This document shows, one piece after another, positions 1 to 64,000 of a DNA stretch of 64,000 nucleotides (its first letter is position 1; every line of letters begins with the position of its first letter). Source of the DNA: Ostreococcus lucimarinus. Its lineage: Eukaryota. Position numbers and translations under genes: made by a program. The DNA lies in the NCBI GenBank assembly GCA_000092065.1, contig CP000587.1; one strand, 5' to 3'. Below the pieces are notes generated by a model that was not told the origin of the DNA, did no database searches, and saw only the letters and a list, made by a program, of their open reading frames with translations.

Positions 1-182
1 CGCACGACGCGCTCGGCGAGCAGACGATTCGGCACCGAAACGACGCGTGGCACTTCGACGCGTCGTCCACCGTCGCGCGCGCGCTCGCGCACGAGAATCG
101 AGGCGGCGCGCACGACGACGCGAGCGCCGCGCCGGCGGTCGTCGCGACGCGCGCGACGAGCGCGACGGCGACGAGCGCGGCG

Positions 183-752
183 GTGGATCGCGCGCGAGGC
201 ATCACACGCGCGCGCGGCGCAATGACGACGGCGACGCGCGTCGCGCGCGTCGCGCGCGCGGGACGCGCGGGCGCGGACGCGCGTCGAACGACGCGACGCG
301 CGGGCGCGAACGCGCGTCGAACGACGCGACGCGCGACGCGCGGCGACGACGACGGCGACGGCGCCGACGACGCGCGCGGTGGTCGGTTTTACGCGTACGA
401 CGCTCGAACGTGGCGCGCGTTCGAGGACGCGTTCGGCCGGTGGCCCGCCGAGGCGTGGTTCGCGCCGTTGCAGGCGTCGATCGCGATCGCGCTCGCGGGC
501 GTCGTCGACGCGGGGTACAGCGGCGATTGGTCGCGCGTCGGCGCGCTGACGACGGAGCAAGAAGCGTGGACGAGACGATTCGTCGCGTTCGTCGCCGTGG
601 CGCACGGCGTCGTGGGCGCGATCGCGAGGGATGTCGCGCTGAAGCGCGGCGCGGACGCGACGAGCGCGAACGCGGCGTTCGCGAAGACGTTCGTCGTCGG
701 GTTCGTGGGACTCGTCGAGGCGGCGTTCGGCGGCGACGACGAAGACGCGTGA
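183..752 (+). CDS. hypothetical protein (C-terminal part; start uncertain, may lie upstream of the window)
   Basis: ORF with normal, partly hydrophobic composition in its last ~110 aa (FYAYDARTWRAFEDAFGRWPAEAWFAPLQ...). The N-terminal part is Arg/Ala-rich and contains a ~33-bp tandem duplication around 277-343. No family recognised. Confidence 0.3.
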   Translation: MDRARGITRARGAMTTATRVARVARAGRAGADARRTTRRAGANARRTTRRATRGDDDGDGADDARGGRFYAYDARTWRAFEDAFGRWPAEAWFAPLQASIAIALAGVVDAGYSGDWSRVGALTTEQEAWTRRFVAFVAVAHGVVGAIARDVALKRGADATSANAAFAKTFVVGFVGLVEAAFGGDDEDA

Positions 753-943
753 CGGAGGATCGACGTTCGCGGCGCGTTCGACGCGAATGACTGTAGCGTA
801 ATGTTGTTTTAAATCTTTCATCGTGTACACTATCGCAGCGCGGCGGTGCGGTCGAGCGAAATTCGAATCAGGGCGACGCGTCGGCGTCGAGCGCTCGGAG
901 CGAGCGAACCGCGCGTCACAGTTCGTCGCGCGCGCCGCTCGTG

Positions 944-1186
944 ATGTCTGGCGAACAAGCCGGTCCTTCATTTGTGACGCCCGGCGACGCCGCCGCGCCG
1001 TCCGTGGTGACGACGGAGCTGATACAAAAGTATTTGGATGAGAATCAGCAACTGATTCTCGCGATCCTTGAGAATCAAAACGTCGGCAAGCTCGCGGAGT
1101 GCGCCAAGTATCAGACCAAACTGCAGGAAAACTTGATGTACCTAGCCGCCATAGCGGATGCGAAGCCGGCGGAGCCGTCGGAATAG
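944..1186 (+). CDS. small SSXT/SNH-domain protein (SS18 / GRF-INTERACTING FACTOR-like)
   Basis: TTELIQKYLDENQQLILAILENQNVGKLAECAKYQTKLQENLMYLAAIADAKP matches the SNH (SSXT N-terminal) consensus of plant GIF1/AN3 and animal SS18 almost residue for residue. The ATG lies 3 nt after the GTG used by the ORF track. Confidence 0.7.
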   Translation: MSGEQAGPSFVTPGDAAAPSVVTTELIQKYLDENQQLILAILENQNVGKLAECAKYQTKLQENLMYLAAIADAKPAEPSE

Positions 1187-1268
1187 CGCGCACCGCGCTC
1201 GCAGCGGTCGTTTTGTAATGATTAGGAAGGAGTTTAGTACCAGTCGCGAGCGGCGTGATATTAAAAGT

Positions 1269-2588
1269 TTACGTTTGGACAATGGTTTGGATCGATGGAT
1301 CGATCCCGACGGAAAGACCTCGCGCCTCGATCATTTTCGTCAGTGCGTTGTACAGTGCGACGATGTGCGCGTCGCTCGCGAGCTCTATTTTCGTCAAGAG
1401 CGCGCCCAGCGTCAAGGAGCCGCCGACGTGCGTGATAAAGTTGGAGAGGTAGAGCGAGGAGAAGCACGAATTGATGACTTGGCAGTCCATGCGATCGGTG
1501 ATACCGCCGTGTCCGGGAATGGTTGCCGCGAAGTCTTTAATCTTGAACGCGCGCTTGAACCCAGAGGCGAAAAAGCCGCCAAACGGCGCGACGGCGCTCG
1601 CAAAGGTGCCGAGCGCGAGCGAGTGCACCATGAACATCGAGCAACGTACGGTGGCGATGCCGGTCAACTTGGTCGCCAGAGGACCGACGACGGTGCCGAG
1701 AAACATGGTGATCGGTTTATCGGACACGATGAACGGCTCGTTGGGAGCACAAATTTTGGCGCTCCGAGAAAAGATACCTCGAAAGTACATGTCGCCGCTC
1801 GGCGGACACGTAAAGTAACTAAACTTCTGCAAGTAAGACGCCATAGCCAGCGCAGCGACGAGAGTCGAAACAAACGCGCCCAAAAATCCTTCCCACGTCT
1901 TGTTGGGTGAAATCTTAATCAAAGGCGTCTTGCCGAAGATTTTCCCGAACACGTACGCCATGATGTCGTTGACGATGACGAGAAAGAGTGGAAACACGAA
2001 CCATATCATACCCTCTAAAAGATTGGAAACGTTGAAGTATCCCGTCATCGTCGTCGCCGCGACGATCATGTGCGTCCAAGCGAACTGTGCGAACTGATAC
2101 GCGTATCGCCCTTTCCTCAGCGTGAGCACGAAATACACCAATCCCACGAGATAGGCGCAATAGCTCAAAAACGTGTGGTGCATCGCCAACCAAGCTCCGG
2201 GGCTCACTTCGGCCCCGTTTTGTAACAACTCGTTCCACTCCTTCGCGCTCATGAACCCAAGATATAAGTACTTTGCGAATCTTCCGTACACCGCGAACGA
2301 CAGCGTCCAAAACCAGTACCACCGCAGCGTCGTCGTCGTCCTTCGCAACGCCGCCGTATCTTCCCCCGGCGCGTTCTCCTCCGCGTGCGCGTTCGACACG
2401 AACGCAAACAACTCCTTCGCCATCGCGAACTGCACCGCAAAGCACAGCATCATCGCGTACGCGTGTCCTCCGACGATGATGCTCGACGCGGCCGCGAGCA
2501 TGAGCAGCGTCGACTGCGTGCGCTGCCGCAGGCTTCGCCATCGCGCCCGCCCCTGCTCGATCACGCGCTTGGCGTGATCGATCGACAC
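1269..2588 (-). CDS. CDS1: phosphatidate cytidylyltransferase (CDP-diacylglycerol synthase)
   Basis: Multi-pass membrane protein with the eukaryotic CDS signature region FVFPLFLVIVNDIMAYVFGKIFGKTPLIKISPNKTWEGFLGAF and the C-terminal GGxxDRxD-like block (GHGGITDRMDCQ). Confidence 0.9.
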   Translation of the reverse strand: MSIDHAKRVIEQGRARWRSLRQRTQSTLLMLAAASSIIVGGHAYAMMLCFAVQFAMAKELFAFVSNAHAEENAPGEDTAALRRTTTTLRWYWFWTLSFAVYGRFAKYLYLGFMSAKEWNELLQNGAEVSPGAWLAMHHTFLSYCAYLVGLVYFVLTLRKGRYAYQFAQFAWTHMIVAATTMTGYFNVSNLLEGMIWFVFPLFLVIVNDIMAYVFGKIFGKTPLIKISPNKTWEGFLGAFVSTLVAALAMASYLQKFSYFTCPPSGDMYFRGIFSRSAKICAPNEPFIVSDKPITMFLGTVVGPLATKLTGIATVRCSMFMVHSLALGTFASAVAPFGGFFASGFKRAFKIKDFAATIPGHGGITDRMDCQVINSCFSSLYLSNFITHVGGSLTLGALLTKIELASDAHIVALYNALTKMIEARGLSVGIDPSIQTIVQT

Positions 2589-2922
2589 CCGCCGCTTCGG
2601 CGCGCGCGGCGAGGACGGCGACGGCGGTTGATCATCCTGCGCGCGCGCGTCCGTCCGTCAGTCCTCTCGTCGCGTCCGCGCGCGGTCGCGCATCGCGGCA
2701 GCGCGTCCCAACGGCATTCTCCATCGACGCCGCGCCGCGTCGCGCGCGCGCGCCTCGTCGTCGCGCGCGTCGGCGCGCGCACCTCGTGTGCCCTGCTCCG
2801 CGACGCCGTCGTCGCGAGCGGCGTCTTCGCGCGCTTGCGCAGCTCGACCATGACGCGCGCGCGACTGCCGCGAGCGCCAGTGCGCGACGGGGCGCCGTCG
2901 CGGCCCGCCGTCGCGCGAACGC

Positions 2923-3049
2923 ATGCGCGCGCGACGCGACGACGACGACGACGATGACGACGACGCGCTCGAGCGCGTGCGTCGCGCGCGCGACGTCGTG
3001 GACGAGACGCTCGATTGTTTAGGCGTGAAGCGACGACCGAACGATGACG

Positions 3050-3082
<33 letters not shown>

Positions 3083-4593
3083 CGATGGACGTCGACGCGA
3101 ACGGGATCGGCGACGACGCGCTCGCGCGGCGAGGGAAACGGTCGCGGAAGGCGAGCGAGGTGATGGACGCGATGTCGAAGTTGAGTCTGGCGTTCGCGGC
3201 GGGACGCCGAGGCGAAGGCGAAGGCGCGGCGCCGACGACGCGCTCGAGCGCGGTGCGAAGGGCGACGATAGATTTGGGGTTAGACGATTTTAAGGCGTTG
3301 GATGGGGCGAACGCGATGGCCGAGGCGGCGATGGAGGACGCGGCGCGAGGGCGGGATTTGGAGTTGGAGGTGCGACGACCGCGCGACGAGACGGCGTGGT
3401 TGCTCGAACGCGCGTTGCGAGGGACGTTTGGAGGCGCGTCGAGCAGCGTCGATCGATTGACGTCGCTCACGCTTCGTGGAGGGAAAGGGCTGAGCGCGGA
3501 AGGGTTCGGGCGATTGATCAGCGCGCTGACGGACGCGCGGTCGTTGAAGAAGTTGGATTTATCTGCGTGCGGCTTGAGCGCGAGCGCCGGTGAACGCATC
3601 GCCGCCGTGCTGGACGAAAACGGTTGTCCGCTGGAGAGATTAGATCTCAGAGGAAATGCTATCGGAGCCGAGGGGACGTTGGCGCTCGCGAGCGCGCTGC
3701 GTAAGACGAAGACGCTCAAATCGTTGAATTTGGCGCAAAATTTAATCGGTGGCGACGGCCTTCGCGCTTTGGCGTCTGCACTCGCGGGCGAGACGAGCAT
3801 GGAAGAACTCGATATTCAACACAACGGATGCGGCGACGAAGGGTGCATGGCGCTCGCAACGCACGGTTTCGGTAGCAGGTTGGAGACTTTATTACTCGGT
3901 TTCAACGGCATTGGCGCTCAAGGCGCCCGGGCGATCGCCGAAGCCTTGCGCAAGCGACGCCGATCGGATGACGATGACGACATGGACACTCACGAACTAG
4001 ACGACGAAACCATCAATCGCGCGTCGAAAATCATGCGAAGACTCGATTTGAAGTGTAACGTGGTGGGTTCGGAGGGCGCGCACGCGATGGCCGACGCGTT
4101 GAACGACGTCGAAGACTTGGACTTGTCAAACAACTCGGTGCGCGACGGCGCAAAATGGCTCGCGAAGTCGCTCAAGTCCGGCGCGTCGAACTTGAAGCAA
4201 CTCAATCTTCAAGCGAACGAAATGACGGACGACGACGCGTGGTACATCGCCGACGCACTGGGGGAAAACAAGACTCTGAAGACGCTCAATCTGGGATCGA
4301 ACGCGTTTGGCGATTCCGCCGCGTCCGACATAGCCAGCGATCTTCGCGAAAACATCGCGCTCGAGACGTTAGATTTGACGCGCAACGGCATCGGACGCGA
4401 GGGCGCGTGCGAACTCATGGACGCCATGGATGAAAACACCACGCTCAGGAGACTCGGGCTGGAGAGTAATCTCATACCCGCCGAGACGACGATGGAGATG
4501 AAACGCCGCGTGGGCATTCGAGCGCAGTGCGATTGGCAGCGCGCCGGTTTCAGCGACGCGTCCGCCGCGCGAGCACCGATGAAATTCAATTGA
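2923..4593 (+). CDS. RNI-like (ribonuclease-inhibitor type) leucine-rich-repeat protein
   Basis: About 12 repeats of the 28-29 aa RI/NLRC-type LRR (LxxLDLxxNxIGxxGaxaLaxaL...), e.g. LERLDLRGNAIGAEGTLALASALRKTKTLKSLNLAQNLIGGDGLRALASAL. Acidic, T-rich N-terminus. Confidence 0.8.
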
Positions 4594-5183
4594 TCCGCAC
4601 ATCGCGCCGACTCGACGCATCCATTCTCTCGGCCATCGCGCGCGACGCGCTCGCGCTCGCGCGCTCGTCTCGATTCGCCTCGTCGCCGACGTCGTCACGC
4701 GCCCGACAGCGCCCACACGCACGCCCTCGACGTCGCCGCCAGCGCCGCCCGCCGCGCCCACGAGTGTCTCGCCACCACGCGCGCGACCTCGACCGCGACC
4801 TCCAGCGCCGCGCGCGCGCGTTTCGCGATCCTTCTCGCGCGCGTCCTCGTCCCGCGTCGTCTCGCCGCGTCTCGACACATCGCGCGCGCGCGCCGTTCGC
4901 TCATCGTCGACGCGCCGCGTCCGACCATGAGCTCCGCGACGAACCATCGCGCGGCGTCGTCCGCGTCCTCGGCGCGCACCGCGATCCATCCCTCGTCGTC
5001 GTCGTCGTCGTCGTCGTCGTCCATCCGTCGCGAAGTGTCGATCCGTCTCGCGGTCTCGTATACGACGCACAACACGGACGGCGCGGCGCGACCGACGCGC
5101 GCGCGCGCGGCGCGACCTCCGTCTTTTCCGAGCGCGCGCGTAACGACGCAGCCTTTGCCGAACGCGCCGACGGAACGCACGCG

Positions 5184-5205
5184 ATGCAAATTTTCGTCAA
5201 GACAC
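5184..5205 (+). CDS. RPS27A: ubiquitin-40S ribosomal protein S27a fusion, exon 1 (MQIFVKT + 1 nt)
   Basis: ATGCAAATTTTCGTCAAGACAC encodes MQIFVKT, followed by GTGCGTGA (donor). It is in frame with the stop-terminated ORF 4527..5213, but the ubiquitin sequence continues only after an intron. Confidence 0.85.
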
Positions 5206-5473
5206 GTGCGTGATCGAGCGACGCGACGCGACGCGACGCGACCGCGCGCGGACGAGGGATGGCGACGGTCGATAGATTAGGGTTTTCGACGATGCGACGT
5301 CGACGGCGCGCGCGCGGACGCGCGCGCGCGCGCGAGGCACGCGCGGTGCGCTCGAAGATTTTCGCTCGCGCGCGACGTTCGGGGAGGGACGACGGGCGCG
5401 AGTCGACGGGGGTGGTGCGACGCGATCGATGATGGATCGGACGAGGGACGGGGGACGCGGGACGCGGGACTGA

Positions 5474-5935
<462 letters not shown>

Positions 5936-5971
5936 ACGGAGCGTGTGAGTCGTTCTAGAGTGATTAACGCT

Positions 5972-5976
5972 TGTAA
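5972..5976 (+). terminator. putative chlorophyte-type poly(A) signal TGTAA
   Basis: TGTAA lies 37 nt downstream of the RPS27A stop codon. UGUAA is the established poly(A) signal of green algae. Confidence 0.35.
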
Positions 5977-6010
5977 AGAATGATGGAAATGCTACAAATC
6001 TCGTGCTAGA

Positions 6011-7069
6011 CTACCGCAAGGCGCTCTCGTCCTTGACGCCATAAATTTCGTCGTAACGCTTGTGACTGCGCGCTAAATCGACCACACCGCTCGCCCCAAA
6101 AAGACGCTCCACCGTTGCCGACGCGCACTGCTGCGTGGCGGTCGCGTCGTCGACACCGTGATACTCTCTGACGACTTTCGCCAACGCGTCGCACGGCACA
6201 AAGAGCACGCGCGGCCCTTCGTCCCCCAGAAACTTTTCGCCTCCGGGCTGGGAAAGCCGACAACACGCCATCGCGTGCGGCTCATCCATCGTGCTCACCT
6301 CTCGTCCGGTGTCGCTATTCAACACGTTGATCGGTCGCAATCGCTTGCACTCGACGACGCGAGTCGATCCGAGCACGTCGGCTTCGACGGCTTTCGCCGC
6401 CGCCTCGTCCGTCGTCTTTAGCAATCTGATCGCCTCCTTCCCACTCGTCGTCGCCTGCGTGGACGACCACAGACGAAACAAAAAGTAGTACAACGGAAAG
6501 TTACTGACCGGCGTCAAGAACATGGGCATGCTCAACGGCGCACCGAGCGCGTACATCGTCGTCGCCGCGCGCGCGTTCTTCGTCCCGTCGACGACGGTTC
6601 GCTCCACCAGCCTCCGCACCGCCCCCACGTCCACCCCGCTCGGGTACACGATCTCCACGCTCGACAGTATCTTCGGCATCTCCTTCAGCGCGCGCTCTCG
6701 AGGATCGATCCTGTCCATCGCGAACATCCCGAGCTCGTGTATCCGCCGCCTCGCCGACCCCGGCGCGCTCGCCGCCATCGCCCGCCACGTCTTCTCCCCG
6801 TAATCCACCGCCCTCGCGCCCCACCGTCGCACCCACGGCATCGCGCGATCGATCGTCCGCATCGCGCGCGTCGCCATCGTCCCGTTCGCGTCGTCGGCGC
6901 GTCCCATCGCTTCGCGCGCGCGCGCTTCCGCGGGCTCGACGACCGCCGCGCCGTGCGCCATCCATCGGTGCCCCTCGCGCGTCGTCGTCGACGTCGACGA
7001 CGTCGCCGCGCCTCCGAACGGCACCACCACCATCCGCGCCCGCGACGCGAGCGCGCGCCGCGTCGCCAT
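6011..7069 (-). CDS. conserved hypothetical protein (possibly organelle-targeted)
   Basis: 352-aa ORF with complex, non-repetitive composition in its C-terminal 250 aa (…FPLYYFLFRLWSSTQATTSGKEAIRLLK…VLFVPCDALAKVVREYHG…) and an Arg/Ala-rich presequence-like N-terminus. No family recognised. Confidence 0.5.
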   Translation of the reverse strand: MATRRALASRARMVVVPFGGAATSSTSTTTREGHRWMAHGAAVVEPAEARAREAMGRADDANGTMATRAMRTIDRAMPWVRRWGARAVDYGEKTWRAMAASAPGSARRRIHELGMFAMDRIDPRERALKEMPKILSSVEIVYPSGVDVGAVRRLVERTVVDGTKNARAATTMYALGAPLSMPMFLTPVSNFPLYYFLFRLWSSTQATTSGKEAIRLLKTTDEAAAKAVEADVLGSTRVVECKRLRPINVLNSDTGREVSTMDEPHAMACCRLSQPGGEKFLGDEGPRVLFVPCDALAKVVREYHGVDDATATQQCASATVERLFGASGVVDLARSHKRYDEIYGVKDESALR

Positions 7070-7434
7070 CGCGCGCGCGCCGCGGTCTCGCGCGGCGGCC
7101 GTCGCGGCGTCGCGCGCGCGCGCCCGTAACCACCCGCGCGACGCCCGCGTCGTCGGTGATGCATCGTCGCGCGCATTCGCGTCGCGCGATGGGTCTCGAA
7201 CGCCTCGACTACGACGCCAGCGTGGCCGACTTTTTTATTTTTTATCAGATATTTTCGCGCGCCCCGAGATCTCGTAGTGTGCGCTTTCCGAACGGTATGT
7301 GCGTGCGCGACCATCGACGTCGCGTCGTCGACGTAACGCGCGATGGCGTCGTCACGCCGACGCGCCGTCGCGCGCGCCGCACACGACCGCGCGCGCGCCG
7401 GAATCTCGCGCGCGTCGCGACGGACGCGCGAACG

Positions 7435-8799
7435 ATGGCCGATTGCACCGTCGCCGTCGCGGAACGCGTCGACGAGGGCGCGCGCGACGCGAAAACGGGC
7501 GCGGATTCCACGACGCGCGCGACGCATGACGTCGATGGCGCGCGCGACGCGATCGACGACGACGGCGACGAGGGCGCGCGCGAGGGCGCGATGGCGACGC
7601 GAGACGCGACGGACGACGCGACGTTGGACGACGAACCAGCGCGGGACGCGAAGGGGAGCGATTCGCGGGAACGCACGGTGTTCATCGGCGGGACGAGCCA
7701 CGAGTGCGACGAGGCGCGCGTGCGCAGATTCTTCGAGGAGGAACACGACGCGAAGGTGGAGAACGTGAAGCTGATATACGATCGACAGACGCTGGTGAGG
7801 AAGGGATACGGGTTCGTGAAGTTTTACAGCGTCGAGGACGCGGCGCGGGTGAAGGCGATGGGGAAGGTGACGATCGACGGGAAGGCGGTGGACGCGAAGG
7901 AGGCGACGCGGGACGAACCGGCGAGCGCGGGAGAGGGACGAACGCGGGAGGGAAGACACGAGCGCACGCGATCGCACGGGAGCGGGAAAATGTCTCGGGG
8001 GAGTTCGCACAACTCGCTGAGCGAACACATGGGGCGGATGTCGGTCGGGAACGGGGCGAGAGTCTCGGGAGGGGCGCCGCAGCGACACCCCGCGGGGGGG
8101 GCGCCGCATCTTCGCGGCGCCAAGGCGTCCAAGGCGCAGTTGTCTCGATCGCCGAATTACGTCGGTGGGCTGGACGACGGGGCGAGCGGGAGCGAGAGCG
8201 GTGAACGATCGAACAGTGGCGCGCCGGGGACGGAGAACACCGTCTTTTGCGGGGGGCTTCCGCTGGAAGCCACGCCCGAGGCGCTCGGGTGGTTCTTCGC
8301 GCACTACGGCACCGTGCTCAGCGTAAAGCTGATTTACGACAAGCTCACCGGTGCGTGCAAGGGGTACGGCTTCGTCGTCTTCGCCGACGTCGCGATCGCC
8401 GAAATGGTCAAGGCACAGCGCCAAATTCCGTTCCTCGGGAAGATGATCGACGTGAGCGAGGCGATGCGTCACGTGGGGCGCCACGACGACGGACGAGGCT
8501 TCGCGCCGGGCGCGCAGTACGGCACCAAGCGCGCGATGGGTTACGGATCTCAAGGGCCATTTTACCCGCCGCAGATGTCCATGTACCCACCGCACATGGT
8601 CATGCCGCCGCACATGGCCATGGGGGGGCAAAATCCTCACATGGCTATGATGGCGATGCACCACATGCAGTTCGCGGGCTACCCGATGTACGCCAACGGA
8701 GCGACGGTGTACGGCATGCCTGGCGAGCATGTCGAAGACGACGAAGAAGACAGCGATGAAGTCGCGGCCGAGGGCGAAACTGTTGCCGCTTCCGAATAG
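7435..8799 (+). CDS. RNA-binding protein with two RRM domains and a Met/Pro/His-rich C-terminus
   Basis: Two RRMs with RNP1/RNP2: TVFIGG…KGYGFVKFYSVEDA and TVFCGGLP…KGYGFVVFADVAIA. The C-terminus is low complexity (PPQMSMYPPHMVMPPHMAMGGQNPHMAMMAMHHMQFAGYPMY). The start is set at the in-frame ATG (MADCTV…) rather than the ORF-track start at 7156, which is preceded by an Arg-rich stretch. Confidence 0.75.
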   Translation: MADCTVAVAERVDEGARDAKTGADSTTRATHDVDGARDAIDDDGDEGAREGAMATRDATDDATLDDEPARDAKGSDSRERTVFIGGTSHECDEARVRRFFEEEHDAKVENVKLIYDRQTLVRKGYGFVKFYSVEDAARVKAMGKVTIDGKAVDAKEATRDEPASAGEGRTREGRHERTRSHGSGKMSRGSSHNSLSEHMGRMSVGNGARVSGGAPQRHPAGGAPHLRGAKASKAQLSRSPNYVGGLDDGASGSESGERSNSGAPGTENTVFCGGLPLEATPEALGWFFAHYGTVLSVKLIYDKLTGACKGYGFVVFADVAIAEMVKAQRQIPFLGKMIDVSEAMRHVGRHDDGRGFAPGAQYGTKRAMGYGSQGPFYPPQMSMYPPHMVMPPHMAMGGQNPHMAMMAMHHMQFAGYPMYANGATVYGMPGEHVEDDEEDSDEVAAEGETVAASE

Positions 8800-8914
8800 A
8801 CGAGCGACTCTTTTTACTCGCTACGCTACGCTACGCACTACAACACACTACAAAAAAACGCCGCAGAAAAATAGAACGATAGATCCGCCATGTCATCACA
8901 CTCTCGCCTCTTGT

Positions 8915-9838
8915 TCAACGAAGTCGCTCATCGAGGCGCGAATCGTCTAAAAGCACTCTGGAATCGAGCTGCTTGTTATGCTTGCCCTGTCGTCGACTTT
9001 CGTACGATTCAAATCCATCCGTTCGCTTCAAAGTGCCGACGTCCACGAGAGTTCGTCTCAGGCTCAGCGTCGTCAACCGATCGCACGCGAGCAAAATTTC
9101 TCCCGGCACGCCGTCGCACTTCGTGTCGTCCACATCTATTTCCTTCAGCTTGACCGCGTGCGCCCACGCCACCGGCAACGCGCCACGCATTTCACGATTA
9201 CGCGCGAAACGAATGACCTCTAAATCAGCGCAATTCCCGAGTCCGGCGATCGCGTCGTCGAACGTCGTCAGCGCGTTCGCGCTCGCGTCCAACCGTCGAA
9301 GCCTTTTGCATTTCCCGAGCGTCCGCGGCAGCGCTCGCAGCGCGTTCTCGCGCACGTCCAAATCTTCGAGCGCGAGCAACGAATCGATGTCTTCCGGCAG
9401 CGCCGTCAATTTATTCCCTCGCAAGTCCAGCGTCTTCAAGTTGACGAGCGTCGAAAAGGCGCGCGGCAGCGCTCTCACCGCGTTGAAGCTCAGGTTCACC
9501 TTTTGCGCGTTTCGCAAGCTTCCGATCGCGTCGTCGACGTCGACGATGGCGTTCGACGCCAAGTCGAGCACGCGCACGCGCGCGCCGACGTCGCGTTCGA
9601 AGACGTACGGCGGCACGCGCGCGTGCCGCGCGTCGCGTTCGGTGACGATTCCGGTCGCCAGAGCCGTCTTCTTTCGCGATTCTTCGGCGTTCGCGCGGTT
9701 ACGCGATCGCCAGGCCGCGTCCCAGGCCGCGTCGACGCTCGACGTGACCTCGTTCCAGGCGTTCGCGACGCGGGCGAAGACTTCGTCGACGGACATGGAC
9801 GAGACGCCGCCGCGCGGCGTCCGGCGAGTGAGGCGCAC
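8915..9838 (-). CDS. leucine-rich repeat protein (SDS22/PIRL-like 22-24 aa LRRs)
   Basis: Tandem LxxLxLxxNxIxxLP repeats: LDLASNAIVDVDDAIGSLRNAQKVNLSFNAVRALPRAFSTLVNLKTLDLRGNKLTALPEDIDSLLALEDLDVRENALRALP…. Confidence 0.8.
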   Translation of the reverse strand: MRLTRRTPRGGVSSMSVDEVFARVANAWNEVTSSVDAAWDAAWRSRNRANAEESRKKTALATGIVTERDARHARVPPYVFERDVGARVRVLDLASNAIVDVDDAIGSLRNAQKVNLSFNAVRALPRAFSTLVNLKTLDLRGNKLTALPEDIDSLLALEDLDVRENALRALPRTLGKCKRLRRLDASANALTTFDDAIAGLGNCADLEVIRFARNREMRGALPVAWAHAVKLKEIDVDDTKCDGVPGEILLACDRLTTLSLRRTLVDVGTLKRTDGFESYESRRQGKHNKQLDSRVLLDDSRLDERLR

Positions 9839-9914
9839 GACCGGACGCGCGGCGGGAAGAATGTGCGTAGAATTACAACGATGCCGGAGCGATTAAAGAA
9901 TGGTGCGCGATCGA

Positions 9915-10892
9915 TCATCGCGCGCTGGCGACGCGCGAGGCGATGTCGGCGTGACATCCCGTTTGCTCTGGCGACAGCACGCGAACGCGTTCGCATCGCT
10001 CGGCGCACGAGTTGTCGTATCGACTGTCGCGCACGCCGACGCACGGGCAGTCCTCCGCCTCGCCCACGCCACCGTCTGGAGTGCGTTTGAAGCATTGGAC
10101 GACCTGGAGAAGCACGCACGATTTCGTGCACCCGAGCGCGACTTTGGACGCGCCGCCGAACGCCTGTTGCGCGTCCGCCAACGAGAGCTCCGATCCCGTC
10201 GCCTCCAGCAAAACTTCCGGCGTCCCGAGCGCCTCGGCGAGCGCAAACGTGACGTTATAGAACTCGCGTTGCGTCATCCCGCGCGTCGTTCCCTCGACGT
10301 CGATCCACGATGCGCACGTTCCGTGTTTCGCCCACTCGTGCGCGCCCAAACCGTCCCGAGTCCACGCCGGCGCGATCCTCTCCGCCGCCGCCCCGCTCGG
10401 TATCTCGCGCGCCGCGTACGTCCACTTCTCACTCGACGGGTACCACGACGGTTTGACGCAATTTTGCGGCCAGTAACACCCATCGCGCCCGTCGCTCTTC
10501 GTCGCCGTCGAGTAGCTCGGCCAGAGTCCGTGCAGCGTCAGCGCCGGTTCCGCCGCCGAGCGCGCGCACTCACCCTTCTCGCACGCTCGCGGCGCGCTCG
10601 CGCAAAACCCAGGCGTCCACGCGCGCGCGAGCTCCCACATATCGAACGCCCGTCGCGTCGCGCGCACGCCGTCGTCGCAGCCGAAGTGCGTTTTCGTCCC
10701 GACAGCGGGACAGCTCGAAGCCGACTCGACCGGCGAGGACGACGCGACGGGACGCGCGAGGACGAGCGCGATCACCAGACGAGCGAGGCGCGACTTCTGA
10801 GCGCGCGCGCGCGTCATGGCGGCGCGCGCGACGGCGCGCGCGACGGGTGAAAGGCGAGGTGTGCGGCGCGACGCGCGACGGTTGGATTTCAA
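9915..10892 (-). CDS. ribonuclease T2 family protein, secreted
   Basis: RNase T2 CAS I and CAS II active-site blocks (LTLHGLWPSYS and HEWAKHGTCAS) with conserved cysteines. N-terminal signal-peptide-like segment (LVIALVLARPVASSSP). Confidence 0.85.
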   Translation of the reverse strand: MKSNRRASRRTPRLSPVARAVARAAMTRARAQKSRLARLVIALVLARPVASSSPVESASSCPAVGTKTHFGCDDGVRATRRAFDMWELARAWTPGFCASAPRACEKGECARSAAEPALTLHGLWPSYSTATKSDGRDGCYWPQNCVKPSWYPSSEKWTYAAREIPSGAAAERIAPAWTRDGLGAHEWAKHGTCASWIDVEGTTRGMTQREFYNVTFALAEALGTPEVLLEATGSELSLADAQQAFGGASKVALGCTKSCVLLQVVQCFKRTPDGGVGEAEDCPCVGVRDSRYDNSCAERCERVRVLSPEQTGCHADIASRVASAR

Positions 10893-10957
10893 ACGCGAGC
10901 GTCGCGACTACGAGCGAGCGACTAAATGAATGAACACTACTCGCCGGGCGTCGGCGT

Positions 10958-12169
10958 TCACACCATTGATTTCGACGATTTCCCCATCAGCCGGTGCACC
11001 GCGCTGCGACGTTGGCTCTCGCACAGCGCACCGCACACGGTCGTCGCGAAGACGCACAGACAAACCAAGCGCGGCGCGCCGGCGGACGTCGCGTCCGAGC
11101 TCTCTAATCTCGCGAGCATAAAAGCGCCCGTGATGCAGTTATACGTCGCGATGACGGTGGTAACGATGCCGATCGCGCGGTGCCACTTGCGAAAGTCCGC
11201 TCGCGGTAAAGACTTTCGAACGTACCCGGCGTACGCTTGCGCGATCGCCAACCCGACGACCATGGCGCCGTATCTCCCGTGCGCCCCCCAGGGCTTCGAC
11301 CACCCGCGCGCGGCGATGATGACGTACGCCGCGACGACGCTCAACGCTACCGCCGCGCACTGCGCCGCGCGATGGAAGCGAAACCACCAAGGATCGAATT
11401 TCCGTCCGTATCGCGCGGCGAACGACGCGCCGGGCGAAAGAATCAACCACGCGAATCCCATCAACGACCCGTGCGCTAACCGCGCGACGCCCAATCTTCG
11501 CGCGCGCGCCGTTTCCGCGCGCGCGTCCACCCCATCGTCCGTTCTCGGCGCGCGCCAGCCCCCCGCCAGCGCCGCGTCGACGCTCGGCGCGCGCGCGCCG
11601 TCGCTCGCGTTCGCCTCGCGCGCCTCGTCCAGTCGCGCGTTCGCGTCCGCGTCGACGTCTCCTCCCTGTCCGCACGCCACGTCGCGCTCGACGGCGTACC
11701 ACGTGTTATAATCCTCGACGACCGTCGCTTCGAAGCGTACCGCGTCGAACGCGTCGTCCGGCGCCATCCACGGGACCACGACGCTCGTCGTCGCGTCCGT
11801 CGAGCCGTCGTGCGTCGCGAACGCGTTCGACCCGCAGTCCGATTTCACCCGCGTCCCGCGCGGCATCGCGCGCGCGTCGAACGCCCCGAGCGCCTCCCCG
11901 CTCGCCGCGCGCGTCGCGCGCAACAGAAACCCACGAAACGGCGCGCGCGCGCGAATCTCAACCGCCACCGTCGTCCCGCGCGCGACGCGTCCGACGCGCA
12001 CGACGACGTCCTCGCGCGCGCGCGGCGTCGCGCGCGTCCCGTGCCCGACGCTCGCGTGCGCGCACGCGCCCGCGCCGCCGGAGAAGGCGCGCGCGCATCG
12101 CGCGAGGAGCGCGAGCGCGACGACGCGCGCGACGGACGCGCGCCGCATTCTGGCGCGCGGCGCGCGCAT
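10958..12169 (-). CDS. DOMON/reeler-like domain + cytochrome b561 domain protein, with signal peptide
   Basis: C-terminal four to five transmembrane helices with the b561 heme-ligand His pattern (…FWFRFHRAAQCAAVALSVVAAYVIIAARG…HGRYGAMVVGLAIAQAYAGY…WHRAIGIVTTVIATYNCITG). The start is set at MRAPRARMRRASVARVVALALLARCARAFS (signal peptide). The ORF-track extension to 13150 runs through a (GAAC)n microsatellite and is Arg-rich. Confidence 0.7.
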   Translation of the reverse strand: MRAPRARMRRASVARVVALALLARCARAFSGGAGACAHASVGHGTRATPRAREDVVVRVGRVARGTTVAVEIRARAPFRGFLLRATRAASGEALGAFDARAMPRGTRVKSDCGSNAFATHDGSTDATTSVVVPWMAPDDAFDAVRFEATVVEDYNTWYAVERDVACGQGGDVDADANARLDEAREANASDGARAPSVDAALAGGWRAPRTDDGVDARAETARARRLGVARLAHGSLMGFAWLILSPGASFAARYGRKFDPWWFRFHRAAQCAAVALSVVAAYVIIAARGWSKPWGAHGRYGAMVVGLAIAQAYAGYVRKSLPRADFRKWHRAIGIVTTVIATYNCITGAFMLARLESSDATSAGAPRLVCLCVFATTVCGALCESQRRSAVHRLMGKSSKSMV

Positions 12170-12241
12170 GGGCGCGCGCGCGTCGCGCGAGGGCGCGCCG
12201 CGCGACAACGGCGCGCTCGACGACGACGGCTTCGTCACGGT

Positions 12242-12282
<41 letters not shown>

Positions 12283-12600
12283 ATTTCGCACTCGCATTCG
12301 TTCGCGTTCGACGCGTTTCGCGCGCGCGTTTCGCGCGTTTCGCGCGCGCGACTGACGCCGCGAGCGCGTCGCGTCGCAGGTGGCATCGCGCGACGCCGCC
12401 GCGCGCGAGCGCGACGCCCTCGACGCCGCGCATCGCGCCGCGGACGCCGCCATCGACGCGCTCGCGGACGCGCAGCCGTACTGCGACGACCCCGAGGTCG
12501 CCGCGACGCTCGCGCGCGCCGCCGCGCTCGACGCCGCGGACGCCGCGCGCGACGCGAGCGACGCGAGCGATGCGGCGCGCGACGCGAGCGACCCGCGATA

Positions 12601-12672
12601 GCGCCGTGTGAACGAACGAACGAACGAACGAACGAACGAACGAACGAACGAAAAAACGAAAAAACGAACGAA
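12601..12672. repeat. (GAAC)n tetranucleotide microsatellite, ~16 units with two A-rich interruptions
   Basis: gaacgaacgaacgaac… is read directly in the sequence. It lies in the divergent spacer between the b561 gene and the CONSTANS-like gene. Confidence 0.9.
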
Positions 12673-12693
12673 CGACACGGCGCGGTCCGCACA

Positions 12694-12795
12694 ATGACGC
12701 GCGCGCCCGTTCCGTGCGACGCCTGCGCGCACGGCGTCGCGCGCCTGTACTGCGCCGCGGACGACGCGAAATTGTGCCTGCGATGCGATCGAACG
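12694..12795 (+). CDS. CONSTANS-like protein, exon 1 (B-box-type zinc finger)
   Basis: MTRAPVPCDACAHGVARLYCAADDAKLCLRCDRT has the CX2CX8CX7CX2C spacing of a B-box. A GTGCGC donor follows codon 34. Confidence 0.6.
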
Positions 12796-13383
12796 GTGCG
12801 CGACGCGCGAACGCGAACGCGATTTTCGACACGCCGCCGGAAAGCGGGCGAGGGCACTTTACGCGGGAACGACGCGCGGCGCGCGCGCGCGCGCGACGAG
12901 GACGCGCGCGGGGGCGGGATTTCGGTGACGCGTATTTTGTGCCACCGTCGCGACGCGTCGAGGAGGTCGACGACGCGCGTCCGCGGGATCGCGCGACGAC
13001 GTTCGTCGCGGAGGCGTTCGTTACGAATGCGTGAATTGTCGACGACTGACGACGACGACGACGACGCGATGGACGCGCGAGCAGGTGCACAACGCGAATA
13101 AATTCGCGGAAAAACACTCGAGGCGTTGGTTGTGCGAGATGTGCGCGCACGCGTGCGCAGAGGTGCGAGAGAGGCGAGGCGAGGCGAATTCGAACGGCGG
13201 TTGAGTAGTTAGGGCTCGGACGAGGACGCGGCGAGACGCGAGAAGGCGAGGGCGAAGGCGCGCGCGCGAACGGGGACGCGATGGGGCGTTTCGAACTCGC
13301 GAGAGACGATGTGCGAGGATGTGGTGTCGACGAGAGACTGACGAAACGTTCACGTCGCGCGACGACGATCGGCGGAAACGTAG

Positions 13384-14406
13384 GTTATGCGCGAAAACGA
13401 AGACGGCGTCACGGGGACGACGACGTGCGAGGCGTGCGATCGAGCGCACGGTTCGGGACGCGCGGTGGCGCTCAGAGCGTTTCACGAATGTGCGATGTCG
13501 GATGAGGCGTATCGCGCGGTCGGGAAAGGGATGAAGCAGACGCGGCGGGGGAGGCCGTCGAATAAGAGCAAGTCGGAGGTTCAAGCGCTCGACGCCGAGG
13601 TGTCTGATGAAACGTTTTGGAGCCTGGTGAAAAAGTCGCAAATTCGTCCGAGCGAAGAGCCCTCGTTCGATCGAGTGGACCTTTTTAGCGGCGACGACGG
13701 TCGGGGTCAAATGACGAGCGATGATAAGGACGATGAAGCGTTCATCGACGGTTTGATTCGCATGCCGTCGTTTACGATGCTCGACGCGGAGATGAACGTG
13801 CGAGTGGACGGTTCGGCGGCGAATTTCGGGACGCCGTCGCCCGCAGAAAGCTCGGGCGCACCGGTGCGACAGGCGTATAACAGTATTTTCGAATCGAGTC
13901 AGGCTACGGGGCAAATGTCGCGCGCCCGTGCGACGTCTCAATCGGACAGCGCCGCCGACGGCATCGATTCCATGTTCATGCCGGGGGGCGTGAGATCGAG
14001 CAACGAGCACGTAGAAGAGCTTTTGGCGCCGCGAGTGGATGGCGAAAGAAACATGTTCTACGACATCGACGCCGCGGGACAGTGGCGAATGAAGAAACCT
14101 AAGAAGAGTGGGCGTCCCAAGAAGATGTCCGCCGCCCGCAACGCGCGCAAACCCGCGGCGACGAATTCGTCGGCGGCGTACGCCGCGAACGCGCCAGATC
14201 ATTCTGCCAAACTCCCGGGCGGTGCATCTCGTCAACAAGTGCTCGATCGGTACCACGAGAAGCGTAAGGCTCGCACATACGGTAAAACAATCCACTACGA
14301 GGCGAGAAAAGTCCGCGCCGAAACGCGCGTTCGAGTCGGTGGTCGATTCGCCAAAGCGGAAGACAGATCTTGCGACGTCTCAATCAAGGGTGCCGTACCC
14401 GCGTGA
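13384..14406 (+). CDS. CONSTANS-like protein, exon 2 (contains CCT domain)
   Basis: Same frame as exon 1. CCT motif RQQVLDRYHEKRKARTYGKTIHYEARKVRAETRVRVGGRFAK. The inferred intron 12796..13383 has GAGACTGAC ~42 nt upstream of the acceptor AG and gives a phase-0 junction (…CDRT|VMRENEDG…). Confidence 0.7.
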   Translation, partial: VMRENEDGVTGTTTCEACDRAHGSGRAVALRAFHECAMSDEAYRAVGKGMKQTRRGRPSNKSKSEVQALDAEVSDETFWSLVKKSQIRPSEEPSFDRVDLFSGDDGRGQMTSDDKDDEAFIDGLIRMPSFTMLDAEMNVRVDGSAANFGTPSPAESSGAPVRQAYNSIFESSQATGQMSRARATSQSDSAADGIDSMFMPGGVRSSNEHVEELLAPRVDGERNMFYDIDAAGQWRMKKPKKSGRPKKMSAARNARKPAATNSSAAYAANAPDHSAKLPGGASRQQVLDRYHEKRKARTYGKTIHYEARKVRAETRVRVGGRFAKAEDRSCDVSIKGAVPA

Positions 14407-14727
14407 AGACAACAAAACACTCACCCGCACTGACACATTCACAGCACTTATCCGTGCACCGATTCTTTTTTCAACCCATCTTGGATAACTCCAAACTCGG
14501 GCCTTTTCCAATATTTTTAGAGCGACGTCGACCGCGGCTCCGCCGCGTCTCGGCGCCACGCTCCCGTGTACATTTTCTCTATTCGATTCTATTCGCTCGC
14601 GTCTCCTGTACTTCAGATGATTTTTTAACATAACAAACATTTTTTCATACCCTCAATCGCGCCTTCCGCGCCCTCCTCCGTCGTCGCGCGTCCGCGTCCC
14701 GCCTCGCGCTCGACGTCGCGCGCGCGC

Positions 14728-15060
14728 TCACGCGACCCCTCCCCCCCCCCCGCACCCCTTCTCGCCCTCGCCGTCCCTCGAGATCGTCACGTCCCGATGC
14801 GCCGCGTCCACGGTCATCCGAAACGCCCCCTCATCGCCCTCTCGCACCGCTTGCACGACGTGCGTCCGCACGAACGTCGCCGCCTCCACCGCCGCCGCGA
14901 TCTTCATCTTCGCGTCGTTCGCGTCGACGTCGCGCGCGCGCTCGAACTGCGTTCGTATCTCGCGGTGCGCCGCGTCGAGCGCGCGCGCGTCGCCCGCGAA
15001 CGCCTTGGCGCGCGCGCGCATCAGCGCGCGGTACGCACCGACCGCGCTCGGCGTCGCCAT
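14728..15060 (-). CDS. Complex1_LYR (LYR-motif) family protein
   Basis: MATPSAVGAYRALMRARAKAFAGDARALDAAHREIRTQFE… has an LYR-like Y-R-x-L…R…F pattern and the three-helix size class of LYRM/ISD11 proteins. The start is taken at an internal ATG of the ORF 14728..15141. Confidence 0.5.
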   Translation of the reverse strand: MATPSAVGAYRALMRARAKAFAGDARALDAAHREIRTQFERARDVDANDAKMKIAAAVEAATFVRTHVVQAVREGDEGAFRMTVDAAHRDVTISRDGEGEKGCGGGGGVA

Positions 15061-15386
15061 CGTGTGCGGCGCTCTTTGCGTCGCGACGAAGCGCGGCGAC
15101 GCGAAGCGACGTTTCTCGGACGCGCCGCGATCGATCCACACCGCGACAAAGAGACGCGATCGATCGCATTCGACGACGACGACGCGGACAATTTTGTGTC
15201 CGAGGATTCAGCGGTGCGCCCGTCGCGCGCGCGCGCGGCGACGCGACGCGCGCGCGGCGACGCGACGCGCGCGGCGAGGGCGACGAAGACGAAGACGCGA
15301 ACGAGGGCGCGAACGACGCGCGCGGCGAGCGACGCGCGCGCGAATACGGCGAACGCGCGCCGCGCGGTCGAGCGCGGCGAGCGCTA

Positions 15387-16661
15387 TTGCGCGCGCGGTC
15401 GGAAGACGTCGGACTGACGCGCGAACGCGGCGCGCGCGCGCAGAGGAAGAGGGAGATGGAAGGCATGGGCGACGAGGCGGAACGAGGCGCGAACGCGGCG
15501 ACGATCGAGCCGGCGCGCGAGGCGCGGGCGAAGAAACGGATCTTGTTGCTGCTGAGCGGCGCCCAAATGCAAGACGTCAAGATGGTGGAATTCGCGCGAG
15601 CGTTCGCGCTTGAACCGAACGATGACGTGTGGTGCGTGCATTACTCGAGAGGCGCGACGCGCTACGCGAGCGCGATGTACGGACCGGGACGCGTCGCGGG
15701 GTCGTACAAAGCGGACGAGGATTCGGTGACGGAGCGGTTGGGGGTGCGCGTCGTGCCGCTGCGACGAGACGACGCCGAGGGCGCGGAATCGGAACGCGAG
15801 TCTTCGTGGTTGCCAGAGTACGTTCGAGCGGAACTGCTCGATCGGCGGTTGAGCGGGAAATCGTTCGTGCAGGCTGTGGAGATTTCGGGATCGAGCGGCA
15901 AGTTTTCGGTCGAAGAGGCCGTGCAGGCCATCGTCGACGGCGAGTTCGCGAGCGCCGAGAACGATAATTGGGTGTGCATTCCGAAGCCCGATCTCATCGT
16001 CATGGGATGCCGCGGACACGGTCTCGTCCGGCGTGCGCTGCTCGGAAGCGTGACACAAAATGTTTTGAACCGCATCCCGGTGTCCACGCTCTTTTTTCGA
16101 TCGTCTCTACCGAAGATTGTCGGAGCGAGCGATTTAGTCAAGCAAAAACTCGGAGGCGTCGATCAACGCGTGGTGTGCATTTGCATGAGCGGCTCCAATT
16201 CCAGTCGGCGACTGTGCGAATACTTCGTAAAGGAGCACATACGGTCCACCGACGTCGTTCTCTTGTTACACTGTCTCGCAGAGTCGCAACGCAAGCAAAA
16301 GGATCTGAGCGAGGCGGATGTCGAAGAGAATCTCTCTCGATCGTACGACCTCGTCCAAAATTTTCAAAAGGAGCACCCTGGCCACGGACGCGTCATTCGC
16401 ATGGTTTTACAGAAGGAGACGGGAAGTGCGTCGGACATACGCGATCGCACGATCGACTTTTTGAACATGACTGATGTGAACCTTGCCGTCGTCGGTCGAG
16501 CGATTTCGTCCGGGCACTTGCGATCGCGCTTTATGTCGCCGTACCCTCAGTATTGCGTCACGCACGCGCCGTGCCCAGTTTTGGTGTGGAATCCACCTCC
16601 CTCGTACATTCGCTCGCAGTCGCAAACATCCGCCGCGGAAAAATCCACCGTCGCGGCGTGA
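15387..16661 (+). CDS. tandem universal stress protein (UspA) domain protein
   Basis: Two USP domains, each ending in the G-x2-G-x9-G(S/T) ATP-binding block: IVMGCRGHGLVRRALLGSVTQNVLNRIPVSTLFF and LAVVGRAISSGHLRSRFMSPYPQYCVTHAPCPVLVW. Confidence 0.8.
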   Translation: MRARSEDVGLTRERGARAQRKREMEGMGDEAERGANAATIEPAREARAKKRILLLLSGAQMQDVKMVEFARAFALEPNDDVWCVHYSRGATRYASAMYGPGRVAGSYKADEDSVTERLGVRVVPLRRDDAEGAESERESSWLPEYVRAELLDRRLSGKSFVQAVEISGSSGKFSVEEAVQAIVDGEFASAENDNWVCIPKPDLIVMGCRGHGLVRRALLGSVTQNVLNRIPVSTLFFRSSLPKIVGASDLVKQKLGGVDQRVVCICMSGSNSSRRLCEYFVKEHIRSTDVVLLLHCLAESQRKQKDLSEADVEENLSRSYDLVQNFQKEHPGHGRVIRMVLQKETGSASDIRDRTIDFLNMTDVNLAVVGRAISSGHLRSRFMSPYPQYCVTHAPCPVLVWNPPPSYIRSQSQTSAAEKSTVAA

Positions 16662-16823
16662 TCGCCGGCGCAAAAAACACCGATGCACGATGTTTCAATG
16701 TCATTCAACTTTAGGCGTGATCGCCGGCGCAAAAAACACCGATGCACGACTTTTCAATGCCATTCAACTTTAGGCGTGATCGCCGGCGCAAAAAACACCG
16801 ATGCACGACTTTTCAATTCCATT
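16647..16823. repeat. three tandem copies of a 59-bp unit (ggcgtgatcgccggcgcaaaaaacaccgatgcacga[c/t][g/t]tttcaat[g/t][c/t]cattcaacttta)
   Basis: Direct read; copies are 95-100% identical. The TGA stop of the USP gene lies in copy 1, and the stop of the convergent minus-strand gene (16846) lies ~25 bp after copy 3. Confidence 0.85.
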
Positions 16824-16845
16824 CAACTTTACTACAACCGCTACG

Positions 16846-17850
16846 CTACATCTTCACGCGCTTCGACGCCGGCTCGTCGTCATCCCTCAGCTTGATGCGC
16901 ACGCCCGCTTCGTTCGTGATGAAGAACAAATGAACGCGTTCTTCGCCCTCTTCGCCCTTGGCGCTTTCGCGCAACTCGTCAAAGGGAAATTCCGCGCCGA
17001 CGAGCTCGTATTCCCCTCCGGACGGACCGAACGCGACATCCTTCATCGGCGTCGTCGCAAACTCGCTCGAAGCGATCGTGCGCGTCGTCATCTCCGTCGC
17101 CGCCTCGTTCGCGACGCAACTCTCGTCGTCTCCGAGCGTCGCCGCCAGCGACTCGTCCAGGCGCTCGACGCCGACGGGCACGTGATCGAACCAAATATTC
17201 GCCAGCAGCGTCACTCGCGCCGCCGACGCGTCGACGTCCCCGCTCGCGAATTCATCGAACACGCCGTGCAAAAACCGTCCGTCGAACTTGAAGTGCGCGC
17301 CCGCCTTCGGTATCATCACCGCCGCGCGTTCGCACCGCGCGCCCGCCTCGTCCCTCGCCTCCGCGTCCGGCCTTCCTCGCGCCGTCAGCCCCTCGAACAC
17401 CACCGTCGGCGCCACGCGCGCGCTCTCCTCGACCTCCACGTACGTCACCGTCGACACGTGCGGCGTCACGCACACGCCCGCGATCTCCCGCGCGCGTTCG
17501 TCCTTGTCCCAGTGCGCCGCCGTCGCTCGCGTCCGCGCCCAAAACTCCACCCCCGACCGCGCGTCGTCTCGCGTCACCCCTCGCGCGTGCGCGTCGTACA
17601 CCGATTTCACGAATCGCTCCAGCGCGCACCGCGGCGCGTCGCGCGCGCCGAGCCACAGCGTTCCGAGCGCGTCGATCTTCCGACACGAATCGGCGAGTCG
17701 CGCGCGATGCGCCGCCGTGCGCGCGAACGCGTCGCGCGCGCGCGTCGCGAAGTACGCGCCCTCGTCGCCGTCGATCGCGGCGCCGTGCACGCGCCCGCGC
17801 GCGTCGAGGACGACGCAGAAGGCGTCGTCGTCGTCGTCGTCGCGCGGCAT
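16846..17850 (-). CDS. hypothetical protein, possible cupin / 2OG-Fe(II)-oxygenase-like fold
   Basis: Complex composition. HWDKDE (HxD) and a later FLHGV could form an HxD…H iron facial triad, and LWLGARDA resembles the JmjC/cupin LWIG block. Weak assignment. The start is set at the internal ATG (MPRDDDDDD…). Confidence 0.45.
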   Translation of the reverse strand: MPRDDDDDDAFCVVLDARGRVHGAAIDGDEGAYFATRARDAFARTAAHRARLADSCRKIDALGTLWLGARDAPRCALERFVKSVYDAHARGVTRDDARSGVEFWARTRATAAHWDKDERAREIAGVCVTPHVSTVTYVEVEESARVAPTVVFEGLTARGRPDAEARDEAGARCERAAVMIPKAGAHFKFDGRFLHGVFDEFASGDVDASAARVTLLANIWFDHVPVGVERLDESLAATLGDDESCVANEAATEMTTRTIASSEFATTPMKDVAFGPSGGEYELVGAEFPFDELRESAKGEEGEERVHLFFITNEAGVRIKLRDDDEPASKRVKM

Positions 17851-18011
17851 CGTGACGCGGCGGCGGCGGCACTGCGCGACGACGCCTCGGACGCCTCGCA
17901 CGCGACTCGCACGCGCGCGCGCCTCGGACGCGCGTCGCACGTTCGCGCGCGTCGCGCGCGTCGCGCCGGCGCCTCGCGCGCGTCGCGCGCGCGACGCGCG
18001 CCTCGGTCGAC

Positions 18012-19772
18012 ATGGCGGCGGCGGCGCGCGCGATCGGTCTCGCGTCGCGCGCGACGCGATGCGAGCGACGCGGCGACGGCGCGGGCGCGACGGCGTCGAC
18101 GCGAACGGCGCGGACGCGCGCGCGCGACGCGCGGGCGCGCGCGAGGGCGACGCGCGCGACGAGCGGGAGCGGAGGAGGGAAGGGACGAGGCGGGGACATT
18201 CAACGCATGCTGGCGAACGCGGACTCCGCGGAGGCGGCGCTGAGAGTCGTGGAGAGCGACTTGGACGCGTTCGATGCGGTGCACGCGGCGACGGCGCTGC
18301 ACCGAGTGGCGAAGTTCTCGGCGCCGGAGTCGAGACTGGAGCGGGACTTTTCGCGCGCGGAGGGATTGACGAACGACGGAAGGTTTAGAGCGTTGGCGGC
18401 GAGCGTGGCGACGCGCGTGGATGAGTTTGACGCGTTTGGATTGGCGAACGTGGCTTGGAGCTTCGCGAAGATTGGATACACGCCGAGTCAAGAGACGCTG
18501 GGGGCGCTCGCGGCGCGGTTGGAACGCGAAGTGTCCAAGCAAGGGGCGAGGCTGAAACCGCAGTCGTTGAGCAACGCGACGTACGCGTTCGGGCGAATGC
18601 GGTTCAAACCGCCGAGATCGACGCTCGAAGCGCTGTGTGCGGCGACGACGAGAGAGATGGGCGAGTTCAGGGCGGACGAACTTTCGGGAATGCTGCTCGG
18701 ATTGGCGCATTTGGATCACGTTCCCGACGCGGCGTTCTTGAAAGCGTCGACGGATTTCATCGCGAAGAATTTGCGTAGATTCGATGATGCGGCATCGTGT
18801 AACGTGCTTTGGGCGTTCGCACGAATGGACAAAGCGCTACCGCGCGATGTCATCGACGCTTTGCTCATACAGCTCGCGTCGCAGAACTTGGGAGGCGCGA
18901 ACAGCCACGTCAACGTGCCCATGTGCATGTACGCGTGCGCTCGACTGAGTCACCAGCCTTCGCCCGCTTTCGTCAAGGCTATCGACGCAGAGATTCCGCG
19001 ATGCGCTCGAAGAATGAATATTGGGTCGCTCGATTCGATGTTTTGGGCGCTAGGTACCTTGGGTGGTGCCGGCGAAGGTCAGCTCGAGCTCAGCGCCGAA
19101 TCGTACGAAGCTTTGTGCGCCGCCGTCACCGTCAAACGCGACATCGACGCCGAGCTCGTGTCCAAAGTATTCTGGGCGCTCGCAAAAGTGAATTTTCGCC
19201 CCTCCGACTCCACTCTCGTCGCTCTTGGCCGAATGGCGAAGTCGCGTGGGAAGGAGCTTGAGGATGAAAACGTCCTTCTCATCATGCACGCGTGGGGCGT
19301 GTTGCGCTGGAATCCTGGCGACGACGTCGTCGAAGAGTACGTCGGGCGCTTCGTAGATGATGAAACACAACGATTGAACGCTGGACAAGCGGCGAAGTTA
19401 TTGTGCGCGTACGGTCGAGTGCGATGGCTACCGCCCGCCGCACACGCAGACGCGCTCCTGGCGCTACTTATGCAAGAGGCGGCGGGCGGAAACTTGCATC
19501 CGGCCACGGCAGTTCTCGGTTTGTGGGGCGCATCCTTACTCGGATTAAAGCTCGAAACATCACAGCTCGATGTTTTGGCGCAAAACACAATCACACAGAA
19601 GCTTTCGCCGCGATCGCTCGCCAAGTGCGTGTGGTCGCTCGCCGCCTTGGGATACGATCCCACGCCGGTGGATTTGGCCGACCTCAAGCGCGCGACGGAC
19701 GAGGCCTGGGGCAAGCTTCCAATAAAAGATCAAACCGCGTTAAAACAAGCGATGACTCGACTGGGAGCCTAA
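18012..19772 (+). CDS. OPR / FASTK-like helical-repeat protein (probable organelle RNA-binding)
   Basis: At least 9 degenerate ~36-40 aa repeats centred on W-[AS]-[FL]-[AG]-K/R-[ILV]-G/N-[YFW]-x-P: WSFAKIGYTP, TYAFGRMRFKPP, LWAFARMDKALP, FWALGTLG, FWALAKVNFRPS, MHAWGVLRWNPG, LCAYGRVRWLPP, LGLWGASLL, VWSLAALGYDPTP. Arg/Ala-rich presequence. Confidence 0.75.
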   Translation: MAAAARAIGLASRATRCERRGDGAGATASTRTARTRARDARARARATRATSGSGGGKGRGGDIQRMLANADSAEAALRVVESDLDAFDAVHAATALHRVAKFSAPESRLERDFSRAEGLTNDGRFRALAASVATRVDEFDAFGLANVAWSFAKIGYTPSQETLGALAARLEREVSKQGARLKPQSLSNATYAFGRMRFKPPRSTLEALCAATTREMGEFRADELSGMLLGLAHLDHVPDAAFLKASTDFIAKNLRRFDDAASCNVLWAFARMDKALPRDVIDALLIQLASQNLGGANSHVNVPMCMYACARLSHQPSPAFVKAIDAEIPRCARRMNIGSLDSMFWALGTLGGAGEGQLELSAESYEALCAAVTVKRDIDAELVSKVFWALAKVNFRPSDSTLVALGRMAKSRGKELEDENVLLIMHAWGVLRWNPGDDVVEEYVGRFVDDETQRLNAGQAAKLLCAYGRVRWLPPAAHADALLALLMQEAAGGNLHPATAVLGLWGASLLGLKLETSQLDVLAQNTITQKLSPRSLAKCVWSLAALGYDPTPVDLADLKRATDEAWGKLPIKDQTALKQAMTRLGA

Positions 19773-19793
19773 ACAATTGTTGTATTTTTTACA

Positions 19794-20366
19794 CTAAACT
19801 TTCGCGTCCCGCAGCTCGCGCGTCGCCACTCGCCTCCACGACGCGCACGAGTCGTCCTCCACGTCCGTCTCCCACAGACTGATCGCGCTCACAACTATCC
19901 CTCTCGACAGCCCCTCTTCCCTAAAGTACGCGTCCGCCTCCTCTCTGATCCACTCTCTCGCCATCGCATCGTCCACTCCGTACGCCAGGCTCAGGTGCGG
20001 CTCGTACGCCTCCGCCGTCGGGACGCGCGTCCCGTGCGCCCGCTTCGCCCCCTCGAGCGTCGCCATCACGCGCGCGTCCTTTCGGAACCTTCTGTACGCG
20101 CATCGATGTCGCGTCGCGCCCAGAGTCGTGGCCTCGTCGCCGACGTCGTCGAGCGCGAACGCGTCGCGCGGCGTCGCGGCGTCGTCGACGAAGCGCTCGA
20201 ACGCGTCGCGCGCGTCGCCTTCGCGCGCGTCGAACGCGCCGATCACGGTGACGTGCGGCGCGAACGCGGGCGCACCGTCGACGCGCGCGCGGACGCGCTC
20301 GATGAAGCGCGCGATGGCGCGCGCGTGCGCGGCGCGAGGCTCGAGCCACACGCTGTACGACGGCAT
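19794..20366 (-). CDS. 2H-phosphoesterase family cyclic phosphodiesterase (CPDase/LigT-like)
   Basis: Two H-x-T/S-x motifs at the expected spacing (HVTV … HLSL) in a ~190 aa protein. MPSYSVWLEP matches the plant cyclic phosphodiesterase N-terminus. Confidence 0.7.
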   Translation of the reverse strand: MPSYSVWLEPRAAHARAIARFIERVRARVDGAPAFAPHVTVIGAFDAREGDARDAFERFVDDAATPRDAFALDDVGDEATTLGATRHRCAYRRFRKDARVMATLEGAKRAHGTRVPTAEAYEPHLSLAYGVDDAMAREWIREEADAYFREEGLSRGIVVSAISLWETDVEDDSCASWRRVATRELRDAKV

Positions 20367-20468
20367 GGGCGCGGTGTGCGGACGCGCGCCGAGCGCTCGG
20401 CGAAGAATGGTGGATAAAAACGTCGACTGCGATGATTCTAAGCGCTAAAAAGTCGATTCGGTGCTATG

Positions 20469-22019
20469 CTAATACGGTCTGCGTTCGTGTTGGTACACGG
20501 GCGGCGTGGTCCCGCTGCTCTTCGCGGCGGAAAAGTTCTTCTTGAAGTACACGCCGTCGTCGAGGCGTTGATAGTATTCGTCGGGGACGTAGTCTCGGGG
20601 AGAGTAGTGCTGAGCGGCGCGCGCGCTCGGACACGCCTGTAAGGCTTCCCAAATTTTCTCGATGGAGTCCTGCTTCTCAAACGTGCGCGCGCTCGACATG
20701 TTCGATGAAGACGGTTGACGCATGTCGTCCTCGAGCCAAGACTCGTGATCGGGTTCGTCCGGCGGGTACTCCTCGCGATACGCGCGGTCGATGGAGTTGG
20801 ACGCTTGCAACTCGCGCTTGCCAAGGTCGCTATCAGGATCGTCCGATCCCCAAGAGAACTGACGACAATATTTCGGTCTGGGTGGTGGTGGCCGCCGGTC
20901 ACGCGCGTGGACTTGCGCGGGCGTCGCTACAGATGCGGCACGTCCAAAACGCCGTTCTTGCTCGACTTCGCGACGCGCCTCACTCGAGTGATACGGTCGA
21001 AGATCACCGCGCCCTGTGTACCTTCGATCATCTGCGACGACACCTTGGTCGTCTCTCAGCCTTCTTGTGCTCGAGTGCGAACGTTTCGCCTTGCGCTCGG
21101 GGCTCGTTGGTTTTCGTACCACAGGAGCGCTCCCCCCGCCTCTAAGTTCGCGGTCGGCGGACCTTCGCCTCGACTTGGAACCCGAAACCGTATTCATGCG
21201 AGCCTCTTCTTCGTCCATAAAAGTACCTTTTCTTCTCAACAAGTTGCTCAAAGAGCGCATGTATACATTACGCTCTTGCAGTTTCAACGCCGGCGCGTGA
21301 AACTTTACGCCCGGCCAGCCTTGCTCCAGCATCGAGTTATAAAAAAAGCCTTGGTATCCAGCGCGCGCGATCACCTTGCACAGTTCCGCCGCAGGCACCG
21401 CATAGCGTCGCAGACTCGTCCAAATGTAGTTGACCGGTGTGAAAAGCTTGGGATACCGCACACATATGTTGGCAAAGTCTTCGTACATGATGCTTTGACC
21501 GCGTGCGCTATCCAACTGAGCAAATAAATCCTTGTACGCAGCGTATATATCCCGCGGCGCCTTGTCGCGCCAGTCATTCACATTCGCACGCGCGCGTCCC
21601 TCTTTAGTTCGATGTCTAAACATGTTCACGCTCGCTTGAATGCACGCCTTGAACTCATCTTTACTAATCGCTCCGCTATCGTCCAAATCGAGCAACCGAA
21701 ACGCGAACCGCACCCGCCCAGTCGCATTCGCCAACTGAAACGCCCCGAGCACGATTACGAACTCGCGAAAATCTATGTATCCACTCTCATCCGTGTCGAT
21801 CAACGAAAACAACCGATCGAAGAACACGTCCTGCTCCAGTTTGAACGCCCTCGCGAATTCAGACTTTTGAATTCTCCCGTCTCCGTTCGAGTCCGTCTTC
21901 TTAAACAACCGATACGACCGGATCAGGTCTCGCTCGCTCGCCGGGTCGAGCTTCAGGTTCTCTTGCAGCATGCGCGACACGCGTTGGGCGTCGAGCGAGC
22001 GACTGGAGCACAGACCCAT
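20469..22019 (-). CDS. N-myristoylated EF-hand Ca2+-binding protein (CBL/recoverin-like) with long disordered C-terminal extension
   Basis: MGLCSS N-terminus (Gly2 myristoylation, Cys4 palmitoylation context). Three EF loops: DSNGDGRIQKSEF, DTDESGYIDFREF, DLDDSGAISKDEF. Confidence 0.85.
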   Translation of the reverse strand: MGLCSSRSLDAQRVSRMLQENLKLDPASERDLIRSYRLFKKTDSNGDGRIQKSEFARAFKLEQDVFFDRLFSLIDTDESGYIDFREFVIVLGAFQLANATGRVRFAFRLLDLDDSGAISKDEFKACIQASVNMFRHRTKEGRARANVNDWRDKAPRDIYAAYKDLFAQLDSARGQSIMYEDFANICVRYPKLFTPVNYIWTSLRRYAVPAAELCKVIARAGYQGFFYNSMLEQGWPGVKFHAPALKLQERNVYMRSLSNLLRRKGTFMDEEEARMNTVSGSKSRRRSADRELRGGGSAPVVRKPTSPERKAKRSHSSTRRLRDDQGVVADDRRYTGRGDLRPYHSSEARREVEQERRFGRAASVATPAQVHARDRRPPPPRPKYCRQFSWGSDDPDSDLGKRELQASNSIDRAYREEYPPDEPDHESWLEDDMRQPSSSNMSSARTFEKQDSIEKIWEALQACPSARAAQHYSPRDYVPDEYYQRLDDGVYFKKNFSAAKSSGTTPPVYQHERRPY

Positions 22020-22335
22020 GGTGAATCACGCCGGCGGGTCGCGGTTGGGATTGGCGTGCCCGCGGGGCGTTCCCGCGCGAGGTCGCGTCGCGCGCGCGGC
22101 GAACGAGACGAGACGGGACGACGCACGACGACGAAGCGTGCGGTCTCACCCGTGCGCGCGCGCGACGCGAGAAGGCGCGCCGGTGAGTGACGTCGGATGA
22201 GCGCGACGGTGCCAACTGTTTGTCGTCCGCTCTTCGCGCGAGGGCGCGGAGCGCGAGTCGGGTGGCTTCGCGCGACGCCGATGGATGGAACTACGCTTAA
22301 AGATGAGTGTTAAACGGACGTGAAATCGATGTCAG

Positions 22336-23907
22336 CTAAGGCATTAGAGACGGTTCGTGTAACGGTTCGAGCGGCGCGTCGCCGTCGTGCGCCGTGCTGT
22401 TATCTACTTGGCACATTTCCCATATTTTTACGCCACAACCGCGCCACAGAGAGTCTTCGATGCGGTCCATCTGATCTTCCGCCGGCCAAAGACCGTCAGG
22501 AGTCGCCAAAACAGCACCGATATAAGACTGACCGGCAGACTTTGCCGCACCAGCGTAGTAGTACAGCGACCAACTCAAATCATCCGCGGCGTCGACGACG
22601 CGCCAGTACTCCTCGCTCGTCACGCCGTTGTCCATGAAGGAAAAAATAAATGTTCCCGGTGTCTCTGCGCGCCTACATCGGTAATCGCTTCGACGGTACA
22701 CGCTCCGACCGTCGAGAGTGTTCACTTTGAAAACAGGATTATACCAGAAAGCAGTTTTGTTTTTCTTATCCTTGTACCATATCTGGAACTGATTCGGAAA
22801 GTAATCGTACGCAGGATTTTGCCCAGCGACGGCGAGCCAACTGTATTGCTTTTCGCCGAGCCATCCTTGCATTATACGCTCCGCGGCGGCGTGCGTCAAC
22901 ATCTCGCCACGCCACGTCGTCATGGGAAGCACAGCCGGTAACTGCGGTCGCTTGGCGTCGTTCCCGAGACAATTGTGCTTGTGAAGCATGCACCTAGCGA
23001 GCTTCTCAAACTGTTCGTTCTGATAGCTCCTTATGCACGTGTACGTGCACACTTGATCGTTGAGTCCGCACGCATCCACGCAATCGAGGCTCTTTTTGCA
23101 TTGCGGATTCTGGTAACACGCGAGTAACTGTTTGTTGCAGTTGCTCGCGATGCACCAAACGTTACCGAGCGTGATGTCCTGGTTTATGTCGACTGCCGGC
23201 ACGCGAGCGCCCGACGCGTCGACGAGCAACAAGATTGAGAGCAACGTATCGAGATGATTTCCACGCGCGTACAACTCCTTCACTTGATCCATCAGTCGTA
23301 CATCCTTCGCCGCCTGACTCCAAGGCGTTAATTTTGCGCCTACCGCGCGCAACTGTCGCGTCGGCTGATAACAAATCCGCTCGTCCGCCTCCAACGCCGG
23401 TGAATTCAGCGCGCAACCAGTCGCCGCCGATGCCGTAGCGCGTCGCACTCTCCCCGCCGTCTCCTCATCATCGACATCTATCGCGATGAAGACATCCGCA
23501 TCGCTCGCACCGCTCGCCCGCATCTCTTCATCGCTCGCGTCGACATCGACCACGATCATCCGTAGCGTTCCCTCGTCCGCGTCGCTCCACGCGACTCTTC
23601 TCGCCAGGTGTTCGAACACTTCACCAAAGCTCGGCCCCTCGACGTCGAACCGTCCGCGCGCCGCGAGTGATTTCGGATACCGCATGAACGACAACGCATC
23701 CTTTCGCGCGAAGCACGCCACGGTGCACGCGGCGCTGGACGCCGCGCGCGACGCGTCGACGACGTCGGGACTGGGCTGGATGGGCGACGTCACGGCGGTG
23801 GCGACGACGCGCGCGGCGCGCGCGGGACCGCGGCGACGCGCGGACGACGCGGTGTGCTGCGCCACCGGTCGCGCGCGCGATGCGGACGCGAACGCGTCGG
23901 CGCGCAT
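22336..23907 (-). CDS. VDE: violaxanthin de-epoxidase family protein (VDE / VDE-like)
   Basis: Cys-rich N-domain whose Cys spacing follows Arabidopsis VDE (CIASNCNKQLLACYQNPQCKKSLDCVDACGLNDQVCTYTCIRSYQNEQFEKLARCMLHKHNCL), followed by the lipocalin-like core (…NPAYDYFPNQ… YYYAGAAKSAGQSYIGAVL…). Presequence at the N-terminus. Confidence 0.75.
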   Translation of the reverse strand: MRADAFASASRARPVAQHTASSARRRGPARAARVVATAVTSPIQPSPDVVDASRAASSAACTVACFARKDALSFMRYPKSLAARGRFDVEGPSFGEVFEHLARRVAWSDADEGTLRMIVVDVDASDEEMRASGASDADVFIAIDVDDEETAGRVRRATASAATGCALNSPALEADERICYQPTRQLRAVGAKLTPWSQAAKDVRLMDQVKELYARGNHLDTLLSILLLVDASGARVPAVDINQDITLGNVWCIASNCNKQLLACYQNPQCKKSLDCVDACGLNDQVCTYTCIRSYQNEQFEKLARCMLHKHNCLGNDAKRPQLPAVLPMTTWRGEMLTHAAAERIMQGWLGEKQYSWLAVAGQNPAYDYFPNQFQIWYKDKKNKTAFWYNPVFKVNTLDGRSVYRRSDYRCRRAETPGTFIFSFMDNGVTSEEYWRVVDAADDLSWSLYYYAGAAKSAGQSYIGAVLATPDGLWPAEDQMDRIEDSLWRGCGVKIWEMCQVDNSTAHDGDAPLEPLHEPSLMP

Positions 23908-24092
23908 GAAGCCGGAAGCGCGGGTGTGTCGAGGCGTGAACTGTGGAACTAAGACTGACTATGGATATGACAAAACGGTGCGGTATGGTATATAAATGTG
24001 GTCAAAATTGGCGACCGCTCGGCTTCGTCGACGGCGACGTGGAGCGAAAATTGGTGTGCGTCGCAAATAAGAACCGCGAGCAGACAGTGACA

Positions 24093-26240
24093 TCACCGCT
24101 GTTCAGCGCTGACGAGCGGGCGGTACATGTCGTGCAAGGCTTGGAGCTGATGGAGAAGTCCAAGGTATTGCGTCGACGTATAATCAAAGCACGCCGGGAA
24201 AACGGAACGGCGGTCCGATTCTTTGGCGACTTTGCTTGCCAAGACGATCTCTGAGAGTTCGAGCAGCCTGGCTGTGTGAAGCGTCCCCATGCAAGCGTCC
24301 GCTTCGGCTAGCGCTTGCTTATTTCTCAAAGCAGCTTCGCAGAACTGATAGTCCATCGTGAGCACGGCGAGAAGCGCGGCAGTCTGCATGCACGCCTCTT
24401 CTTGTGAGAGATTCAACAGCCTCGCTTCGAGATTGCGCATGGACGTCGGCGCTCGCTTGAGAAATTCCAAGATGTTCAAAGTGACGTGAAGGTCGGAGAA
24501 GTCTGCGGCGCGGAACATCAACACGCGGTGATTCGCGTGTAGGCTACCGAGTCTAGACAGCAATGAGCTCGTCTCAGCGGTGAACTTTTGCGCGTTCTCC
24601 ACCATGATGACGGATTCCCATCGAACCTGCCGCAAGAGCACGATGTCCAGCACCACCGTTGAGTGCGTCGTGATGAGAACATTGAAGCGAGGAGTTGACA
24701 CGCCGTTGGTCGCACGGGGAAAGGCGCCGACGAAGGACCATTCGTGCTGTTGTACGGTCGCACGGCACGTTGCCGAGCCGCCGTACTCGACGACGTTCAC
24801 GTCTGGCGCAATACGACTGAATTCGCGGGACCAGTGCTCCAGCTCGCTCTCGGCGACGATGATGAGAGACGGCCCGTGTTCGTCGTACTGGCGCTTTCGA
24901 TCGGCAATAAAGTTAGCCGCGACCTCGGCGTGTTTACAGAGCGGCGAGTTATCCACGAAACACACGCCCTCCTTTTCAAACCACGTCGCTAAGAGCCAAC
25001 GTGCGACGCATTGTACGCCTTTGCTCGGTTTGTTACTCTCGTCGACGTTTGCCAAGCTCGGTGGCACGCTGTACGGGCGTTTGAGACTTTCGTGGTCGAA
25101 CTGGGTGTAGCGTTCGAGCAACATGTCGAAATCGTCGTGCCCATCTATCGTCTCCCATGTGCAGTCGGCGTACGGTAATCCCCACCACTTGACGAGCAAG
25201 CGCGTGTTTGGCGGCATGCCCGTCACGTTCACGACGCGTTGCGGGCGCAACCAGGTGCGTTTAACCGCGTATACGGGGTCACCCAACACCGCACGAGGGT
25301 ATTGCGCCTCGAAAGCCCTGAGAATATCCGGACACGCGCGCTCCAAATCCCTCTCGCGCACCCACGAGTTTCGCGCGTGCGACCGTCCTTCCCAGCGCAC
25401 GTAGCACTCCGCCACATCGCGAACGCGTCGCCCAAACACCCCAACCACGCGCTCACCCTCACCAAGAACTTTTTCCAAATCTACGACTTCGAAATCATCC
25501 GCGCCCACGTCCGCGCCCGCATCCGCGTCCTTCGCGTCCTTCGCGTCCTTCGCGTCCTTCGCGTCCTTCGCGCGCTCGTCGTCTCTTCGCGCCCCGTTCC
25601 CATCCTTATCGTCCGCATCGCTTCCAGTATTCGGCGATCGCGCCTCCGGCGGCGTCGCTCGCTTCACGCTCTCCACCGTCCGTCGCGTTCTTCGGCGCGT
25701 CTCTCGTCGTCCCAACGCGCCCGCGCGTTCGTCGCCCGCGCGTTCGCTCAAGTCGCTCCCGCTGCTCCCGCTCGACCCCTTGCTCGCGCGTCTTTTCCCG
25801 TCCTCGCGCCTCGTCGTCCGCGTCGCCCGCGTCGCCTTGCCCACTAAATCGCTCGCCGACGAGTCGTTCGAGCGTTCATCGCGATCGCTCGACGACGTTC
25901 GCGTCGCGCGGCGGTTCGCGAGCGTCGCGCGGCGTCGCGTCGCGGGCATTTCCGCGATATCTTTTCCCGGGACGCGATGACGGCGCGCGCGCGCGCTCGA
26001 CGCGTCGAGATCGTCGCGCGGCGCGCGCGACGGGCGCGAAAAAATTCGCGCGTACCGCGCGCGCTCGCGGTGTGCGCCGATGGAGTTGGACGCGTCGCCG
26101 CGGGCGCGGGGCGCGCGCGCGGGACTGCGACGCGCGAGGGCGCTTTTTCGCGCGAAAAAGGCGGCTTTTTCGGCACGAGATCGAGATCTCTTGAGTCGTG
26201 AACGGTCGATGGAGGGGGTCGAACGGATGCTTTTATCCAA
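24093..26240 (-). CDS. CHD1-derived protein: tandem chromodomains + catalytically degenerate SNF2_N fragment, no helicase-C domain (possibly a pseudogene)
   Basis: Chromodomain 2 ([16 protein letters not shown]) matches CHD1 (CKWQGLPYSECSWE). The SNF2_N region aligns colinearly with CHD1, but motif I is SPLCKH (for GLGKT), motif II is VENAQKF (for VDEAHRLKN) and motif III is FRAADFS (for TGTPLQN). The ORF stops 186 bp before the next gene with no helicase-C domain. Confidence 0.7.
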   Translation of the reverse strand: [715 protein letters not shown]

Positions 26241-26265
26241 AAAGTGCCTTGCGCGCGAATCGCGC

Positions 26266-27888
26266 TCACGCGCGCGGCTTTGGTCGGCGCGCGCGAGGCG
26301 GGTCTCTCTCGCGCGCGGCGCGCGGTCGTTTGGCCGAGGCGGCGCGGTCGCGGAGATCGGCGACGAAGATGACGTCGTCGGTGGTGGTGGTGGTGGCGTC
26401 GGCGGCGTCGGAGTCGGCGTCCGCGTCGGCGGCGGCGTCGGCGGCGAGCGCGCGGCGAAGCGCCGAGACGTTGTCGCGCGGGAAGGTGTCGAGGGAAATG
26501 CGTCTGAGCTCGCGTGGGAGCGAGCGACAAGACGCTAAATCGATCGTGCGGAGGTTCGGAAAGCGGCCGTGGCGACCGGAGACGAGGTGTTTGATCGTGG
26601 AGGTGGTGACGCCGGATCCGGGGACGCGCAAGACTCGAAGCGGAAAGTCTGGGCCTTCGTGGGCGAAGAGTTGCTCGAACGCGGCGTCGGTGACGAACCT
26701 CGCGTTCGCACCTACGTCTGCAAGCTCGAGGACTTCGAGCGCGGGACAGAGATGAGCGAGGATGTGCGCCACCGCGCCGTCGTCGGAGGAAATCGGGGTA
26801 CGCGCGCATCGAAGCGTCTTGAGCCGCGTCGGCAGGCGATCCCACACGAGGTTGCGCCAGTCCCCTATGTGCGTGCACCCCGTGAGATCGAGAATTTCGA
26901 TGCTCTCTATCGATCCGTACAACATGGATATCATCGTCTCGTCGTTCACGTTCGAGTTGCCGTATCGATGCCCGACGCTCGTCGTCTCCATGGACACCGC
27001 AATTTCGAGCACGCGCAAGTCTTTCCAGCACGTGTGTTCGAAATCTTCGCCAATATCGCCCACGATGCGCCATCCTGATTCTCCGCCAAAATGATTTAGC
27101 TTGAGCTCTTGTAAATGCGGAAGCGCGCGCTGCATGCTGAAGAGCGGAAACCGCACGTCTTCGCCGCAATTCGTGAGGTCGAGCGAGCGAAGCTCGCCGC
27201 AGCGCCTTATCGTCTCGAATAATCTGACCGCTCGCGTCGAGAACGCCCGGCGCTCGTGAGGAGAGTACGGCGCTTCTCGTCCGCAACTGACACTTCGCAA
27301 CGTGTCGCAATTACGAGCGATAAAGTACTCAAAGACTTCGAGTACGTCCGCGGGCGTCATCTTTGGCGAGCTCAAATCTATCTTAATCGCCGCCAGACCC
27401 GGTCGCTGCTCCGCAAAGGCGATCATGGCCGATTTCGTAAATGATCCACCACTAAAAACTACGCTCTCCAGCGACTCGCAACTCTCTCCAAGCAGGCGCA
27501 ACGTCGCGTCCGTCAACTTCCCGCACCCCGACAAATTCAACCGCCGAACGCCGCCAAACACATTCTTTTTCGCGTACGCCCGCATCCTCGCGTCCGTCGC
27601 CGCGCAGAACCCATACGAAATATCGAATTCCTCGTAAAACATCGCCGGTTCCCGCTCGATCGCGTCGCGGAACGTCCTCGACACGCATCGCAGCGCCGCC
27701 GCCGTCGTCGTCCCGCGCGCGCCGTCGTCCCGCACCCGTCTCGCCAAAATCTCCTGCACGATCTCCATCGGCAGCGAATCCAGCGTCGTCCTCGCGTACC
27801 GCGCGTCCTCGCGCGCCGTCGTCGTCGCCCGCAGCGCCTGCATCGCGCGTTCGTCGTCGTCCGGCGTCATCGACTCGGCCACCACCAC
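26266..27888 (-). CDS. F-box / cysteine-containing LRR protein (FBXL-type)
   Basis: N-terminal F-box (LDSLPMEIVQEILARRV) followed by ~26-aa CC-type LRRs (LNLSGCGKLTDATLRLLGESCESLESV, LDLTNCGEDV, LDLTGCTHIGD). Confidence 0.8.
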   Translation of the reverse strand: MVVAESMTPDDDERAMQALRATTTAREDARYARTTLDSLPMEIVQEILARRVRDDGARGTTTAAALRCVSRTFRDAIEREPAMFYEEFDISYGFCAATDARMRAYAKKNVFGGVRRLNLSGCGKLTDATLRLLGESCESLESVVFSGGSFTKSAMIAFAEQRPGLAAIKIDLSSPKMTPADVLEVFEYFIARNCDTLRSVSCGREAPYSPHERRAFSTRAVRLFETIRRCGELRSLDLTNCGEDVRFPLFSMQRALPHLQELKLNHFGGESGWRIVGDIGEDFEHTCWKDLRVLEIAVSMETTSVGHRYGNSNVNDETMISMLYGSIESIEILDLTGCTHIGDWRNLVWDRLPTRLKTLRCARTPISSDDGAVAHILAHLCPALEVLELADVGANARFVTDAAFEQLFAHEGPDFPLRVLRVPGSGVTTSTIKHLVSGRHGRFPNLRTIDLASCRSLPRELRRISLDTFPRDNVSALRRALAADAAADADADSDAADATTTTTDDVIFVADLRDRAASAKRPRAARERDPPRARRPKPRA

Positions 27889-28835
27889 GTCGCCCTTCGC
27901 GTCGTCTCGTCGCTCGCGCGCGCCGCGTTCGGGTACCCTCGCAGCCCGTTGGCGAAGATCGCGATCGACGCCACCGCGGCGAGGACGGTGAGGTCGTTCC
28001 GGCGCCCCGGCGTCATCGTCTGCCGCGCGCGCGGATCAGCAATCGCGCGCGCGGGCGCGCGCGCCACGCCATGCGGTAAACAGTGTCGTACACTTTCCGG
28101 ATGATGCGCTATATAAAACTCCACAATACACCCGTATACCCGTATATCCAATTAGACGCGCGTGCGGATTTCAAAGCCCATCGGAGCTGTCGCGCGGGCA
28201 CCGCGCGCCGCATTGCACGACGCGGTCGCGTCCGACGCCACGCGCGCGCGCGAAACGCACGCGACGCGCGCCCGCGTAAAGCGCGCACCGTAAATCTCTC
28301 GCGCGCGATCGCCGATCGTCGATCGCGCGATCGCGCGGGAAACGCACGACCGCGCGACGCATCGTTCGCAGCGCATCGCGACGCAACGCATCGATTCCGC
28401 GCGACGTCGCCATGCCCGGCGCGCGCGCGCCTCGAGCGGTGCACGCGCGACAGGACGCGATGACGCCGTTCGGGGATTTTATCTGCGTCCCCGTGCGCAC
28501 GATCGAGGACGTGGGCGGGGAGGAGCGCGACGCGAGAGCGCGCGGAGAGGCGCTCGACCACGAAGTGCGGTGCGTGATTTGAATGCGCGCGCGATGCGAC
28601 GAACGCGCGGCGCGGACGGCGATGCGAGGAGGCGCGACGCGCGACGACGCGCGGATGCGAAGACTGACTTAACGTCGTACCGGTCGATGGCGCGCGCGAT
28701 CGCAGGGCGTACAAGCTCGGGAAGAAGAAGCGGAGTTACAACCAAGTCGAACTCGCGTTTGAACGCCAACGGGAGGGACGGGCGAGCGCGGGCGAGCGCG
28801 CGCGAGAGGGACGCGGCGCGAGGATATTTGAAGCC

Positions 28836-31205
28836 GTGGAGGCGCCGTTCGGGGATGATGTGCCGGAAGAGTTTCGAAATTCGGCGTTGGAGTACGAGCT
28901 GCGGATGTATAACGGAGAGACGGCGCGGGCGGTGGTGTACCTGGTGTACGCTGAGCCGACGCGCGGGACGAGCGAGGCGCGAGGCGCGGGCGCGCGGGAC
29001 GGGAAGACGAAGGGCGTGAGTGATGGACGAGGGTTTTCATGGTTGCCGGTGATGCGGGAAAAGTGCGTGAAAGGTTGCGATGGGCCGATTTTGAGCGCGA
29101 TTCAGAGGTTTGGGAAGCAAGGGCGGACGCAAAAGAGTGCGGCTTCGCAAAAGGATGCGAAACCCGACGCCAAACCGACGGCGGAGAATGAGTGGAAGGA
29201 TTCACGAAACTTGTTCATCTCCATCGACGAGGCGAGTAATCACGTGTGTGCGTACGGACCGAATCAGTGCAAGGCATTCCGTTTGCTCTTTGGTTTGTAC
29301 GCCAAAGAAACGAACGAGTTTGTGGGGAGCGGCGTCTCAGGACCGATTCGCGTGTTGGCGAATAACGACGTGCCCAAGGGCGCGGCGGCTATGCGCGTGA
29401 AATGTGGATTGAGCGATTCGTGGAACGGTTGGAAGGAAACGGCAGAGAAGAGCGAGGATGATTTGCGAGAAATTTTCCGAGCAGCAAACTGCCCGCAACC
29501 GGCCGGGAAGGCGAACCAGAATCGTCGCCTCGACGACGCGACGCAGCAAAACGCGCGAAAGCCGTTGCAAACCCAGACCAACAACGGTGACAAGGTGGGA
29601 GGCAAGCGCGCGGCGGCCAAGGGAGGTGTAGCGCCGGCTCCGTCGAAGCGCCCGAAGCAAACCGTATCGCAAAAGGCGCAGCTTGCACGCGAATCGAAGT
29701 CGGTGAAGAGGACAAAGTCGGCTCGAAGCGGTGGCTACTTTGATTTCGACACCACCGTGAACACGGCGCTCCAAGATCTCGCGCTCGGTATGCCTGTACT
29801 CGGTGTTTCTGCGCAAGATTCGCAAGACTTACAGTTTCAGTTGAATGCAATCATGCCATCTCCCCTGGGGACGCCGCCGGATGAGAAAGCTGCCGGTGCT
29901 GGCGCGAACCCGTTTGCGGGTATGTTCGGTACGCCCGAATATCTTGCCGCGCAGGAGATCTTGGGCGACGCGCTGAACACGGCTGATCTACCTTCCTTAT
30001 GCACGCCCGGCGATAAAAAGGCCGAGACTAATTTGTACGACGGTATGCCGCCACCCACGACGGGAATGGGCACGTTCAAGTTTACTCCAGGAGCGTTTCC
30101 GAACATCGCGTCCACCGGCAGCATGATGTCCCTCTCTGGGTTGGACTCTCTCGGTGGGCTCATCGGAAGCGCATTTGGAAAGACGCCCGCAGAATTCAAG
30201 ACGAACAAAACAGAGTCGAAGATTTTCACGCGGTCTGCGAAGAAGGTGGCCGCAACCGGCGAACCGACGCCAGTGACGCAATTTGTGAACTCTCTTTTGA
30301 TGAGCAGGCAAAAGGCGTCGGCTGAGAGAACCGCTTCAATGCCGCGCACGTCTCGCAGAAGCACTCGCGCTGCGCTCAAGGAAGTGGCTCCGAGTGATGC
30401 AGCTCCGAGCACGACCGCGGCGAGCAAGTTGATAACTGCGCCCAAGTCTGCGACTGGACAAGCCGAAACTGGTATTGCGACCGGCGTCGCTTCGGCGCCC
30501 GGAGTGGAGGCTGCCGGAGCGACGTTCGACGTCGCCCCGATTCGCGGTGCTCGTAGTCGTCATGCTTCGCCGACTGGTGTTGCGCCCGTTCGCTTATTTT
30601 TCGCGTCTCCTTCAGGTCGCGGTGGAGAGACCTTGGACGGGAGCGATGACGAAGACGACGCTCTGGGATTTGCTTCTCCAAACTTGCGAAAGGATGTGGC
30701 TGGCGCCAACGGTCAACTGTTCAGTGCGCGGGGTAGACGTACGCGTAACGCACCGCAGATTCGGTTACCGCGCATGGCATCCGTTCCAGAGATTGCGAAC
30801 GAAATGACGGCTGGAGAAAAGGCGAGTGATCGTGCGGCTACTAAGGCTGCGAGATTGTCGGGTCACTTTCGTCCTGTGAAGATGCCGCCGCCGCCAAAAC
30901 ACGTCGCGGCGGGTCCGGATTCCATCAAACGGAAGACTAGACACAGTACGGTTCACTTTAGAAATGACGTCAACTTTGAAAACGAGGCTCCGAGCACGTC
31001 CAAGCGCAACGCTTCTGGTGAGGAGAACGAGGCTCCTTCACCGACGGATGTCGCCGCCGCCCTGCTTTCTCCCGGTTGGCCGTCGACGAAAAGGCGCAAG
31101 GCGCTCAATAAACACGCCGACGCGAGCGGTGAAATCAAAGGCAATTCTCCAGGATTCATCGCAACGATCAAGGAGCGCGTCACGAACGCCGTTGGGTGGG
31201 CGTGA
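28836..31205 (+). CDS. hypothetical protein: ~250-aa structured N-domain + ~500-aa S/T/A/P/K-rich disordered tail
   Basis: Complex N-domain (…GFSWLPVMREKCVKGCDGPILSAIQRFG…HVCAYGPNQCKAFRLLFGLYAKE…). The ORF-track start is a GTG, and the first in-frame ATG is at ~28902 (MYNGE…). The 5' end is unresolved. Confidence 0.55.
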   Translation: MEAPFGDDVPEEFRNSALEYELRMYNGETARAVVYLVYAEPTRGTSEARGAGARDGKTKGVSDGRGFSWLPVMREKCVKGCDGPILSAIQRFGKQGRTQKSAASQKDAKPDAKPTAENEWKDSRNLFISIDEASNHVCAYGPNQCKAFRLLFGLYAKETNEFVGSGVSGPIRVLANNDVPKGAAAMRVKCGLSDSWNGWKETAEKSEDDLREIFRAANCPQPAGKANQNRRLDDATQQNARKPLQTQTNNGDKVGGKRAAAKGGVAPAPSKRPKQTVSQKAQLARESKSVKRTKSARSGGYFDFDTTVNTALQDLALGMPVLGVSAQDSQDLQFQLNAIMPSPLGTPPDEKAAGAGANPFAGMFGTPEYLAAQEILGDALNTADLPSLCTPGDKKAETNLYDGMPPPTTGMGTFKFTPGAFPNIASTGSMMSLSGLDSLGGLIGSAFGKTPAEFKTNKTESKIFTRSAKKVAATGEPTPVTQFVNSLLMSRQKASAERTASMPRTSRRSTRAALKEVAPSDAAPSTTAASKLITAPKSATGQAETGIATGVASAPGVEAAGATFDVAPIRGARSRHASPTGVAPVRLFFASPSGRGGETLDGSDDEDDALGFASPNLRKDVAGANGQLFSARGRRTRNAPQIRLPRMASVPEIANEMTAGEKASDRAATKAARLSGHFRPVKMPPPPKHVAAGPDSIKRKTRHSTVHFRNDVNFENEAPSTSKRNASGEENEAPSPTDVAAALLSPGWPSTKRRKALNKHADASGEIKGNSPGFIATIKERVTNAVGWA

Positions 31206-31492
31206 ATCGACGCACATCCTCTTCGTCGCCGCCTCGAGTGAGCCGAGCCGAGTCGCCCGCAAGCGGCGTCTCGCTCGCCCGTTCGTCGCGCGTCTGTGTA
31301 AACCTGAACTCTCAGCAAGTAGCGATCCAGTCTCGCCTTCGCGGGCTTTGTAATCATCACCATCATCACACATCGCACGACGTTCGCTCACGCGTCCGCG
31401 GTCCACCGCGCGCCGCTTCTCCTCGCGCTGTAAATATCTGCACATGGCGGTAAACCTAAGCACGAATAATCGCCACTCCGCGACTGTCGCCG

Positions 31493-32335
31493 ATGCAACG
31501 CGCGCGAACCGTCATTGACGCCTACACGAAGGCGCTCAAGACCAAACAAATACTCCCAGTCTCTCTCGTCCGCACGACGACCGCCGCCCCGACGATGCAA
31601 AGCGCCAGCGCGACGATGTACACCGCCGCCGCCGTGCGCGCGCGATTCCCGACGATCACCTCCACGCGCGCGCGCGTGCCCGCGATGACGCGCGTGAACG
31701 GACGAAACGGTGAAATGAAAATTTCACGAGGATTTTCCGTCGTCGCCGAGGCGTCCGAGGGCGAGGAAGGCGCGCAAGCGGAGCATAAGCTTTACATTGG
31801 CAACTTGAGCTGGAACTCGACCGACGAGGACTTGCAAGAGATCTTTGGTGAATTTAACGTCGTCGAAGCGAGCGTGGTGATGGACAGGAACACTGGACGA
31901 AGCCGTGGATTCGCGTTCGTGACGTTAGCGAGCGCGGAAGACATGGAACGCGCGATGGCGGCGACGAACGGCGTCGACGTCGACGGACGAGAGTTGCGCG
32001 TGTCCCAGGCGCAAACCGCGGGTGAACGCCGGGACCGACCGATGCGTATGGATGGTGAACGCAGACCTCAGCGCAACCGTGATGCTGATAACCGACGAGT
32101 GTACTTTGGTAACTTGTCCTGGGGTATGGATCATCTCGATTTGCAGGACCTTTGCGGCGAGTTTGGCTCCGTCGAGGACAGCCGGTTGATCACCGATCGC
32201 GAGACTGGACGCTCGCGTGGGTTCGGTTTCGTCACCATGAGCAGCGAAGCCGAAGCCGATGAGGTTGTGGCGCAGCTCAACGGCCAAGATGTCGACGGGC
32301 GCGTGCTCCGAGTTAACATCGCCAACTCTGACTAA
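31493..32335 (+). CDS. chloroplast-type ribonucleoprotein (cpRNP, 2 RRM)
   Basis: Ser/Thr/Ala-rich transit-peptide-like N-terminus, acidic linker (EASEGEEGAQ), then two canonical RRMs: KLYIGNLSWN…RGFAFVTL and RVYFGNLSWG…RGFGFVTM. Confidence 0.85.
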   Translation: MQRARTVIDAYTKALKTKQILPVSLVRTTTAAPTMQSASATMYTAAAVRARFPTITSTRARVPAMTRVNGRNGEMKISRGFSVVAEASEGEEGAQAEHKLYIGNLSWNSTDEDLQEIFGEFNVVEASVVMDRNTGRSRGFAFVTLASAEDMERAMAATNGVDVDGRELRVSQAQTAGERRDRPMRMDGERRPQRNRDADNRRVYFGNLSWGMDHLDLQDLCGEFGSVEDSRLITDRETGRSRGFGFVTMSSEAEADEVVAQLNGQDVDGRVLRVNIANSD

Positions 32336-32511
32336 TCAGTTTGGCGGCGAACTCGTGCGTCAATGTGGATTCTGCTATCTTTTTCTAATACGCGCGTCGA
32401 ACGCGGGATGATAATTTAGACGTTACTAGTTAATTTTCAGTGACGACAATTGTTTTGTCTTGTAATTTTACAATCGGCTGCCCGAAATGTACTTTGAAGC
32501 GCGCGCCTAAA

Positions 32512-34290
32512 TTACCCGTCGCCTGCGACGACGGCGTCGACAGCTTCGTTGAAAATCTCCACCATTTTGTCCAATACCTCGTACTGTGACTTTTGGATTC
32601 GTTTTTTGTCTTGAAGTTTGAATTCTTGCTCGGCGTCCCAGGGTGGGAGCGGTTCGATTTTCTTCAGAGAGTCCCACGAGCCGAGGTATTCGCGCTTGTC
32701 GAATCTCCAGACCTCGTGGTCCTCTTTGTTCGAAATGATGGCGCCCCATGTGTAGTGCATCACCGAACTCTGGCCAATCGCGATATCGGCAGGTGGTTGT
32801 ATCATAAGTTTCTGGAACGGTACGGGTGGGAGCTCGAACTCAAGCTTCGGTCGTACTGCCGCCGCGGCGAAGGACCAAGCATACATGTCTCTTACCCATC
32901 CAAACACTCTCTTAACGACCTCGTTCGACTCCCCGAACTCGACTTTATCCGCCCACACCGGCGCGACACGCTCTAAATCATCTCGATGTATACACTGAGG
33001 TGCATTCCCAGTTTGGTAAACGTCCTTCAACGGGCCATCCTTCGACACATCGTGCAACAACACCGACGCCTCCTTGGCGTCCGGGTACGAAGGTACAATA
33101 TACCCGAACAAAAATCCGTACGAAATACCCTTGGCGAGCAAGACGCTCGGTGGTGGGCTACGAATAAACAAATAATCGGTTTCCGCCATCAAGATGTGCG
33201 AACATCGCCTAGAATCGTCCGACTTCATCCATTCAGCGATGGCTCGCGCGCGATCCTTCACCGCGTAGTCGCAAGAATTATCGCATTCAACGTGCGTTGG
33301 ATCGGCGCGCCATGTCGGGACGAGATCCATCAAGCTATCATCTGTTGAACGATGCAAAATTCTAGTGAAATGTCGTAAAACGCTATCCTTTTCGCTCGCT
33401 GCTTTCTTCCAAGTCTGGTAGAACACACGCGTCTGCCAATTCATATACGGCGAGCCGTTACTCGTAATCATCGTATGCACGCATGTCTTCAATTCTGTGC
33501 TCTCTGCGTCATACCTTGACTTCTTCGGATATAATACTCCACTCGTTGTCTTTCTGTTGTGCTCTTCACCGTACATCGGAGGGAGATAATCATTTATCAG
33601 AGTCCCGGTGAAGCACTCGTTCGGCTTGGCGGGATCGTGCCTCCAAAACTGACATTTAGCCGTCTTCTTGCACAGCTCGCAGCAATCTCGCGCGACGGTG
33701 ATCGATACTCCCTCGACCGACTGAGTCAGAGGTTGTGGTCCCCAGTAATCGCTCTGAGGTAACTCGTGACACTCGTCTTCCGGCGTCTCGGCGTCGCGTA
33801 TCCTTCGCCACTCCTCTGCGTCGTACCCATCCCTACTCGAGATATCATCCATCACGCGCGCCGTTTGCGCGCCTTGTTCCCCTAGGCGTCCCCGCTCGTC
33901 GCGTTCGCCTTCCTCGATCACTTTCGCCGGCGCCCGATCGCTCTCGTCGTCGTCGTCGCGCGCTCGACGTTCCGTCCCGGCGACGCCGTCGCCCTTCTCG
34001 CCACGTCTCACCGCTTTCGTGCGTTCTGTCGCCGCCGCCCGCGCATCGTACGCGTCGATTCTACTCTGCACGCGCTCTCGAACGTACGCCTCGACCTCAC
34101 GCTCATCGCTGAAGCGTCCTAAAGTCGAAGCCGCGGTGGGATCTTCATCTTTTGGAAAGTGTGGCGTCACGCGGTCGACGATGAGCGCGTACACGCACGC
34201 GGCGATGAAGAGAGTCAGCGCGGAGGACGTTATTTTCGCCCCTCGCGACGCTCGCGGCGGGGAGGAGCCGGGGAAGGGTCGACGCTTCAT
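32512..34290 (-). CDS. type II membrane glycosyltransferase, hydroxyproline O-arabinosyltransferase / peptidyl-Ser galactosyltransferase-like (GT95/GT96-type)
   Basis: N-terminal signal anchor (ITSSALTLFIAACVYALIV). HTMITSNGSPYMNWQTRVFYQTWKK resembles the conserved block shared by plant HPAT and algal SGT1 enzymes. Cys-rich PAN-like segment (CCELCKKTAKCQFW). Assignment is from memory of the family and not verified. Confidence 0.55.
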   Translation of the reverse strand: MKRRPFPGSSPPRASRGAKITSSALTLFIAACVYALIVDRVTPHFPKDEDPTAASTLGRFSDEREVEAYVRERVQSRIDAYDARAAATERTKAVRRGEKGDGVAGTERRARDDDDESDRAPAKVIEEGERDERGRLGEQGAQTARVMDDISSRDGYDAEEWRRIRDAETPEDECHELPQSDYWGPQPLTQSVEGVSITVARDCCELCKKTAKCQFWRHDPAKPNECFTGTLINDYLPPMYGEEHNRKTTSGVLYPKKSRYDAESTELKTCVHTMITSNGSPYMNWQTRVFYQTWKKAASEKDSVLRHFTRILHRSTDDSLMDLVPTWRADPTHVECDNSCDYAVKDRARAIAEWMKSDDSRRCSHILMAETDYLFIRSPPPSVLLAKGISYGFLFGYIVPSYPDAKEASVLLHDVSKDGPLKDVYQTGNAPQCIHRDDLERVAPVWADKVEFGESNEVVKRVFGWVRDMYAWSFAAAAVRPKLEFELPPVPFQKLMIQPPADIAIGQSSVMHYTWGAIISNKEDHEVWRFDKREYLGSWDSLKKIEPLPPWDAEQEFKLQDKKRIQKSQYEVLDKMVEIFNEAVDAVVAGDG

Positions 34291-34407
34291 CTCGCGCGCC
34301 GCGGCGAAGAGTGCCGCGACTGACGCGACGTCGAGCGTTTAGAGGGAGCGACGCGCGGCGTGGAATGAACGGTCGATGATTGCAAGGGACTACAGCGCGT
34401 TACTCGT

Positions 34408-36267
34408 TTAATCGTACTTGGTGTAAGAATTCGATGGCATGAGGAAGCACTTGGCGAGCGACAACAATCCACCGAACTGTTGCGCGACGTTCAAGCCGAA
34501 GAACATGCGCGACAGCGCCTTGCAAAAGGCAAACGCGTTATCCGCCACGGGGTAGCACAACGGAGGAGGGATATTGGTCTTCATGAGCCATGGAAATCGA
34601 TCGACGACGACGGATTTCGGGACGCAGCAACCGCGGAGTCCTTCAATACCGGCGAAGCGGTCGAAGCCGGATTCCTTGACGCCGCCAAAGGGAAGGGACT
34701 GCGCCATGTACGTCGAGCAAAAGTCATTGATGGAAGTCATACCGGCCTCCAGCTGTGAGCCAAGCTTTTCTGCGCGTCTCGTTGAGCGCGTGAAAACATT
34801 TGATCCGAGACCAAAGTCGCAGTCGTTCGCGAGCGAGATGGATTCCTCGTCGCTCTTTGTCTTGACGATGGCGAGCACGGGACCAAAGACCTCTTCGCGA
34901 GCGATTCGCATATCGTGCGTGATGCCAGAGATCACTGTCGGAGGGTAGAACTGACCACCCTGGGCGCCCAGTTCGATCTTACCACCGACGTGGACGGTCG
35001 CACCACGTGCGACGGCGTCGTCGATGAGAGACTGCACGTACTGCGCTTGCTTTGGCATGCACATCGCCCCACAATCCACGGACGAGCTCAGCGCCCATCC
35101 TTGACGTAACTTCCTCGCCGACTCCAGTACTTTGGCTAAAAACTTGTCGTGAATCTTCTCATGCACGTAGAATCGTTCGGCTCCCGCGCAGTTTTGACCG
35201 CACGATTGAAACGCGCCGCGCAGCGCCATGGGAACGCACTGCTTGAGATCCGCGTCTGCGCAGACGATGAACGGATCTTTACCACCGAGTTCGAGGACGA
35301 CCGGAGTCAAAGTCTTCGCCGCTGCCTCCATAACCTTACGTCCGATGCCAGTGGATCCGACGAAGACTACCTTTTGCACACCGCCAGTGACCAACGCGCT
35401 GCCCGCTTCGCCGTAACCGGTGATGATTTGCACCAAGTCGCGCGGCGCTCCCACGGCATCAAGCGCGGCATCGATGACGCGACCGTAGTACTGCGAGCTC
35501 CAGCTCGCGTACTCACTCACCTTGACGACGAGCGCGTTCCCCGCGAACAAGTTCGCCACCAAAGGATTGAAAACGTTGTGAAACGGATAATTCCACGGCA
35601 CGATTGCGCCCATGACGCCCACCGGATGATACTCCACCCGCGCCTTCTTATAAAACATCATGGCCCCGGTCGATCGCTTCTCGGGTTTCAACCACCGCTC
35701 GCCCTCGTTGCACAGCCATCGAATCTTCTCCAGCGTCACCAGAACCTCCCCGAACGCCGCGTCCACCAACGGCTTACCGCTGTCTCGCGCGCTCACTCGA
35801 CAAATCGTATCCTGCTCTTCCAATATGAACCGCTGTATCACCCGCAGCAGCTTCCGACGCGTCGCGAACGAGCTTTTCGCCCACTCTCTCTGCGCCTTCG
35901 CCGCTTTGGCGATTCTCTCTCGCACTTCCTCCGCCCGCATCGCCGGCAGGTTCGGTCCGAGCGCGCGCATGTTCCCCGGATCGTAGCACGGCACGCTGTC
36001 CGTCGGCCACGCCGCGTTCGCGTCCCACCGCGCGCCCTCCACGCCGCGCGCCTCCTCGTCCGTCAGCGTCACGCGCAGTCTCGGCGCGCGCGTCGCGCGC
36101 AGCGCGCGCAGCACCACCGCCGCGACGAGCGCGACGATCCAAAACCGGCGCTCGTCGACGAGCGCGATCTCGAGCGCGAGCGCCGCCCGCGCGAGCTCGC
36201 GCGCGCGCGGCGGCATCGGGACCGCGTCGAGGACGCTCGCGAGCGCGCGCGTCGCGTCGCGGGACAT
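34408..36267 (-). CDS. ALDH: aldehyde dehydrogenase (ALDH22-like, membrane-anchored N-terminus)
   Basis: ALDH catalytic Cys and Glu blocks (ELGGKDPFIVCADADL; FQSCGQNCAGAERFYVHE) and the Rossmann GxxxxG (FVGSTGIGRKV). The start is set at MSRDATRALASVLD…. The ORF-track extension to 37341 is an antisense frame of the glutaminyl cyclase gene. Confidence 0.9.
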   Translation of the reverse strand: MSRDATRALASVLDAVPMPPRARELARAALALEIALVDERRFWIVALVAAVVLRALRATRAPRLRVTLTDEEARGVEGARWDANAAWPTDSVPCYDPGNMRALGPNLPAMRAEEVRERIAKAAKAQREWAKSSFATRRKLLRVIQRFILEEQDTICRVSARDSGKPLVDAAFGEVLVTLEKIRWLCNEGERWLKPEKRSTGAMMFYKKARVEYHPVGVMGAIVPWNYPFHNVFNPLVANLFAGNALVVKVSEYASWSSQYYGRVIDAALDAVGAPRDLVQIITGYGEAGSALVTGGVQKVVFVGSTGIGRKVMEAAAKTLTPVVLELGGKDPFIVCADADLKQCVPMALRGAFQSCGQNCAGAERFYVHEKIHDKFLAKVLESARKLRQGWALSSSVDCGAMCMPKQAQYVQSLIDDAVARGATVHVGGKIELGAQGGQFYPPTVISGITHDMRIAREEVFGPVLAIVKTKSDEESISLANDCDFGLGSNVFTRSTRRAEKLGSQLEAGMTSINDFCSTYMAQSLPFGGVKESGFDRFAGIEGLRGCCVPKSVVVDRFPWLMKTNIPPPLCYPVADNAFAFCKALSRMFFGLNVAQQFGGLLSLAKCFLMPSNSYTKYD

Positions 36268-36501
36268 GACGGACGACGGCGCGTCGCGATGTCGCGAGTC
36301 GCGTCGCATCGCGACGCTCGAGGCGCGGTCGTCGATGCCGAGCGACGACGACGCGACGACGGCGGACGCGCGCGAGGCGGAGACGGACGCGCTCGTCGCG
36401 CGCGTCGACATGGCGCGCGCGAGGGAACGACGCGAGGCGACGACGACGACGCGCGCGGCGACGGGCGCGGTCGTCGCGTGCGCGCTGCTGGCGCTCGCGC
36501 G

Positions 36502-36536
<35 letters not shown>

Positions 36537-37378
36537 CGGCGCTCGGCGCGCGGCGCGGCGCGAGAGACGACGGCGAACCGCGAGTGTTCTCGTACGACGT
36601 CGTCGAGGCGCACGCGCACGACGCGAACGCGTTCACGCAGGGATTGACGACGTGCGGAGACGGGATCATGTGCGAGAGCACGGGGGCGGTGGGCGGGACG
36701 CCGAGCGAGGTGCGGACGACGACGACGGCGACGGGGGCGAGACGCGCGGGCGCGGACGTGGGCGGCGCGTTCGCGGAGGGCCTGACGCGCGTGGGCGACG
36801 ACGTGCACGTGATTTCTTGGAAGTCTAATCGCGGGTTCACGTACGCGGTGACGGCGGAGGGTGAGGTGACGAAGAAGTGGACGTTTGAGACGCCGTTGTC
36901 GGACGGTTGGGGTTTGACGTCGCTCGACGGCGAGCTGTACGTCACGGACGCGAGCGACAAGTTGCACGTGCTCGACGTCCCCGGACGGGACGGGGCGAAG
37001 TTGAAGTTGAAACGATCGATGACCATCACGGATGACGGCAAAGCCATCAGATTCGCGAACGAATTGGAGACCATAGGAGGCGACGTGTACGCCAATATCC
37101 TCGAGCGGCCGTGCTTGGCGAGAATCGATCCCGCGAACGGCAAAGTGACCGCGTGGGTGAATTTAGATGGATTGAAGCAAGCGTCCCCGAACGATGGCCG
37201 CGGTGATGTGTTGAATGGGATCGCGTACGACGAAAAACTTGATGCCTTGTACGTTACGGGCAAGAATTGGCCGACGATGTTCCGGTTGAAGCTTCGCGAG
37301 GAGCAAGGCGCGAGCCTGGACGCGGTTCGCGCGACGTGCACGCCCCCTTCGAGTCTACCGGGATACGGATACTTGTAG
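36266..37378 (+). CDS. glutaminyl-peptide cyclotransferase, plant/bacterial beta-propeller type
   Basis: FSYDVVEAHAHDANAFTQGL…, …KWTFETPLSDGWGLTSLDGELYVTDASDKLHVLD and …VLNGIAYDEKLDALYVTGKNWPTMFRL match the plant QC propeller. Probable signal peptide, so the true start may be the internal MARARERRE…. The ORF-track ATG overlaps the ALDH ATG in a CATG. Confidence 0.85.
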
Positions 37379-37423
37379 CGCGATTACGAAGGATGTAGAT
37401 TATGACACTCTTATTATTGATAA

Positions 37424-37449
37424 TAACCTATGTGATATCACATAGGTTA
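37424..37449. repeat. 26-bp perfect AT-rich palindrome taacctatgtgatatcacataggtta
   Basis: Direct read (coordinates +/-1). It sits in a 160-bp AT-rich island between the convergent glutaminyl cyclase (+) and His-rich protein (-) genes. Confidence 0.7.
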
Positions 37450-37539
37450 AATACACGCTAATTCTCGCGCCGGTTAGTGGGTTCAACTTATTTTACAGCT
37501 ATCTTTCGTGTGCGTCAGCCACATACATACACACATCGT

Positions 37540-38430
37540 TTAGCCGAGCATGTTCACAAGCAAAATCCACTTGTGCTTGATTGGATTGTCTTTTTCGTCC
37601 CTCTTCTTTGCTTCCAAGTATTGATGCGTCACGATCGACATCACGGCGTGAATACAATCAAATTCTTGCCTTTCGTCCAACATCGGCACGTCTATGACCA
37701 AGTTCAAATCGTCGCACACGTTGTTCAACCACTCCTCGAGGTCACCTCGCCGTTCGTGCTCCACGGCGTCGTTAAAAAAGTGACCCGCGCCAGTGCGGCG
37801 CAGCTCGCGCTCGATAGCGTCAGCGATGCAGTCGACCGCCTTGACGCAGATGATTTGTTCCGTCATCGGATTCATCATCGGCACGTGAATCAACCGGTTC
37901 AAAAACGTCGCGATGACCCATCGCGTCGTCTGGTCGATTTCATGCGGCTGCGCGTGGTGCACCAGCGTATCCGGTTTCGGCGCTTCGTTCGCGACGTGAT
38001 CTTTCACCATCTGGAGCGCCTTCGTCGACGCCGCGCCGCGCGTCTCTCGATCCGCCAATTCCAACGCCGCGCGTCCCTCTTGCGTCTTGTGCCACTTCTC
38101 CAAATCGCGCGCCGCGCGCGACTTGAACCACCCGTGTCCGTGGTCGTGGTGGTGATTATGATGATGGGTGTGTCCACCGCCGATCGCCATGGCGTCGACG
38201 CGGACGTTACCGCGCGCGGCGGCGAGAATCGTCACCGGAGGTGTTCGACGTTTGCGGTCGCCGCCGCGCCGCGCGCGCGATGGCGTCGGCGCGCGAGCGC
38301 GCGCGGCGTCGACGCTGGCGCGCATTGTTGGTGATTCGCGACGACGCGCGCGGTCGAGCGATGCGAGGCACCGTGTGGCGATCGAGCGAGAGGGCTCGAT
38401 CGTAACGTGCCGATCGGCGGTCGGTCGCAC
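37540..38430 (-). CDS. hypothetical His-rich protein (HTHHHNHHHDHGHGW motif)
   Basis: Arg-rich presequence-like N-terminus, His cluster, then a ~200-aa complex domain (…ICVKAVDCIADAIERELRRTG…LNLVIDVPMLDERQEFDCIHAV…). No P-loop, so it is not UreG/HypB/ZNG1-type. Confidence 0.5.
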   Translation of the reverse strand: MRPTADRHVTIEPSRSIATRCLASLDRARRRESPTMRASVDAARARAPTPSRARRGGDRKRRTPPVTILAAARGNVRVDAMAIGGGHTHHHNHHHDHGHGWFKSRAARDLEKWHKTQEGRAALELADRETRGAASTKALQMVKDHVANEAPKPDTLVHHAQPHEIDQTTRWVIATFLNRLIHVPMMNPMTEQIICVKAVDCIADAIERELRRTGAGHFFNDAVEHERRGDLEEWLNNVCDDLNLVIDVPMLDERQEFDCIHAVMSIVTHQYLEAKKRDEKDNPIKHKWILLVNMLG

Positions 38431-38683
38431 TTATTTTGACTGCGAAGGCGAGGATTCAGAGTTGGTTCAAACTGCTGATTGCAATAGTGATTATGTGCTA
38501 AGTGTCGCGCGACTGATTCGACAGACGCGTCGGGCGCGAGCGATGATCGAGGCGATGGACGCTCGCGCCGCGGCGGCGCGCGTGAGAAATCGGGCGCAGA
38601 CAGGCGCTTCTAGTGCGTTCGCGCGCGCGGAAACCGGCGAACGAAACAAACAATCCCTTCTAAGGAAATGAATGGTCGGTGGC

Positions 38684-39664
38684 TTACGCGGCGGAGGCAC
38701 CGGCGACGAGCTCGATAATTTCCGAGGTAATCTTCGCTTGGCGAGCGCGGTTGTAAACCAAAGACAAGGTCTTCTTGAGCTCCTTGGCGTTGTCCGAGGC
38801 GGTGGACATCGCGTTCATGCGCGCCGCGAGCTCAGAGGCGAGAGACTCTTGGAGCGCACGGAGGATTTGGGAGTTCATGTACAGCGGCATGAGGGCATCA
38901 AGAATTTGGTTCGGGTCTTGCTCGAACTGCATGACACCCTCAAACTCAGAAACCTCCGTGTCAGACGCTTCGCGCTTGACGGCGAACTTGCCATCTTCAG
39001 TCGTGAGCTTGAAGATTTCATCGTTCGCCGCGTCAATGCAAACACCGTCAACGTTGCACACCTCACCTTCCTTGGAGAGCGGCAAAATGGTTTGCACGGT
39101 CGGCTCCGCAGCGATGAGGGAAACGAATCGGGAGTAAATCATCTCGACCTTGTCGACTTCCTCCGAGGTGAACTCGGCGAAGATTTCGTCGGCGATGGTT
39201 TGCGCGTCTTGCGTGGACGGCGCTTGACCCATGTCGAAGCGCTTGACCAAGTTGTATTGCTCCTTGCGACGGTTGAAGTACACACCACCCTTCTTACCGA
39301 CGGTGATGAGCTTGCATTCAACGCCTTGCGCCTTGAGCTCCGCCACGCGCTGCTCCGTCTTGCGAATAATGAAGTTGTTGAACCCCCCGCACAAACCACG
39401 ATCACCCGTGCAGACGACGAGCATCGCCGTCTTCACCGGGCGCATCTTCGTCAACGGCACGTCCACATCCTCACCAGCCAATCGGCTGTTGATGGCGAAC
39501 AAAACCTTGACCAAAGACTCAGAGAACGGGCGCGCGCCAATGACGGCGTCTTGCGCCTTGCGCACCTTCGCCGCCGCGACGAGCTTCATCGCATCGGTGA
39601 TCTTCTTCGTGTTACCGACCGACGCGATGCGGTCGCGCATTTCCTTCGGGCTCGCGTTGCGAAT
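38684..39664 (-). CDS. atpC: chloroplast ATP synthase gamma subunit, exon 2
   Basis: IRNASPKEMRDRIASVGNTKKITDAMKLVAAAKVRKAQDAV… spans the whole mature gamma subunit, including the chloroplast-specific redox Cys pair EGEVCNVDGVCIDAANDE. The upstream in-frame TAG (39665-39667) is the intron acceptor. Confidence 0.85.
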   Translation of the reverse strand: MRNASPKEMRDRIASVGNTKKITDAMKLVAAAKVRKAQDAVIGARPFSESLVKVLFAINSRLAGEDVDVPLTKMRPVKTAMLVVCTGDRGLCGGFNNFIIRKTEQRVAELKAQGVECKLITVGKKGGVYFNRRKEQYNLVKRFDMGQAPSTQDAQTIADEIFAEFTSEEVDKVEMIYSRFVSLIAAEPTVQTILPLSKEGEVCNVDGVCIDAANDEIFKLTTEDGKFAVKREASDTEVSEFEGVMQFEQDPNQILDALMPLYMNSQILRALQESLASELAARMNAMSTASDNAKELKKTLSLVYNRARQAKITSEIIELVAGASAA

Positions 39665-40153
39665 CTACGAATCGTCATAAAGCGTACGAATCACCGTCAG
39701 TCTCTCGCGTCTCGCGTCGGTCTCGCGCGCGCGCAAAACCCTCTTTGGATACGATCGTCCCGCCCCCGCCCGCGCCCACGCGCGCGCGCACGCCGCGCGC
39801 CGCGCCCCCCGATCGCGCGCGCGATCACCACACAACCCCCGCGCGCCCCCGCGCGCACGCGCGCCCCCCGACGCGCGTCGCCATCGCCCGCGCCCTCCCG
39901 ATGACGCCGCGATCCGATCCGCGTTATCCTCACCAGACCCTACGTCCACGACCGGGCCCGGCCGCGCGTCCCTCGCGCGCGCGCGCGTCGCCCCGCGACG
40001 CCATCTCTCGCGCACTATTTTCCTCCACCGAATCCCGCGCGCGATCATCCTCGCCCGCGCGCGCGTCCTCGCGCGCGGCGCGATAATCCCGATGCCCGTC
40101 CCATCGCGCGCCATCGCGTCGTTCGCGCGTCGCGTCGTTCGTCGTTCACGCAC

Positions 40154-40270
40154 CACGAGGGATCGCTGCGGCGCCGTCGCGCGCTGCGCGGCGGTGGACC
40201 GTTTCACGGACGCACCGCGCACGGCGGTGGCCTTGCTCATGGCGAGCGACGTGTGGGCGACGGCGGACAT
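40154..40270 (-). CDS. atpC: chloroplast ATP synthase gamma subunit, exon 1 (transit peptide)
   Basis: MSAVAHTSLAMSKATAVRGASVKRSTAAQRATAPQRSLV is a typical Ser/Thr/Ala/Arg-rich transit peptide, followed by donor GTGCGTGAA. The ~489-nt intron has GAGACTGAC ~37 nt before the acceptor and keeps the join in phase 0. Confidence 0.7.
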
Positions 40271-40479
40271 CGAGTCGATCGTTCGGCGCGCGCGTGTATG
40301 CGGCCGAGGCGCGCAGATTCGCCCGCCGGATCGCGCGGCTTCGAGGGGTCGCGTGTTCGTGATGGGGATCTCGTGGGATTGTATACGAGGTTTGGTGCGT
40401 GTTTAAATATGGGGAAATGAGGGCGAGTGCGCATTGAAATATGGGGTCGAGGACGACGCGCGCGCGGCGGCGGCTCGGA

Positions 40480-41400
40480 TCACGGCGCGATCGTCAAGGC
40501 GTGGGTGACGATGTCCACCGGACCGCCCGCGGCGAGGAGTACGCTCGCAGCTTGGTCGGCGTCGGGAAATTGCGTCGGATCGCACGGGGCGCCGCGCGCG
40601 TGCAGGGCGTCCCAGGTTTCCTCGCGGCGCTGCGTCTCGCGAACGACGACGACGGCGCCGGTGCGATCGACCTCGGTGAAATCGCAAAAGAATCGAGTCT
40701 CGAACAGGCGAATGAGAACGCCGTCGACGCGGAGCCAAAATCTGAGCAAGACGAACCAACACTTGGGCATGACGCGCACCTTGAGCCCGAGGTGGGCGAC
40801 GCCGTTGTCGTCGAGCTCGGACTCGTACAGCGTCAGCTCGTCGTACATCAGTATCGGATCTCTCTCGGTGAGCATCGCGCGATCAATGCGTCTGTCGGTG
40901 AGCTCCCACGTCGGTGGCTGGCGATTCGAATCGCTCGTCGTCGTCACCGTGCCGCCGTACGGCGTCGTAAACGTCCAGTCGTACTCGGCGCTTCGCTCCG
41001 TCGTATTCCACGACGTCATCGACGGTCCGGGCGGTAACGCGGCGCCGTCCGCGCCGTCCGCACTCGTGCCGACACCTTCCCCGCCTCGCGCGTCCCTCGT
41101 CGCGGCGATCGACGCATCGCCGAACCGCTCGACGTGCGACCGTCGCCACGTCTTCGCCGCCGCGACCTCGATCGCGGGCAACCCGAGCTTCACCCACTCC
41201 CTGAGCGCGTCTTCCGCCTCGAACCTCAGCGCGACGCCGCTCTCGTGTCGCAGTTCGAGCGCGCTGTCGAACAGCATCTCCGGCGTCGTCGGCGCGTCGA
41301 CGTTCGTCTCGACTTGCTCTATTCGCGCTCTTTTCGCGATCGGCGTCGACGCGCTCTCGACGTCCCATCCACCGCGCGCGACGCGCGCGACCGTCGTCAT
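40480..41400 (-). CDS. TIP41: TIP41-like protein (TIPRL)
   Basis: …PILMYDELTLYESELDDNGVAHLGLKVRVMPKCWFVLLRFWLRVDGVLIRLFETRFF… matches the conserved TIP41 core. Confidence 0.85.
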   Translation of the reverse strand: MTTVARVARGGWDVESASTPIAKRARIEQVETNVDAPTTPEMLFDSALELRHESGVALRFEAEDALREWVKLGLPAIEVAAAKTWRRSHVERFGDASIAATRDARGGEGVGTSADGADGAALPPGPSMTSWNTTERSAEYDWTFTTPYGGTVTTTSDSNRQPPTWELTDRRIDRAMLTERDPILMYDELTLYESELDDNGVAHLGLKVRVMPKCWFVLLRFWLRVDGVLIRLFETRFFCDFTEVDRTGAVVVVRETQRREETWDALHARGAPCDPTQFPDADQAASVLLAAGGPVDIVTHALTIAP

Positions 41401-41529
41401 CGCGCGCGCGCGTCGCGGTCGCGCGTCGCCGACGCCCCGCGACGCCTCGCGCGCGCGCGCCGCGCGTCGCGTTCTCGCGTCGTCAGCCAGCGCGAACCGT
41501 CACTCGCGCGCGCGCGACGCGACGACGCG

Positions 41530-43149
41530 ATGACGCGCGTGCGCCGCGCCATGGAGGCGTTCCGCGCGATCGCGGACCCGCTCGAGCGCTACGTCTACCT
41601 GCGCGAGCTCCAGCGCGCGAGCGCGGAGACGTTTTATCGCGCGCTCGTGCGCGAACCGCTCGAGCTCATGCCGTTCGTGTACACGCCCACCGTGGGCGAG
41701 GCGTGCGAGAAGTATCACCGCCTGGGCATCGAGACGAACGGGGTGTACATCACGGCGGACGACGCGGGACGCGTGGGGGCGAAGCTGCGAGGACACTGGG
41801 ATCGGGCGGCGGCGGCGCGCGCGAGGGCGCGCGAGGGGCTCGACGGCGAAGCGGCGAAGCGACGAGGGGTCGATCGTCGCGCGCGCGCCGACGACGGCGT
41901 CGCCGTGGCGGTGGTGACGGATGGAGAACGGATCTTGGGGCTCGGTGATCTCGGCGCGGGCGGAATGGGGATCAGCGAGGGGAAGATTTTGTTGTACACG
42001 GTGTGCGCGGGCGTGCGGCCGTCGGCGTGTTTGCCGGTGTGCCTGGACGTCGGGACGAATAATCAGAGATTGCTGGACGACCCGAATTATAAAGGATTGC
42101 GACGGACGCGGCTGAAGGGGGAGGCGTACGACGCGCTGGTGGACGAGTTCATGCGAGAGATGCGGGCGTGGCAGCCGAGGTGTTTGGTGCAGTTTGAGGA
42201 TTTCGGCAACGCGAACGCGTTTCGTATCTTGGAAAAGTATCGCACGACGGGACCGTGCTTCAACGATGACATTCAAGGCACCGCCGCGATCACGCTCGCG
42301 GCGCTGCTCAGCTCGTTGCGAGCGACGAAAGGGAAACTGGAGGATCAAAAGGTTTTATTTTACGGCGCCGGCGAGGCGGGCGTCGGCATCGGCGAGCTCA
42401 TCGCCATGGCGATGGAGAAGACTGGGATGTCGCACAAGGAAGCCATGGAGCGATGTTACTTCATGGATTCCAAGGGTCTGGTTTGCAAAAGTCGTCTGGA
42501 TGGATTGCAGCCGCACAAGGTGGCGTTCGCGCACGACGTCGAGTATCAGCCCGATTTACTGTCGGCGATTTCCGCCGTCAAGCCCACGGCGTTAATCGGC
42601 GTGAGCACGATCGGCGGGGCGTTTACGGAAGACGTCGTCAAGGAAATGTGCGCTCTGAACGAGCGGCCAATCATTTTTCCGCTGAGCAATCCCACGTCGA
42701 AGTCAGAGTGCACGTTTGAGCAAGCCATGGCTTGGAGCGACGGCAAAGTCGTCTTCGCCAGCGGGTCGCCGTTTGATCCAGTCGTGCGCCCGCGAGATGG
42801 CGTAAAAGTCTTCCCAGCGCAAGCGAACAACGCGTACGTTTTCCCGGCGCTCGGCTTCGCCGCCGCTCTCACGGGGGCGTCGCAAATCACCGACGATTTA
42901 TTCCTCGCCGCCGCCGAATCGCTCGCGTCCATCACAACCGACGCGGAGATCGACGCCGGCCATTTATTCCCGGACATGAACTCCATCAGACAAGTCTCAG
43001 TAACGTTAACCGCGGAGATTTGCGAGATGATTGTGAAATCCGGCCTCGGTCGCGCCCCGAGCGGGGTGTCCACGCACGCGGACTGGTTGGCGTACATCGA
43101 GTCGCACCAATACGACCCGGGCGAGGAGCAACCGATATCCAAGCTCTAA
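41530..43149 (+). CDS. NAD(P)-dependent malic enzyme
   Basis: Malic enzyme N-terminal domain (FVYTPTVGEACEKYH), Asp-rich divalent metal site, NAD(P) Rossmann (FYGAGEAGVGIGELIA) and C-terminal FNDDIQGTAAITLA block. The start is set at MTRVRRAMEAF; the upstream ORF extension is an antisense frame of TIP41. Confidence 0.9.
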   Translation: MTRVRRAMEAFRAIADPLERYVYLRELQRASAETFYRALVREPLELMPFVYTPTVGEACEKYHRLGIETNGVYITADDAGRVGAKLRGHWDRAAAARARAREGLDGEAAKRRGVDRRARADDGVAVAVVTDGERILGLGDLGAGGMGISEGKILLYTVCAGVRPSACLPVCLDVGTNNQRLLDDPNYKGLRRTRLKGEAYDALVDEFMREMRAWQPRCLVQFEDFGNANAFRILEKYRTTGPCFNDDIQGTAAITLAALLSSLRATKGKLEDQKVLFYGAGEAGVGIGELIAMAMEKTGMSHKEAMERCYFMDSKGLVCKSRLDGLQPHKVAFAHDVEYQPDLLSAISAVKPTALIGVSTIGGAFTEDVVKEMCALNERPIIFPLSNPTSKSECTFEQAMAWSDGKVVFASGSPFDPVVRPRDGVKVFPAQANNAYVFPALGFAAALTGASQITDDLFLAAAESLASITTDAEIDAGHLFPDMNSIRQVSVTLTAEICEMIVKSGLGRAPSGVSTHADWLAYIESHQYDPGEEQPISKL

Positions 43150-43359
43150 GCTTTCGCACGCCGTAGCATCGCCGTCGTAGTAATTCAAATTTATTCGTAT
43201 TGATTATTCGACGACGACCGTCCGTCGCGCGTTTCTCGATTTTCGACCGCCGAGCTCGACGAGACAGTTACGCCGCGGCGTCCCCGCGCCCGCTCGCGCC
43301 CGCACACGCCCGCGCGGCGTCGCGCGGCGTCGCGCCCCGAACTCGCGCGACTCGACGTC

Positions 43360-44709
43360 ATGGGTGCGCACGAGTCCCGCGTCGCCGCGCACGCCACCGC
43401 GTCGACGAGCGCGGCGACGTCGAACGATGTGTCGAGCGGCGGCTTGTCGCGAATCTTCTCGTTCCCTCCTCGCCCGCCGCCGCGCGCCGAGCCTTATCTC
43501 CACCTCCCCACGTATCTCGGTGACCGCGTGCTGGCGTTCCAGTACACGGGCGCGCGCGATGAAGGCGACGGGGCGTACAGGACGGCGCTGCGAGAGAATG
43601 CGCGCGCGTTGGACGAGGCGTTCTCGCCGGGGACGGTGCTCCTAATCTCTTTGAACAGCGCGCTGTTGATGGATAAGAGCATGTACGACGACTTCAATTG
43701 CGTCGTGGAGTTTTGTACGTTTTGGGGCCCGCCGGGCGTGGGCGCGGGTGGGTTAGATTCTATTTTGAGCGCGTGCTCGAGCGCGAAGAATTGGTTGTCG
43801 ATGAGCGAATCAAACGTGGTGTGTTTTCACGTTCGAGTCGAGCGTGGCGCGGACGCGGCGAGAATACTGCGATATGTTGTCGCGTGCTTCGAGACGTACC
43901 GTGCGTCGTCGAGTGAGTTCGACATCGATATGGCGTTTGAAGAGTTGCCGACCGTGCCTCCGCGCGCGTTTTCCGCGCATCGAGCCGCGGCGCCGTCGCG
44001 AGCGCAGATCCGGTACGGAGGATACTTTGGTGACGCCATTCGAACGAGTCGAGAAAGCGGTAAAGAGTGCATCCCCAAGAATAGGCTTAGGTTGAAACGG
44101 TTGGTGATCGCCGGCGGTTTATCGATTCATAATGGTGGTTGGCGGCCCTACGCGAAAGTGATTTGCCAATCGACTGGCGTGGTCGGCAAAAGCGCTACGC
44201 AAGGATTAGCTCCGGATTGGCACGATTCGAAACACGGATTATCGCCGATAGGCATGGAGCTTGTTCGGACGGGGCATGAATCCAACACGTTGTCCGTGGA
44301 AACCGCCATAGGACTGTCGCTCGATGGCGATTGCGTGATATCGATCTTCCACTGGACGGGCGACGAAACCCGCGACGAACTTTCTCCGGTGATGACATTT
44401 GCGTTTCACACGGGTTTCATTCATCTCAAGACCTCAATGGGTGATTCTAAAGCAGGTGTAATGCGGATCACACGAGATCAGATGGACTGCACGGATGAAA
44501 CTCTGATTCCAGACGATTACTTCTTCGATTTGATGTTTCTCGCAGAAAATGCCGAAGCCAAACCCAAAAGGCAAGCTGATATCGCCGTGCAAACCACTCC
44601 GGCGCTGAATGAGACGCACGCGGGATCAAAGATAGCTGAACCACCCGCGCTGCCTACATCACCCTCCCAAGCACCACTTGAGTGTGCTCCACCGCCACCG
44701 CCACCACCA

Positions 44710-44760
<51 letters not shown>

Positions 44761-46008
44761 GGATTCAAGCTCTCATCGGCATCTATGCCGAAAGTAGCAA
44801 CGCCACCAGCCCCAGGCGCACCGCCACCACCGCCGCCACCAGTAGTGCAGTTTCGTTCCGTATCGCTCACGCCTCGAGCGCCGCCGCTAGCCCAAGGCCC
44901 GAATTTGCGGAAGGTTTACTGGGACAAACTCACGGTGACGCAAAATACGTGGTGGAGCGATATAAACAGCGACGTCGGTGCTTTAAGAGAGGAGGAAAAA
45001 CAAGCGATCGTTAAATCTTTCGAGATTCGAGTGAATGCGAGCAAGAAGGCGCTGACTGAAAAGCCGAAACACGTCACGGGTATGCCGACGCTAATTCCGA
45101 TTCCGCGTTCGAATAACATAGCCATCATGCTCTCGCGGTTTCCCATGAGCGCGGAAGGCATCGTTGAGGCCATCGCGACCGGTGATCCGGAAGGTACACT
45201 CACGCTCGAAAGGCTTGCGGTTTTGCTTCAATGTGAACCGACGGAAGAGGAGCTCCAAATAATGCAGAATTTTAAGGGCGATGCGACGGTTTTGAATGCT
45301 CCGGAACGCTTTCTCATGGACCTCGCGACGAAAGTCGAGCGCTTGCCCGATAAAATCGCGGCGTTGGTGTACGCGAGACAATTTCCTGAGATGATGAGTG
45401 AGGCCTACTCTGGCTTGCGGGCAATCGAGCAAGCGTGCTCGCAAGTTAGAGAGGCGGAAGGATTTCGCAAGGTACTCGCCGTGGCGTTACGTGTGGGAAA
45501 CTTTATGAACGCGGGTGGGCCGCGATCGAGCACAAATGGTATCACACTCGACTCGTTACACAAGCTAAGCGACGTTCGAACGACCGCGCCGACGGCCAAA
45601 GGTGGGTGCACGCTGTTGGATTTCGTCGTAGAACTCGTCGACGCCCGAGAAGACGGTGAAATTTCGCTGACGAACGAGCTCGGCGCCTGCCAAGCCGCCA
45701 GCCGCATCGCGCGCGCCGAGCTCGAGGGACTGATTCGCAAGATTACGAGCGGTGCGCAACGAATTAAACGCGAAATCGACAAGTCGAGCGTTCAAAGCTT
45801 CGATGGCTTGCTCGTCGACTTGGACTCCGATGTCGAGGCGCTCTCGAAGGAAGCCGAGCGCGTCGACGCCGAGTTCACGCGATTCGCAGAGCTCTGCGGC
45901 GAGACGCGCAAATCGCCCGAAGATGTTTTTGCGAGTATTTGGACATTCGCGTGCGCGTGTGATGCGTCGAGAGCCGCCCGCGCGCATCGCGCGTCGAAGA
46001 AAAAGTAG
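43360..46008 (+). CDS. formin (PTEN/C2-like N-domain, FH1 polyproline, FH2)
   Basis: MGAHES (myristoylation-type) N-terminus. A 26-residue uninterrupted poly-Pro FH1 encoded by (CCR)n at ~44690-44765. FH2 begins KVYWDKLTVTQNTWWSDI and contains GNFMNAG. Confidence 0.85.
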
Positions 46009-46061
46009 CCTCGACGAAGAAAAAGAAAATGTAGTCAACCACCGACCGCACTTCACGCGTC

Positions 46062-46763
46062 ATGCACCGCCCCATCGCGCGTGGTTTCGCGCGAGCGTAC
46101 GCCACGCACTGGCTTCCGCAGAGCGCCCGCACGTGGCTGGACGGCGTCGAGCACGCCGCCTTCGCGCGGGCGCTCACAGACGCCATGAAGAAGATTCCTC
46201 AACTCAGTGGACGCGAAGAGTCCATCGCGCAGTCGATCAGTGCGCGCGCGAGCGAAATTTTAGAGGCCGAGACGGCGGATGGGTCGTTCACGCGCGATGC
46301 GGTCGAGACGACGCACGCGAAGACCGCCGCACGAGCGTGCGCGGTGTACGAGTGCACGCGACCGTACCTCGGCAACGACGACGCGACGATGGATTTGATC
46401 CGCACGCACGCCGGCGCGGAGCGGACGGCGCAAACCATGAACGGTGGACTCGTTCGAGGGGCGCTCATGCTTTCGAGGGACCCGATCGCGACGATCGCGT
46501 CGATGGTCGGCAACGTCACGAATGACTTGGCGCCGGGCGCTTGGAGACGAGAAGACGGCGAGTTCGTGACGAGCACGTGCACGTATCGCGAATTTTTCAA
46601 AAAGCGCGACATGGAATTTTTAACGGCGACGACGTGTTGCTCCCTGGACGTGGACGTGTGGTTTTCGGGCTTGGACGCCAAGTCGGCGACGGTGACGCTC
46701 GAGTCCTCTATGGCGCGCGGCGACCCAGAGTGTCGCATCTCCGTGCGCGCCGGCGAAAAGTAG
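46062..46763 (+). CDS. conserved hypothetical protein
   Basis: 233-aa ORF with complex composition and a C-terminal Cys-rich block (…TSTCTYREFFKKRDMEFLTATTCCSLDVDVWF…). No family assigned with confidence. Confidence 0.5.
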   Translation: MHRPIARGFARAYATHWLPQSARTWLDGVEHAAFARALTDAMKKIPQLSGREESIAQSISARASEILEAETADGSFTRDAVETTHAKTAARACAVYECTRPYLGNDDATMDLIRTHAGAERTAQTMNGGLVRGALMLSRDPIATIASMVGNVTNDLAPGAWRREDGEFVTSTCTYREFFKKRDMEFLTATTCCSLDVDVWFSGLDAKSATVTLESSMARGDPECRISVRAGEK

Positions 46764-46915
46764 CGCCCATCGAAGAAGCGCCGATAGCGAAGAAATAGCG
46801 ACCGTAGCATCTAGCGCGCCGTCCACGGCGCATTTTTATTAGCCAACCAACATTCACGCCAGGCGCTCGACGTCGCCCGAGTCGAGCCGCAGTTCGCGAC
46901 GCGCGCGGGCGCGTC

Positions 46916-48112
46916 ATGCGCCCGCGAAACCCACCCGACGTCGACGACGCGACGTCGTCGTCCCCGTTCGACTCGTCCGCGCTCCACGGTCGTCTCGTGC
47001 ACGGCACGTGCGGTTGGGCGTCGAAGAGCCAAAATTTAAGCTTTTACGCGCCCAACGAGCTGTCGAGCGGAGAAAGGCGTTTGCCGAGCTACGCCGAGCG
47101 TTTCGGGTGCGTCGAAGTGGACAGCACCACGTATGCCATTCCCACGAGGGACGTCGTCCAGCGCTGGGTCGACGCGACGCCGGACGGTTTCGTGTTCCTC
47201 GTGAAGGCGTTCGGCGGGCTGTGCGCGTCGACCGTCGACGCACGCTCGCTGCCGCGTGACGTACGCGAGATGCTCCCGCCGACGCCTTCGGGGCGCGTCG
47301 CGTACTCGTCGATGCCAACACGGGCGAAGGATGCGCTGTGGGCGCGTTGGAACGATGCCATCGCGCCGATCGTCGAGGCTGGGAAGCTCGGCTGCGTGGT
47401 GTTTCAATTTCATCTGTCGCAAGGCGTCGGCGACGCGCTTCGAGCGCACGCGTTGGAGTGTCAGTCGCGATTGAACGGCGCACGCACGGCGGTGGAGTTT
47501 AGGAACAGAGATTGGATCACGGGCGATGTCGGCACGCAGACGGTGCGCTGGTGCCGCGAACATGATTTATTGCTCGTCGCCGCAGATGAGTTGGAGCACG
47601 AAACGTTTCAGCGTGATAGACAACAAACTGGTTTACCCGTCGGTGCGGTGCGACGAAAAATGCCCACGCGATTGGAACGCACTGTCGACTGGGGATGTTT
47701 GATTCGCGTTCACAGACGGCACGGGACGACGGAGCGCGTGCTCGACGAAGAAGAAATTTCGTTTTGGAGCGAGCGCGTGCGCGCGCTCGATCCCAAACCG
47801 ACGCGAGGACCTATTTGGGTTACTTGGGGCACCGAGTGGCGCGACGCTCCGCTGACGAACGCGCTCGCGCTCGACGACGCCGTCGGCGAGTTTGCGTATG
47901 ATTGGTACGGCACGCGTCGTTCGCGTCCATCAAAATCGAAGCCGTCCGCCAAGTCAATCGCGGCGTTATTCGCCGCAGCGCCCCAGCCGAAAGCGAAGTC
48001 CCCGACGTCGACGCCTCCCGCGCGCAAATCCGAAGCGAGAAAACATCTCAACCCTCTCGCCGCGCTCTGGTCGCGCGCGAATCCCATAGAAGACGCGCGT
48101 CGTACAGATTAA
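46916..48112 (+). CDS. DUF72 (UPF0759) family protein
   Basis: N-terminal DUF72 signature LVHGTCGWASKSQ…FYAPNELSSGERRLPSYAERFGCVEVDSTTYAIP (bacterial consensus GTSGWxY…FYP…L…YA..F..VEIN.TFY) and mid-domain FQFHLSQ. Confidence 0.75.
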   Translation: MRPRNPPDVDDATSSSPFDSSALHGRLVHGTCGWASKSQNLSFYAPNELSSGERRLPSYAERFGCVEVDSTTYAIPTRDVVQRWVDATPDGFVFLVKAFGGLCASTVDARSLPRDVREMLPPTPSGRVAYSSMPTRAKDALWARWNDAIAPIVEAGKLGCVVFQFHLSQGVGDALRAHALECQSRLNGARTAVEFRNRDWITGDVGTQTVRWCREHDLLLVAADELEHETFQRDRQQTGLPVGAVRRKMPTRLERTVDWGCLIRVHRRHGTTERVLDEEEISFWSERVRALDPKPTRGPIWVTWGTEWRDAPLTNALALDDAVGEFAYDWYGTRRSRPSKSKPSAKSIAALFAAAPQPKAKSPTSTPPARKSEARKHLNPLAALWSRANPIEDARRTD

Positions 48113-48186
48113 TTAGTCAGCAGAAAACCGTTACAGCTCGAAAACCGCAGACACCGCCGCGCGGCGCGCGACGCGGTCGTCCGGCG

Positions 48187-49722
48187 ATGTCGTCCGCTAA
48201 AAAGAAACCACCGAAAACGACCAATCCCGCGTCGCTCGTCGACGCGCGCGTCGACGCCGTCCTCGCGCGCGTGGCCGCTGTGAAGGCGCGCGCCGTCGCT
48301 CTCGACCACGCGCGCGTCAACGTCGACGATGTCGACGCGCTCGTGTCGGGCCTCGGCGCGCTCGGCCTGCGAGCGAGCGAGGACAAACAGCATCCGATCA
48401 CGCGCGTGCAAACACCGCCGCCGTTGCGGAAGCACGCGCACGCGCGCACGGTGAGCGTCTCGGATGTGGATGTGTCCGCGGTGAAGCTCGAGCGCGACGA
48501 AGCGCCGGCGAAGCGCAAGCGCCGCGTGGGGTTGTTGTACGACGACGCGATGGAAATGCACGAAAAGGAGGGACACTTCGAACAGCCGGCGAGACATCGG
48601 GTCGTCGTGAATGAGATCAAGGCGGAGAAACTGGATTTGAGATGCGAACGGCTGGAGGCGCGAGAGGCGACGGAGGCGGAGCTGACGCGCGCGCACACGA
48701 AGGAACACGTGGCGTTCGTCGATTCGGCGTTCGACGTCGATGGAGAGAAGGTACAAGTTATGACTGGCGAGGACGTGTTCGGCGATGACATCTTCTTCAC
48801 GAAGCATACGGCGAAGGGGGCGCGCATGGCGGCGGGGACGGTCGCGGAGGCGTGTTTGGCGGTGGGGCGAGGAGACGTAGACCGAGCGTTCGCGGTGGTG
48901 CGACCACCGGGACATCACGCGGTGTGCGGACAAGCGATGGGATTTTGTTTCTTCAATAACGCCGTCGTGGGAGCACGAGCGGTGATCGAGACAAAACTGT
49001 GCGAGCGAGTCCTGATAATCGATTGGGACGTGCACCACGGTAACGGCATCCAGGACATCGTGTACGAAGACGAGAGCGTGATGTACGTATCGTTGCATCG
49101 ATACGGCGATGGATTTTACCCGGGCACGGGTGCTGTAGCGGAGGTTGGTAAAGGCGGTACGAATGTGAACGTTGCGTGGTCGGAGAAGGGCTTGGGAGAC
49201 GCCGATTACTTGGCCGCGTTTGACGTCGTCATCGAGCCCGTGGTGAAATCTTTCGCTCCAGATTTGATCATCATCGCCGCTGGATTCGACGCCGCGGACG
49301 GCGATCCACTCGGAGGTATGATGGTATCGCCCACGGGCTACATGCACATGACGAAGCGTTTGATTGAAATCGGTACCGGGCGCGTCGTCGTCGCTCTTGA
49401 AGGTGGTTACGCCCTTCGCCCGCTCGCCACGTGCGCGACGGCGACGCTTCGAGCGTTACTCGGCGATGAACCGAAGCCTATATCATCGCGGTCTCGACCG
49501 AGGAAATCAAGCATCAAGCTCTGTCGCGAGCTCGCGTCGCTGCTCGCAGAGCACTGGCCCGTGCTAGAGAGCGACGAGTACAAGAATTCGACGGCGTTGA
49601 TCGCGAAACGCGCCACCGTCGTCGGCGCCGCGCGAGAGTACCCCACCGGTCGCCGCTCGAAATCGCCCGCAAATTCTTCCTCGTCCGCCTCCACTGCCGT
49701 GGGCGCCGTCTGTACGACTTAA
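48187..49722 (+). CDS. HDAC: histone deacetylase, class II (HDA5/HDA15-like)
   Basis: HDAC catalytic core: HHAVCGQAMGFCFFNNAVV…IIDWDVHHGNGIQDIVYEDESVMYVSLHRYGDGFYPGTG. The start is set at MSSAKKKPPK (the ORF-track start at 47902 overlaps the DUF72 3' end). Confidence 0.9.
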   Translation: MSSAKKKPPKTTNPASLVDARVDAVLARVAAVKARAVALDHARVNVDDVDALVSGLGALGLRASEDKQHPITRVQTPPPLRKHAHARTVSVSDVDVSAVKLERDEAPAKRKRRVGLLYDDAMEMHEKEGHFEQPARHRVVVNEIKAEKLDLRCERLEAREATEAELTRAHTKEHVAFVDSAFDVDGEKVQVMTGEDVFGDDIFFTKHTAKGARMAAGTVAEACLAVGRGDVDRAFAVVRPPGHHAVCGQAMGFCFFNNAVVGARAVIETKLCERVLIIDWDVHHGNGIQDIVYEDESVMYVSLHRYGDGFYPGTGAVAEVGKGGTNVNVAWSEKGLGDADYLAAFDVVIEPVVKSFAPDLIIIAAGFDAADGDPLGGMMVSPTGYMHMTKRLIEIGTGRVVVALEGGYALRPLATCATATLRALLGDEPKPISSRSRPRKSSIKLCRELASLLAEHWPVLESDEYKNSTALIAKRATVVGAAREYPTGRRSKSPANSSSSASTAVGAVCTT

Positions 49723-49726
49723 TCGA

Positions 49727-49731
49727 TGTAA
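49727..49731 (+). terminator. putative poly(A) signal TGTAA
   Basis: TGTAA lies 5 nt after the HDAC stop codon, followed by a 21-bp direct repeat (aaagtaaatcactgagacgtg x2). Confidence 0.35.
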
Positions 49732-49855
49732 AAAAGTAAAGTAAATCACTGAGACGTGAAAGTAAATCACTGAGACGTGTCGCGTCAGAAAAAACGGCGA
49801 TTTTAATCGGCGTTTTTCGCCACAACTCGGCTCGACTCTCGACTGTCGACTCCCG

Positions 49856-51784
49856 ATGACCATCCGCGGCCGCGCGCGATCGATATGCGTCCTTCTCGCC
49901 GCGCTCGCACTGACGACGAGCGCGTACGCCGCGCCGACCTCAGCGCCGCGCGCGCGCAGCCGCGCGACGCCCGCGCCCGCGACGTCTCGTCCCCGCGATT
50001 CCCCGGACATCGAAACATCGAACATCGACATGAACGACGTCGAGGCGTTTCTCACGCAAGCGCGCGATGAATTCATCGCGACCCGCGCGTCGCGCGGGTC
50101 TTCACACGGCCGCTCGACGACGACGTCTCCGGACGAAGCCGGTTTGGACTGGATCGCGTCGTTCTTCTCGCCTCGGGAACGTCGCCGCGGCTCTGCGGGT
50201 CGCGCGGCGCGTAATCGACGCGACTCGAACTTGCCTCCGGTTGAAGTGGATCAGACCGGCGTTGACTTCTACCTCACCGCGCGCGCGTACGCGCAAGAAC
50301 ACGCGGTGAGCGATCCTCGGGGCGGTCGGATGCGCATCGCTCGCGCAGAGGAACCGAATCAGTTTCAGTGGTGGTACGATTTCATTTGGCAAACGCAACA
50401 ACAAATCATCGCTTGCGAAGGACGAGAATCGTGCGAAGGTCTTTGGCATCAGTTCGGCGCGCAAGGCAGCATTTGTTGTGACGCCGGTGCCGAATTTTAC
50501 GGTCACGCTCACTTTTCGTGCGTCGAAAGTGTCGAACAATGCGAGGCGCTCACCACGTGCGCCTCGTCCGCCGATTGCGGCGTGAATCAAGTGTGTTGCG
50601 CGACGAAGCCGCATTCTGACGATTTGATGTGCGTGACGAGCTTTCAAGACTGCGCGGCGTACTGTCACTCCGATGCGCAGTGTAAAGCGGAGAAAGGCGA
50701 ACAGTGTTGCTACGACGAAGTACTCGGATACACGATTTGTATCCCGGAAGGGCTATCGTGTCCACCGCCCCCGCCAGAGTGCCCGACCACGGGACAGCCG
50801 ACGTGCCGCTCGGACTCCGAGCGCACGTGTTGCGGTGGCGTCTGTTGTCCGCCGGATGAAAACGGTGTTGAATGGTTGTGTTGCAGAATCTGTGACGAAA
50901 ATGTTTGCTACCGAGCTACCCCCTCTCTGGGGGACGGAAGCTACGAGTGTCCGGACCCATTTTGCCCGCGGCCTCCAGAGTGTTCGTCGCAAGCAGAGTT
51001 GAGTCAGTGCACGGATCCGGTGAACCCGATCGTCGCCGCGCAATCTGCGCGCAATGGCGATCCTCCGACCGGTAGCATTTGCTGCGGTGGTGTGTGCTGT
51101 GAGATCGGGGACCCCGATCTGGTGCCCATCGGCACATTCGGCCCGAACTTTTGCTGCTACGATTTCCCGGACGGTCCTTCTGGTTGGAGTTGCCAACCAG
51201 GCATCCCTGGTGACCCGCTTCCGACTCCCCCGCCCGGTTGCGCGCGACAACCTCCCAGCGCTCAGTGTCCGGCCGGTTCTGAGTATTTGGATACGTGCGT
51301 TGCTGACGATCAGTCTATTGGCGTGTGCTGTGGACCGGAAGTTGACGGCGGCGGGCTGACATGCTGCCCTGATGAATCCGTGTGTTGCGCCAACGTCGTG
51401 GACGGAGCGACCGTCGGTTACGAATGCAAAGCCCAGAATGAGTGCCAAGAGGGTGAGTTATGCAGGATACTCGGTGACTGTCCGAACTCTCAGCAATACT
51501 CGGTCTGTGGTTCGTGCGGACAGGGCAATAATGACTGCGCGCTGTCCTGCCAAGCGGGCGCAGGTGAGCCTCCGAACGACCCTTCGTGGATTTGTTCCAC
51601 CGTCGATGGTTGCGACCCAGTCGCCGACTACAACAACGGCCCGAGCGATGCCACGTGCGTGTGTAATAACGGAGCGTGCGGCGGCGCGACTCAATGTAAG
51701 ACAGGAGGGAATTGCTGCGCGTGCCAAGCTCGTGGCCCGCGCGGTGGCGTGCAATGCGACAACCCACCAACCGTATTGGTTTGA
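49856..51784 (+). CDS. secreted cysteine-rich protein with repeated CC-containing modules
   Basis: Signal peptide (MTIRGRARSICVLLAALALTTSAYA). About 70 Cys in 640 aa, including at least 13 CC doublets in recurring patterns (CCGGVCCPPDENGVEWLCC, CCGGVCCEIG…FCCYDF, VCCGPEVDGGGLTCCPDESVCCANV). Pro-rich linkers (CPPPPPECP, PLPTPPPGC). Confidence 0.75.
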   Translation: MTIRGRARSICVLLAALALTTSAYAAPTSAPRARSRATPAPATSRPRDSPDIETSNIDMNDVEAFLTQARDEFIATRASRGSSHGRSTTTSPDEAGLDWIASFFSPRERRRGSAGRAARNRRDSNLPPVEVDQTGVDFYLTARAYAQEHAVSDPRGGRMRIARAEEPNQFQWWYDFIWQTQQQIIACEGRESCEGLWHQFGAQGSICCDAGAEFYGHAHFSCVESVEQCEALTTCASSADCGVNQVCCATKPHSDDLMCVTSFQDCAAYCHSDAQCKAEKGEQCCYDEVLGYTICIPEGLSCPPPPPECPTTGQPTCRSDSERTCCGGVCCPPDENGVEWLCCRICDENVCYRATPSLGDGSYECPDPFCPRPPECSSQAELSQCTDPVNPIVAAQSARNGDPPTGSICCGGVCCEIGDPDLVPIGTFGPNFCCYDFPDGPSGWSCQPGIPGDPLPTPPPGCARQPPSAQCPAGSEYLDTCVADDQSIGVCCGPEVDGGGLTCCPDESVCCANVVDGATVGYECKAQNECQEGELCRILGDCPNSQQYSVCGSCGQGNNDCALSCQAGAGEPPNDPSWICSTVDGCDPVADYNNGPSDATCVCNNGACGGATQCKTGGNCCACQARGPRGGVQCDNPPTVLV

Positions 51785-51907
51785 TCGACAGCGCAGACGT
51801 TTTGAGGCGAGGGTGGGAGGACAAATATTAAGGATGGATGACTATGTGTGCCAACGTCTCGCGGTCTTACAACATCATTACAACATACTGGTACATTGAT
51901 TGTGAAT

Positions 51908-52843
51908 TTATTTACTCGATCCATCAAACGGCTTTCGCGCAATGATGGCCGAGGCGGCGCCGAACGGGAACAACGCCGAGATTTCCACCGCTTCGGCGCC
52001 GAGCGCCTCGAGTTCGTCTGCGACTTCTCTGGGCGTCCTCGCGCGCTCGATCGAAGTGCCCAGGTACGCGTACGCCTTCTTTTCGCCCGTCATCAACGCG
52101 CCGACGAGCGGCAGTACGAAGCGCAACCACAACCGCAACACCGCGCCGAAAATTCCCGTCGGCGGAAACGCATCTAAAATCAACAGCGTGCCGTTCGGCT
52201 TGCACACGCGGAACATCTCCCTCAACGTCTCCGGCACGTCGGAGAAATTTCTGAGCGTGTAGCACGTCGTCACGCAGTCAAACGACGCGTCCGCGAACCT
52301 CAACTTCCCCGCGTTCCCGACCTCGTACTTCGCCTCGCCCGGCGTCAACCGACGCGCTTCCTCGATCATATTTTTCGAGCAATCCACGCCGACGACGTCG
52401 AGCGCTAAATAATTCATCGCCTCGTACTCCAAAAACCGCGTGACGTTTCCCGTGCCGCACCCGACGTCGAGCACCGAGTCTCCTCTTCGAAACACCCTTC
52501 TCCCTCTCGCGAACGCCGGCGCGAACGTCGCGACGAGCCCCGCGGACAGCGCTTTCCTTCGCCATCGATCGACGAAGCCCAGCGCGAGGACCGCGTTCAC
52601 CGCGTCGTAGCGATGCGCGACGACGTCGAAGAGCTGCGAGACGAATTCGAGCTTCGCGTCGCCCGTGAGCGTCGTCCCGCGCTCCGCGGACGTCGCTCGA
52701 AACGTCGACATTGACTTCCACGCGCGCGTCGTCGCGACGCGCGGTCGAGCGCGCGCGCGACGCGACGCGACGCGACGCGCGACGCTGTGCCGATTTCGAT
52801 TTCGGAGTCGAGGGTTTGTCGCGCGCGCTTTATCCGTCGGCAC
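51908..52843 (-). CDS. UbiE/COQ5/MenG-family quinol C-methyltransferase
   Basis: UbiE N-terminal block FDVVAHRYDAVNAVLALGFVDRWRRKAL and SAM motif I LDVGCGTGNVT, plus post-I and motif II blocks. Confidence 0.85.
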   Translation of the reverse strand: MPTDKARATNPRLRNRNRHSVARRVASRRARARPRVATTRAWKSMSTFRATSAERGTTLTGDAKLEFVSQLFDVVAHRYDAVNAVLALGFVDRWRRKALSAGLVATFAPAFARGRRVFRRGDSVLDVGCGTGNVTRFLEYEAMNYLALDVVGVDCSKNMIEEARRLTPGEAKYEVGNAGKLRFADASFDCVTTCYTLRNFSDVPETLREMFRVCKPNGTLLILDAFPPTGIFGAVLRLWLRFVLPLVGALMTGEKKAYAYLGTSIERARTPREVADELEALGAEAVEISALFPFGAASAIIARKPFDGSSK

Positions 52844-52914
52844 ACGCGCGCGCGCCGATCGCCCGCGCGCGCGGGCCGAGCGCTCGAGTCGCGACGCCGT
52901 CGAGCGCGCGAGCG

Positions 52915-54645
52915 ATGTCGACCGCGATGCGCGCGACGGCCGCGCCGACGCGCGGCGGCGCCGGAAGTCGGATTCGAGGACCGTCCCGAAGACGACGCAT
53001 CGAAACGCGAAGAACGCCGTCGCACCGCGCGCACGCGACGGTGTGCGCGTCGGCGTCCGCGACGGTGGCGCGAGAGACGCAACGCGCGGCGTTTGATCGC
53101 GCGCTGTCGCTCGGGAACAACGTCGTGCCGCTGTATCGAAGGATTTTTGACGATCAGCTGACGCCCATCCTGGCGTATCGACTGCTCGTCAAGGAGGACG
53201 AGCGCGAGGCGCCGAGCTTTTTGCTCGAGTCCGTCGTCGGTGGGACGCAGATTGGACGCTATTCGTTCCTCGGACGACGACCGGTGATGGAGGTGACGGC
53301 GAAGGATTACGAGGTGACGGTGACGCGACACGAGGGCGGGGGGGCGGCGAGCGAGACGACGACGGAGCGGGATCCGATGGAGGTGATGAAGCGAATCGGG
53401 GAGAGCTGGCGAGCGTGTAAGACGCCCGGGTTACCGGATTGCTTCGCGGGTGGATGGGTCGGGTTCACGGGGTACGACACGGTGAGATATCAGTATCAAA
53501 GCAAGCTCGGTTTCGAAGGCGCGCCGAAGGACGATAGGTCGCTGCCGGATATTCATCTCGGATTGTATAAGGATGTTGTGGTGTTCGATAACGCCACAAA
53601 ACAGCTCTATGCGGTACACTGGGTGATGGTTGACGAATACTCGAGCGCCGACGAGGCGTACACAACGGGTATGGACGCTTTGGACGCGATGATAGACGAC
53701 TTGCAGCCGTCCAAGTCCCCGCCGATGAAGCAAGGATACGTCAACTTGGAGCTAAATCAGCGACCGAGCGAACCAAAAGATAGCACGATGACCAAGGATG
53801 AGTTTTTGGGGGCGGTAGCGGCGACGAAGGAGCATATCAAAGCGGGTGACATCTTCCAACTCGTTCTCAGCCATAGATTTCAACGGAAGACGTCCGTGGA
53901 CCCGTTCGAAGTGTACCGAGCTTTGCGAGTCGTCAACCCGTCGCCGTACATGATTTATTACCAGGGTCGAGACTGCATCCTAGTCGCATCGAGCCCTGAA
54001 ATCTTGTGCCGCGTCGACAAGGCGCGCACGGTGGTGAACCGTCCGCTAGCGGGAACGCGCATGCGAGGGAAGACGCCTGAAGAAGACGAGGCGCTCGAGG
54101 TGGATCTCCTAGCGGATGAAAAGGAGCGCGCCGAGCACGTTATGCTCGTCGATCTTGGGCGAAATGACGTCGGTCGCGTATCCAAGGCTGGTACGGTCAA
54201 AGTCGAGAAGCTCATGGAAATTGAACGCTATTCTCACGTGATGCACATTTCCTCTACTGTGACGGGTAACTTAGTAGACGACCTCGGCCCGTGGGACGTG
54301 CTCCGTGCAGCGTTGCCCGCGGGCACAGTCAGCGGCGCGCCGAAGGTCCGCGCGATGCAGATTATCGACAACTTAGAGGTGACGCGTCGCGGTCCGTACG
54401 GTGGTGGCATCGGCTACGTAGGCTTCACCGGCGAGATGGACATGGCGCTCGCGTTGCGCACCATGGTCGTTCCGACTCGCCAGGCCAAAGAAACTAACGG
54501 TTCGCGCGAGTGGATGATTCACCTTCAAGCTGGCGCTGGGATCGTCGCGGATTCCAATCCAGAGAGTGAGTATCAAGAGACTGTCAACAAGGCGGCGGCG
54601 CTCGGTAGAGCCATCGACCTCGCGGAGAGCGCGTTTACGGATTGA
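52915..54645 (+). CDS. ASA: anthranilate synthase component I (alpha subunit), plastid-targeted
   Basis: TrpE hallmark blocks: LLESVVGGTQIGRYSFLG, FQLVLSHRF, NPSPYMIYY, chorismate-binding C-terminus GGGIGYVGFTGEMDMALALRT and IHLQAGAGIVADSNPESEYQET. Transit-peptide-like N-terminus from MSTAMRATAAP. Confidence 0.9.
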   Translation: MSTAMRATAAPTRGGAGSRIRGPSRRRRIETRRTPSHRAHATVCASASATVARETQRAAFDRALSLGNNVVPLYRRIFDDQLTPILAYRLLVKEDEREAPSFLLESVVGGTQIGRYSFLGRRPVMEVTAKDYEVTVTRHEGGGAASETTTERDPMEVMKRIGESWRACKTPGLPDCFAGGWVGFTGYDTVRYQYQSKLGFEGAPKDDRSLPDIHLGLYKDVVVFDNATKQLYAVHWVMVDEYSSADEAYTTGMDALDAMIDDLQPSKSPPMKQGYVNLELNQRPSEPKDSTMTKDEFLGAVAATKEHIKAGDIFQLVLSHRFQRKTSVDPFEVYRALRVVNPSPYMIYYQGRDCILVASSPEILCRVDKARTVVNRPLAGTRMRGKTPEEDEALEVDLLADEKERAEHVMLVDLGRNDVGRVSKAGTVKVEKLMEIERYSHVMHISSTVTGNLVDDLGPWDVLRAALPAGTVSGAPKVRAMQIIDNLEVTRRGPYGGGIGYVGFTGEMDMALALRTMVVPTRQAKETNGSREWMIHLQAGAGIVADSNPESEYQETVNKAAALGRAIDLAESAFTD

Positions 54646-54755
54646 GATTAATTATCACGCGTCGAGATTTTAATAAGCATGGATTGTTGATTCGTCTAAC
54701 GATGTATTCAAAACTGGTGTCACATACGACGTTCCCGACTGTATCCAGTGTCACA

Positions 54756-56317
54756 TTACGTCTTTTGTTTTTTGTTCCCCATGGGTCGGCCTTTTGCAAA
54801 GTACCCGCTCGCATTTTTCGCCGGCTTTTTCTTACCCCGCTTTCCTTTGCGTTTCTTTTTCGCAGAAGCCGCTTCGCCTTCTTCTTCCGACGAGTCTTCG
54901 TCATCTTCGACATCATCAAGTACGTCGACGGAAACGTCGTTATAATCGTCGAGGTTGATCGCGTCGTCCGCATCCGCACGCGCTCGTTTCTTGCCGCGCG
55001 CTTCGATTATTTGCTTCTGGTCGCGCGCCGCGCGCTTGCGACCGCTCACGACGTGTTTGGGAAAGTCCAACGCAACGCCCCGGATCGCGCCCGGCTCTTT
55101 CGGAGGTTCGCGCGTCTTGCACCAAGAAGGATCCATTTGGACGATGCGGCGAAGTAAAAATCCGTTCCTGCTATCAACGGGCGCCGTGATGACGGTGAAC
55201 GCGTGCTCAAACGCGCTCTTCACCTGCCTGCACGCGTACGAGTTCCTACCGAGATCATTCGTTTCGTCTTGTGGGTCTTCGATCGCCCACAAGAACGGCC
55301 GAGAGTCTTCGTACATGCCCTTGTCGCGTTTCTTAAAAAAGCCTGGACCTTTGCCTCCGCATGAGATCCCAACCTCTTCCGCGACGAGCCTGCGACCGAA
55401 GAGCTCAAAAAAGTCGATGAGGAGCGTTCCTAGGCAGCCTTCGCTAGCATCGCTCGCGCCGTGCGACCCCGCCCACGTCGATTTACACGTCGTGTTGTGC
55501 AACTGCAAATGAGCCATCACCATGCAAAGCAGCGCGTAAGAGCCGATGCCACCGGAATACACCTCGTTGAGCCCGCGTTGATGAAGAAACGCCTTCAACA
55601 CCGTGGTGAGCGGACGCAACGCGGGAAACCTTCGCATGTTTTCTCGAACGATCTCCGCGCTCGCCGGCCCGTTCGCGACGTCGAAACTAATGTCAAACTG
55701 ATGTCCGCTTTCCACTTCTTCGAATTTCACGATGGGCACGCGCGCCTTGGCTATGAGTTGTATCTTGATCGCCATGCCGCGTCGCGCCAAGGCGACGGCG
55801 AGCGCCTTCAAACACAGACCCGCATTTTTTGCACCACTGTCCAAGATCACGGCATCGATGTCCGAGCTCGGCAAGTACATGCCGGTCGCAAACGAACCGT
55901 GAACTTCGAATCGAGCGTCGGGCCAGATCCCGTTCACCACCGCTCGCACGCGTTCGACGGCGGCGGCGCGCGACGTCGCTTCCTCCTCGGTGGGCTCTAA
56001 ATACCTACTGAAATCCACGATTTCGGTGTGCAGCCTGATCAGAGGCGACTGTAAATTCCTCAAACGTTTCACCGTTCCCGGCGGGCACCATCGCGGATTC
56101 TCGTTCGGATCGAAGTACTCCTCCTCGGCTTCCTCCTCCTCCACCGCGAGCGCCTTGACCGCCGTCGCGCTCGCGCTTCCCGGTTCGTTCCGTATCGGCG
56201 CCGCGTCCAGGTACGAAAAGTCGATGACATCCTCACCCAGTCCACCTCGCGTCACCGGCAACGCGCGCACCGCGGCTTTATCGCCACCGATCCGCGACTG
56301 AACGTTCGCGTCTTCGT

Positions 56318-56348
<31 letters not shown>

Positions 56349-56426
56349 GACCACCGCCGTCCCGAGCCCGAGTCCTCCGAGCGCGCGCTCGTACCTCGGC
56401 GCCTCGATCTCTCCCGCCTCCGTCAT
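54756..56426 (-). CDS. TRF4: non-canonical poly(A) polymerase, TRF4/PAPD5-like (Cid1 family nucleotidyltransferase)
   Basis: Pol-beta NTase motif VHGSFATGMYLPSSDIDAVI, PAP-associated domain (…LGTLLIDFFELFGRRL…) and Lys-rich C-terminal tail. Confidence 0.85.
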
Positions 56427-56825
56427 CGCGCGCTACCCCTCGCGCGCGTCGTTCGTCTCGTCGTTCGTCTCGTCGTTCGCGTCGCCCTCGCGCGCGCGTT
56501 CGTCCTCGTCCTCGTCCCTCGTCGCCGTCCCCTCGCGCGCCTCTCGTCGTCGTCGCCACGCCTCCCACGCGCGTCGCGCCGCGCTCCACGCCAGCGACGC
56601 CGCGAGCAGCGCGTTCCCGACGTTGCGCGCGCGCGCGTCGTTCTCCGCGCGTTTCCTCTCCTCGACGAATTCCTCCACGTCGTCCAGCGTCACGCGCTGT
56701 TCGCGCGGCGCCGTCGCGAGCGACGCCGTCTCCGTCGACGCCGTCGCCGCGGCGCGCTTCGACAGCGTGAACGCGCCGTCGCTCGTCGATCGCCGCGCGA
56801 ACATTCGCGTCCAACGCGTCGCGAT

Positions 56826-57800
56826 GTGCCGACGCATTCGGCGGCGCATTCGTCGACGCGCGTCGTCGCGCGCGTCGTCACCGCGCGCGTCCGCGACGGC
56901 GACGCGTCTTCGCGCGGCTCGCGCGCCGCGCGCATGGCGTCGACGCGCGACGAACGCGACGCGCGCGCGACGAATGCGACGCCGACGATTCGCGCGCTCG
57001 ACGGACGCGCGTTCGTGCACGACGCCGCGGACGTCGTCGAGCTGCGCGAGCGACGGCGGGTGATCGGCGCCATGGTGGGCGCGCTCCCGGGGTTTCGCTC
57101 GCAGGACGTCGCGCGCGGGCTGCCGCTGGAGCTCACGGCGGAGGAGACGGCGCTGTGCGTCGAGCGCGGGTGGGCGCGGTTGACCGAAGAGCGGGACGGC
57201 GACGACGCGGGGGCGACGGGAAGGGAGAGAGCGACGGAGGGAGACGACGCGACGCGGGATGACGCGGTGAAGCGGGCGAAAGCGAGGGCGAAGGCGAAGA
57301 GGGACGGTCGAGGATGGGGCGGGGGGGGCGCGAAGCGGGCGAAGAGCGCGCCGGCGACGAACGTCTCGGGATGGGAAAAAGTCGTCGCGGGGGAGTCGTC
57401 GTTCGTGTCGGTGCCGCTGACGAACGATGGGGACGGCGAGGAGGAGGACGCGCGGTGGAGCTTTCCGTCGACGCGCGAAGAGCGCGAGCGATACGCGGTG
57501 TTTAAAGATTTGCACGATAAATCGTTTTACATGACATCCGGCGCCAAGTTTGGGAGCGACTTTCTGGCGTATCCGGGGGATCCGATCCTGTTTCACGCGC
57601 ACTACACCGTGCGAATAGTTTCGTGGGACGCGGTGATACACCCGTTGGTCATCGCCGCGACGACGCGGATGTCGAACGCGGCGAGGAAGAACTTCGTCGT
57701 CGCCGCGGTTCGCGCGACGGATGCAAACGGCGAAAACTTTGAGGTTCGCTACTTCACCATGGAGGCCGACGTGGACTTGTCTTCGAATCGGGGATACTAG
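56826..57800 (+). CDS. SEN34: tRNA-splicing endonuclease subunit Sen34 (catalytic)
   Basis: C-terminal catalytic domain SGAKFGSDFLAYPGDPILFHAHYTV matches Sen34 ([24 protein letters not shown]). The real start is probably an internal ATG (MASTRDERDA…). Confidence 0.8.
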   Translation: MPTHSAAHSSTRVVARVVTARVRDGDASSRGSRAARMASTRDERDARATNATPTIRALDGRAFVHDAADVVELRERRRVIGAMVGALPGFRSQDVARGLPLELTAEETALCVERGWARLTEERDGDDAGATGRERATEGDDATRDDAVKRAKARAKAKRDGRGWGGGGAKRAKSAPATNVSGWEKVVAGESSFVSVPLTNDGDGEEEDARWSFPSTREERERYAVFKDLHDKSFYMTSGAKFGSDFLAYPGDPILFHAHYTVRIVSWDAVIHPLVIAATTRMSNAARKNFVVAAVRATDANGENFEVRYFTMEADVDLSSNRGY

Positions 57801-57822
57801 ATAATTACAGAGTTGTAGAACA

Positions 57823-58347
57823 CTACTTAGTCGCTAATTCGGCCTCGAGATCCGCGATCGCGCCTTCGATCGCCGCGCATTTCCGCGTCGTCGCGTACCA
57901 CTCGCGCTCGAGCGCGGAAATTTCCTTCGCCGCGCTCTCTTGCTGCAACTTCCGCATCACGTTCAGCTCGTTCACCTCCGTGCGTACGCGCGCCAGCTCC
58001 TCCTCGTACGCCTTCACCGCCGCGTCTCCCCACGCGTTCCTCGCCCGCCACGCCGCCGGCGCGTACTTCAGCGCCAGCTCCAAATTCGCGCGTCTCGTCG
58101 CCTGATGTTCCAACTGCGCGCGCGCGTTTTCGATCGCCTTCTCCCACGCCTCCGCGCTCTCGCGCTCGCTCCGCGGCGGCGGATCGAGCCTGTACCGCAT
58201 CGTGTCCGGAATCACCATCGATCTCCCGCTCGCGACGCGCGCGAGTTCATCCGCGACCATCCTTCCCGCGCGTCGCTCCAGCCCGTCGTCGCCGCTCGGC
58301 GCCAGCGCGTCGAGGCGATCCCTCCCCCTGCTCTTCATCCGTCGCAT
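57823..58347 (-). CDS. BCAS2: pre-mRNA splicing factor SPF27/BCAS2 (MOS4 homologue), exon 2
   Basis: MRRMKSRGRDRLDALAPSGDDGLE…ARVASGRSMVIPDTMRYRLDPPP…AIENARAQLEHQATRRANLELALKYAPAAWRARN…LEREW… is colinear with BCAS2/MOS4 (EEEMRRS, FERLAARQP, MKRYELPAP, QLEHQ.R.ENLELM, LSQEW). Confidence 0.8.
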   Translation of the reverse strand: MRRMKSRGRDRLDALAPSGDDGLERRAGRMVADELARVASGRSMVIPDTMRYRLDPPPRSERESAEAWEKAIENARAQLEHQATRRANLELALKYAPAAWRARNAWGDAAVKAYEEELARVRTEVNELNVMRKLQQESAAKEISALEREWYATTRKCAAIEGAIADLEAELATK

Positions 58348-58411
58348 CTGCGCCCGCGTTCGCGCCGTCAGTCCCTCGATCGCGCGGCGTTCGCATCGCG
58401 TCGCCGCGCAC

Positions 58412-58582
58412 CTCCTCGGCGACGGCTTGGTCGACGCGCGCGCGCCAGTCTCCTCCCGGCGTCGCGTCGACGTACGGCAGCGCGTCCGCGGCCGCGCCCG
58501 ATGCCGTCCACTCGCGCCGCGCGACGCCCTCGAGCGCCGACGCCGGGAGCGCCGGGACGTCGCGCGCGTCGTCGCGCGGCAT
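58412..58582 (-). CDS. BCAS2: SPF27/BCAS2, exon 1
   Basis: MPRDDARDVPALPASALEGVARREWTASGAAADALPYVDATPGG…DQAVAEE (MOS4: WASAANAEVIDALPYIDDDYG…LVEEE). The 64-nt intron is GTGCGCGG…GAGGGACTGACGG…GCGCAG. The splice fuses the two ORF-track frames at a phase-0 junction and gives the same length as MOS4 between EEE and DxLPP. Confidence 0.7.
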
Positions 58583-58645
58583 CGTCGCGGCGCGGCGCGT
58601 CGAGCGGGCGCGCGCGCGTCGGTCGGCGCCACTCGGCGGCGCGGA

Positions 58646-60877
58646 ATGGCGACCGCGGTCGGCGGCGCGCGCGACGCCCTCGCGCGCGCGCTGCGCGAGC
58701 TCGCGAGCGTCGCGCTGGACGAGGACGAGATCGAGTACGTCCTCGACGGCGCGATCGACGTCGACGGGACGTGCGCGCCGAGGGAGGAGTTCGTCGAGTT
58801 CGTCTGGCCCGTCATCGCGCCGTGGGTCGACGACGACGAAGCGCGCGCGCGGACGCTCGCGGGAGACGCGCGCGACGGCGTCGACGCGGCGGAGACGACG
58901 ACGGTGGAAGAAACGCGGCGCGTCGACCGCGCGCCGGTGTGCCTGGGCGAGGGCTGGCGCGAGGGCGTCGAGCGGGAGGACGCGGCGCGAAGGGCGACGG
59001 CGGCGGCGGCGGGCGTCGCGAAAATGTTCGTCGGGAAGGATGGACGCGGCGACGCGGTCGAGTCGAGGGTGGGGATGCGGGACCGGGAGAAAGCGAGGCG
59101 GGCGGGCGAGCGCTTGGCGGCGAGCGCGGCGGATGAACGGCGCGAGATGGTGGCGAATTTGACGGCGGCGCGGGAACGCGCGGCGCGGGCGCGCGTCGAG
59201 GGACGCGCCAGGGCGTTGTCGAACGTCGAGCTCGGGCCTTTCGCGGTGCCGAATCCGGGAGGGGGGGCGGATTTGATCGAAGACGCGAGCGTGACGCTGG
59301 TGCCGGGAAGACGATACGGCCTGATCGGGCGAAACGGTAAGGGAAAGTCGACGCTGTTGAAATTCCTCGCCGCGCGAAGAGTCGAAGGCATCGACGAGTC
59401 GTACAGCGTGCACTACGTCACGCAAGAGGTCGAGCTGACCGCGGAAGAAGAAGATATGCTCCCCGGAGACGTGGTTTTGCGCGCAGACCTGCAGCGGTGG
59501 TTGCTTCTGGAGGAGCAGATGAAATTAGAATCGAGCGAAGACGCGCTCGCGGTGGCGCGTTTGCAAGAGGTCAACGGCATGCTCGACGCCATCGGGTCGG
59601 CGAGCGCTCCCGCGCGCGTCAGTGTGCTGCTGAAAAATCTCGGGTTTTCCGACGCTCTCATCGCGAGGCCGATGAAAGCGCTCAGCGGGGGATGGCGAGT
59701 GCGCACGGCGCTCGCGGCGGCTTTGTTCGCGCAGCCTGACATTCTGTTTCTCGACGAACCGACAAACCATTTGTCGATTTCGGCGGTGATGTTTTTGAGT
59801 CGCGAGTTGTCGACAAATTCCGTGTGGTCGTCCCGAATCATCGTCACCGTTTCGCACGACCGTCACTTTCTTGATGAGGTCACGACGGACTCCATGCACA
59901 TTTCTGGCGCCGCGAAACGGCTTTCATCGCATCGCATGCCGTACAGCGCGTGGGCCAAGAAAAGACGCGAACAGCAGCTCGCGTTGAAGCGACGCGTAGA
60001 ACAGAGGCAAGAAAAAATAGATAAGCTGAAAGAGTTCGCCGGACACGGGTTCAGATACGGCGGAAGCTCGTCGGCGATTAACATGATGAAGAAGAAAGAG
60101 CTCGAGGCGAAGAAGCTCGAGCTCGAGGCGGGAGACGAGGCGAGCCTGATGGCGGATCTCGAGGAAGACGCCGAGCTCGCGCTCAATCTTCAAGCGGGTG
60201 GAGAGCTTCGTCAAAATATCGTTCGCTTCGACGGCGTATCTTTCGCGTACCCGGGTGGCGACGAGCTCTTCGCCGACGTCGACTTGAGCGTGGATTCAAA
60301 GTCACGCGTCGTCTTACTTGGGGAAAACGGCCAAGGGAAGACGACGATGGTAAAAATCATCACGGGCGAGTTGGAGCCCACGAGCGGGTTGGTGACGCGC
60401 GATCGCGGCGCGCGCGTGTGCTTGGTGAACCAGCACCACGCTGAGCAGCTCGCGTACGATAAAACGCCGCTGGCTTTCATGCTCGACGCTTTTCCGGGAG
60501 ATGGCAGTTACAACCACGAACAAAAGCTTCGAAGTCATCTCAGTGGATGCGGCGTTCTCACCGAGTTGCAAAACGTCCCGGCGCTCGCGCTCTCCGGCGG
60601 GCAAAAGTCGCGAGTCGCCATGGCGGCTGTGTCGTTTCAGGCGCCACACTTGATCATCCTCGACGAGCCGACGAACAATTTAGATCTCGAGTCGTGCGAA
60701 GCTTTGGCGGAAGCTATCGAAAATTTCAAAGGAGGCGTCGTGTTGGTGAGTCATGATCAATACTTTGTCGAGCGCGTCGCGAAAGAAGTCGTCGTCATCG
60801 AAAACGGCGCCGTCAAGCGTCTCGAGTCGTTCGCGAGTTACAAAAAGTCAATCGCGAAGAAACTCGCGAACGCGTAG
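58646..60877 (+). CDS. ABCF: ABC-F family ATPase (two NBDs, no TMD; GCN20/ABC50-like)
   Basis: Two Walker A motifs (GRNGKGKST, GENGQGKTT), two ABC signatures (LSGGWRVRTALA, LSGGQKSRVAMA), Walker B LDEPTNHL/LDEPTNNLD, and a coiled linker between the NBDs. The start is set at MATAVGG. Confidence 0.9.
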   Translation: MATAVGGARDALARALRELASVALDEDEIEYVLDGAIDVDGTCAPREEFVEFVWPVIAPWVDDDEARARTLAGDARDGVDAAETTTVEETRRVDRAPVCLGEGWREGVEREDAARRATAAAAGVAKMFVGKDGRGDAVESRVGMRDREKARRAGERLAASAADERREMVANLTAARERAARARVEGRARALSNVELGPFAVPNPGGGADLIEDASVTLVPGRRYGLIGRNGKGKSTLLKFLAARRVEGIDESYSVHYVTQEVELTAEEEDMLPGDVVLRADLQRWLLLEEQMKLESSEDALAVARLQEVNGMLDAIGSASAPARVSVLLKNLGFSDALIARPMKALSGGWRVRTALAAALFAQPDILFLDEPTNHLSISAVMFLSRELSTNSVWSSRIIVTVSHDRHFLDEVTTDSMHISGAAKRLSSHRMPYSAWAKKRREQQLALKRRVEQRQEKIDKLKEFAGHGFRYGGSSSAINMMKKKELEAKKLELEAGDEASLMADLEEDAELALNLQAGGELRQNIVRFDGVSFAYPGGDELFADVDLSVDSKSRVVLLGENGQGKTTMVKIITGELEPTSGLVTRDRGARVCLVNQHHAEQLAYDKTPLAFMLDAFPGDGSYNHEQKLRSHLSGCGVLTELQNVPALALSGGQKSRVAMAAVSFQAPHLIILDEPTNNLDLESCEALAEAIENFKGGVVLVSHDQYFVERVAKEVVVIENGAVKRLESFASYKKSIAKKLANA

Positions 60878-61018
60878 CGGTCGATAGCGAATAGGTTGTT
60901 AGAAGCAGTATAGATGTCGTGGGGTGGTATTGAATTGCGTTTAGATTAGAAACAGGCGGCGTGCACGCGGCGGCGTCTCCTAAAACTACGTATCCTGTCG
61001 TCGAGATTTCGTCGGCGT

Positions 61019-61633
61019 TTACCACTCGAAATCCGCCGCGGGGTTGTCGCCAGAGTCGGAGTCGGAGTCATCCAAGAACAAGCCCTTGTCGCGCAAGTAG
61101 TTGATGGCCGCCGTCAAAGCATTGTCCTTGAACTTCAAGTAGTACTTGCCGTTGTCGGTGTCTTCGGAGATGCTCGCCGTCGCCCACGTCGCCGTGGAAC
61201 TTTCCGCCGGCGCGCCACCGACGCCACCACCGAGATCGGTATCGCACACCGCCTTCATCCATTCAGTGGCGTTCAACTTGTCCTTCAACGGTTCCGCGAC
61301 GTACGCGACCATGGCGATCTTATTCGTCTGGTCGTTGTGTCCGATGATGAGCTTCGAGATGTGCCCCGAGCAGCCCTTACGCTCTTCCTCGTTCGCCGGA
61401 TCCGGAATCGCGTTCATCCCCTCCATGGAGACTTCAAGCAATTCGACCGAATCACCGGCTTCGGTCATTCGCGTGCAAAAGCACGTGAGCCCGGACATGT
61501 CCGCCGCGCCCTCGATCTCCACGCCCTTCTTCCCGCCCTCCTTCAAGCACTTCGCGATCTTCTTCTCCGCGATTCCCGCCGCCTTCGCGGCGTCGCACTT
61601 CGGCCATTCCTGCGTCCGCGATCGATCCATCAC
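61019..61633 (-). CDS. conserved hypothetical protein with acidic Ser/Asp-rich C-terminus
   Basis: 204-aa ORF with coding-like composition (…MSGLTCFCTRMTEAGDSVELLEVSMEGMNAIPDPANEEERKGCSGHISKLIIGHNDQ…LFLDDSDSDSGDNPAADFEW). Family not recognised. Confidence 0.5.
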   Translation of the reverse strand: MMDRSRTQEWPKCDAAKAAGIAEKKIAKCLKEGGKKGVEIEGAADMSGLTCFCTRMTEAGDSVELLEVSMEGMNAIPDPANEEERKGCSGHISKLIIGHNDQTNKIAMVAYVAEPLKDKLNATEWMKAVCDTDLGGGVGGAPAESSTATWATASISEDTDNGKYYLKFKDNALTAAINYLRDKGLFLDDSDSDSGDNPAADFEW

Positions 61634-62515
61634 CGATCGTCAGTCCTCCGTCGTCGCTCGTCGCGCCTCTCGTCGCGCCGATCCGCGATCGCGCCGATCG
61701 CCGCGGCATCCTTCCGCTAGGTCGTCCGTCATCATTAATCATCTCGCGTTCGCTCGCGTCTCCCGTCGCGTCGTCGTCCCTCGCGCGTCGCCGACGATCG
61801 TCGATTTGGTTTCGCGCGTCGTCGCGTCGCGTCGTCGCGCACCGTGGTGAAAGACATCGTCGTCGTCGTCGAGTTCTGGCGCGATCGGTCGAGCCGCCGC
61901 CGCCGCGCGCGCGCGCGAAACCCTAACGTCGCGATCGGATTTATGCGATGCGCGCCATTTAGTTCTAAATGGACGTTGTATACGGAGACGCCAGAACGCG
62001 ACGCGCGATGGGCGCGCGCGACGCCGACGCGGCGTGCGCGCTGCGCGACGACGAGGGTGCGCGCGCGCGTCGAGCGCGCGTCGCGCGCGGCGCGATGATT
62101 CGACGCGTGGGACCGCGCGCCGGTGCATCGAAGACGACGATGACGACCACGACGATGATGAACGACTTTTTGCTGGACGACGACGCGAGGACGACGCGAC
62201 GACGACGCGAGGACTGACGACTCGACGACGATCGCGACGCGCAGTGTCGAACGCGCTGTTCGAGCTCACCGCCCTGGCCGGGCTGGACGTGCGACGGGAG
62301 GTGCACGACGCGGTGCTGGAGCTGTCGCGCGCGCGCGTGGTGCCGACGGCGACGGCGCAGGTGCTTCGCTCGCTCGCGAGCAAGGCGGCGGACGCGCGCG
62401 CGGCTGGACTCGAGGACGCGTTGCGCGCGCCCGCGCGCGAGTAGGCGCGACGCCGTGGTGGCGTGAGTGTGTTTGTATTCGTAACGCGCGCGTCACAGCG
62501 CGCCTCGAGCTCGAC

Positions 62516-63055
62516 ATGATCGGTCTGAAGACGTCGCCCCTCGCCGCGCCGGTCGTCGTTCGTCGACGACGCGCGCGCGCGATCGCGCGCGCGGGGCCGT
62601 TTGACTTTCTTCGAAACAACAAAGACGTCGGCGGTCGCGACACGACGTGGGAGGCGCAACAAGAGATTCTGAAGAAGCGTCGGTCGGGCGCCAATCTCGG
62701 AAAGGAAGTCGCCGCGAGACGCGCCAAGGTGTCGAGATTCGTCAATAAAAAGCTCCCGGCGGCGGAACAGAAGGCGATCGAGGCGAAGAATCGAGCGAAG
62801 GCGAACGCGCTGTCGAAGGAGGCCGTCACGGGTGGGATTCCGTTGCCGATGATATCTTTGGGAATGCCAGAGTTCGACGGCGGCGAGCGATTCGATTTGA
62901 GAGGAAAGTACGTGGACGAGGGATGGGTGGACCCGGAAGACGCGAAGGCCGCGGCGGGCGATTGGTTGTTCGGTGGAGCGTTCAAGAAGAAGGCGTCTTC
63001 GGCCCAGAAGAAGCCGGCGGCGACGCCGAAGAAGAAGGGATGGTTTGGCAAGTAA
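62516..63055 (+). CDS. hypothetical small basic protein, probably organelle-targeted
   Basis: Arg-rich presequence (MIGLKTSPLAAPVVVRRRRARAIARA) followed by a Lys-rich, coding-like sequence (…FDLRGKYVDEGWVDPEDAKAAAGDWLFGGAFKKK…). The antisense ORF 62266..63051 is Arg/Ala-rich and rejected. Confidence 0.5.
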   Translation: MIGLKTSPLAAPVVVRRRRARAIARAGPFDFLRNNKDVGGRDTTWEAQQEILKKRRSGANLGKEVAARRAKVSRFVNKKLPAAEQKAIEAKNRAKANALSKEAVTGGIPLPMISLGMPEFDGGERFDLRGKYVDEGWVDPEDAKAAAGDWLFGGAFKKKASSAQKKPAATPKKKGWFGK

Positions 63056-63132
63056 CTCGTCGCTCAATCGCTGTAAACTGTTTGATATCGCTAATCGCTA
63101 AAAGTAGGCGCTAATCGCTTTACGTTCGTTTG

Positions 63133-64000
63133 CTAACGGCGCTCGTCGACGTTCGGATCCGGAACCCACAACGCCGTGCCGCCCTCGGAACAACCGCTCG
63201 CGACGAGCATCATGCTCGGCGCCCACTTCACGCACGTGGGTAAACCGGCGTGACGCGAGCGCCAGTGGCCGGTTTGGTACCCGGTGCTGCAGCTCCACAC
63301 GTGAACGCGCGAGTCCGCGCCACCGCTCACGACGTACTCGCCGCAGGGCGAAAAACTCGCCTCCATCGGCGTCACAGCGTGCTGTTGCTGCCCCGACCCC
63401 GGCACGCGAATACGCATCGTGTGCTCTCCGTTGAACGCATCGAAAATCGTGATCCAGCTCCCGTTCACGGCGAGTAAACGCTTGCCGTCCGGAGAGAACT
63501 TCAGGCACGAAATCGCGGGCGGCCGCATTTGCGGGTTGTTGTCTGGGTTCGGGAACAACTCTTTGCCCGCGTTATCGATGTACGTCTCAAACTGCGCGAA
63601 CGCGCCTTGGCTGTAACTATTCGTCCCGTACAGCTTAATCCCGCCGTCACCTTCCGTCACCGCGAACACGTCTCCCTGCGCGTCCGTCGCCACGTACGGA
63701 ATCGCCGGACACTCTGGAATCACCGCGCAGCACTTCGGCGTCCGCAAGTCCCACATTCGCACCGTGAGATCCGCGCTTCCGGTCAAAAAGCAATCGTTCG
63801 TCGAGTTCATCGCGATCGACGTCACCGCATCGGTGTGTCCCTTGAAATATCGCAGGTACGTGTTATCGTGCAGCGAGTGATACCTCACCGCGTGGTCGTC
63901 GATCGCCGCCCCGCCCGCGCCCTTGTTCCTCGACCCGTAAATCACCGCCGCCGCGCTGTGCGTGAAGCACACGTTCGTGCACCCGTACTTTTTACTGTAC
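63133..64000 (-). CDS. WDR82: WDR82/Swd2-like WD40 protein (partial; N-terminus lies beyond the window end)
   Basis: Colinear with human WDR82: …SKKYGCTNVCFTHSAAAVIYGS… ([23 protein letters not shown]), AVRYHSLHDNTYLRYFKGH (TIRYLSLHDNKYIRYFPGH), LTVRMWDLRTPKC, KLYGTNSYSQGAF, FSPDGKRLL, VHVWS. The reading frame stays open upstream of the ORF-track GTG to position 64000. Confidence 0.85.
   Translation of the reverse strand, partial: YSKKYGCTNVCFTHSAAAVIYGSRNKGAGGAAIDDHAVRYHSLHDNTYLRYFKGHTDAVTSIAMNSTNDCFLTGSADLTVRMWDLRTPKCCAVIPECPAIPYVATDAQGDVFAVTEGDGGIKLYGTNSYSQGAFAQFETYIDNAGKELFPNPDNNPQMRPPAISCLKFSPDGKRLLAVNGSWITIFDAFNGEHTMRIRVPGSGQQQHAVTPMEASFSPCGEYVVSGGADSRVHVWSCSTGYQTGHWRSRHAGLPTCVKWAPSMMLVASGCSEGGTALWVPDPNVDERR

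Follow-up and report, generated by a model that had tools for sequence, protein, structure and literature searches.

Near the start of the 64-kb stretch of Ostreococcus lucimarinus DNA that we analysed (contig CP000587.1; hereafter, the window) lies a short gene, at positions 944..1186 on the plus strand, that encodes an SNH-only orthologue of the SS18/GIF (SMARCL) family. On its 5′ side the gene is bounded by a DUF7887 gene (183..752, plus strand; Pfam PF25397, E=2.7e-11), a neighbour that is conserved by synteny in related lineages, and an intergenic or promoter region of 191 bp (753-943) separates the end of this gene from the ATG of the SNH gene. The 3′ boundary is set by a CDP-diacylglycerol synthase gene (CTP_transf_1; CDS) in convergent orientation, which occupies 1269..2501 on the minus strand (Pfam E=5.8e-60) and has its stop codon at 1269-1271. 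The two genes lie tail to tail, and the spacer that separates their stop codons (1187..1268) measures just 82 bp and is too small to accommodate another exon. It contains the motif TGTAA at 1214-1218, which is also present in the equivalent 67 bp spacer of O. tauri, and which may be the green-algal poly(A) signal. The neighbouring CDP-diacylglycerol synthase is a 100% match to a JGI protein, and its next closest relatives, beyond its own cluster, are just 74-78% identical. One of these relatives is a 477-aa cluster, a length equal to that of an O. tauri call.

Based on the ORF list and the Pfam match, the SNH gene is a complete, single-exon CDS that runs from an ATG at 944 to a TAG at 1184-1186 and has a predicted product of 80 aa (MSGEQAGPSFVTPGDAAAPSVVTTELIQKYLDENQQLILAILENQNVGKLAECAKYQTKLQENLMYLAAIADAKPAEPSE). 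The ORF tool lists the frame as 941..1186, because the bacterial code that it applies accepts the GTG codon at 941..943 (plus strand) as a start; read from this GTG the ORF encodes 81 aa, and the ATG at 944 is the very next codon. The initial annotation adopted the same start and described an 81-aa, SNH-only protein. The SNH-only part of that description is upheld by Pfam, whereas the length should be corrected to 80 aa, given that GTG is unlikely to serve as a eukaryotic start. The peptide quoted in the same annotation (IQKYLDENQQLILAILENQNVGKLAECAKYQTKLQENLMYLAAIADAKP) is found exactly in the translated ORF. Metagenome gene callers also give 80 aa for this protein, and the SNH orthologues begin at a methionine equivalent to the ATG at 944. 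The N-terminus MS(G/N)E recurs in metagenome proteins that resemble the window protein and, as MSNE, in L009, a second Ostreococcus-like lineage, while the O. tauri protein starts with MTGA. Upstream of the ORF, the frame is first closed by a stop at 794, with no ATG in frame between this stop and 944. At the other end of the protein, only 8 residues separate the AIADA motif, which closes the SNH core, from the stop codon, in agreement with the earlier statement that a Q/G-rich tail is lacking. No NCBI or UniProt record for the exact 80-aa protein was present in the protein collection searched; the identical protein was, however, predicted by gene callers on metagenome contigs from 639 index blocks, with the same neighbours throughout.

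The SNH (SSXT) domain takes up residues 22-75 (1007..1168, plus strand) and matches Pfam SSXT (PF05030) over profile positions 4-57 of 62, with a score of 79.9 bits (cutoff 26.2) and E=9.9e-23, values that put the sequence match far beyond chance. Ahead of it lies a lead-in of 21 residues (MSGEQAGPSFVTPGDAAAPSV; 944..1006, plus strand), which varies in length and composition among lineages and appears to be disordered, with AlphaFold pLDDT values below 50 for residues 1-20. Given an alignment of 28 sequences, AlphaFold2 predicts a pair of helices, α1 at residues 24-47 (1013..1084, plus strand) and α2 at residues 50-72 (1091..1159, plus strand), with both termini (residues 1-20 and 76-80) disordered. 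The block-mean pLDDT rises from 78 over residues 21-30 to 90-96 over residues 31-70 (95-96 over residues 31-50). The protein is thus predicted to fold as a two-helix hairpin. When the model was compared with the PDB by Foldseek, no hit had an E below 2.4, and those obtained were generic helical hairpins (ESCRT-III, Vta1, and ferritins). The search gave no significant match because a helical hairpin is such a generic shape.

By sequence, a single PDB entry was matched, namely the SS18 part of 7VRB (E=6.7e-12 with the single sequence and 4.7e-20 with the profile). This entry is a fusion of residues 172-213 of BRG1, comprising the QLQ domain, to residues 14-101 of SS18, comprising the SNH domain, and in the crystal the two QLQ helices and the SS18 helices (19-39 and 44-74) together make up a four-helix bundle (PMC9117659). 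The α1 of SS18 (19-39) maps to residues 25-45 of the algal protein, and the predicted algal hairpin would agree with both α1 (19-39) and α2 (44-74) of SS18. In the same study, a triple mutant of SS18, I32E/L54E/A65E, was largely disrupted in BRG1 binding (PMC9117659). In the HMMER alignment to 7VRB, SS18 residues I32, L54, and A65 are matched by algal residues I38, L60, and A71, the first located in predicted helix α1 and the other two in predicted helix α2, which also carries the invariant NLMYLAAIAD. All three are invariant in the 28-sequence alignment, and they are among 18 invariant columns (these three plus 15 more) in an alignment across prasinophytes and streptophytes. As judged from these alignments, the residues that contact BRG1 are conserved in the algal protein.

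The orthologue on O. tauri chromosome 7 is annotated as "SSXT" (XP_003080186.1; UniProt Q015S6), with a RefSeq model of 83 aa. It is a direct orthologue, being 79% identical overall with one amino acid change in the 51-residue SNH core, and it has the same flanks (DUF7887 on one side, the convergent CDP-diacylglycerol synthase and an LRR gene on the other) and the same stop position; its N-terminal 20 and last 7 residues are, however, unlike those of the window protein. Syntenic SNH orthologues are also present in L009, where the protein is 96 aa long, and in a lower-GC relative, L102. The gene order, in which DUF7887 and SSXT are followed by the convergent CDP-diacylglycerol synthase and the LRR gene, is kept in all three, and a Micromonas-like contig, L011, retains the upstream neighbour. 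The comparison with other Mamiellophyceae that had been suggested at the outset shows that the syntenic orthologues, in O. tauri and two other lineages, likewise end just past the SNH domain. All of the O. tauri and Ostreococcus-like hits end 5-9 residues past SNH, with some ORF calls longer at the N-terminus only. Across four lineages, the stop codons (TAG, TAG, TAA, and TGA) fall 4-8 residues past AIADA, and the 3′ flanks are unalignable.

The SNH gene is under strong purifying selection. Within the 51-codon SNH core, the window and O. tauri differ by 20 synonymous codons and 1 non-synonymous codon, and the window and L009 by 26 and 1, respectively. Among the Ostreococcus-like lineages, codon differences number 20-26 synonymous versus 1-2 non-synonymous, and between these lineages and the Micromonas-like L011, 21-25 synonymous and 7 non-synonymous. 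The gene is also expressed in relatives, where MMETSP transcript ORFs designated "type:complete" are 94-99 aa long. The 99-aa ORF comes from an L009-type lineage, one ORF of 94 aa clusters with a protein of Mantoniella antarctica, and another of 94 aa clusters with XRA97457.1 of Pycnococcus provasolii, annotated as "GRF1-interacting factor". The gene is known in kind, as its orthologues have already been annotated and catalogued and its architecture has precedents. The proteins of O. tauri and Micromonas pusilla (XP_003063407.1) were catalogued as GIFs that possess MEME motifs 2 and 3 only (PMC10795294, supplementary file 9), which are said to form the SSXT domain (PMC10795294), and GIFs of O. 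tauri and O. lucimarinus have been mentioned elsewhere (PMC6507847).

We considered the possibility that the 80 codons are the first exon of a conventional GIF, with the Q/G-rich domain supplied by a downstream or upstream exon. GIF genes are indeed multi-exonic in Chlamydomonas, Volvox, Klebsormidium, and land plants (PMC6507847), and many short SNH "proteins" from metagenomes are exon-1 artefacts of prokaryotic gene callers. In addition, the Micromonas-like L011 has no in-frame ATG before SNH, so that an upstream exon probably exists in that genus. However, the stop of the convergent gene is 82 bp past that of the SNH gene, and no Q/G-rich coding window, defined as a stop-free 40-aa stretch with Q≥15% and Q+G≥35%, was found in six frames covering both strands of the 64 kb. 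The short gap and the lack of Q/G coding potential exclude a candidate tail exon nearby, and they dispose of the downstream QG-rich exon for which the initial annotation had allowed. On the 5′ side, the upstream gene ends 191 bp ahead of the ATG, and most Ostreococcus-like lineages share the MS(G/N)E-like start, with MTGA in O. tauri. The position of the stop is conserved in four stop-codon contexts, the RefSeq model of O. tauri has only 83 aa, and the complete transcript ORFs of relatives do not exceed 94-99 aa. We consider an exon-1 origin to be improbable in the extreme; it is rejected, and comes close to being refuted, on account of the 3′ boundary, the conserved stops, and the short complete models in relatives. 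We attach still less weight, and in effect none, to the idea that the locus is a decaying remnant, a non-functional pseudogene left by the truncation of what was once a full-length GIF. A truncating mutation would remove the effector domain, and the genomes of Mamiellophyceae are reduced. This reading is nonetheless refuted by the substitution pattern (20-26 synonymous versus 1-2 non-synonymous differences and, against L011, 21-25 to 7), and it also has against it the 18 columns that are invariant from prasinophytes to streptophytes, the maintenance of frame, start, and stop in at least four lineages, and transcription in relatives. We conclude that 944-1186 is a real, complete, mono-exonic, and tail-less gene.

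Tail-less members of the family have been described before. The initial annotation held that all described GIF/SS18 proteins carry a tail, which is contradicted by vertebrate SS18L2, a 77-aa, SNH-only protein, and by the GIFs of O. tauri and M. pusilla, which have the SSXT motifs only. The sequence that we took to be human SS18L2 was a 100% match to a primate entry. SS18L2, which occurs from fish to mammals, is 47% identical to the algal protein over 72 residues, in an alignment that runs end to end (E=5e-20). The two belong to the same Pfam family and have the same layout, with a short lead-in, the SNH hairpin, and, in SS18L2, some 10 residues to the stop, and at 80 aa the algal protein fits an SS18L2-type definition (~100 aa or less, with the SNH domain alone). 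They differ in that SS18L2, which is grouped with SS18 and CREST as SMARCL (PMC9170682, Table 1), is a paralogue that exists beside SS18 and SS18L1, both of which bear tails; the alga, by contrast, apparently has a single SNH gene. Furthermore, SS18L2 is poorly characterised, and the analogy is therefore of limited mechanistic weight. The SNH domain of plant GIFs is much closer to the algal protein than is SS18L2, with 75% identity over the domain for a "GRF1-interacting factor 3-like" protein of Wolffia and 60-80% identity for typical SNH proteins of 190-250 aa. For this reason, the tail-less states of the algal protein and SS18L2 most likely arose independently.

Relative to SS18 and GIF1 (AN3), the algal protein has a homologous SNH domain with conserved BRG1-contact residues and, in the predicted structure, agreeing helix boundaries, but it lacks their QPGY or QG low-complexity domain. 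In green-lineage GIFs elsewhere, the SNH domain is split over three exons (PMC6507847), whereas the algal gene is mono-exonic. A further point of comparison is Snf11 of Saccharomyces cerevisiae (169 aa), the structure of which has been determined with the QLQ domain of Snf2 (PDB 7VRC; PMC9117659). Snf11, which we propose as the functional model for the algal protein, is a small SWI/SNF subunit that has no disordered region and forms a 1:1 helical bundle with the Snf2 QLQ (PMC9117659). There is, however, no detectable sequence relationship between the two, and the resemblance is structural and functional only: a search of the PDB with the SNH profile at E≤10 did not find Snf11 (7VRC) and returned 7VRB only. 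By analogy, the algal protein would be functionally nearer to vertebrate SS18L2 or yeast Snf11 than to plant GIF1.

The interpretation that we favour, and regard as probable, is that 944-1186 is a single-copy, intronless SS18/GIF orthologue that has been reduced to its SNH domain, and that its product acts as a minimal SWI/SNF subunit that docks onto the QLQ domain of a Snf2/BRM-type ATPase. By analogy with human SS18-BRG1, and with yeast Snf11-Snf2, which is reported to be similar (PMC9117659), the SNH hairpin would pack on two short QLQ helices at the N-terminus of the ATPase to give a four-helix bundle, and the ATPase module would include the algal protein as a small, constitutive structural subunit. 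Since there is no Q/G-rich disordered region, the functions that the tail confers on SS18/GIF should be missing, and transactivation, self-association, and condensate formation would be expected to be absent. We infer that the protein binds the QLQ of Snf2 in Ostreococcus and belongs to SWI/SNF.

Published surveys bear on the availability of such a partner. SMARCA was recorded in 35 of 36 surveyed eukaryotes, with Trypanosoma brucei alone lacking it; O. tauri was among the species surveyed (PMC9170682, supplement), and SMARCL is not listed among its absences (PMC9170682, supplement). Among the genes in a tree of QLQ domains are SNF2-type genes of Micromonas RCC299 (two) and M. pusilla (one; PMC7380329, Table S1). 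In that work, SNF2 was searched for in five Phytozome algae, of which four are listed, and Ostreococcus is not among them (PMC7380329); this could mean that no Ostreococcus genome yielded a usable QLQ. Our own scan of metagenomes for Snf2-type ATPases, which targeted the helicase region of BRG1 and relied on BRG1-specific peptides, yielded 79 loci, none of them Mamiellophyceae-like; in GC content and identity they resembled metazoa, fungi, or other protists.

Two other roles for a free-standing SNH domain deserve consideration. The protein might be an adaptor for a lineage-specific transcription factor, such as a WRC protein of Mamiellophyceae, instead of or besides a Snf2 ATPase. We consider this unlikely, though it has some attractions: Pfam WRC domains have been reported in Mamiellophyceae and not in other chlorophyte classes (PMC6507847), SNH binds the QLQ of both GRFs and Snf2 ATPases (PMC7380329; PMC9117659), and the SNH surface is extremely conserved. 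In a variant of the idea, a WRC protein with a divergent QLQ-like helix that is missed by Pfam might constitute a proto GRF-GIF module. However, no protein with both QLQ and WRC was found in any chlorophyte (PMC6507847; PMC7380329), a regular-expression search of the six frames of the 64-kb window for WRC, QLQ-like, and Snf2 motif I/II/VI patterns was negative, and nothing in the data points to such a partner. Moreover, GIF function is defined by co-activation, which a tail-less protein could not provide. The earlier view that GRFs are not known from chlorophytes is borne out by two surveys covering, among others, O. lucimarinus and Micromonas (PMC6507847; PMC7380329). The second role, that of a microProtein or dominant-negative factor, would have the SNH hairpin occupy the QLQ site on an ATPase or transcription factor and thereby block a tail-bearing paralogue. 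A competitor of this sort would be expected to have just such an architecture, with a binding domain but no effector domain, and vertebrates do keep SS18L2 alongside SS18 and SS18L1 (PMC9170682, Table 1). Yet genome-wide surveys by HMMER and BLASTP list just one GIF in O. tauri and one in M. pusilla (PMC10795294, supplement), every O. tauri or Ostreococcus-like SNH hit is tail-less, and each lineage has only one copy, to which the gene is related by synteny and orthology. With a single copy per catalogued genome, there is no full-length target for a dominant-negative protein to act upon, so the suggestion in the initial annotation that the protein is "dominant-negative-like" finds no tail-bearing paralogue to support it, and we judge a role of this kind very improbable.

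The initial annotation had also raised the possibility that the bare SNH domain represents an ancestral state. When we searched 1.84 billion representative proteins exhaustively with HMMER, 579 SNH proteins were recovered at E≤0.001. Among the best 150 of these 579, most have a length of 140-250 aa, of which a Q/G/P/M-rich tail takes up 100-190 aa, and a distinct subset of the SNH proteins has tails of <15 aa. Q-rich tails are also carried by many shorter representative proteins, which may include core chlorophytes. The low-complexity region is labile in prasinophyte-like sequences. The SNH protein of Pyramimonas sp. CCMP2087 has a C-terminal P/Q-rich tail of 75 aa, and in P. parkeae a version designated P0088 has a Q/P-rich extension at the N-terminus. 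In the L009-type lineage, the lead-in is Thr/Ala-rich and variable in length. In the lower-GC syntenic relative, which is represented by two independent assemblies (L102 and L103), the ORF from the first ATG is 221 aa long and includes an N-terminal extension of 158 aa, of which 54% is Gln. The presence of Q-rich tails in streptophytes and Pyramimonas, and of the 158-aa Gln-rich extension in a syntenic relative, disfavours the ancestral-state proposal. We infer from these sequences that the bare SNH domain is probably a derived reduction in a streamlined genome, brought about by secondary loss of the low-complexity region.

A broader proposal, which we put forward as speculation and consider very unlikely, is that in Mamiellophyceae the Q-rich region has been gained, lost, and relocated freely, with the bare hairpin as the sole indispensable part and, in the boldest form of the idea, with the hairpin bridging the ATPase to a Mamiellophyceae-specific WRC-domain protein. 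If true, such a bridge would represent a precursor, in split form, of the GRF-GIF module of streptophytes, and it would explain what role chlorophyte GIFs have in the absence of GRFs, a question that has been posed in print. O. tauri is genetically tractable and could serve to test the minimal function.

The importance of the gene is modest, and it represents neither a new protein type nor a new mechanism. The probable SWI/SNF subunit described here is relevant to a question that work on GRFs and GIFs has raised, namely what chlorophyte GIFs do without a GRF (PMC6507847). In this alga the SNH hairpin alone has been retained under purifying selection, without GRFs and, apparently, without a tail-bearing paralogue, which suggests that the hairpin by itself is the indispensable part of SS18/GIF. 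The finding supports the view that the core function of the family, and an ancient one, is to dock onto the Snf2 ATPase and that the Q-rich tail is an add-on, which on that view would serve co-activation or condensates in plants and animals.

The comparison of positions 1-10000 of the window with the O. tauri chromosome 7 locus (L007), a locus from a second Ostreococcus-like lineage (L009) and one of two assemblies of a lower-GC relative (L102) revealed a collinear block, comprising an Exo_endo_phos gene, an unknown gene, the DUF7887 gene, the SSXT gene, the convergent CDP-DAG synthase gene, and a gene for an LRR protein. This collinearity is kept in at least four Ostreococcus-like and lower-GC relative lineages, despite protein identities that fall to about 40%, and only the upstream part of the block is retained on the Micromonas-like contig (L011).

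At gene 5′ ends and in intergenic regions, the window has stretches of 75-82% GC (positions 1-400, 2600-3000, and 4600-4900) made up of GACGACGCG-like units, whereas the conserved coding cores are about 50-60% GC. Around 262-340, a segment of about 40 bp occurs as two near-perfect direct copies. Because of the GC-rich stretches, both strands carry long spurious ORFs, and start codons cannot be assigned unambiguously; the CDP-DAG synthase, for example, may be read as either 410 or 439 aa.

On the 3′ side of the SSXT gene, the stop codons of the two convergent genes are only 82 bp apart, so that their very short 3′ UTRs must overlap or be shared. Within this spacer, a TGTAA pentamer (1214-1218) is found 28-32 nt 3′ of the SSXT stop codon, at a distance similar to that in O. 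tauri (about 25 nt), and it may be the green-algal poly(A) signal.

A search with the helicase region of BRG1, the human Snf2-type ATPase partner of SS18, matched PDB 23cp chain K (1595 aa; E=5e-212). The chain carries the molecule label "WD40 repeat-containing protein", but it looks like a Snf2-type ATPase under a misleading name.

The L009-type proteins (P0010-P0025) have total lengths of 96-100 aa, reflecting differences among metagenome variants in the length of a Thr/Ala run in the N-terminal lead-in. This low-complexity, length-polymorphic tract immediately precedes an otherwise invariant SNH domain.

On the Micromonas-like contig, the stretch that runs from the upstream stop to the SNH domain of the ORF (L011:4001-4243; 67.5% GC) holds no ATG in frame, and the start picked by the gene caller is non-ATG. 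It is probable that the real gene includes an exon further upstream, and the Micromonas protein may therefore be less minimal than the ORF suggests.

In both assemblies of the lower-GC relative, the syntenic SSXT orthologue (L102:4587-5252 and L103:4587-5252; 43% GC) encodes 83 aa according to the gene caller, and 221 aa when read from the first ATG. The resulting 158-residue N-terminal extension is 54% Gln, encoded by CAA repeats, with an occasional Gly. If this predicted ORF is correct, the Q-rich region of this lineage would be N-terminal to the SNH domain, on the opposite side from that of plant GIFs and animal SS18.

Follow-up and report, generated by a model that had tools for sequence, protein, structure and literature searches.

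Does a gene that encodes the chromodomains and the first ATPase lobe of a chromatin remodeler, with the catalytic motifs replaced, still specify an enzyme, is it a decaying remnant, or has it been put to another use? The question is raised by a minus-strand gene in the window, the whole stretch of 64,000 nucleotides of Ostreococcus lucimarinus DNA analysed here (GCA_000092065.1, contig CP000587.1). A preliminary description, made from the sequence alone, had presented it as a 715-aa open reading frame. That frame, 24093..26240 (-), is present in the ORF listing, but 715 aa are reached only from a TTG start under table 11, and this length is an artefact of the bacterial code. The true coding sequence is a single exon of 618 aa, from the ATG at 25949 to the stop at 24093-24095, and the MPATRR start is common to the orthologues in the alignment. 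Over the 290 nt 5' of this ATG, the closest orthologous locus (L001) differs by indels of 13, 8, 5, 4, 3 and 1 nt, and the stretch is, therefore, non-coding. Following it on this strand is the gene of a VDE-domain protein (22336..23907), with VDE as its only Pfam match. It is separated from the stop codon by 185 intergenic bases, in agreement with the 186 bp reported earlier.

25950..26240, minus strand: in-frame 5' stretch behind the 715-aa TTG frame, non-coding (alignment with L001)
24093..25949, minus strand: coding sequence of the pseudo-remodeler, 618 aa (ORF listing; first ATG and MPATRR shared with orthologues; 5' indels not multiples of three)
23908..24092, no strand: intergenic spacer to the VDE gene, without a helicase-C exon (same layout at every orthologous locus)

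Using Pfam profiles, we detected Chromo in two stretches (E 4.8e-12) and SNF2-rel_dom (E 4.5e-11, profile positions 6-159 of 290), with no match to Helicase_C in this protein, which bears out the CHD-type chromo-ATPase N-terminal half proposed previously. As is typical of the CHD family, tandem chromodomains lie directly N-terminal to the ATPase lobe, and they match the tandem chromodomains of CHD1, CHD4 and CHD5 in the PDB. AF2 modelling of the full 618 aa gave a mean pLDDT of 47 and a weak fold search; apart from the pLDDT of the disordered N-terminus, the structural values given here come from a trimmed rerun (pTM 0.74), with pLDDT of 80-90 for the chromodomains and lobe 1 (81-92 within chromodomain 1, about 75-91 within lobe 1). 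The best Foldseek match of this model was CHD4 on the nucleosome (6ryr, E 6e-19, TMq 0.55), with further matches to Chd1, ISWI and INO80. Pfam, the AF2 model and Foldseek thus all point to an SNF2-type lobe 1 fold. The protein is of a nuclear type, with a basic disordered N-terminus (no Pfam or PDB match in this tail), two chromodomains, a structurally intact and catalytically stripped lobe 1 and about 85 C-terminal helical residues, arranged as follows.

25500..25949, minus strand: N-terminal disordered region, residues 1-150, Arg/Ser/Asp-rich, net charge +10, with RRR/KRR clusters (AF2 pLDDT 23-31; dN/dS 0.7-1.2)
25518..25571, minus strand: (AKD)n repeat inside the disordered region (alignment A1, columns 350-380); copy number varies between near-identical strains
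25299..25454, minus strand: chromodomain 1, residues 166-217, folded like HP1 but with part of the aromatic cage missing (PDB phmmer to HP1 1kna/6mha, E 1.6e-4; AF2 pLDDT 81-92)
25140..25253, minus strand: chromodomain 2, residues 233-270 (best PDB matches chromodomain 2 of CHD5 and CHD4, E 1.7e-7; Pfam Chromo; columns shared with CHD subfamily II)
24447..25007, minus strand: degenerate SNF2 ATPase lobe 1, residues 315-501, RecA-like alpha/beta fold (Pfam SNF2-rel_dom; hhalign against PKR1-type CHDs; AF2; Foldseek CHD4 6ryr; dN/dS 0.09)
24351..24446, minus strand: helical segment after lobe 1, residues 502-533, alignable to the CHD pattern 'FpSL..FeekF..L....v..L.KLvA' (hhalign ends at residue 528; the PDB profile alignment stops just past motif III)
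24096..24350, minus strand: family-specific C-terminal region, residues 534-618 (invariant columns in alignments A1 and A2; predicted helices, pLDDT <50)

The fold of lobe 1 is retained while its catalytic motifs are gone. When the protein is aligned by HMMER with CHD4 (6ryr) and yeast Chd1 (3mwy), 'DNSPLCKH' falls opposite 'DEMGLGKT' (motif I) and 'MVENAQ' opposite 'VDEAHR' (motif II), and 'FRAADFS' occupies the place of motif III, opposite 'LTGTPLQNNL', confirming the earlier observation that all three motifs are replaced.

24924..24956, minus strand: former motif I (Walker A), replacing ADEMGLGKT; 'VDN' is invariant in the family and the next Ser nearly so
24582..24611, minus strand: former motif II (DExH), replacing LIVDEAHRLK; variable among clades (VEH, VES, YDG, HDS)
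24489..24527, minus strand: former motif III, replacing RVLLTGTPLQNNL; 'LMFRS(A)(D/N)' is conserved in the family

The alignments show GxGK[T/S], DExH and TGTPLQN to be absent from every family member. The Walker-A lysine, kept in the O. lucimarinus protein (CKH), varies among family members (K/L/R/N), and there is no conserved glutamine in the family at the stretch before motif I, where active relatives have 'PHQLEALNWL', presumably the Q motif. Given that the replacements are identical in many independent assemblies, they are not sequencing errors, and a frameshift hiding GLGKT and DEAH was ruled out on the same ground. With motifs I-III replaced and lobe 2 missing, the description as a pseudo-remodeler rather than an enzyme holds; ATP hydrolysis and DNA translocation would not be possible for such a protein.

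The protein ends abruptly near the lobe 1/lobe 2 boundary, and this alone prompts the reading of a split or mis-annotated enzyme, in which the helicase-C lobe is encoded in a downstream exon or by another gene acting in trans, or is hidden behind a frameshift. No support for it was found, and we regard it as very improbable. Helicase_C is absent from the protein, from the downstream gene, from all orthologous loci and from the intron-containing relatives described below, in accordance with the missing helicase-C half noted at the outset. A downstream helicase-C exon was ruled out, as a complete VDE gene follows after 185 nt and every orthologous locus has this layout; where the protein ends and which gene comes next are unchanged across six clades and many independent assemblies. 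The cis version is thereby largely refuted, and lobe 1 lacks its catalytic motifs in any case.

The ancestry of the family was at first given as CHD1, and this assignment does not stand. The protein does share with CHD1 the tandem chromodomains followed by SNF2 lobe 1, and the blocks align. However, among the best 150 matches, the family profile scored 170-193 bits against PKR1/CHR4-type CHD subfamily II proteins, about 110-130 bits against PKL/Mi-2-type proteins and only 87-100 bits against three Pfam-labelled CHD1-type proteins. Likewise, Chd1/CHD1 entries in the PDB reached 73-75 bits compared with 88 for CHD4, and SANT-SLIDE and CHD1-like_C gave no Pfam match in the protein. In a neighbour-joining tree, a simple distance method in which the family is long-branched, the family together with two more distant relatives (P0131 and P0133) joined the PKR1-type sequences with 100% bootstrap and stood apart from CHD1. 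Comparison with PKR1-type CHDs by hhalign gave a probability of 100% (E 2.4e-49, 32% identity over 344 columns), and the closest intact relatives, of PKR1/CHR4 type, are 29-31% identical to the algal protein across some 370 aa that reach from chromodomain 1 past motif III. The signature 'KW.GLPY..CTWE' of chromodomain 2 is common to both. Judged by these sequence comparisons, the gene descends from a plant-type CHD subfamily II (PKR1/CHR4-like) remodeler, a type of which we take Arabidopsis At5g44800 to be an example. PKR1-type proteins differ in having 2000-2900 aa, a PHD finger, intact GxGKT, DEAH and TGTPLQN motifs, Helicase_C and DUF1087. The algal protein has none of these; for the N-terminal PHD finger and the C-terminal DUF1087, no Pfam match was found in it.

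Resemblance to Mi-2/CHD4 is also visible, since chromodomain 2 and the preceding strand match CHD5 and CHD4 best (the CHD4/5 counterpart is YGIKPEWMMIHRILN) and CHD4 is the best overall fold match of the predicted model; the algal protein differs in lacking PHD fingers, an active motor and a C-terminal CHDCT2 or DUF1087. The relatives P0131 and P0133, from other high-GC lineages, contain introns, share 38-39% identity in lobe 1 and also lack both the catalytic motifs and Helicase_C. A search with these two alone returned fragments split by introns, and nothing new came from a profile search based on the mixed alignment A3, in which close family members saturated the word filter.

Loss of every catalytic motif in a gene at a local GC of 0.61 is what a recent pseudogene would also display, its frame open merely through the rarity of stop codons. 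The preliminary description had raised this reading and had rightly cautioned against reading much into an open frame at high GC (63%); that argument is now replaced by dN/dS and synteny. Orthologues form 24 protein clusters with 46-99% identity, all of 370-710 aa and all without lobe 2, and the order RRM, unknown, LRR, the present gene, VDE, EF-hand, CPDase and FAST is shared in at least six clades. The frame is intact in all clades, and at no syntenic locus was an intact ATPase present, the motifs being lost in every family member.

In the degenerate lobe 1, dN/dS is 0.09 at an unsaturated dS of 0.195, and between clades, where synonymous sites are saturated, amino-acid identity in this lobe is still 74-84%. 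Whole-gene dN/dS is 0.32, compared with 0.20-0.33 for neighbouring genes. The disordered N-terminus has a dN/dS of 0.7-1.2, the structured parts 0.09-0.26. For the C-terminal region, the unsaturated L011-L004 pair gave 0.22; values between clades were 0.08-0.22 where computable, although merely indicative because dS is at or near saturation, and a close pair gave 0.76 at a dS of 0.05, with very few substitutions behind it. Invariant family-specific residues and the conserved synteny, length and architecture add to these data, and the probability of a recent pseudogene is, in our estimate, close to nil. Rather than being dead, the gene has been repurposed to encode a non-enzyme, and it is kept by purifying selection in compact-genome marine green picoalgae, which appear to be Ostreococcus-like Mamiellales.

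A protein with two chromodomains and no motor could act solely as a reader of histone marks, as had been suggested. The chromodomain folds are indeed intact (pLDDT 80-90), but in chromodomain 1 the HP1 cage residues Y24/W45/Y48 align with E/W/R, so that just one of the three aromatic residues required for methyl-lysine reading of the HP1 type is kept, and cage positions 1 and 3 are non-aromatic or variable across the family. CHD subfamily II chromodomains of this kind would bind DNA or the nucleosome and not methyl-lysine. Moreover, in the abundant clade represented by P0023 and P0087 (244 member sequences from many assemblies), both chromodomains have been deleted in frame, and this clade still keeps the dead lobe and the C-terminal region under selection (omega of 0.26 in lobe 1 and 0.22 in the C-terminus). 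The reader idea is, therefore, weak. The dead lobe is more constrained than the chromodomains.

The family-specific C-terminal region occupies the place of the remaining SNF2_N domain and then lobe 2. No match to it was found in Pfam or the PDB, and a MAFFT alignment that forced it onto lobe 2 was discarded as an artefact. It carries the invariant patterns 'MG.LH.ARL..L..IVL' and 'FP..FD..S..Y..L..L..L...Y.P', and helices are predicted in it, although the AF2 pLDDT of its last 70 residues is <50. Considering origin, layout and selection together, the reading we favour, and consider fairly probable, is that of a selectively maintained, PKR1/CHR4-derived protein that would serve as a non-catalytic chromatin-associated scaffold. 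The indispensable module would be the surface of the dead lobe together with the C-terminal helices, probably acting in partner binding or self-association, while the chromodomains and the basic tail may contribute affinity for chromatin or DNA. As a rough proxy for DNA binding, the mean net charge of lobe 1 is -1.2, compared with +4.8 in active relatives, a difference that would, if anything, speak against strong binding of DNA by the lobe itself.

Two other functions were weighed against the scaffold. In the first, the protein is a decoy or dominant-negative regulator: by occupying binding sites on nucleosomes or partners that a presumed full-length PKR1/PKL-type remodeler in its cell would use, it adjusts remodeling and has no scaffold role. 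The protein keeps the layout of chromodomains and lobe 1 through which CHD4 and Chd1 dock on nucleosomes, and the structural and lobe-1 surface motifs Ia, Ib and Ic are better preserved than the ATP motifs; yet selection on the gene persists in the clade without chromodomains, and the most conserved part is the C-terminus, which active remodelers do not have, making this function unlikely. In the second, the protein is a non-hydrolysing switch: ATP, ADP or a different ligand still binds in the remodelled pocket (VDNS..C.H, LMFRS) and controls a conformational change. The sites of the lost motifs I and III are conserved in their own right ('VDNS', 'LMFRS') instead of drifting, which is expected if the pocket is in use. 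However, there is no glycine-rich P-loop, neither the Walker-A lysine nor the acidic pair of motif II is conserved, and the protein has no lobe 2, the part of SNF2 motors that contributes arginine fingers and shuts the cleft. A switch is less probable still than a decoy.

For the scaffold, the closest parallel would be MOM1 of land plants, compared here by its published description. MOM1 is a PKR1-derived protein in which CMM2, a conserved helical motif at the C-terminus, has taken over from the ATPase as the functional part, and in which the SNF2 remnant is dispensable (PMC2507757; PMC9113485). On that description, MOM1 and the algal family each go back to a plant-type CHD subfamily II (PKR1-like) remodeler and are non-catalytic, with a partial or degenerate ATPase and with conservation moved to a lineage-specific C-terminal helical motif; for the algal family, the sequences likewise point to a PKR1-like CHD ancestor whose remodeling function was lost. 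The two differ in what was kept: Arabidopsis MOM1, of about 2000 aa, retains helicase motifs IV-VI (lobe 2) and has lost its chromodomains, whereas the algal family, of about 620 aa, retains chromodomains and lobe 1, lacks lobe 2 and holds its dead lobe under strong constraint (omega 0.09). Reports of MOM are confined to embryophytes, with none in Chlorophyta (PMC9113485), and an independent origin of the algal family is, therefore, more likely. A tentative extension, which we hold to be possible and clearly less secure than the scaffold reading itself, is that green picoalgae independently evolved a MOM1-like 'half-remodeler', in which the dead lobe 1 and a new C-terminal helical motif together silence or organise chromatin without ATP. 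Such a factor may self-associate via the C-terminal helices, with the chromodomains dispensable, and would have been retained in the most streamlined free-living eukaryotic genomes.

Literature searches found no described pseudo-remodeler from Mamiellophyceae and no described natural SNF2 pseudo-remodeler. To our knowledge, remodeler-derived pseudoenzymes are rare, and land-plant MOM1 is the single studied case; the present gene is a second and apparently independent one, in which the opposite half of the motor was retained. Because the dead lobe is constrained more than the chromodomains, the family is a natural system in which to learn which roles an SNF2 lobe 1 can fill when no ATP is used. 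Some compact marine picoalgae can be cultured and genetically modified, making its function directly testable. Such proteins can be missed by CHD surveys that need clean ATPase domain matches, and missed or mis-started by prokaryote-style gene calls on metagenomes. In one survey, four chlorophyte entries are listed as 'PKR1' (PMC9113485).

The minus-strand open reading frame at 24093..26240 is present in the ORF listing of the window, but the 715 aa given in the preliminary description depend on translation from a TTG codon, allowed as a start by the bacterial code. From the first ATG, at 25949, the protein is 618 aa long, and orthologues start with MPATRR at this position in the family alignment. 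The ~290 nt 5' of this ATG are non-coding, since indels of 13, 8, 5, 4, 3 and 1 nt set them apart from the same stretch of the nearest orthologous locus.

Pfam matches in the window protein are Chromo, in two stretches (E 4.8e-12), and SNF2-rel_dom, of which the first half is covered (E 4.5e-11; profile positions 6–159 of 290); Helicase_C was not detected. Aligned by HMMER with CHD4 and yeast Chd1, the protein has 'DNSPLCKH' in place of 'DEMGLGKT' (motif I), 'MVENAQ' in place of 'VDEAHR' (motif II) and 'MFRAADF' in place of 'LTGTPLQ' (motif III). Alignment with active CHDs showed that ATP-contacting residues are replaced by the family-specific conserved 'VDNS' and 'LMFRS', and no conserved glutamine was found across the family in the pre-motif-I stretch corresponding to 'PHQLEALNWL' of active relatives, which we read as the Q motif. 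Residues common to the family and active CHDs are mainly core positions and the blocks 'P.L..V...W', 'NVV.Y.G', 'FNVLLT' and 'WE', in our reading motifs Ia/Ib/Ic. The C-terminal 85–90 residues gave no alignment in Pfam or PDB. Lacking a P-loop, DExH, motif III and lobe 2, the protein is predicted to be incapable of ATP-driven translocation. The replacement of motifs I–III and the missing helicase-C half described earlier are confirmed, and the pseudo-ATPase reading is supported.

Among 5.8 billion proteins searched, 24 clusters matched at 46–99% identity, all of 370–710 aa and with Chromo and/or SNF2_N as their only domains. The motif replacements recur in all parts of the alignment of these clusters, in which the dead lobe and the C-terminal 120 residues are the most strongly conserved parts. 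Six lineages (88%, 66%, 54%, 54%, 53% and 50% identity), with dense intron-free genes and from marine metagenome sources, were fetched for synteny; together with the GC content, these traits suggest Ostreococcus-like Mamiellales. All six share the gene block RRM / unknown 720–825 aa / LRR-F-box-like / pseudo-remodeler / VDE / EF-hand / CPDase / FAST-like, and Helicase_C was not found anywhere in them; a split enzyme, with lobe 2 encoded separately, is essentially excluded. By the Nei-Gojobori method, dN/dS relative to the closest orthologue, at a whole-gene dS of 0.115, differs among regions of the protein.

dN/dS by region, against the closest orthologue
Degenerate lobe 1: 0.09 (dN 0.018, dS 0.195)
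Chromodomains: 0.38
Disordered N-terminus: 0.70

For the gene as a whole, dN/dS is 0.32, inside the range of three neighbouring genes (0.20–0.33). Between clades, synonymous sites are saturated, with a non-synonymous difference of just 16–26% in lobe 1. The earlier suggestion of a recent pseudogene is essentially excluded by the shared synteny, the common motif replacements and the low dN/dS of lobe 1, and the sequence comparisons indicate a conserved gene.

Chromodomain 1 best matches HP1, with E, W and R at the aromatic-cage positions, the first and third of which are not kept as aromatics across the family. Chromodomain 2 and its preceding strand match chromodomain 2 of CHD5/CHD4. One abundant clade (P0023/P0086/P0087; 244 member sequences from Tara, JGI, ENA and NCBI data) carries a clean in-frame deletion that begins immediately ahead of chromodomain 1 and extends through all of chromodomain 2. 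In L011–L016, the chromodomain-less orthologue (6001–7479, equivalent to window 24093–25949) occupies the same syntenic position and lacks both chromodomains ('...ITEAEGAAPRAPGRGEEEDGHEDF...'). Compared with the nearest chromodomain-bearing relative, this clade keeps the remaining protein under purifying selection, with lobe 1 at omega 0.26 and the C-terminus at 0.22 (dS 0.29–0.41), which places the selected module in the dead lobe and C-terminal region; the chromodomains are not the core. The 'reader-only' proposal is accordingly weakened, given the cage composition and the loss of both chromodomains.

The N-terminal tail is basic (net charge +10) and contains a repeat tract:

25518–25571, minus strand: (AKD)n repeat, within the disordered tail

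Its copy number differs among near-identical strains, the window having two copies more than P0001, a family protein. A short motif with '..DGRV.I(D/A)' (family alignment columns ~245–275, window residues ~55–80) is kept in most clades, including the chromodomain-less one, within an otherwise fast-evolving tail; its hydrophobic half is replaced by 'GDERAGALG' in the window's own clade.

When 1.84 billion representative proteins were searched with the family profile, the relatives separated into tiers.

Tiers of matches to the family profile
Family proper: about 840 bits; 3 representatives
PKR1-type: 170–193 bits; 1400–2900 aa
PKL/Mi-2-type: about 110–130 bits; CHD subfamily II with SANT-like domain
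CHD1-type: 87–100 bits; three Pfam-labelled proteins among the best 150 matches

Five PKR1-type proteins were scanned. Each has a pair of chromodomains and an intact SNF2 domain; in the four that are full-length, PHD, Helicase_C and DUF1087 are present as well and the CHDII SANT-like domain is absent, the layout described for the plant PKR1/CHR4 clade (PMC9113485). Against PDB, CHD4 scored 88 bits versus 73–75 for Chd1/CHD1. Using hhalign, the family and the PKR1-type proteins aligned with 100% probability (E 2.4e-49, 32% identity, 344 columns) from chromodomain 1 to the 'KLVA|PHMLRR'-equivalent position. A distance (NJ) tree of 309 columns with 300 bootstraps, for a family that evolves fast, gave 100% support each to the family, to the family with two diverged relatives, and to that group with the PKR1-type proteins, with CHD1 distant. 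On these results, the CHD1 derivation initially proposed is unsupported and was rejected.

An AF2 model of residues 148–618, built on a 24-sequence alignment, had pTM 0.74 and mean pLDDT 70, with the chromodomains and lobe 1 at 80–90 and two predicted helices in the final 70 residues at <50. Among fold matches to this model, nucleosome-bound CHD4 ranked first (E 6e-19, TMq 0.55) and Chd1 next. The most likely role would be that of a non-catalytic chromatin-associated scaffold, in which the dead lobe and the predicted C-terminal helices may form the indispensable part, mediating partner binding or self-association, with the chromodomains and basic tail providing added affinity. Direct DNA binding by lobe 1 seems doubtful, since its net charge is −1.2 in the family versus +4.8 in active relatives. 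Less likely, the protein acts as a decoy for the active remodeler or, with lower probability still, as a ligand-binding switch.

Plant MOM1 is the nearest precedent; it descends from a CHD3/PKR1-like remodeler, and its SNF2 remnant is dispensable, its function residing in the C-terminal CMM2 motif (PMC2507757, PMC9113485). MOM has been reported from embryophytes only, with none in Chlorophyta (PMC9113485). Arabidopsis MOM1 kept lobe-2 motifs IV–VI and lost the chromodomains, whereas the algal family shows the reverse, and its dead lobe, unlike the dispensable MOM1 remnant, is strongly constrained. No description of the algal family turned up in our literature searches; it joins a known kind, pseudoenzymes derived from remodelers.

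Two motif-less relatives, P0131 and P0133, share 38–39% identity with the window protein in lobe 1 and come from high-GC loci with much low-complexity sequence and interrupting introns. Loci of this type are:

L017, ~5500–9500: 72% GC
L018/L019, 5654–10731: 61% GC

Their introns split the genes into 4–5 ORFs, with long Gly/Ala/Ser/Gln low-complexity inserts; Helicase_C is absent, and the neighbours (U-box, ankyrin, BAG) differ from the family block. In P0180 (1010 aa), from a less GC-rich organism, Helicase_C is absent and SNF2 lobe 1 is motif-less ('NDAMDLNRR', 'VVEHES', 'LTQPLSAG'). Its other domains are tandem chromodomains, a PHD-like zinc-binding domain (zf-HC5HC2H) and an HP1-like chromodomain whose aromatic cage seems complete. 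With 20% identity, P0180 could be a further relative, perhaps a distant orthologue, or a pseudo-remodeler of separate origin. The plant-like PICKLE-type P0233 and P0242 have corrupted Walker A motifs ('LADNMWLGTR', 'DDEMGIGTYVFSKT') and truncated ATPase regions, and could represent either pseudogenes of plant CHDs or errors of assembly.

The window has a GC content of ~0.6–0.65 and neighbours typical of a green alga (VDE, hydroxyproline arabinosyltransferase, formin and an EF-hand protein); 185 nt separate the pseudo-remodeler stop from the next gene, which lies on the same strand and encodes a complete VDE-domain protein. Other genes nearby are:

26266–27888, minus strand: LRR/F-box-like gene, immediately 5' of the pseudo-remodeler gene, same orientation
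28836–31205, plus strand: 789-aa ORF, no Pfam match
32512–34290, minus strand: hydroxyproline O-arabinosyltransferase gene, in a local GC dip
34408–37341, minus strand: 977-aa ORF, aldehyde dehydrogenase domain at residues 450–911 only

The adjacency and orientation of the LRR/F-box-like gene are shared by all clades examined, the chromodomain-less one among them. The ORF at 28836–31205 is probably a conserved lineage-specific gene, as a domain-less ORF of 719–825 aa occupies its syntenic position in all orthologous loci. GC falls to 0.54 at 32001–34000, overlapping the arabinosyltransferase gene, versus 0.60–0.69 elsewhere. The ORF at 34408–37341 has an N-terminal extension of ~450 aa that matches no Pfam family, and its GTG start may be a bacterial-code artefact.
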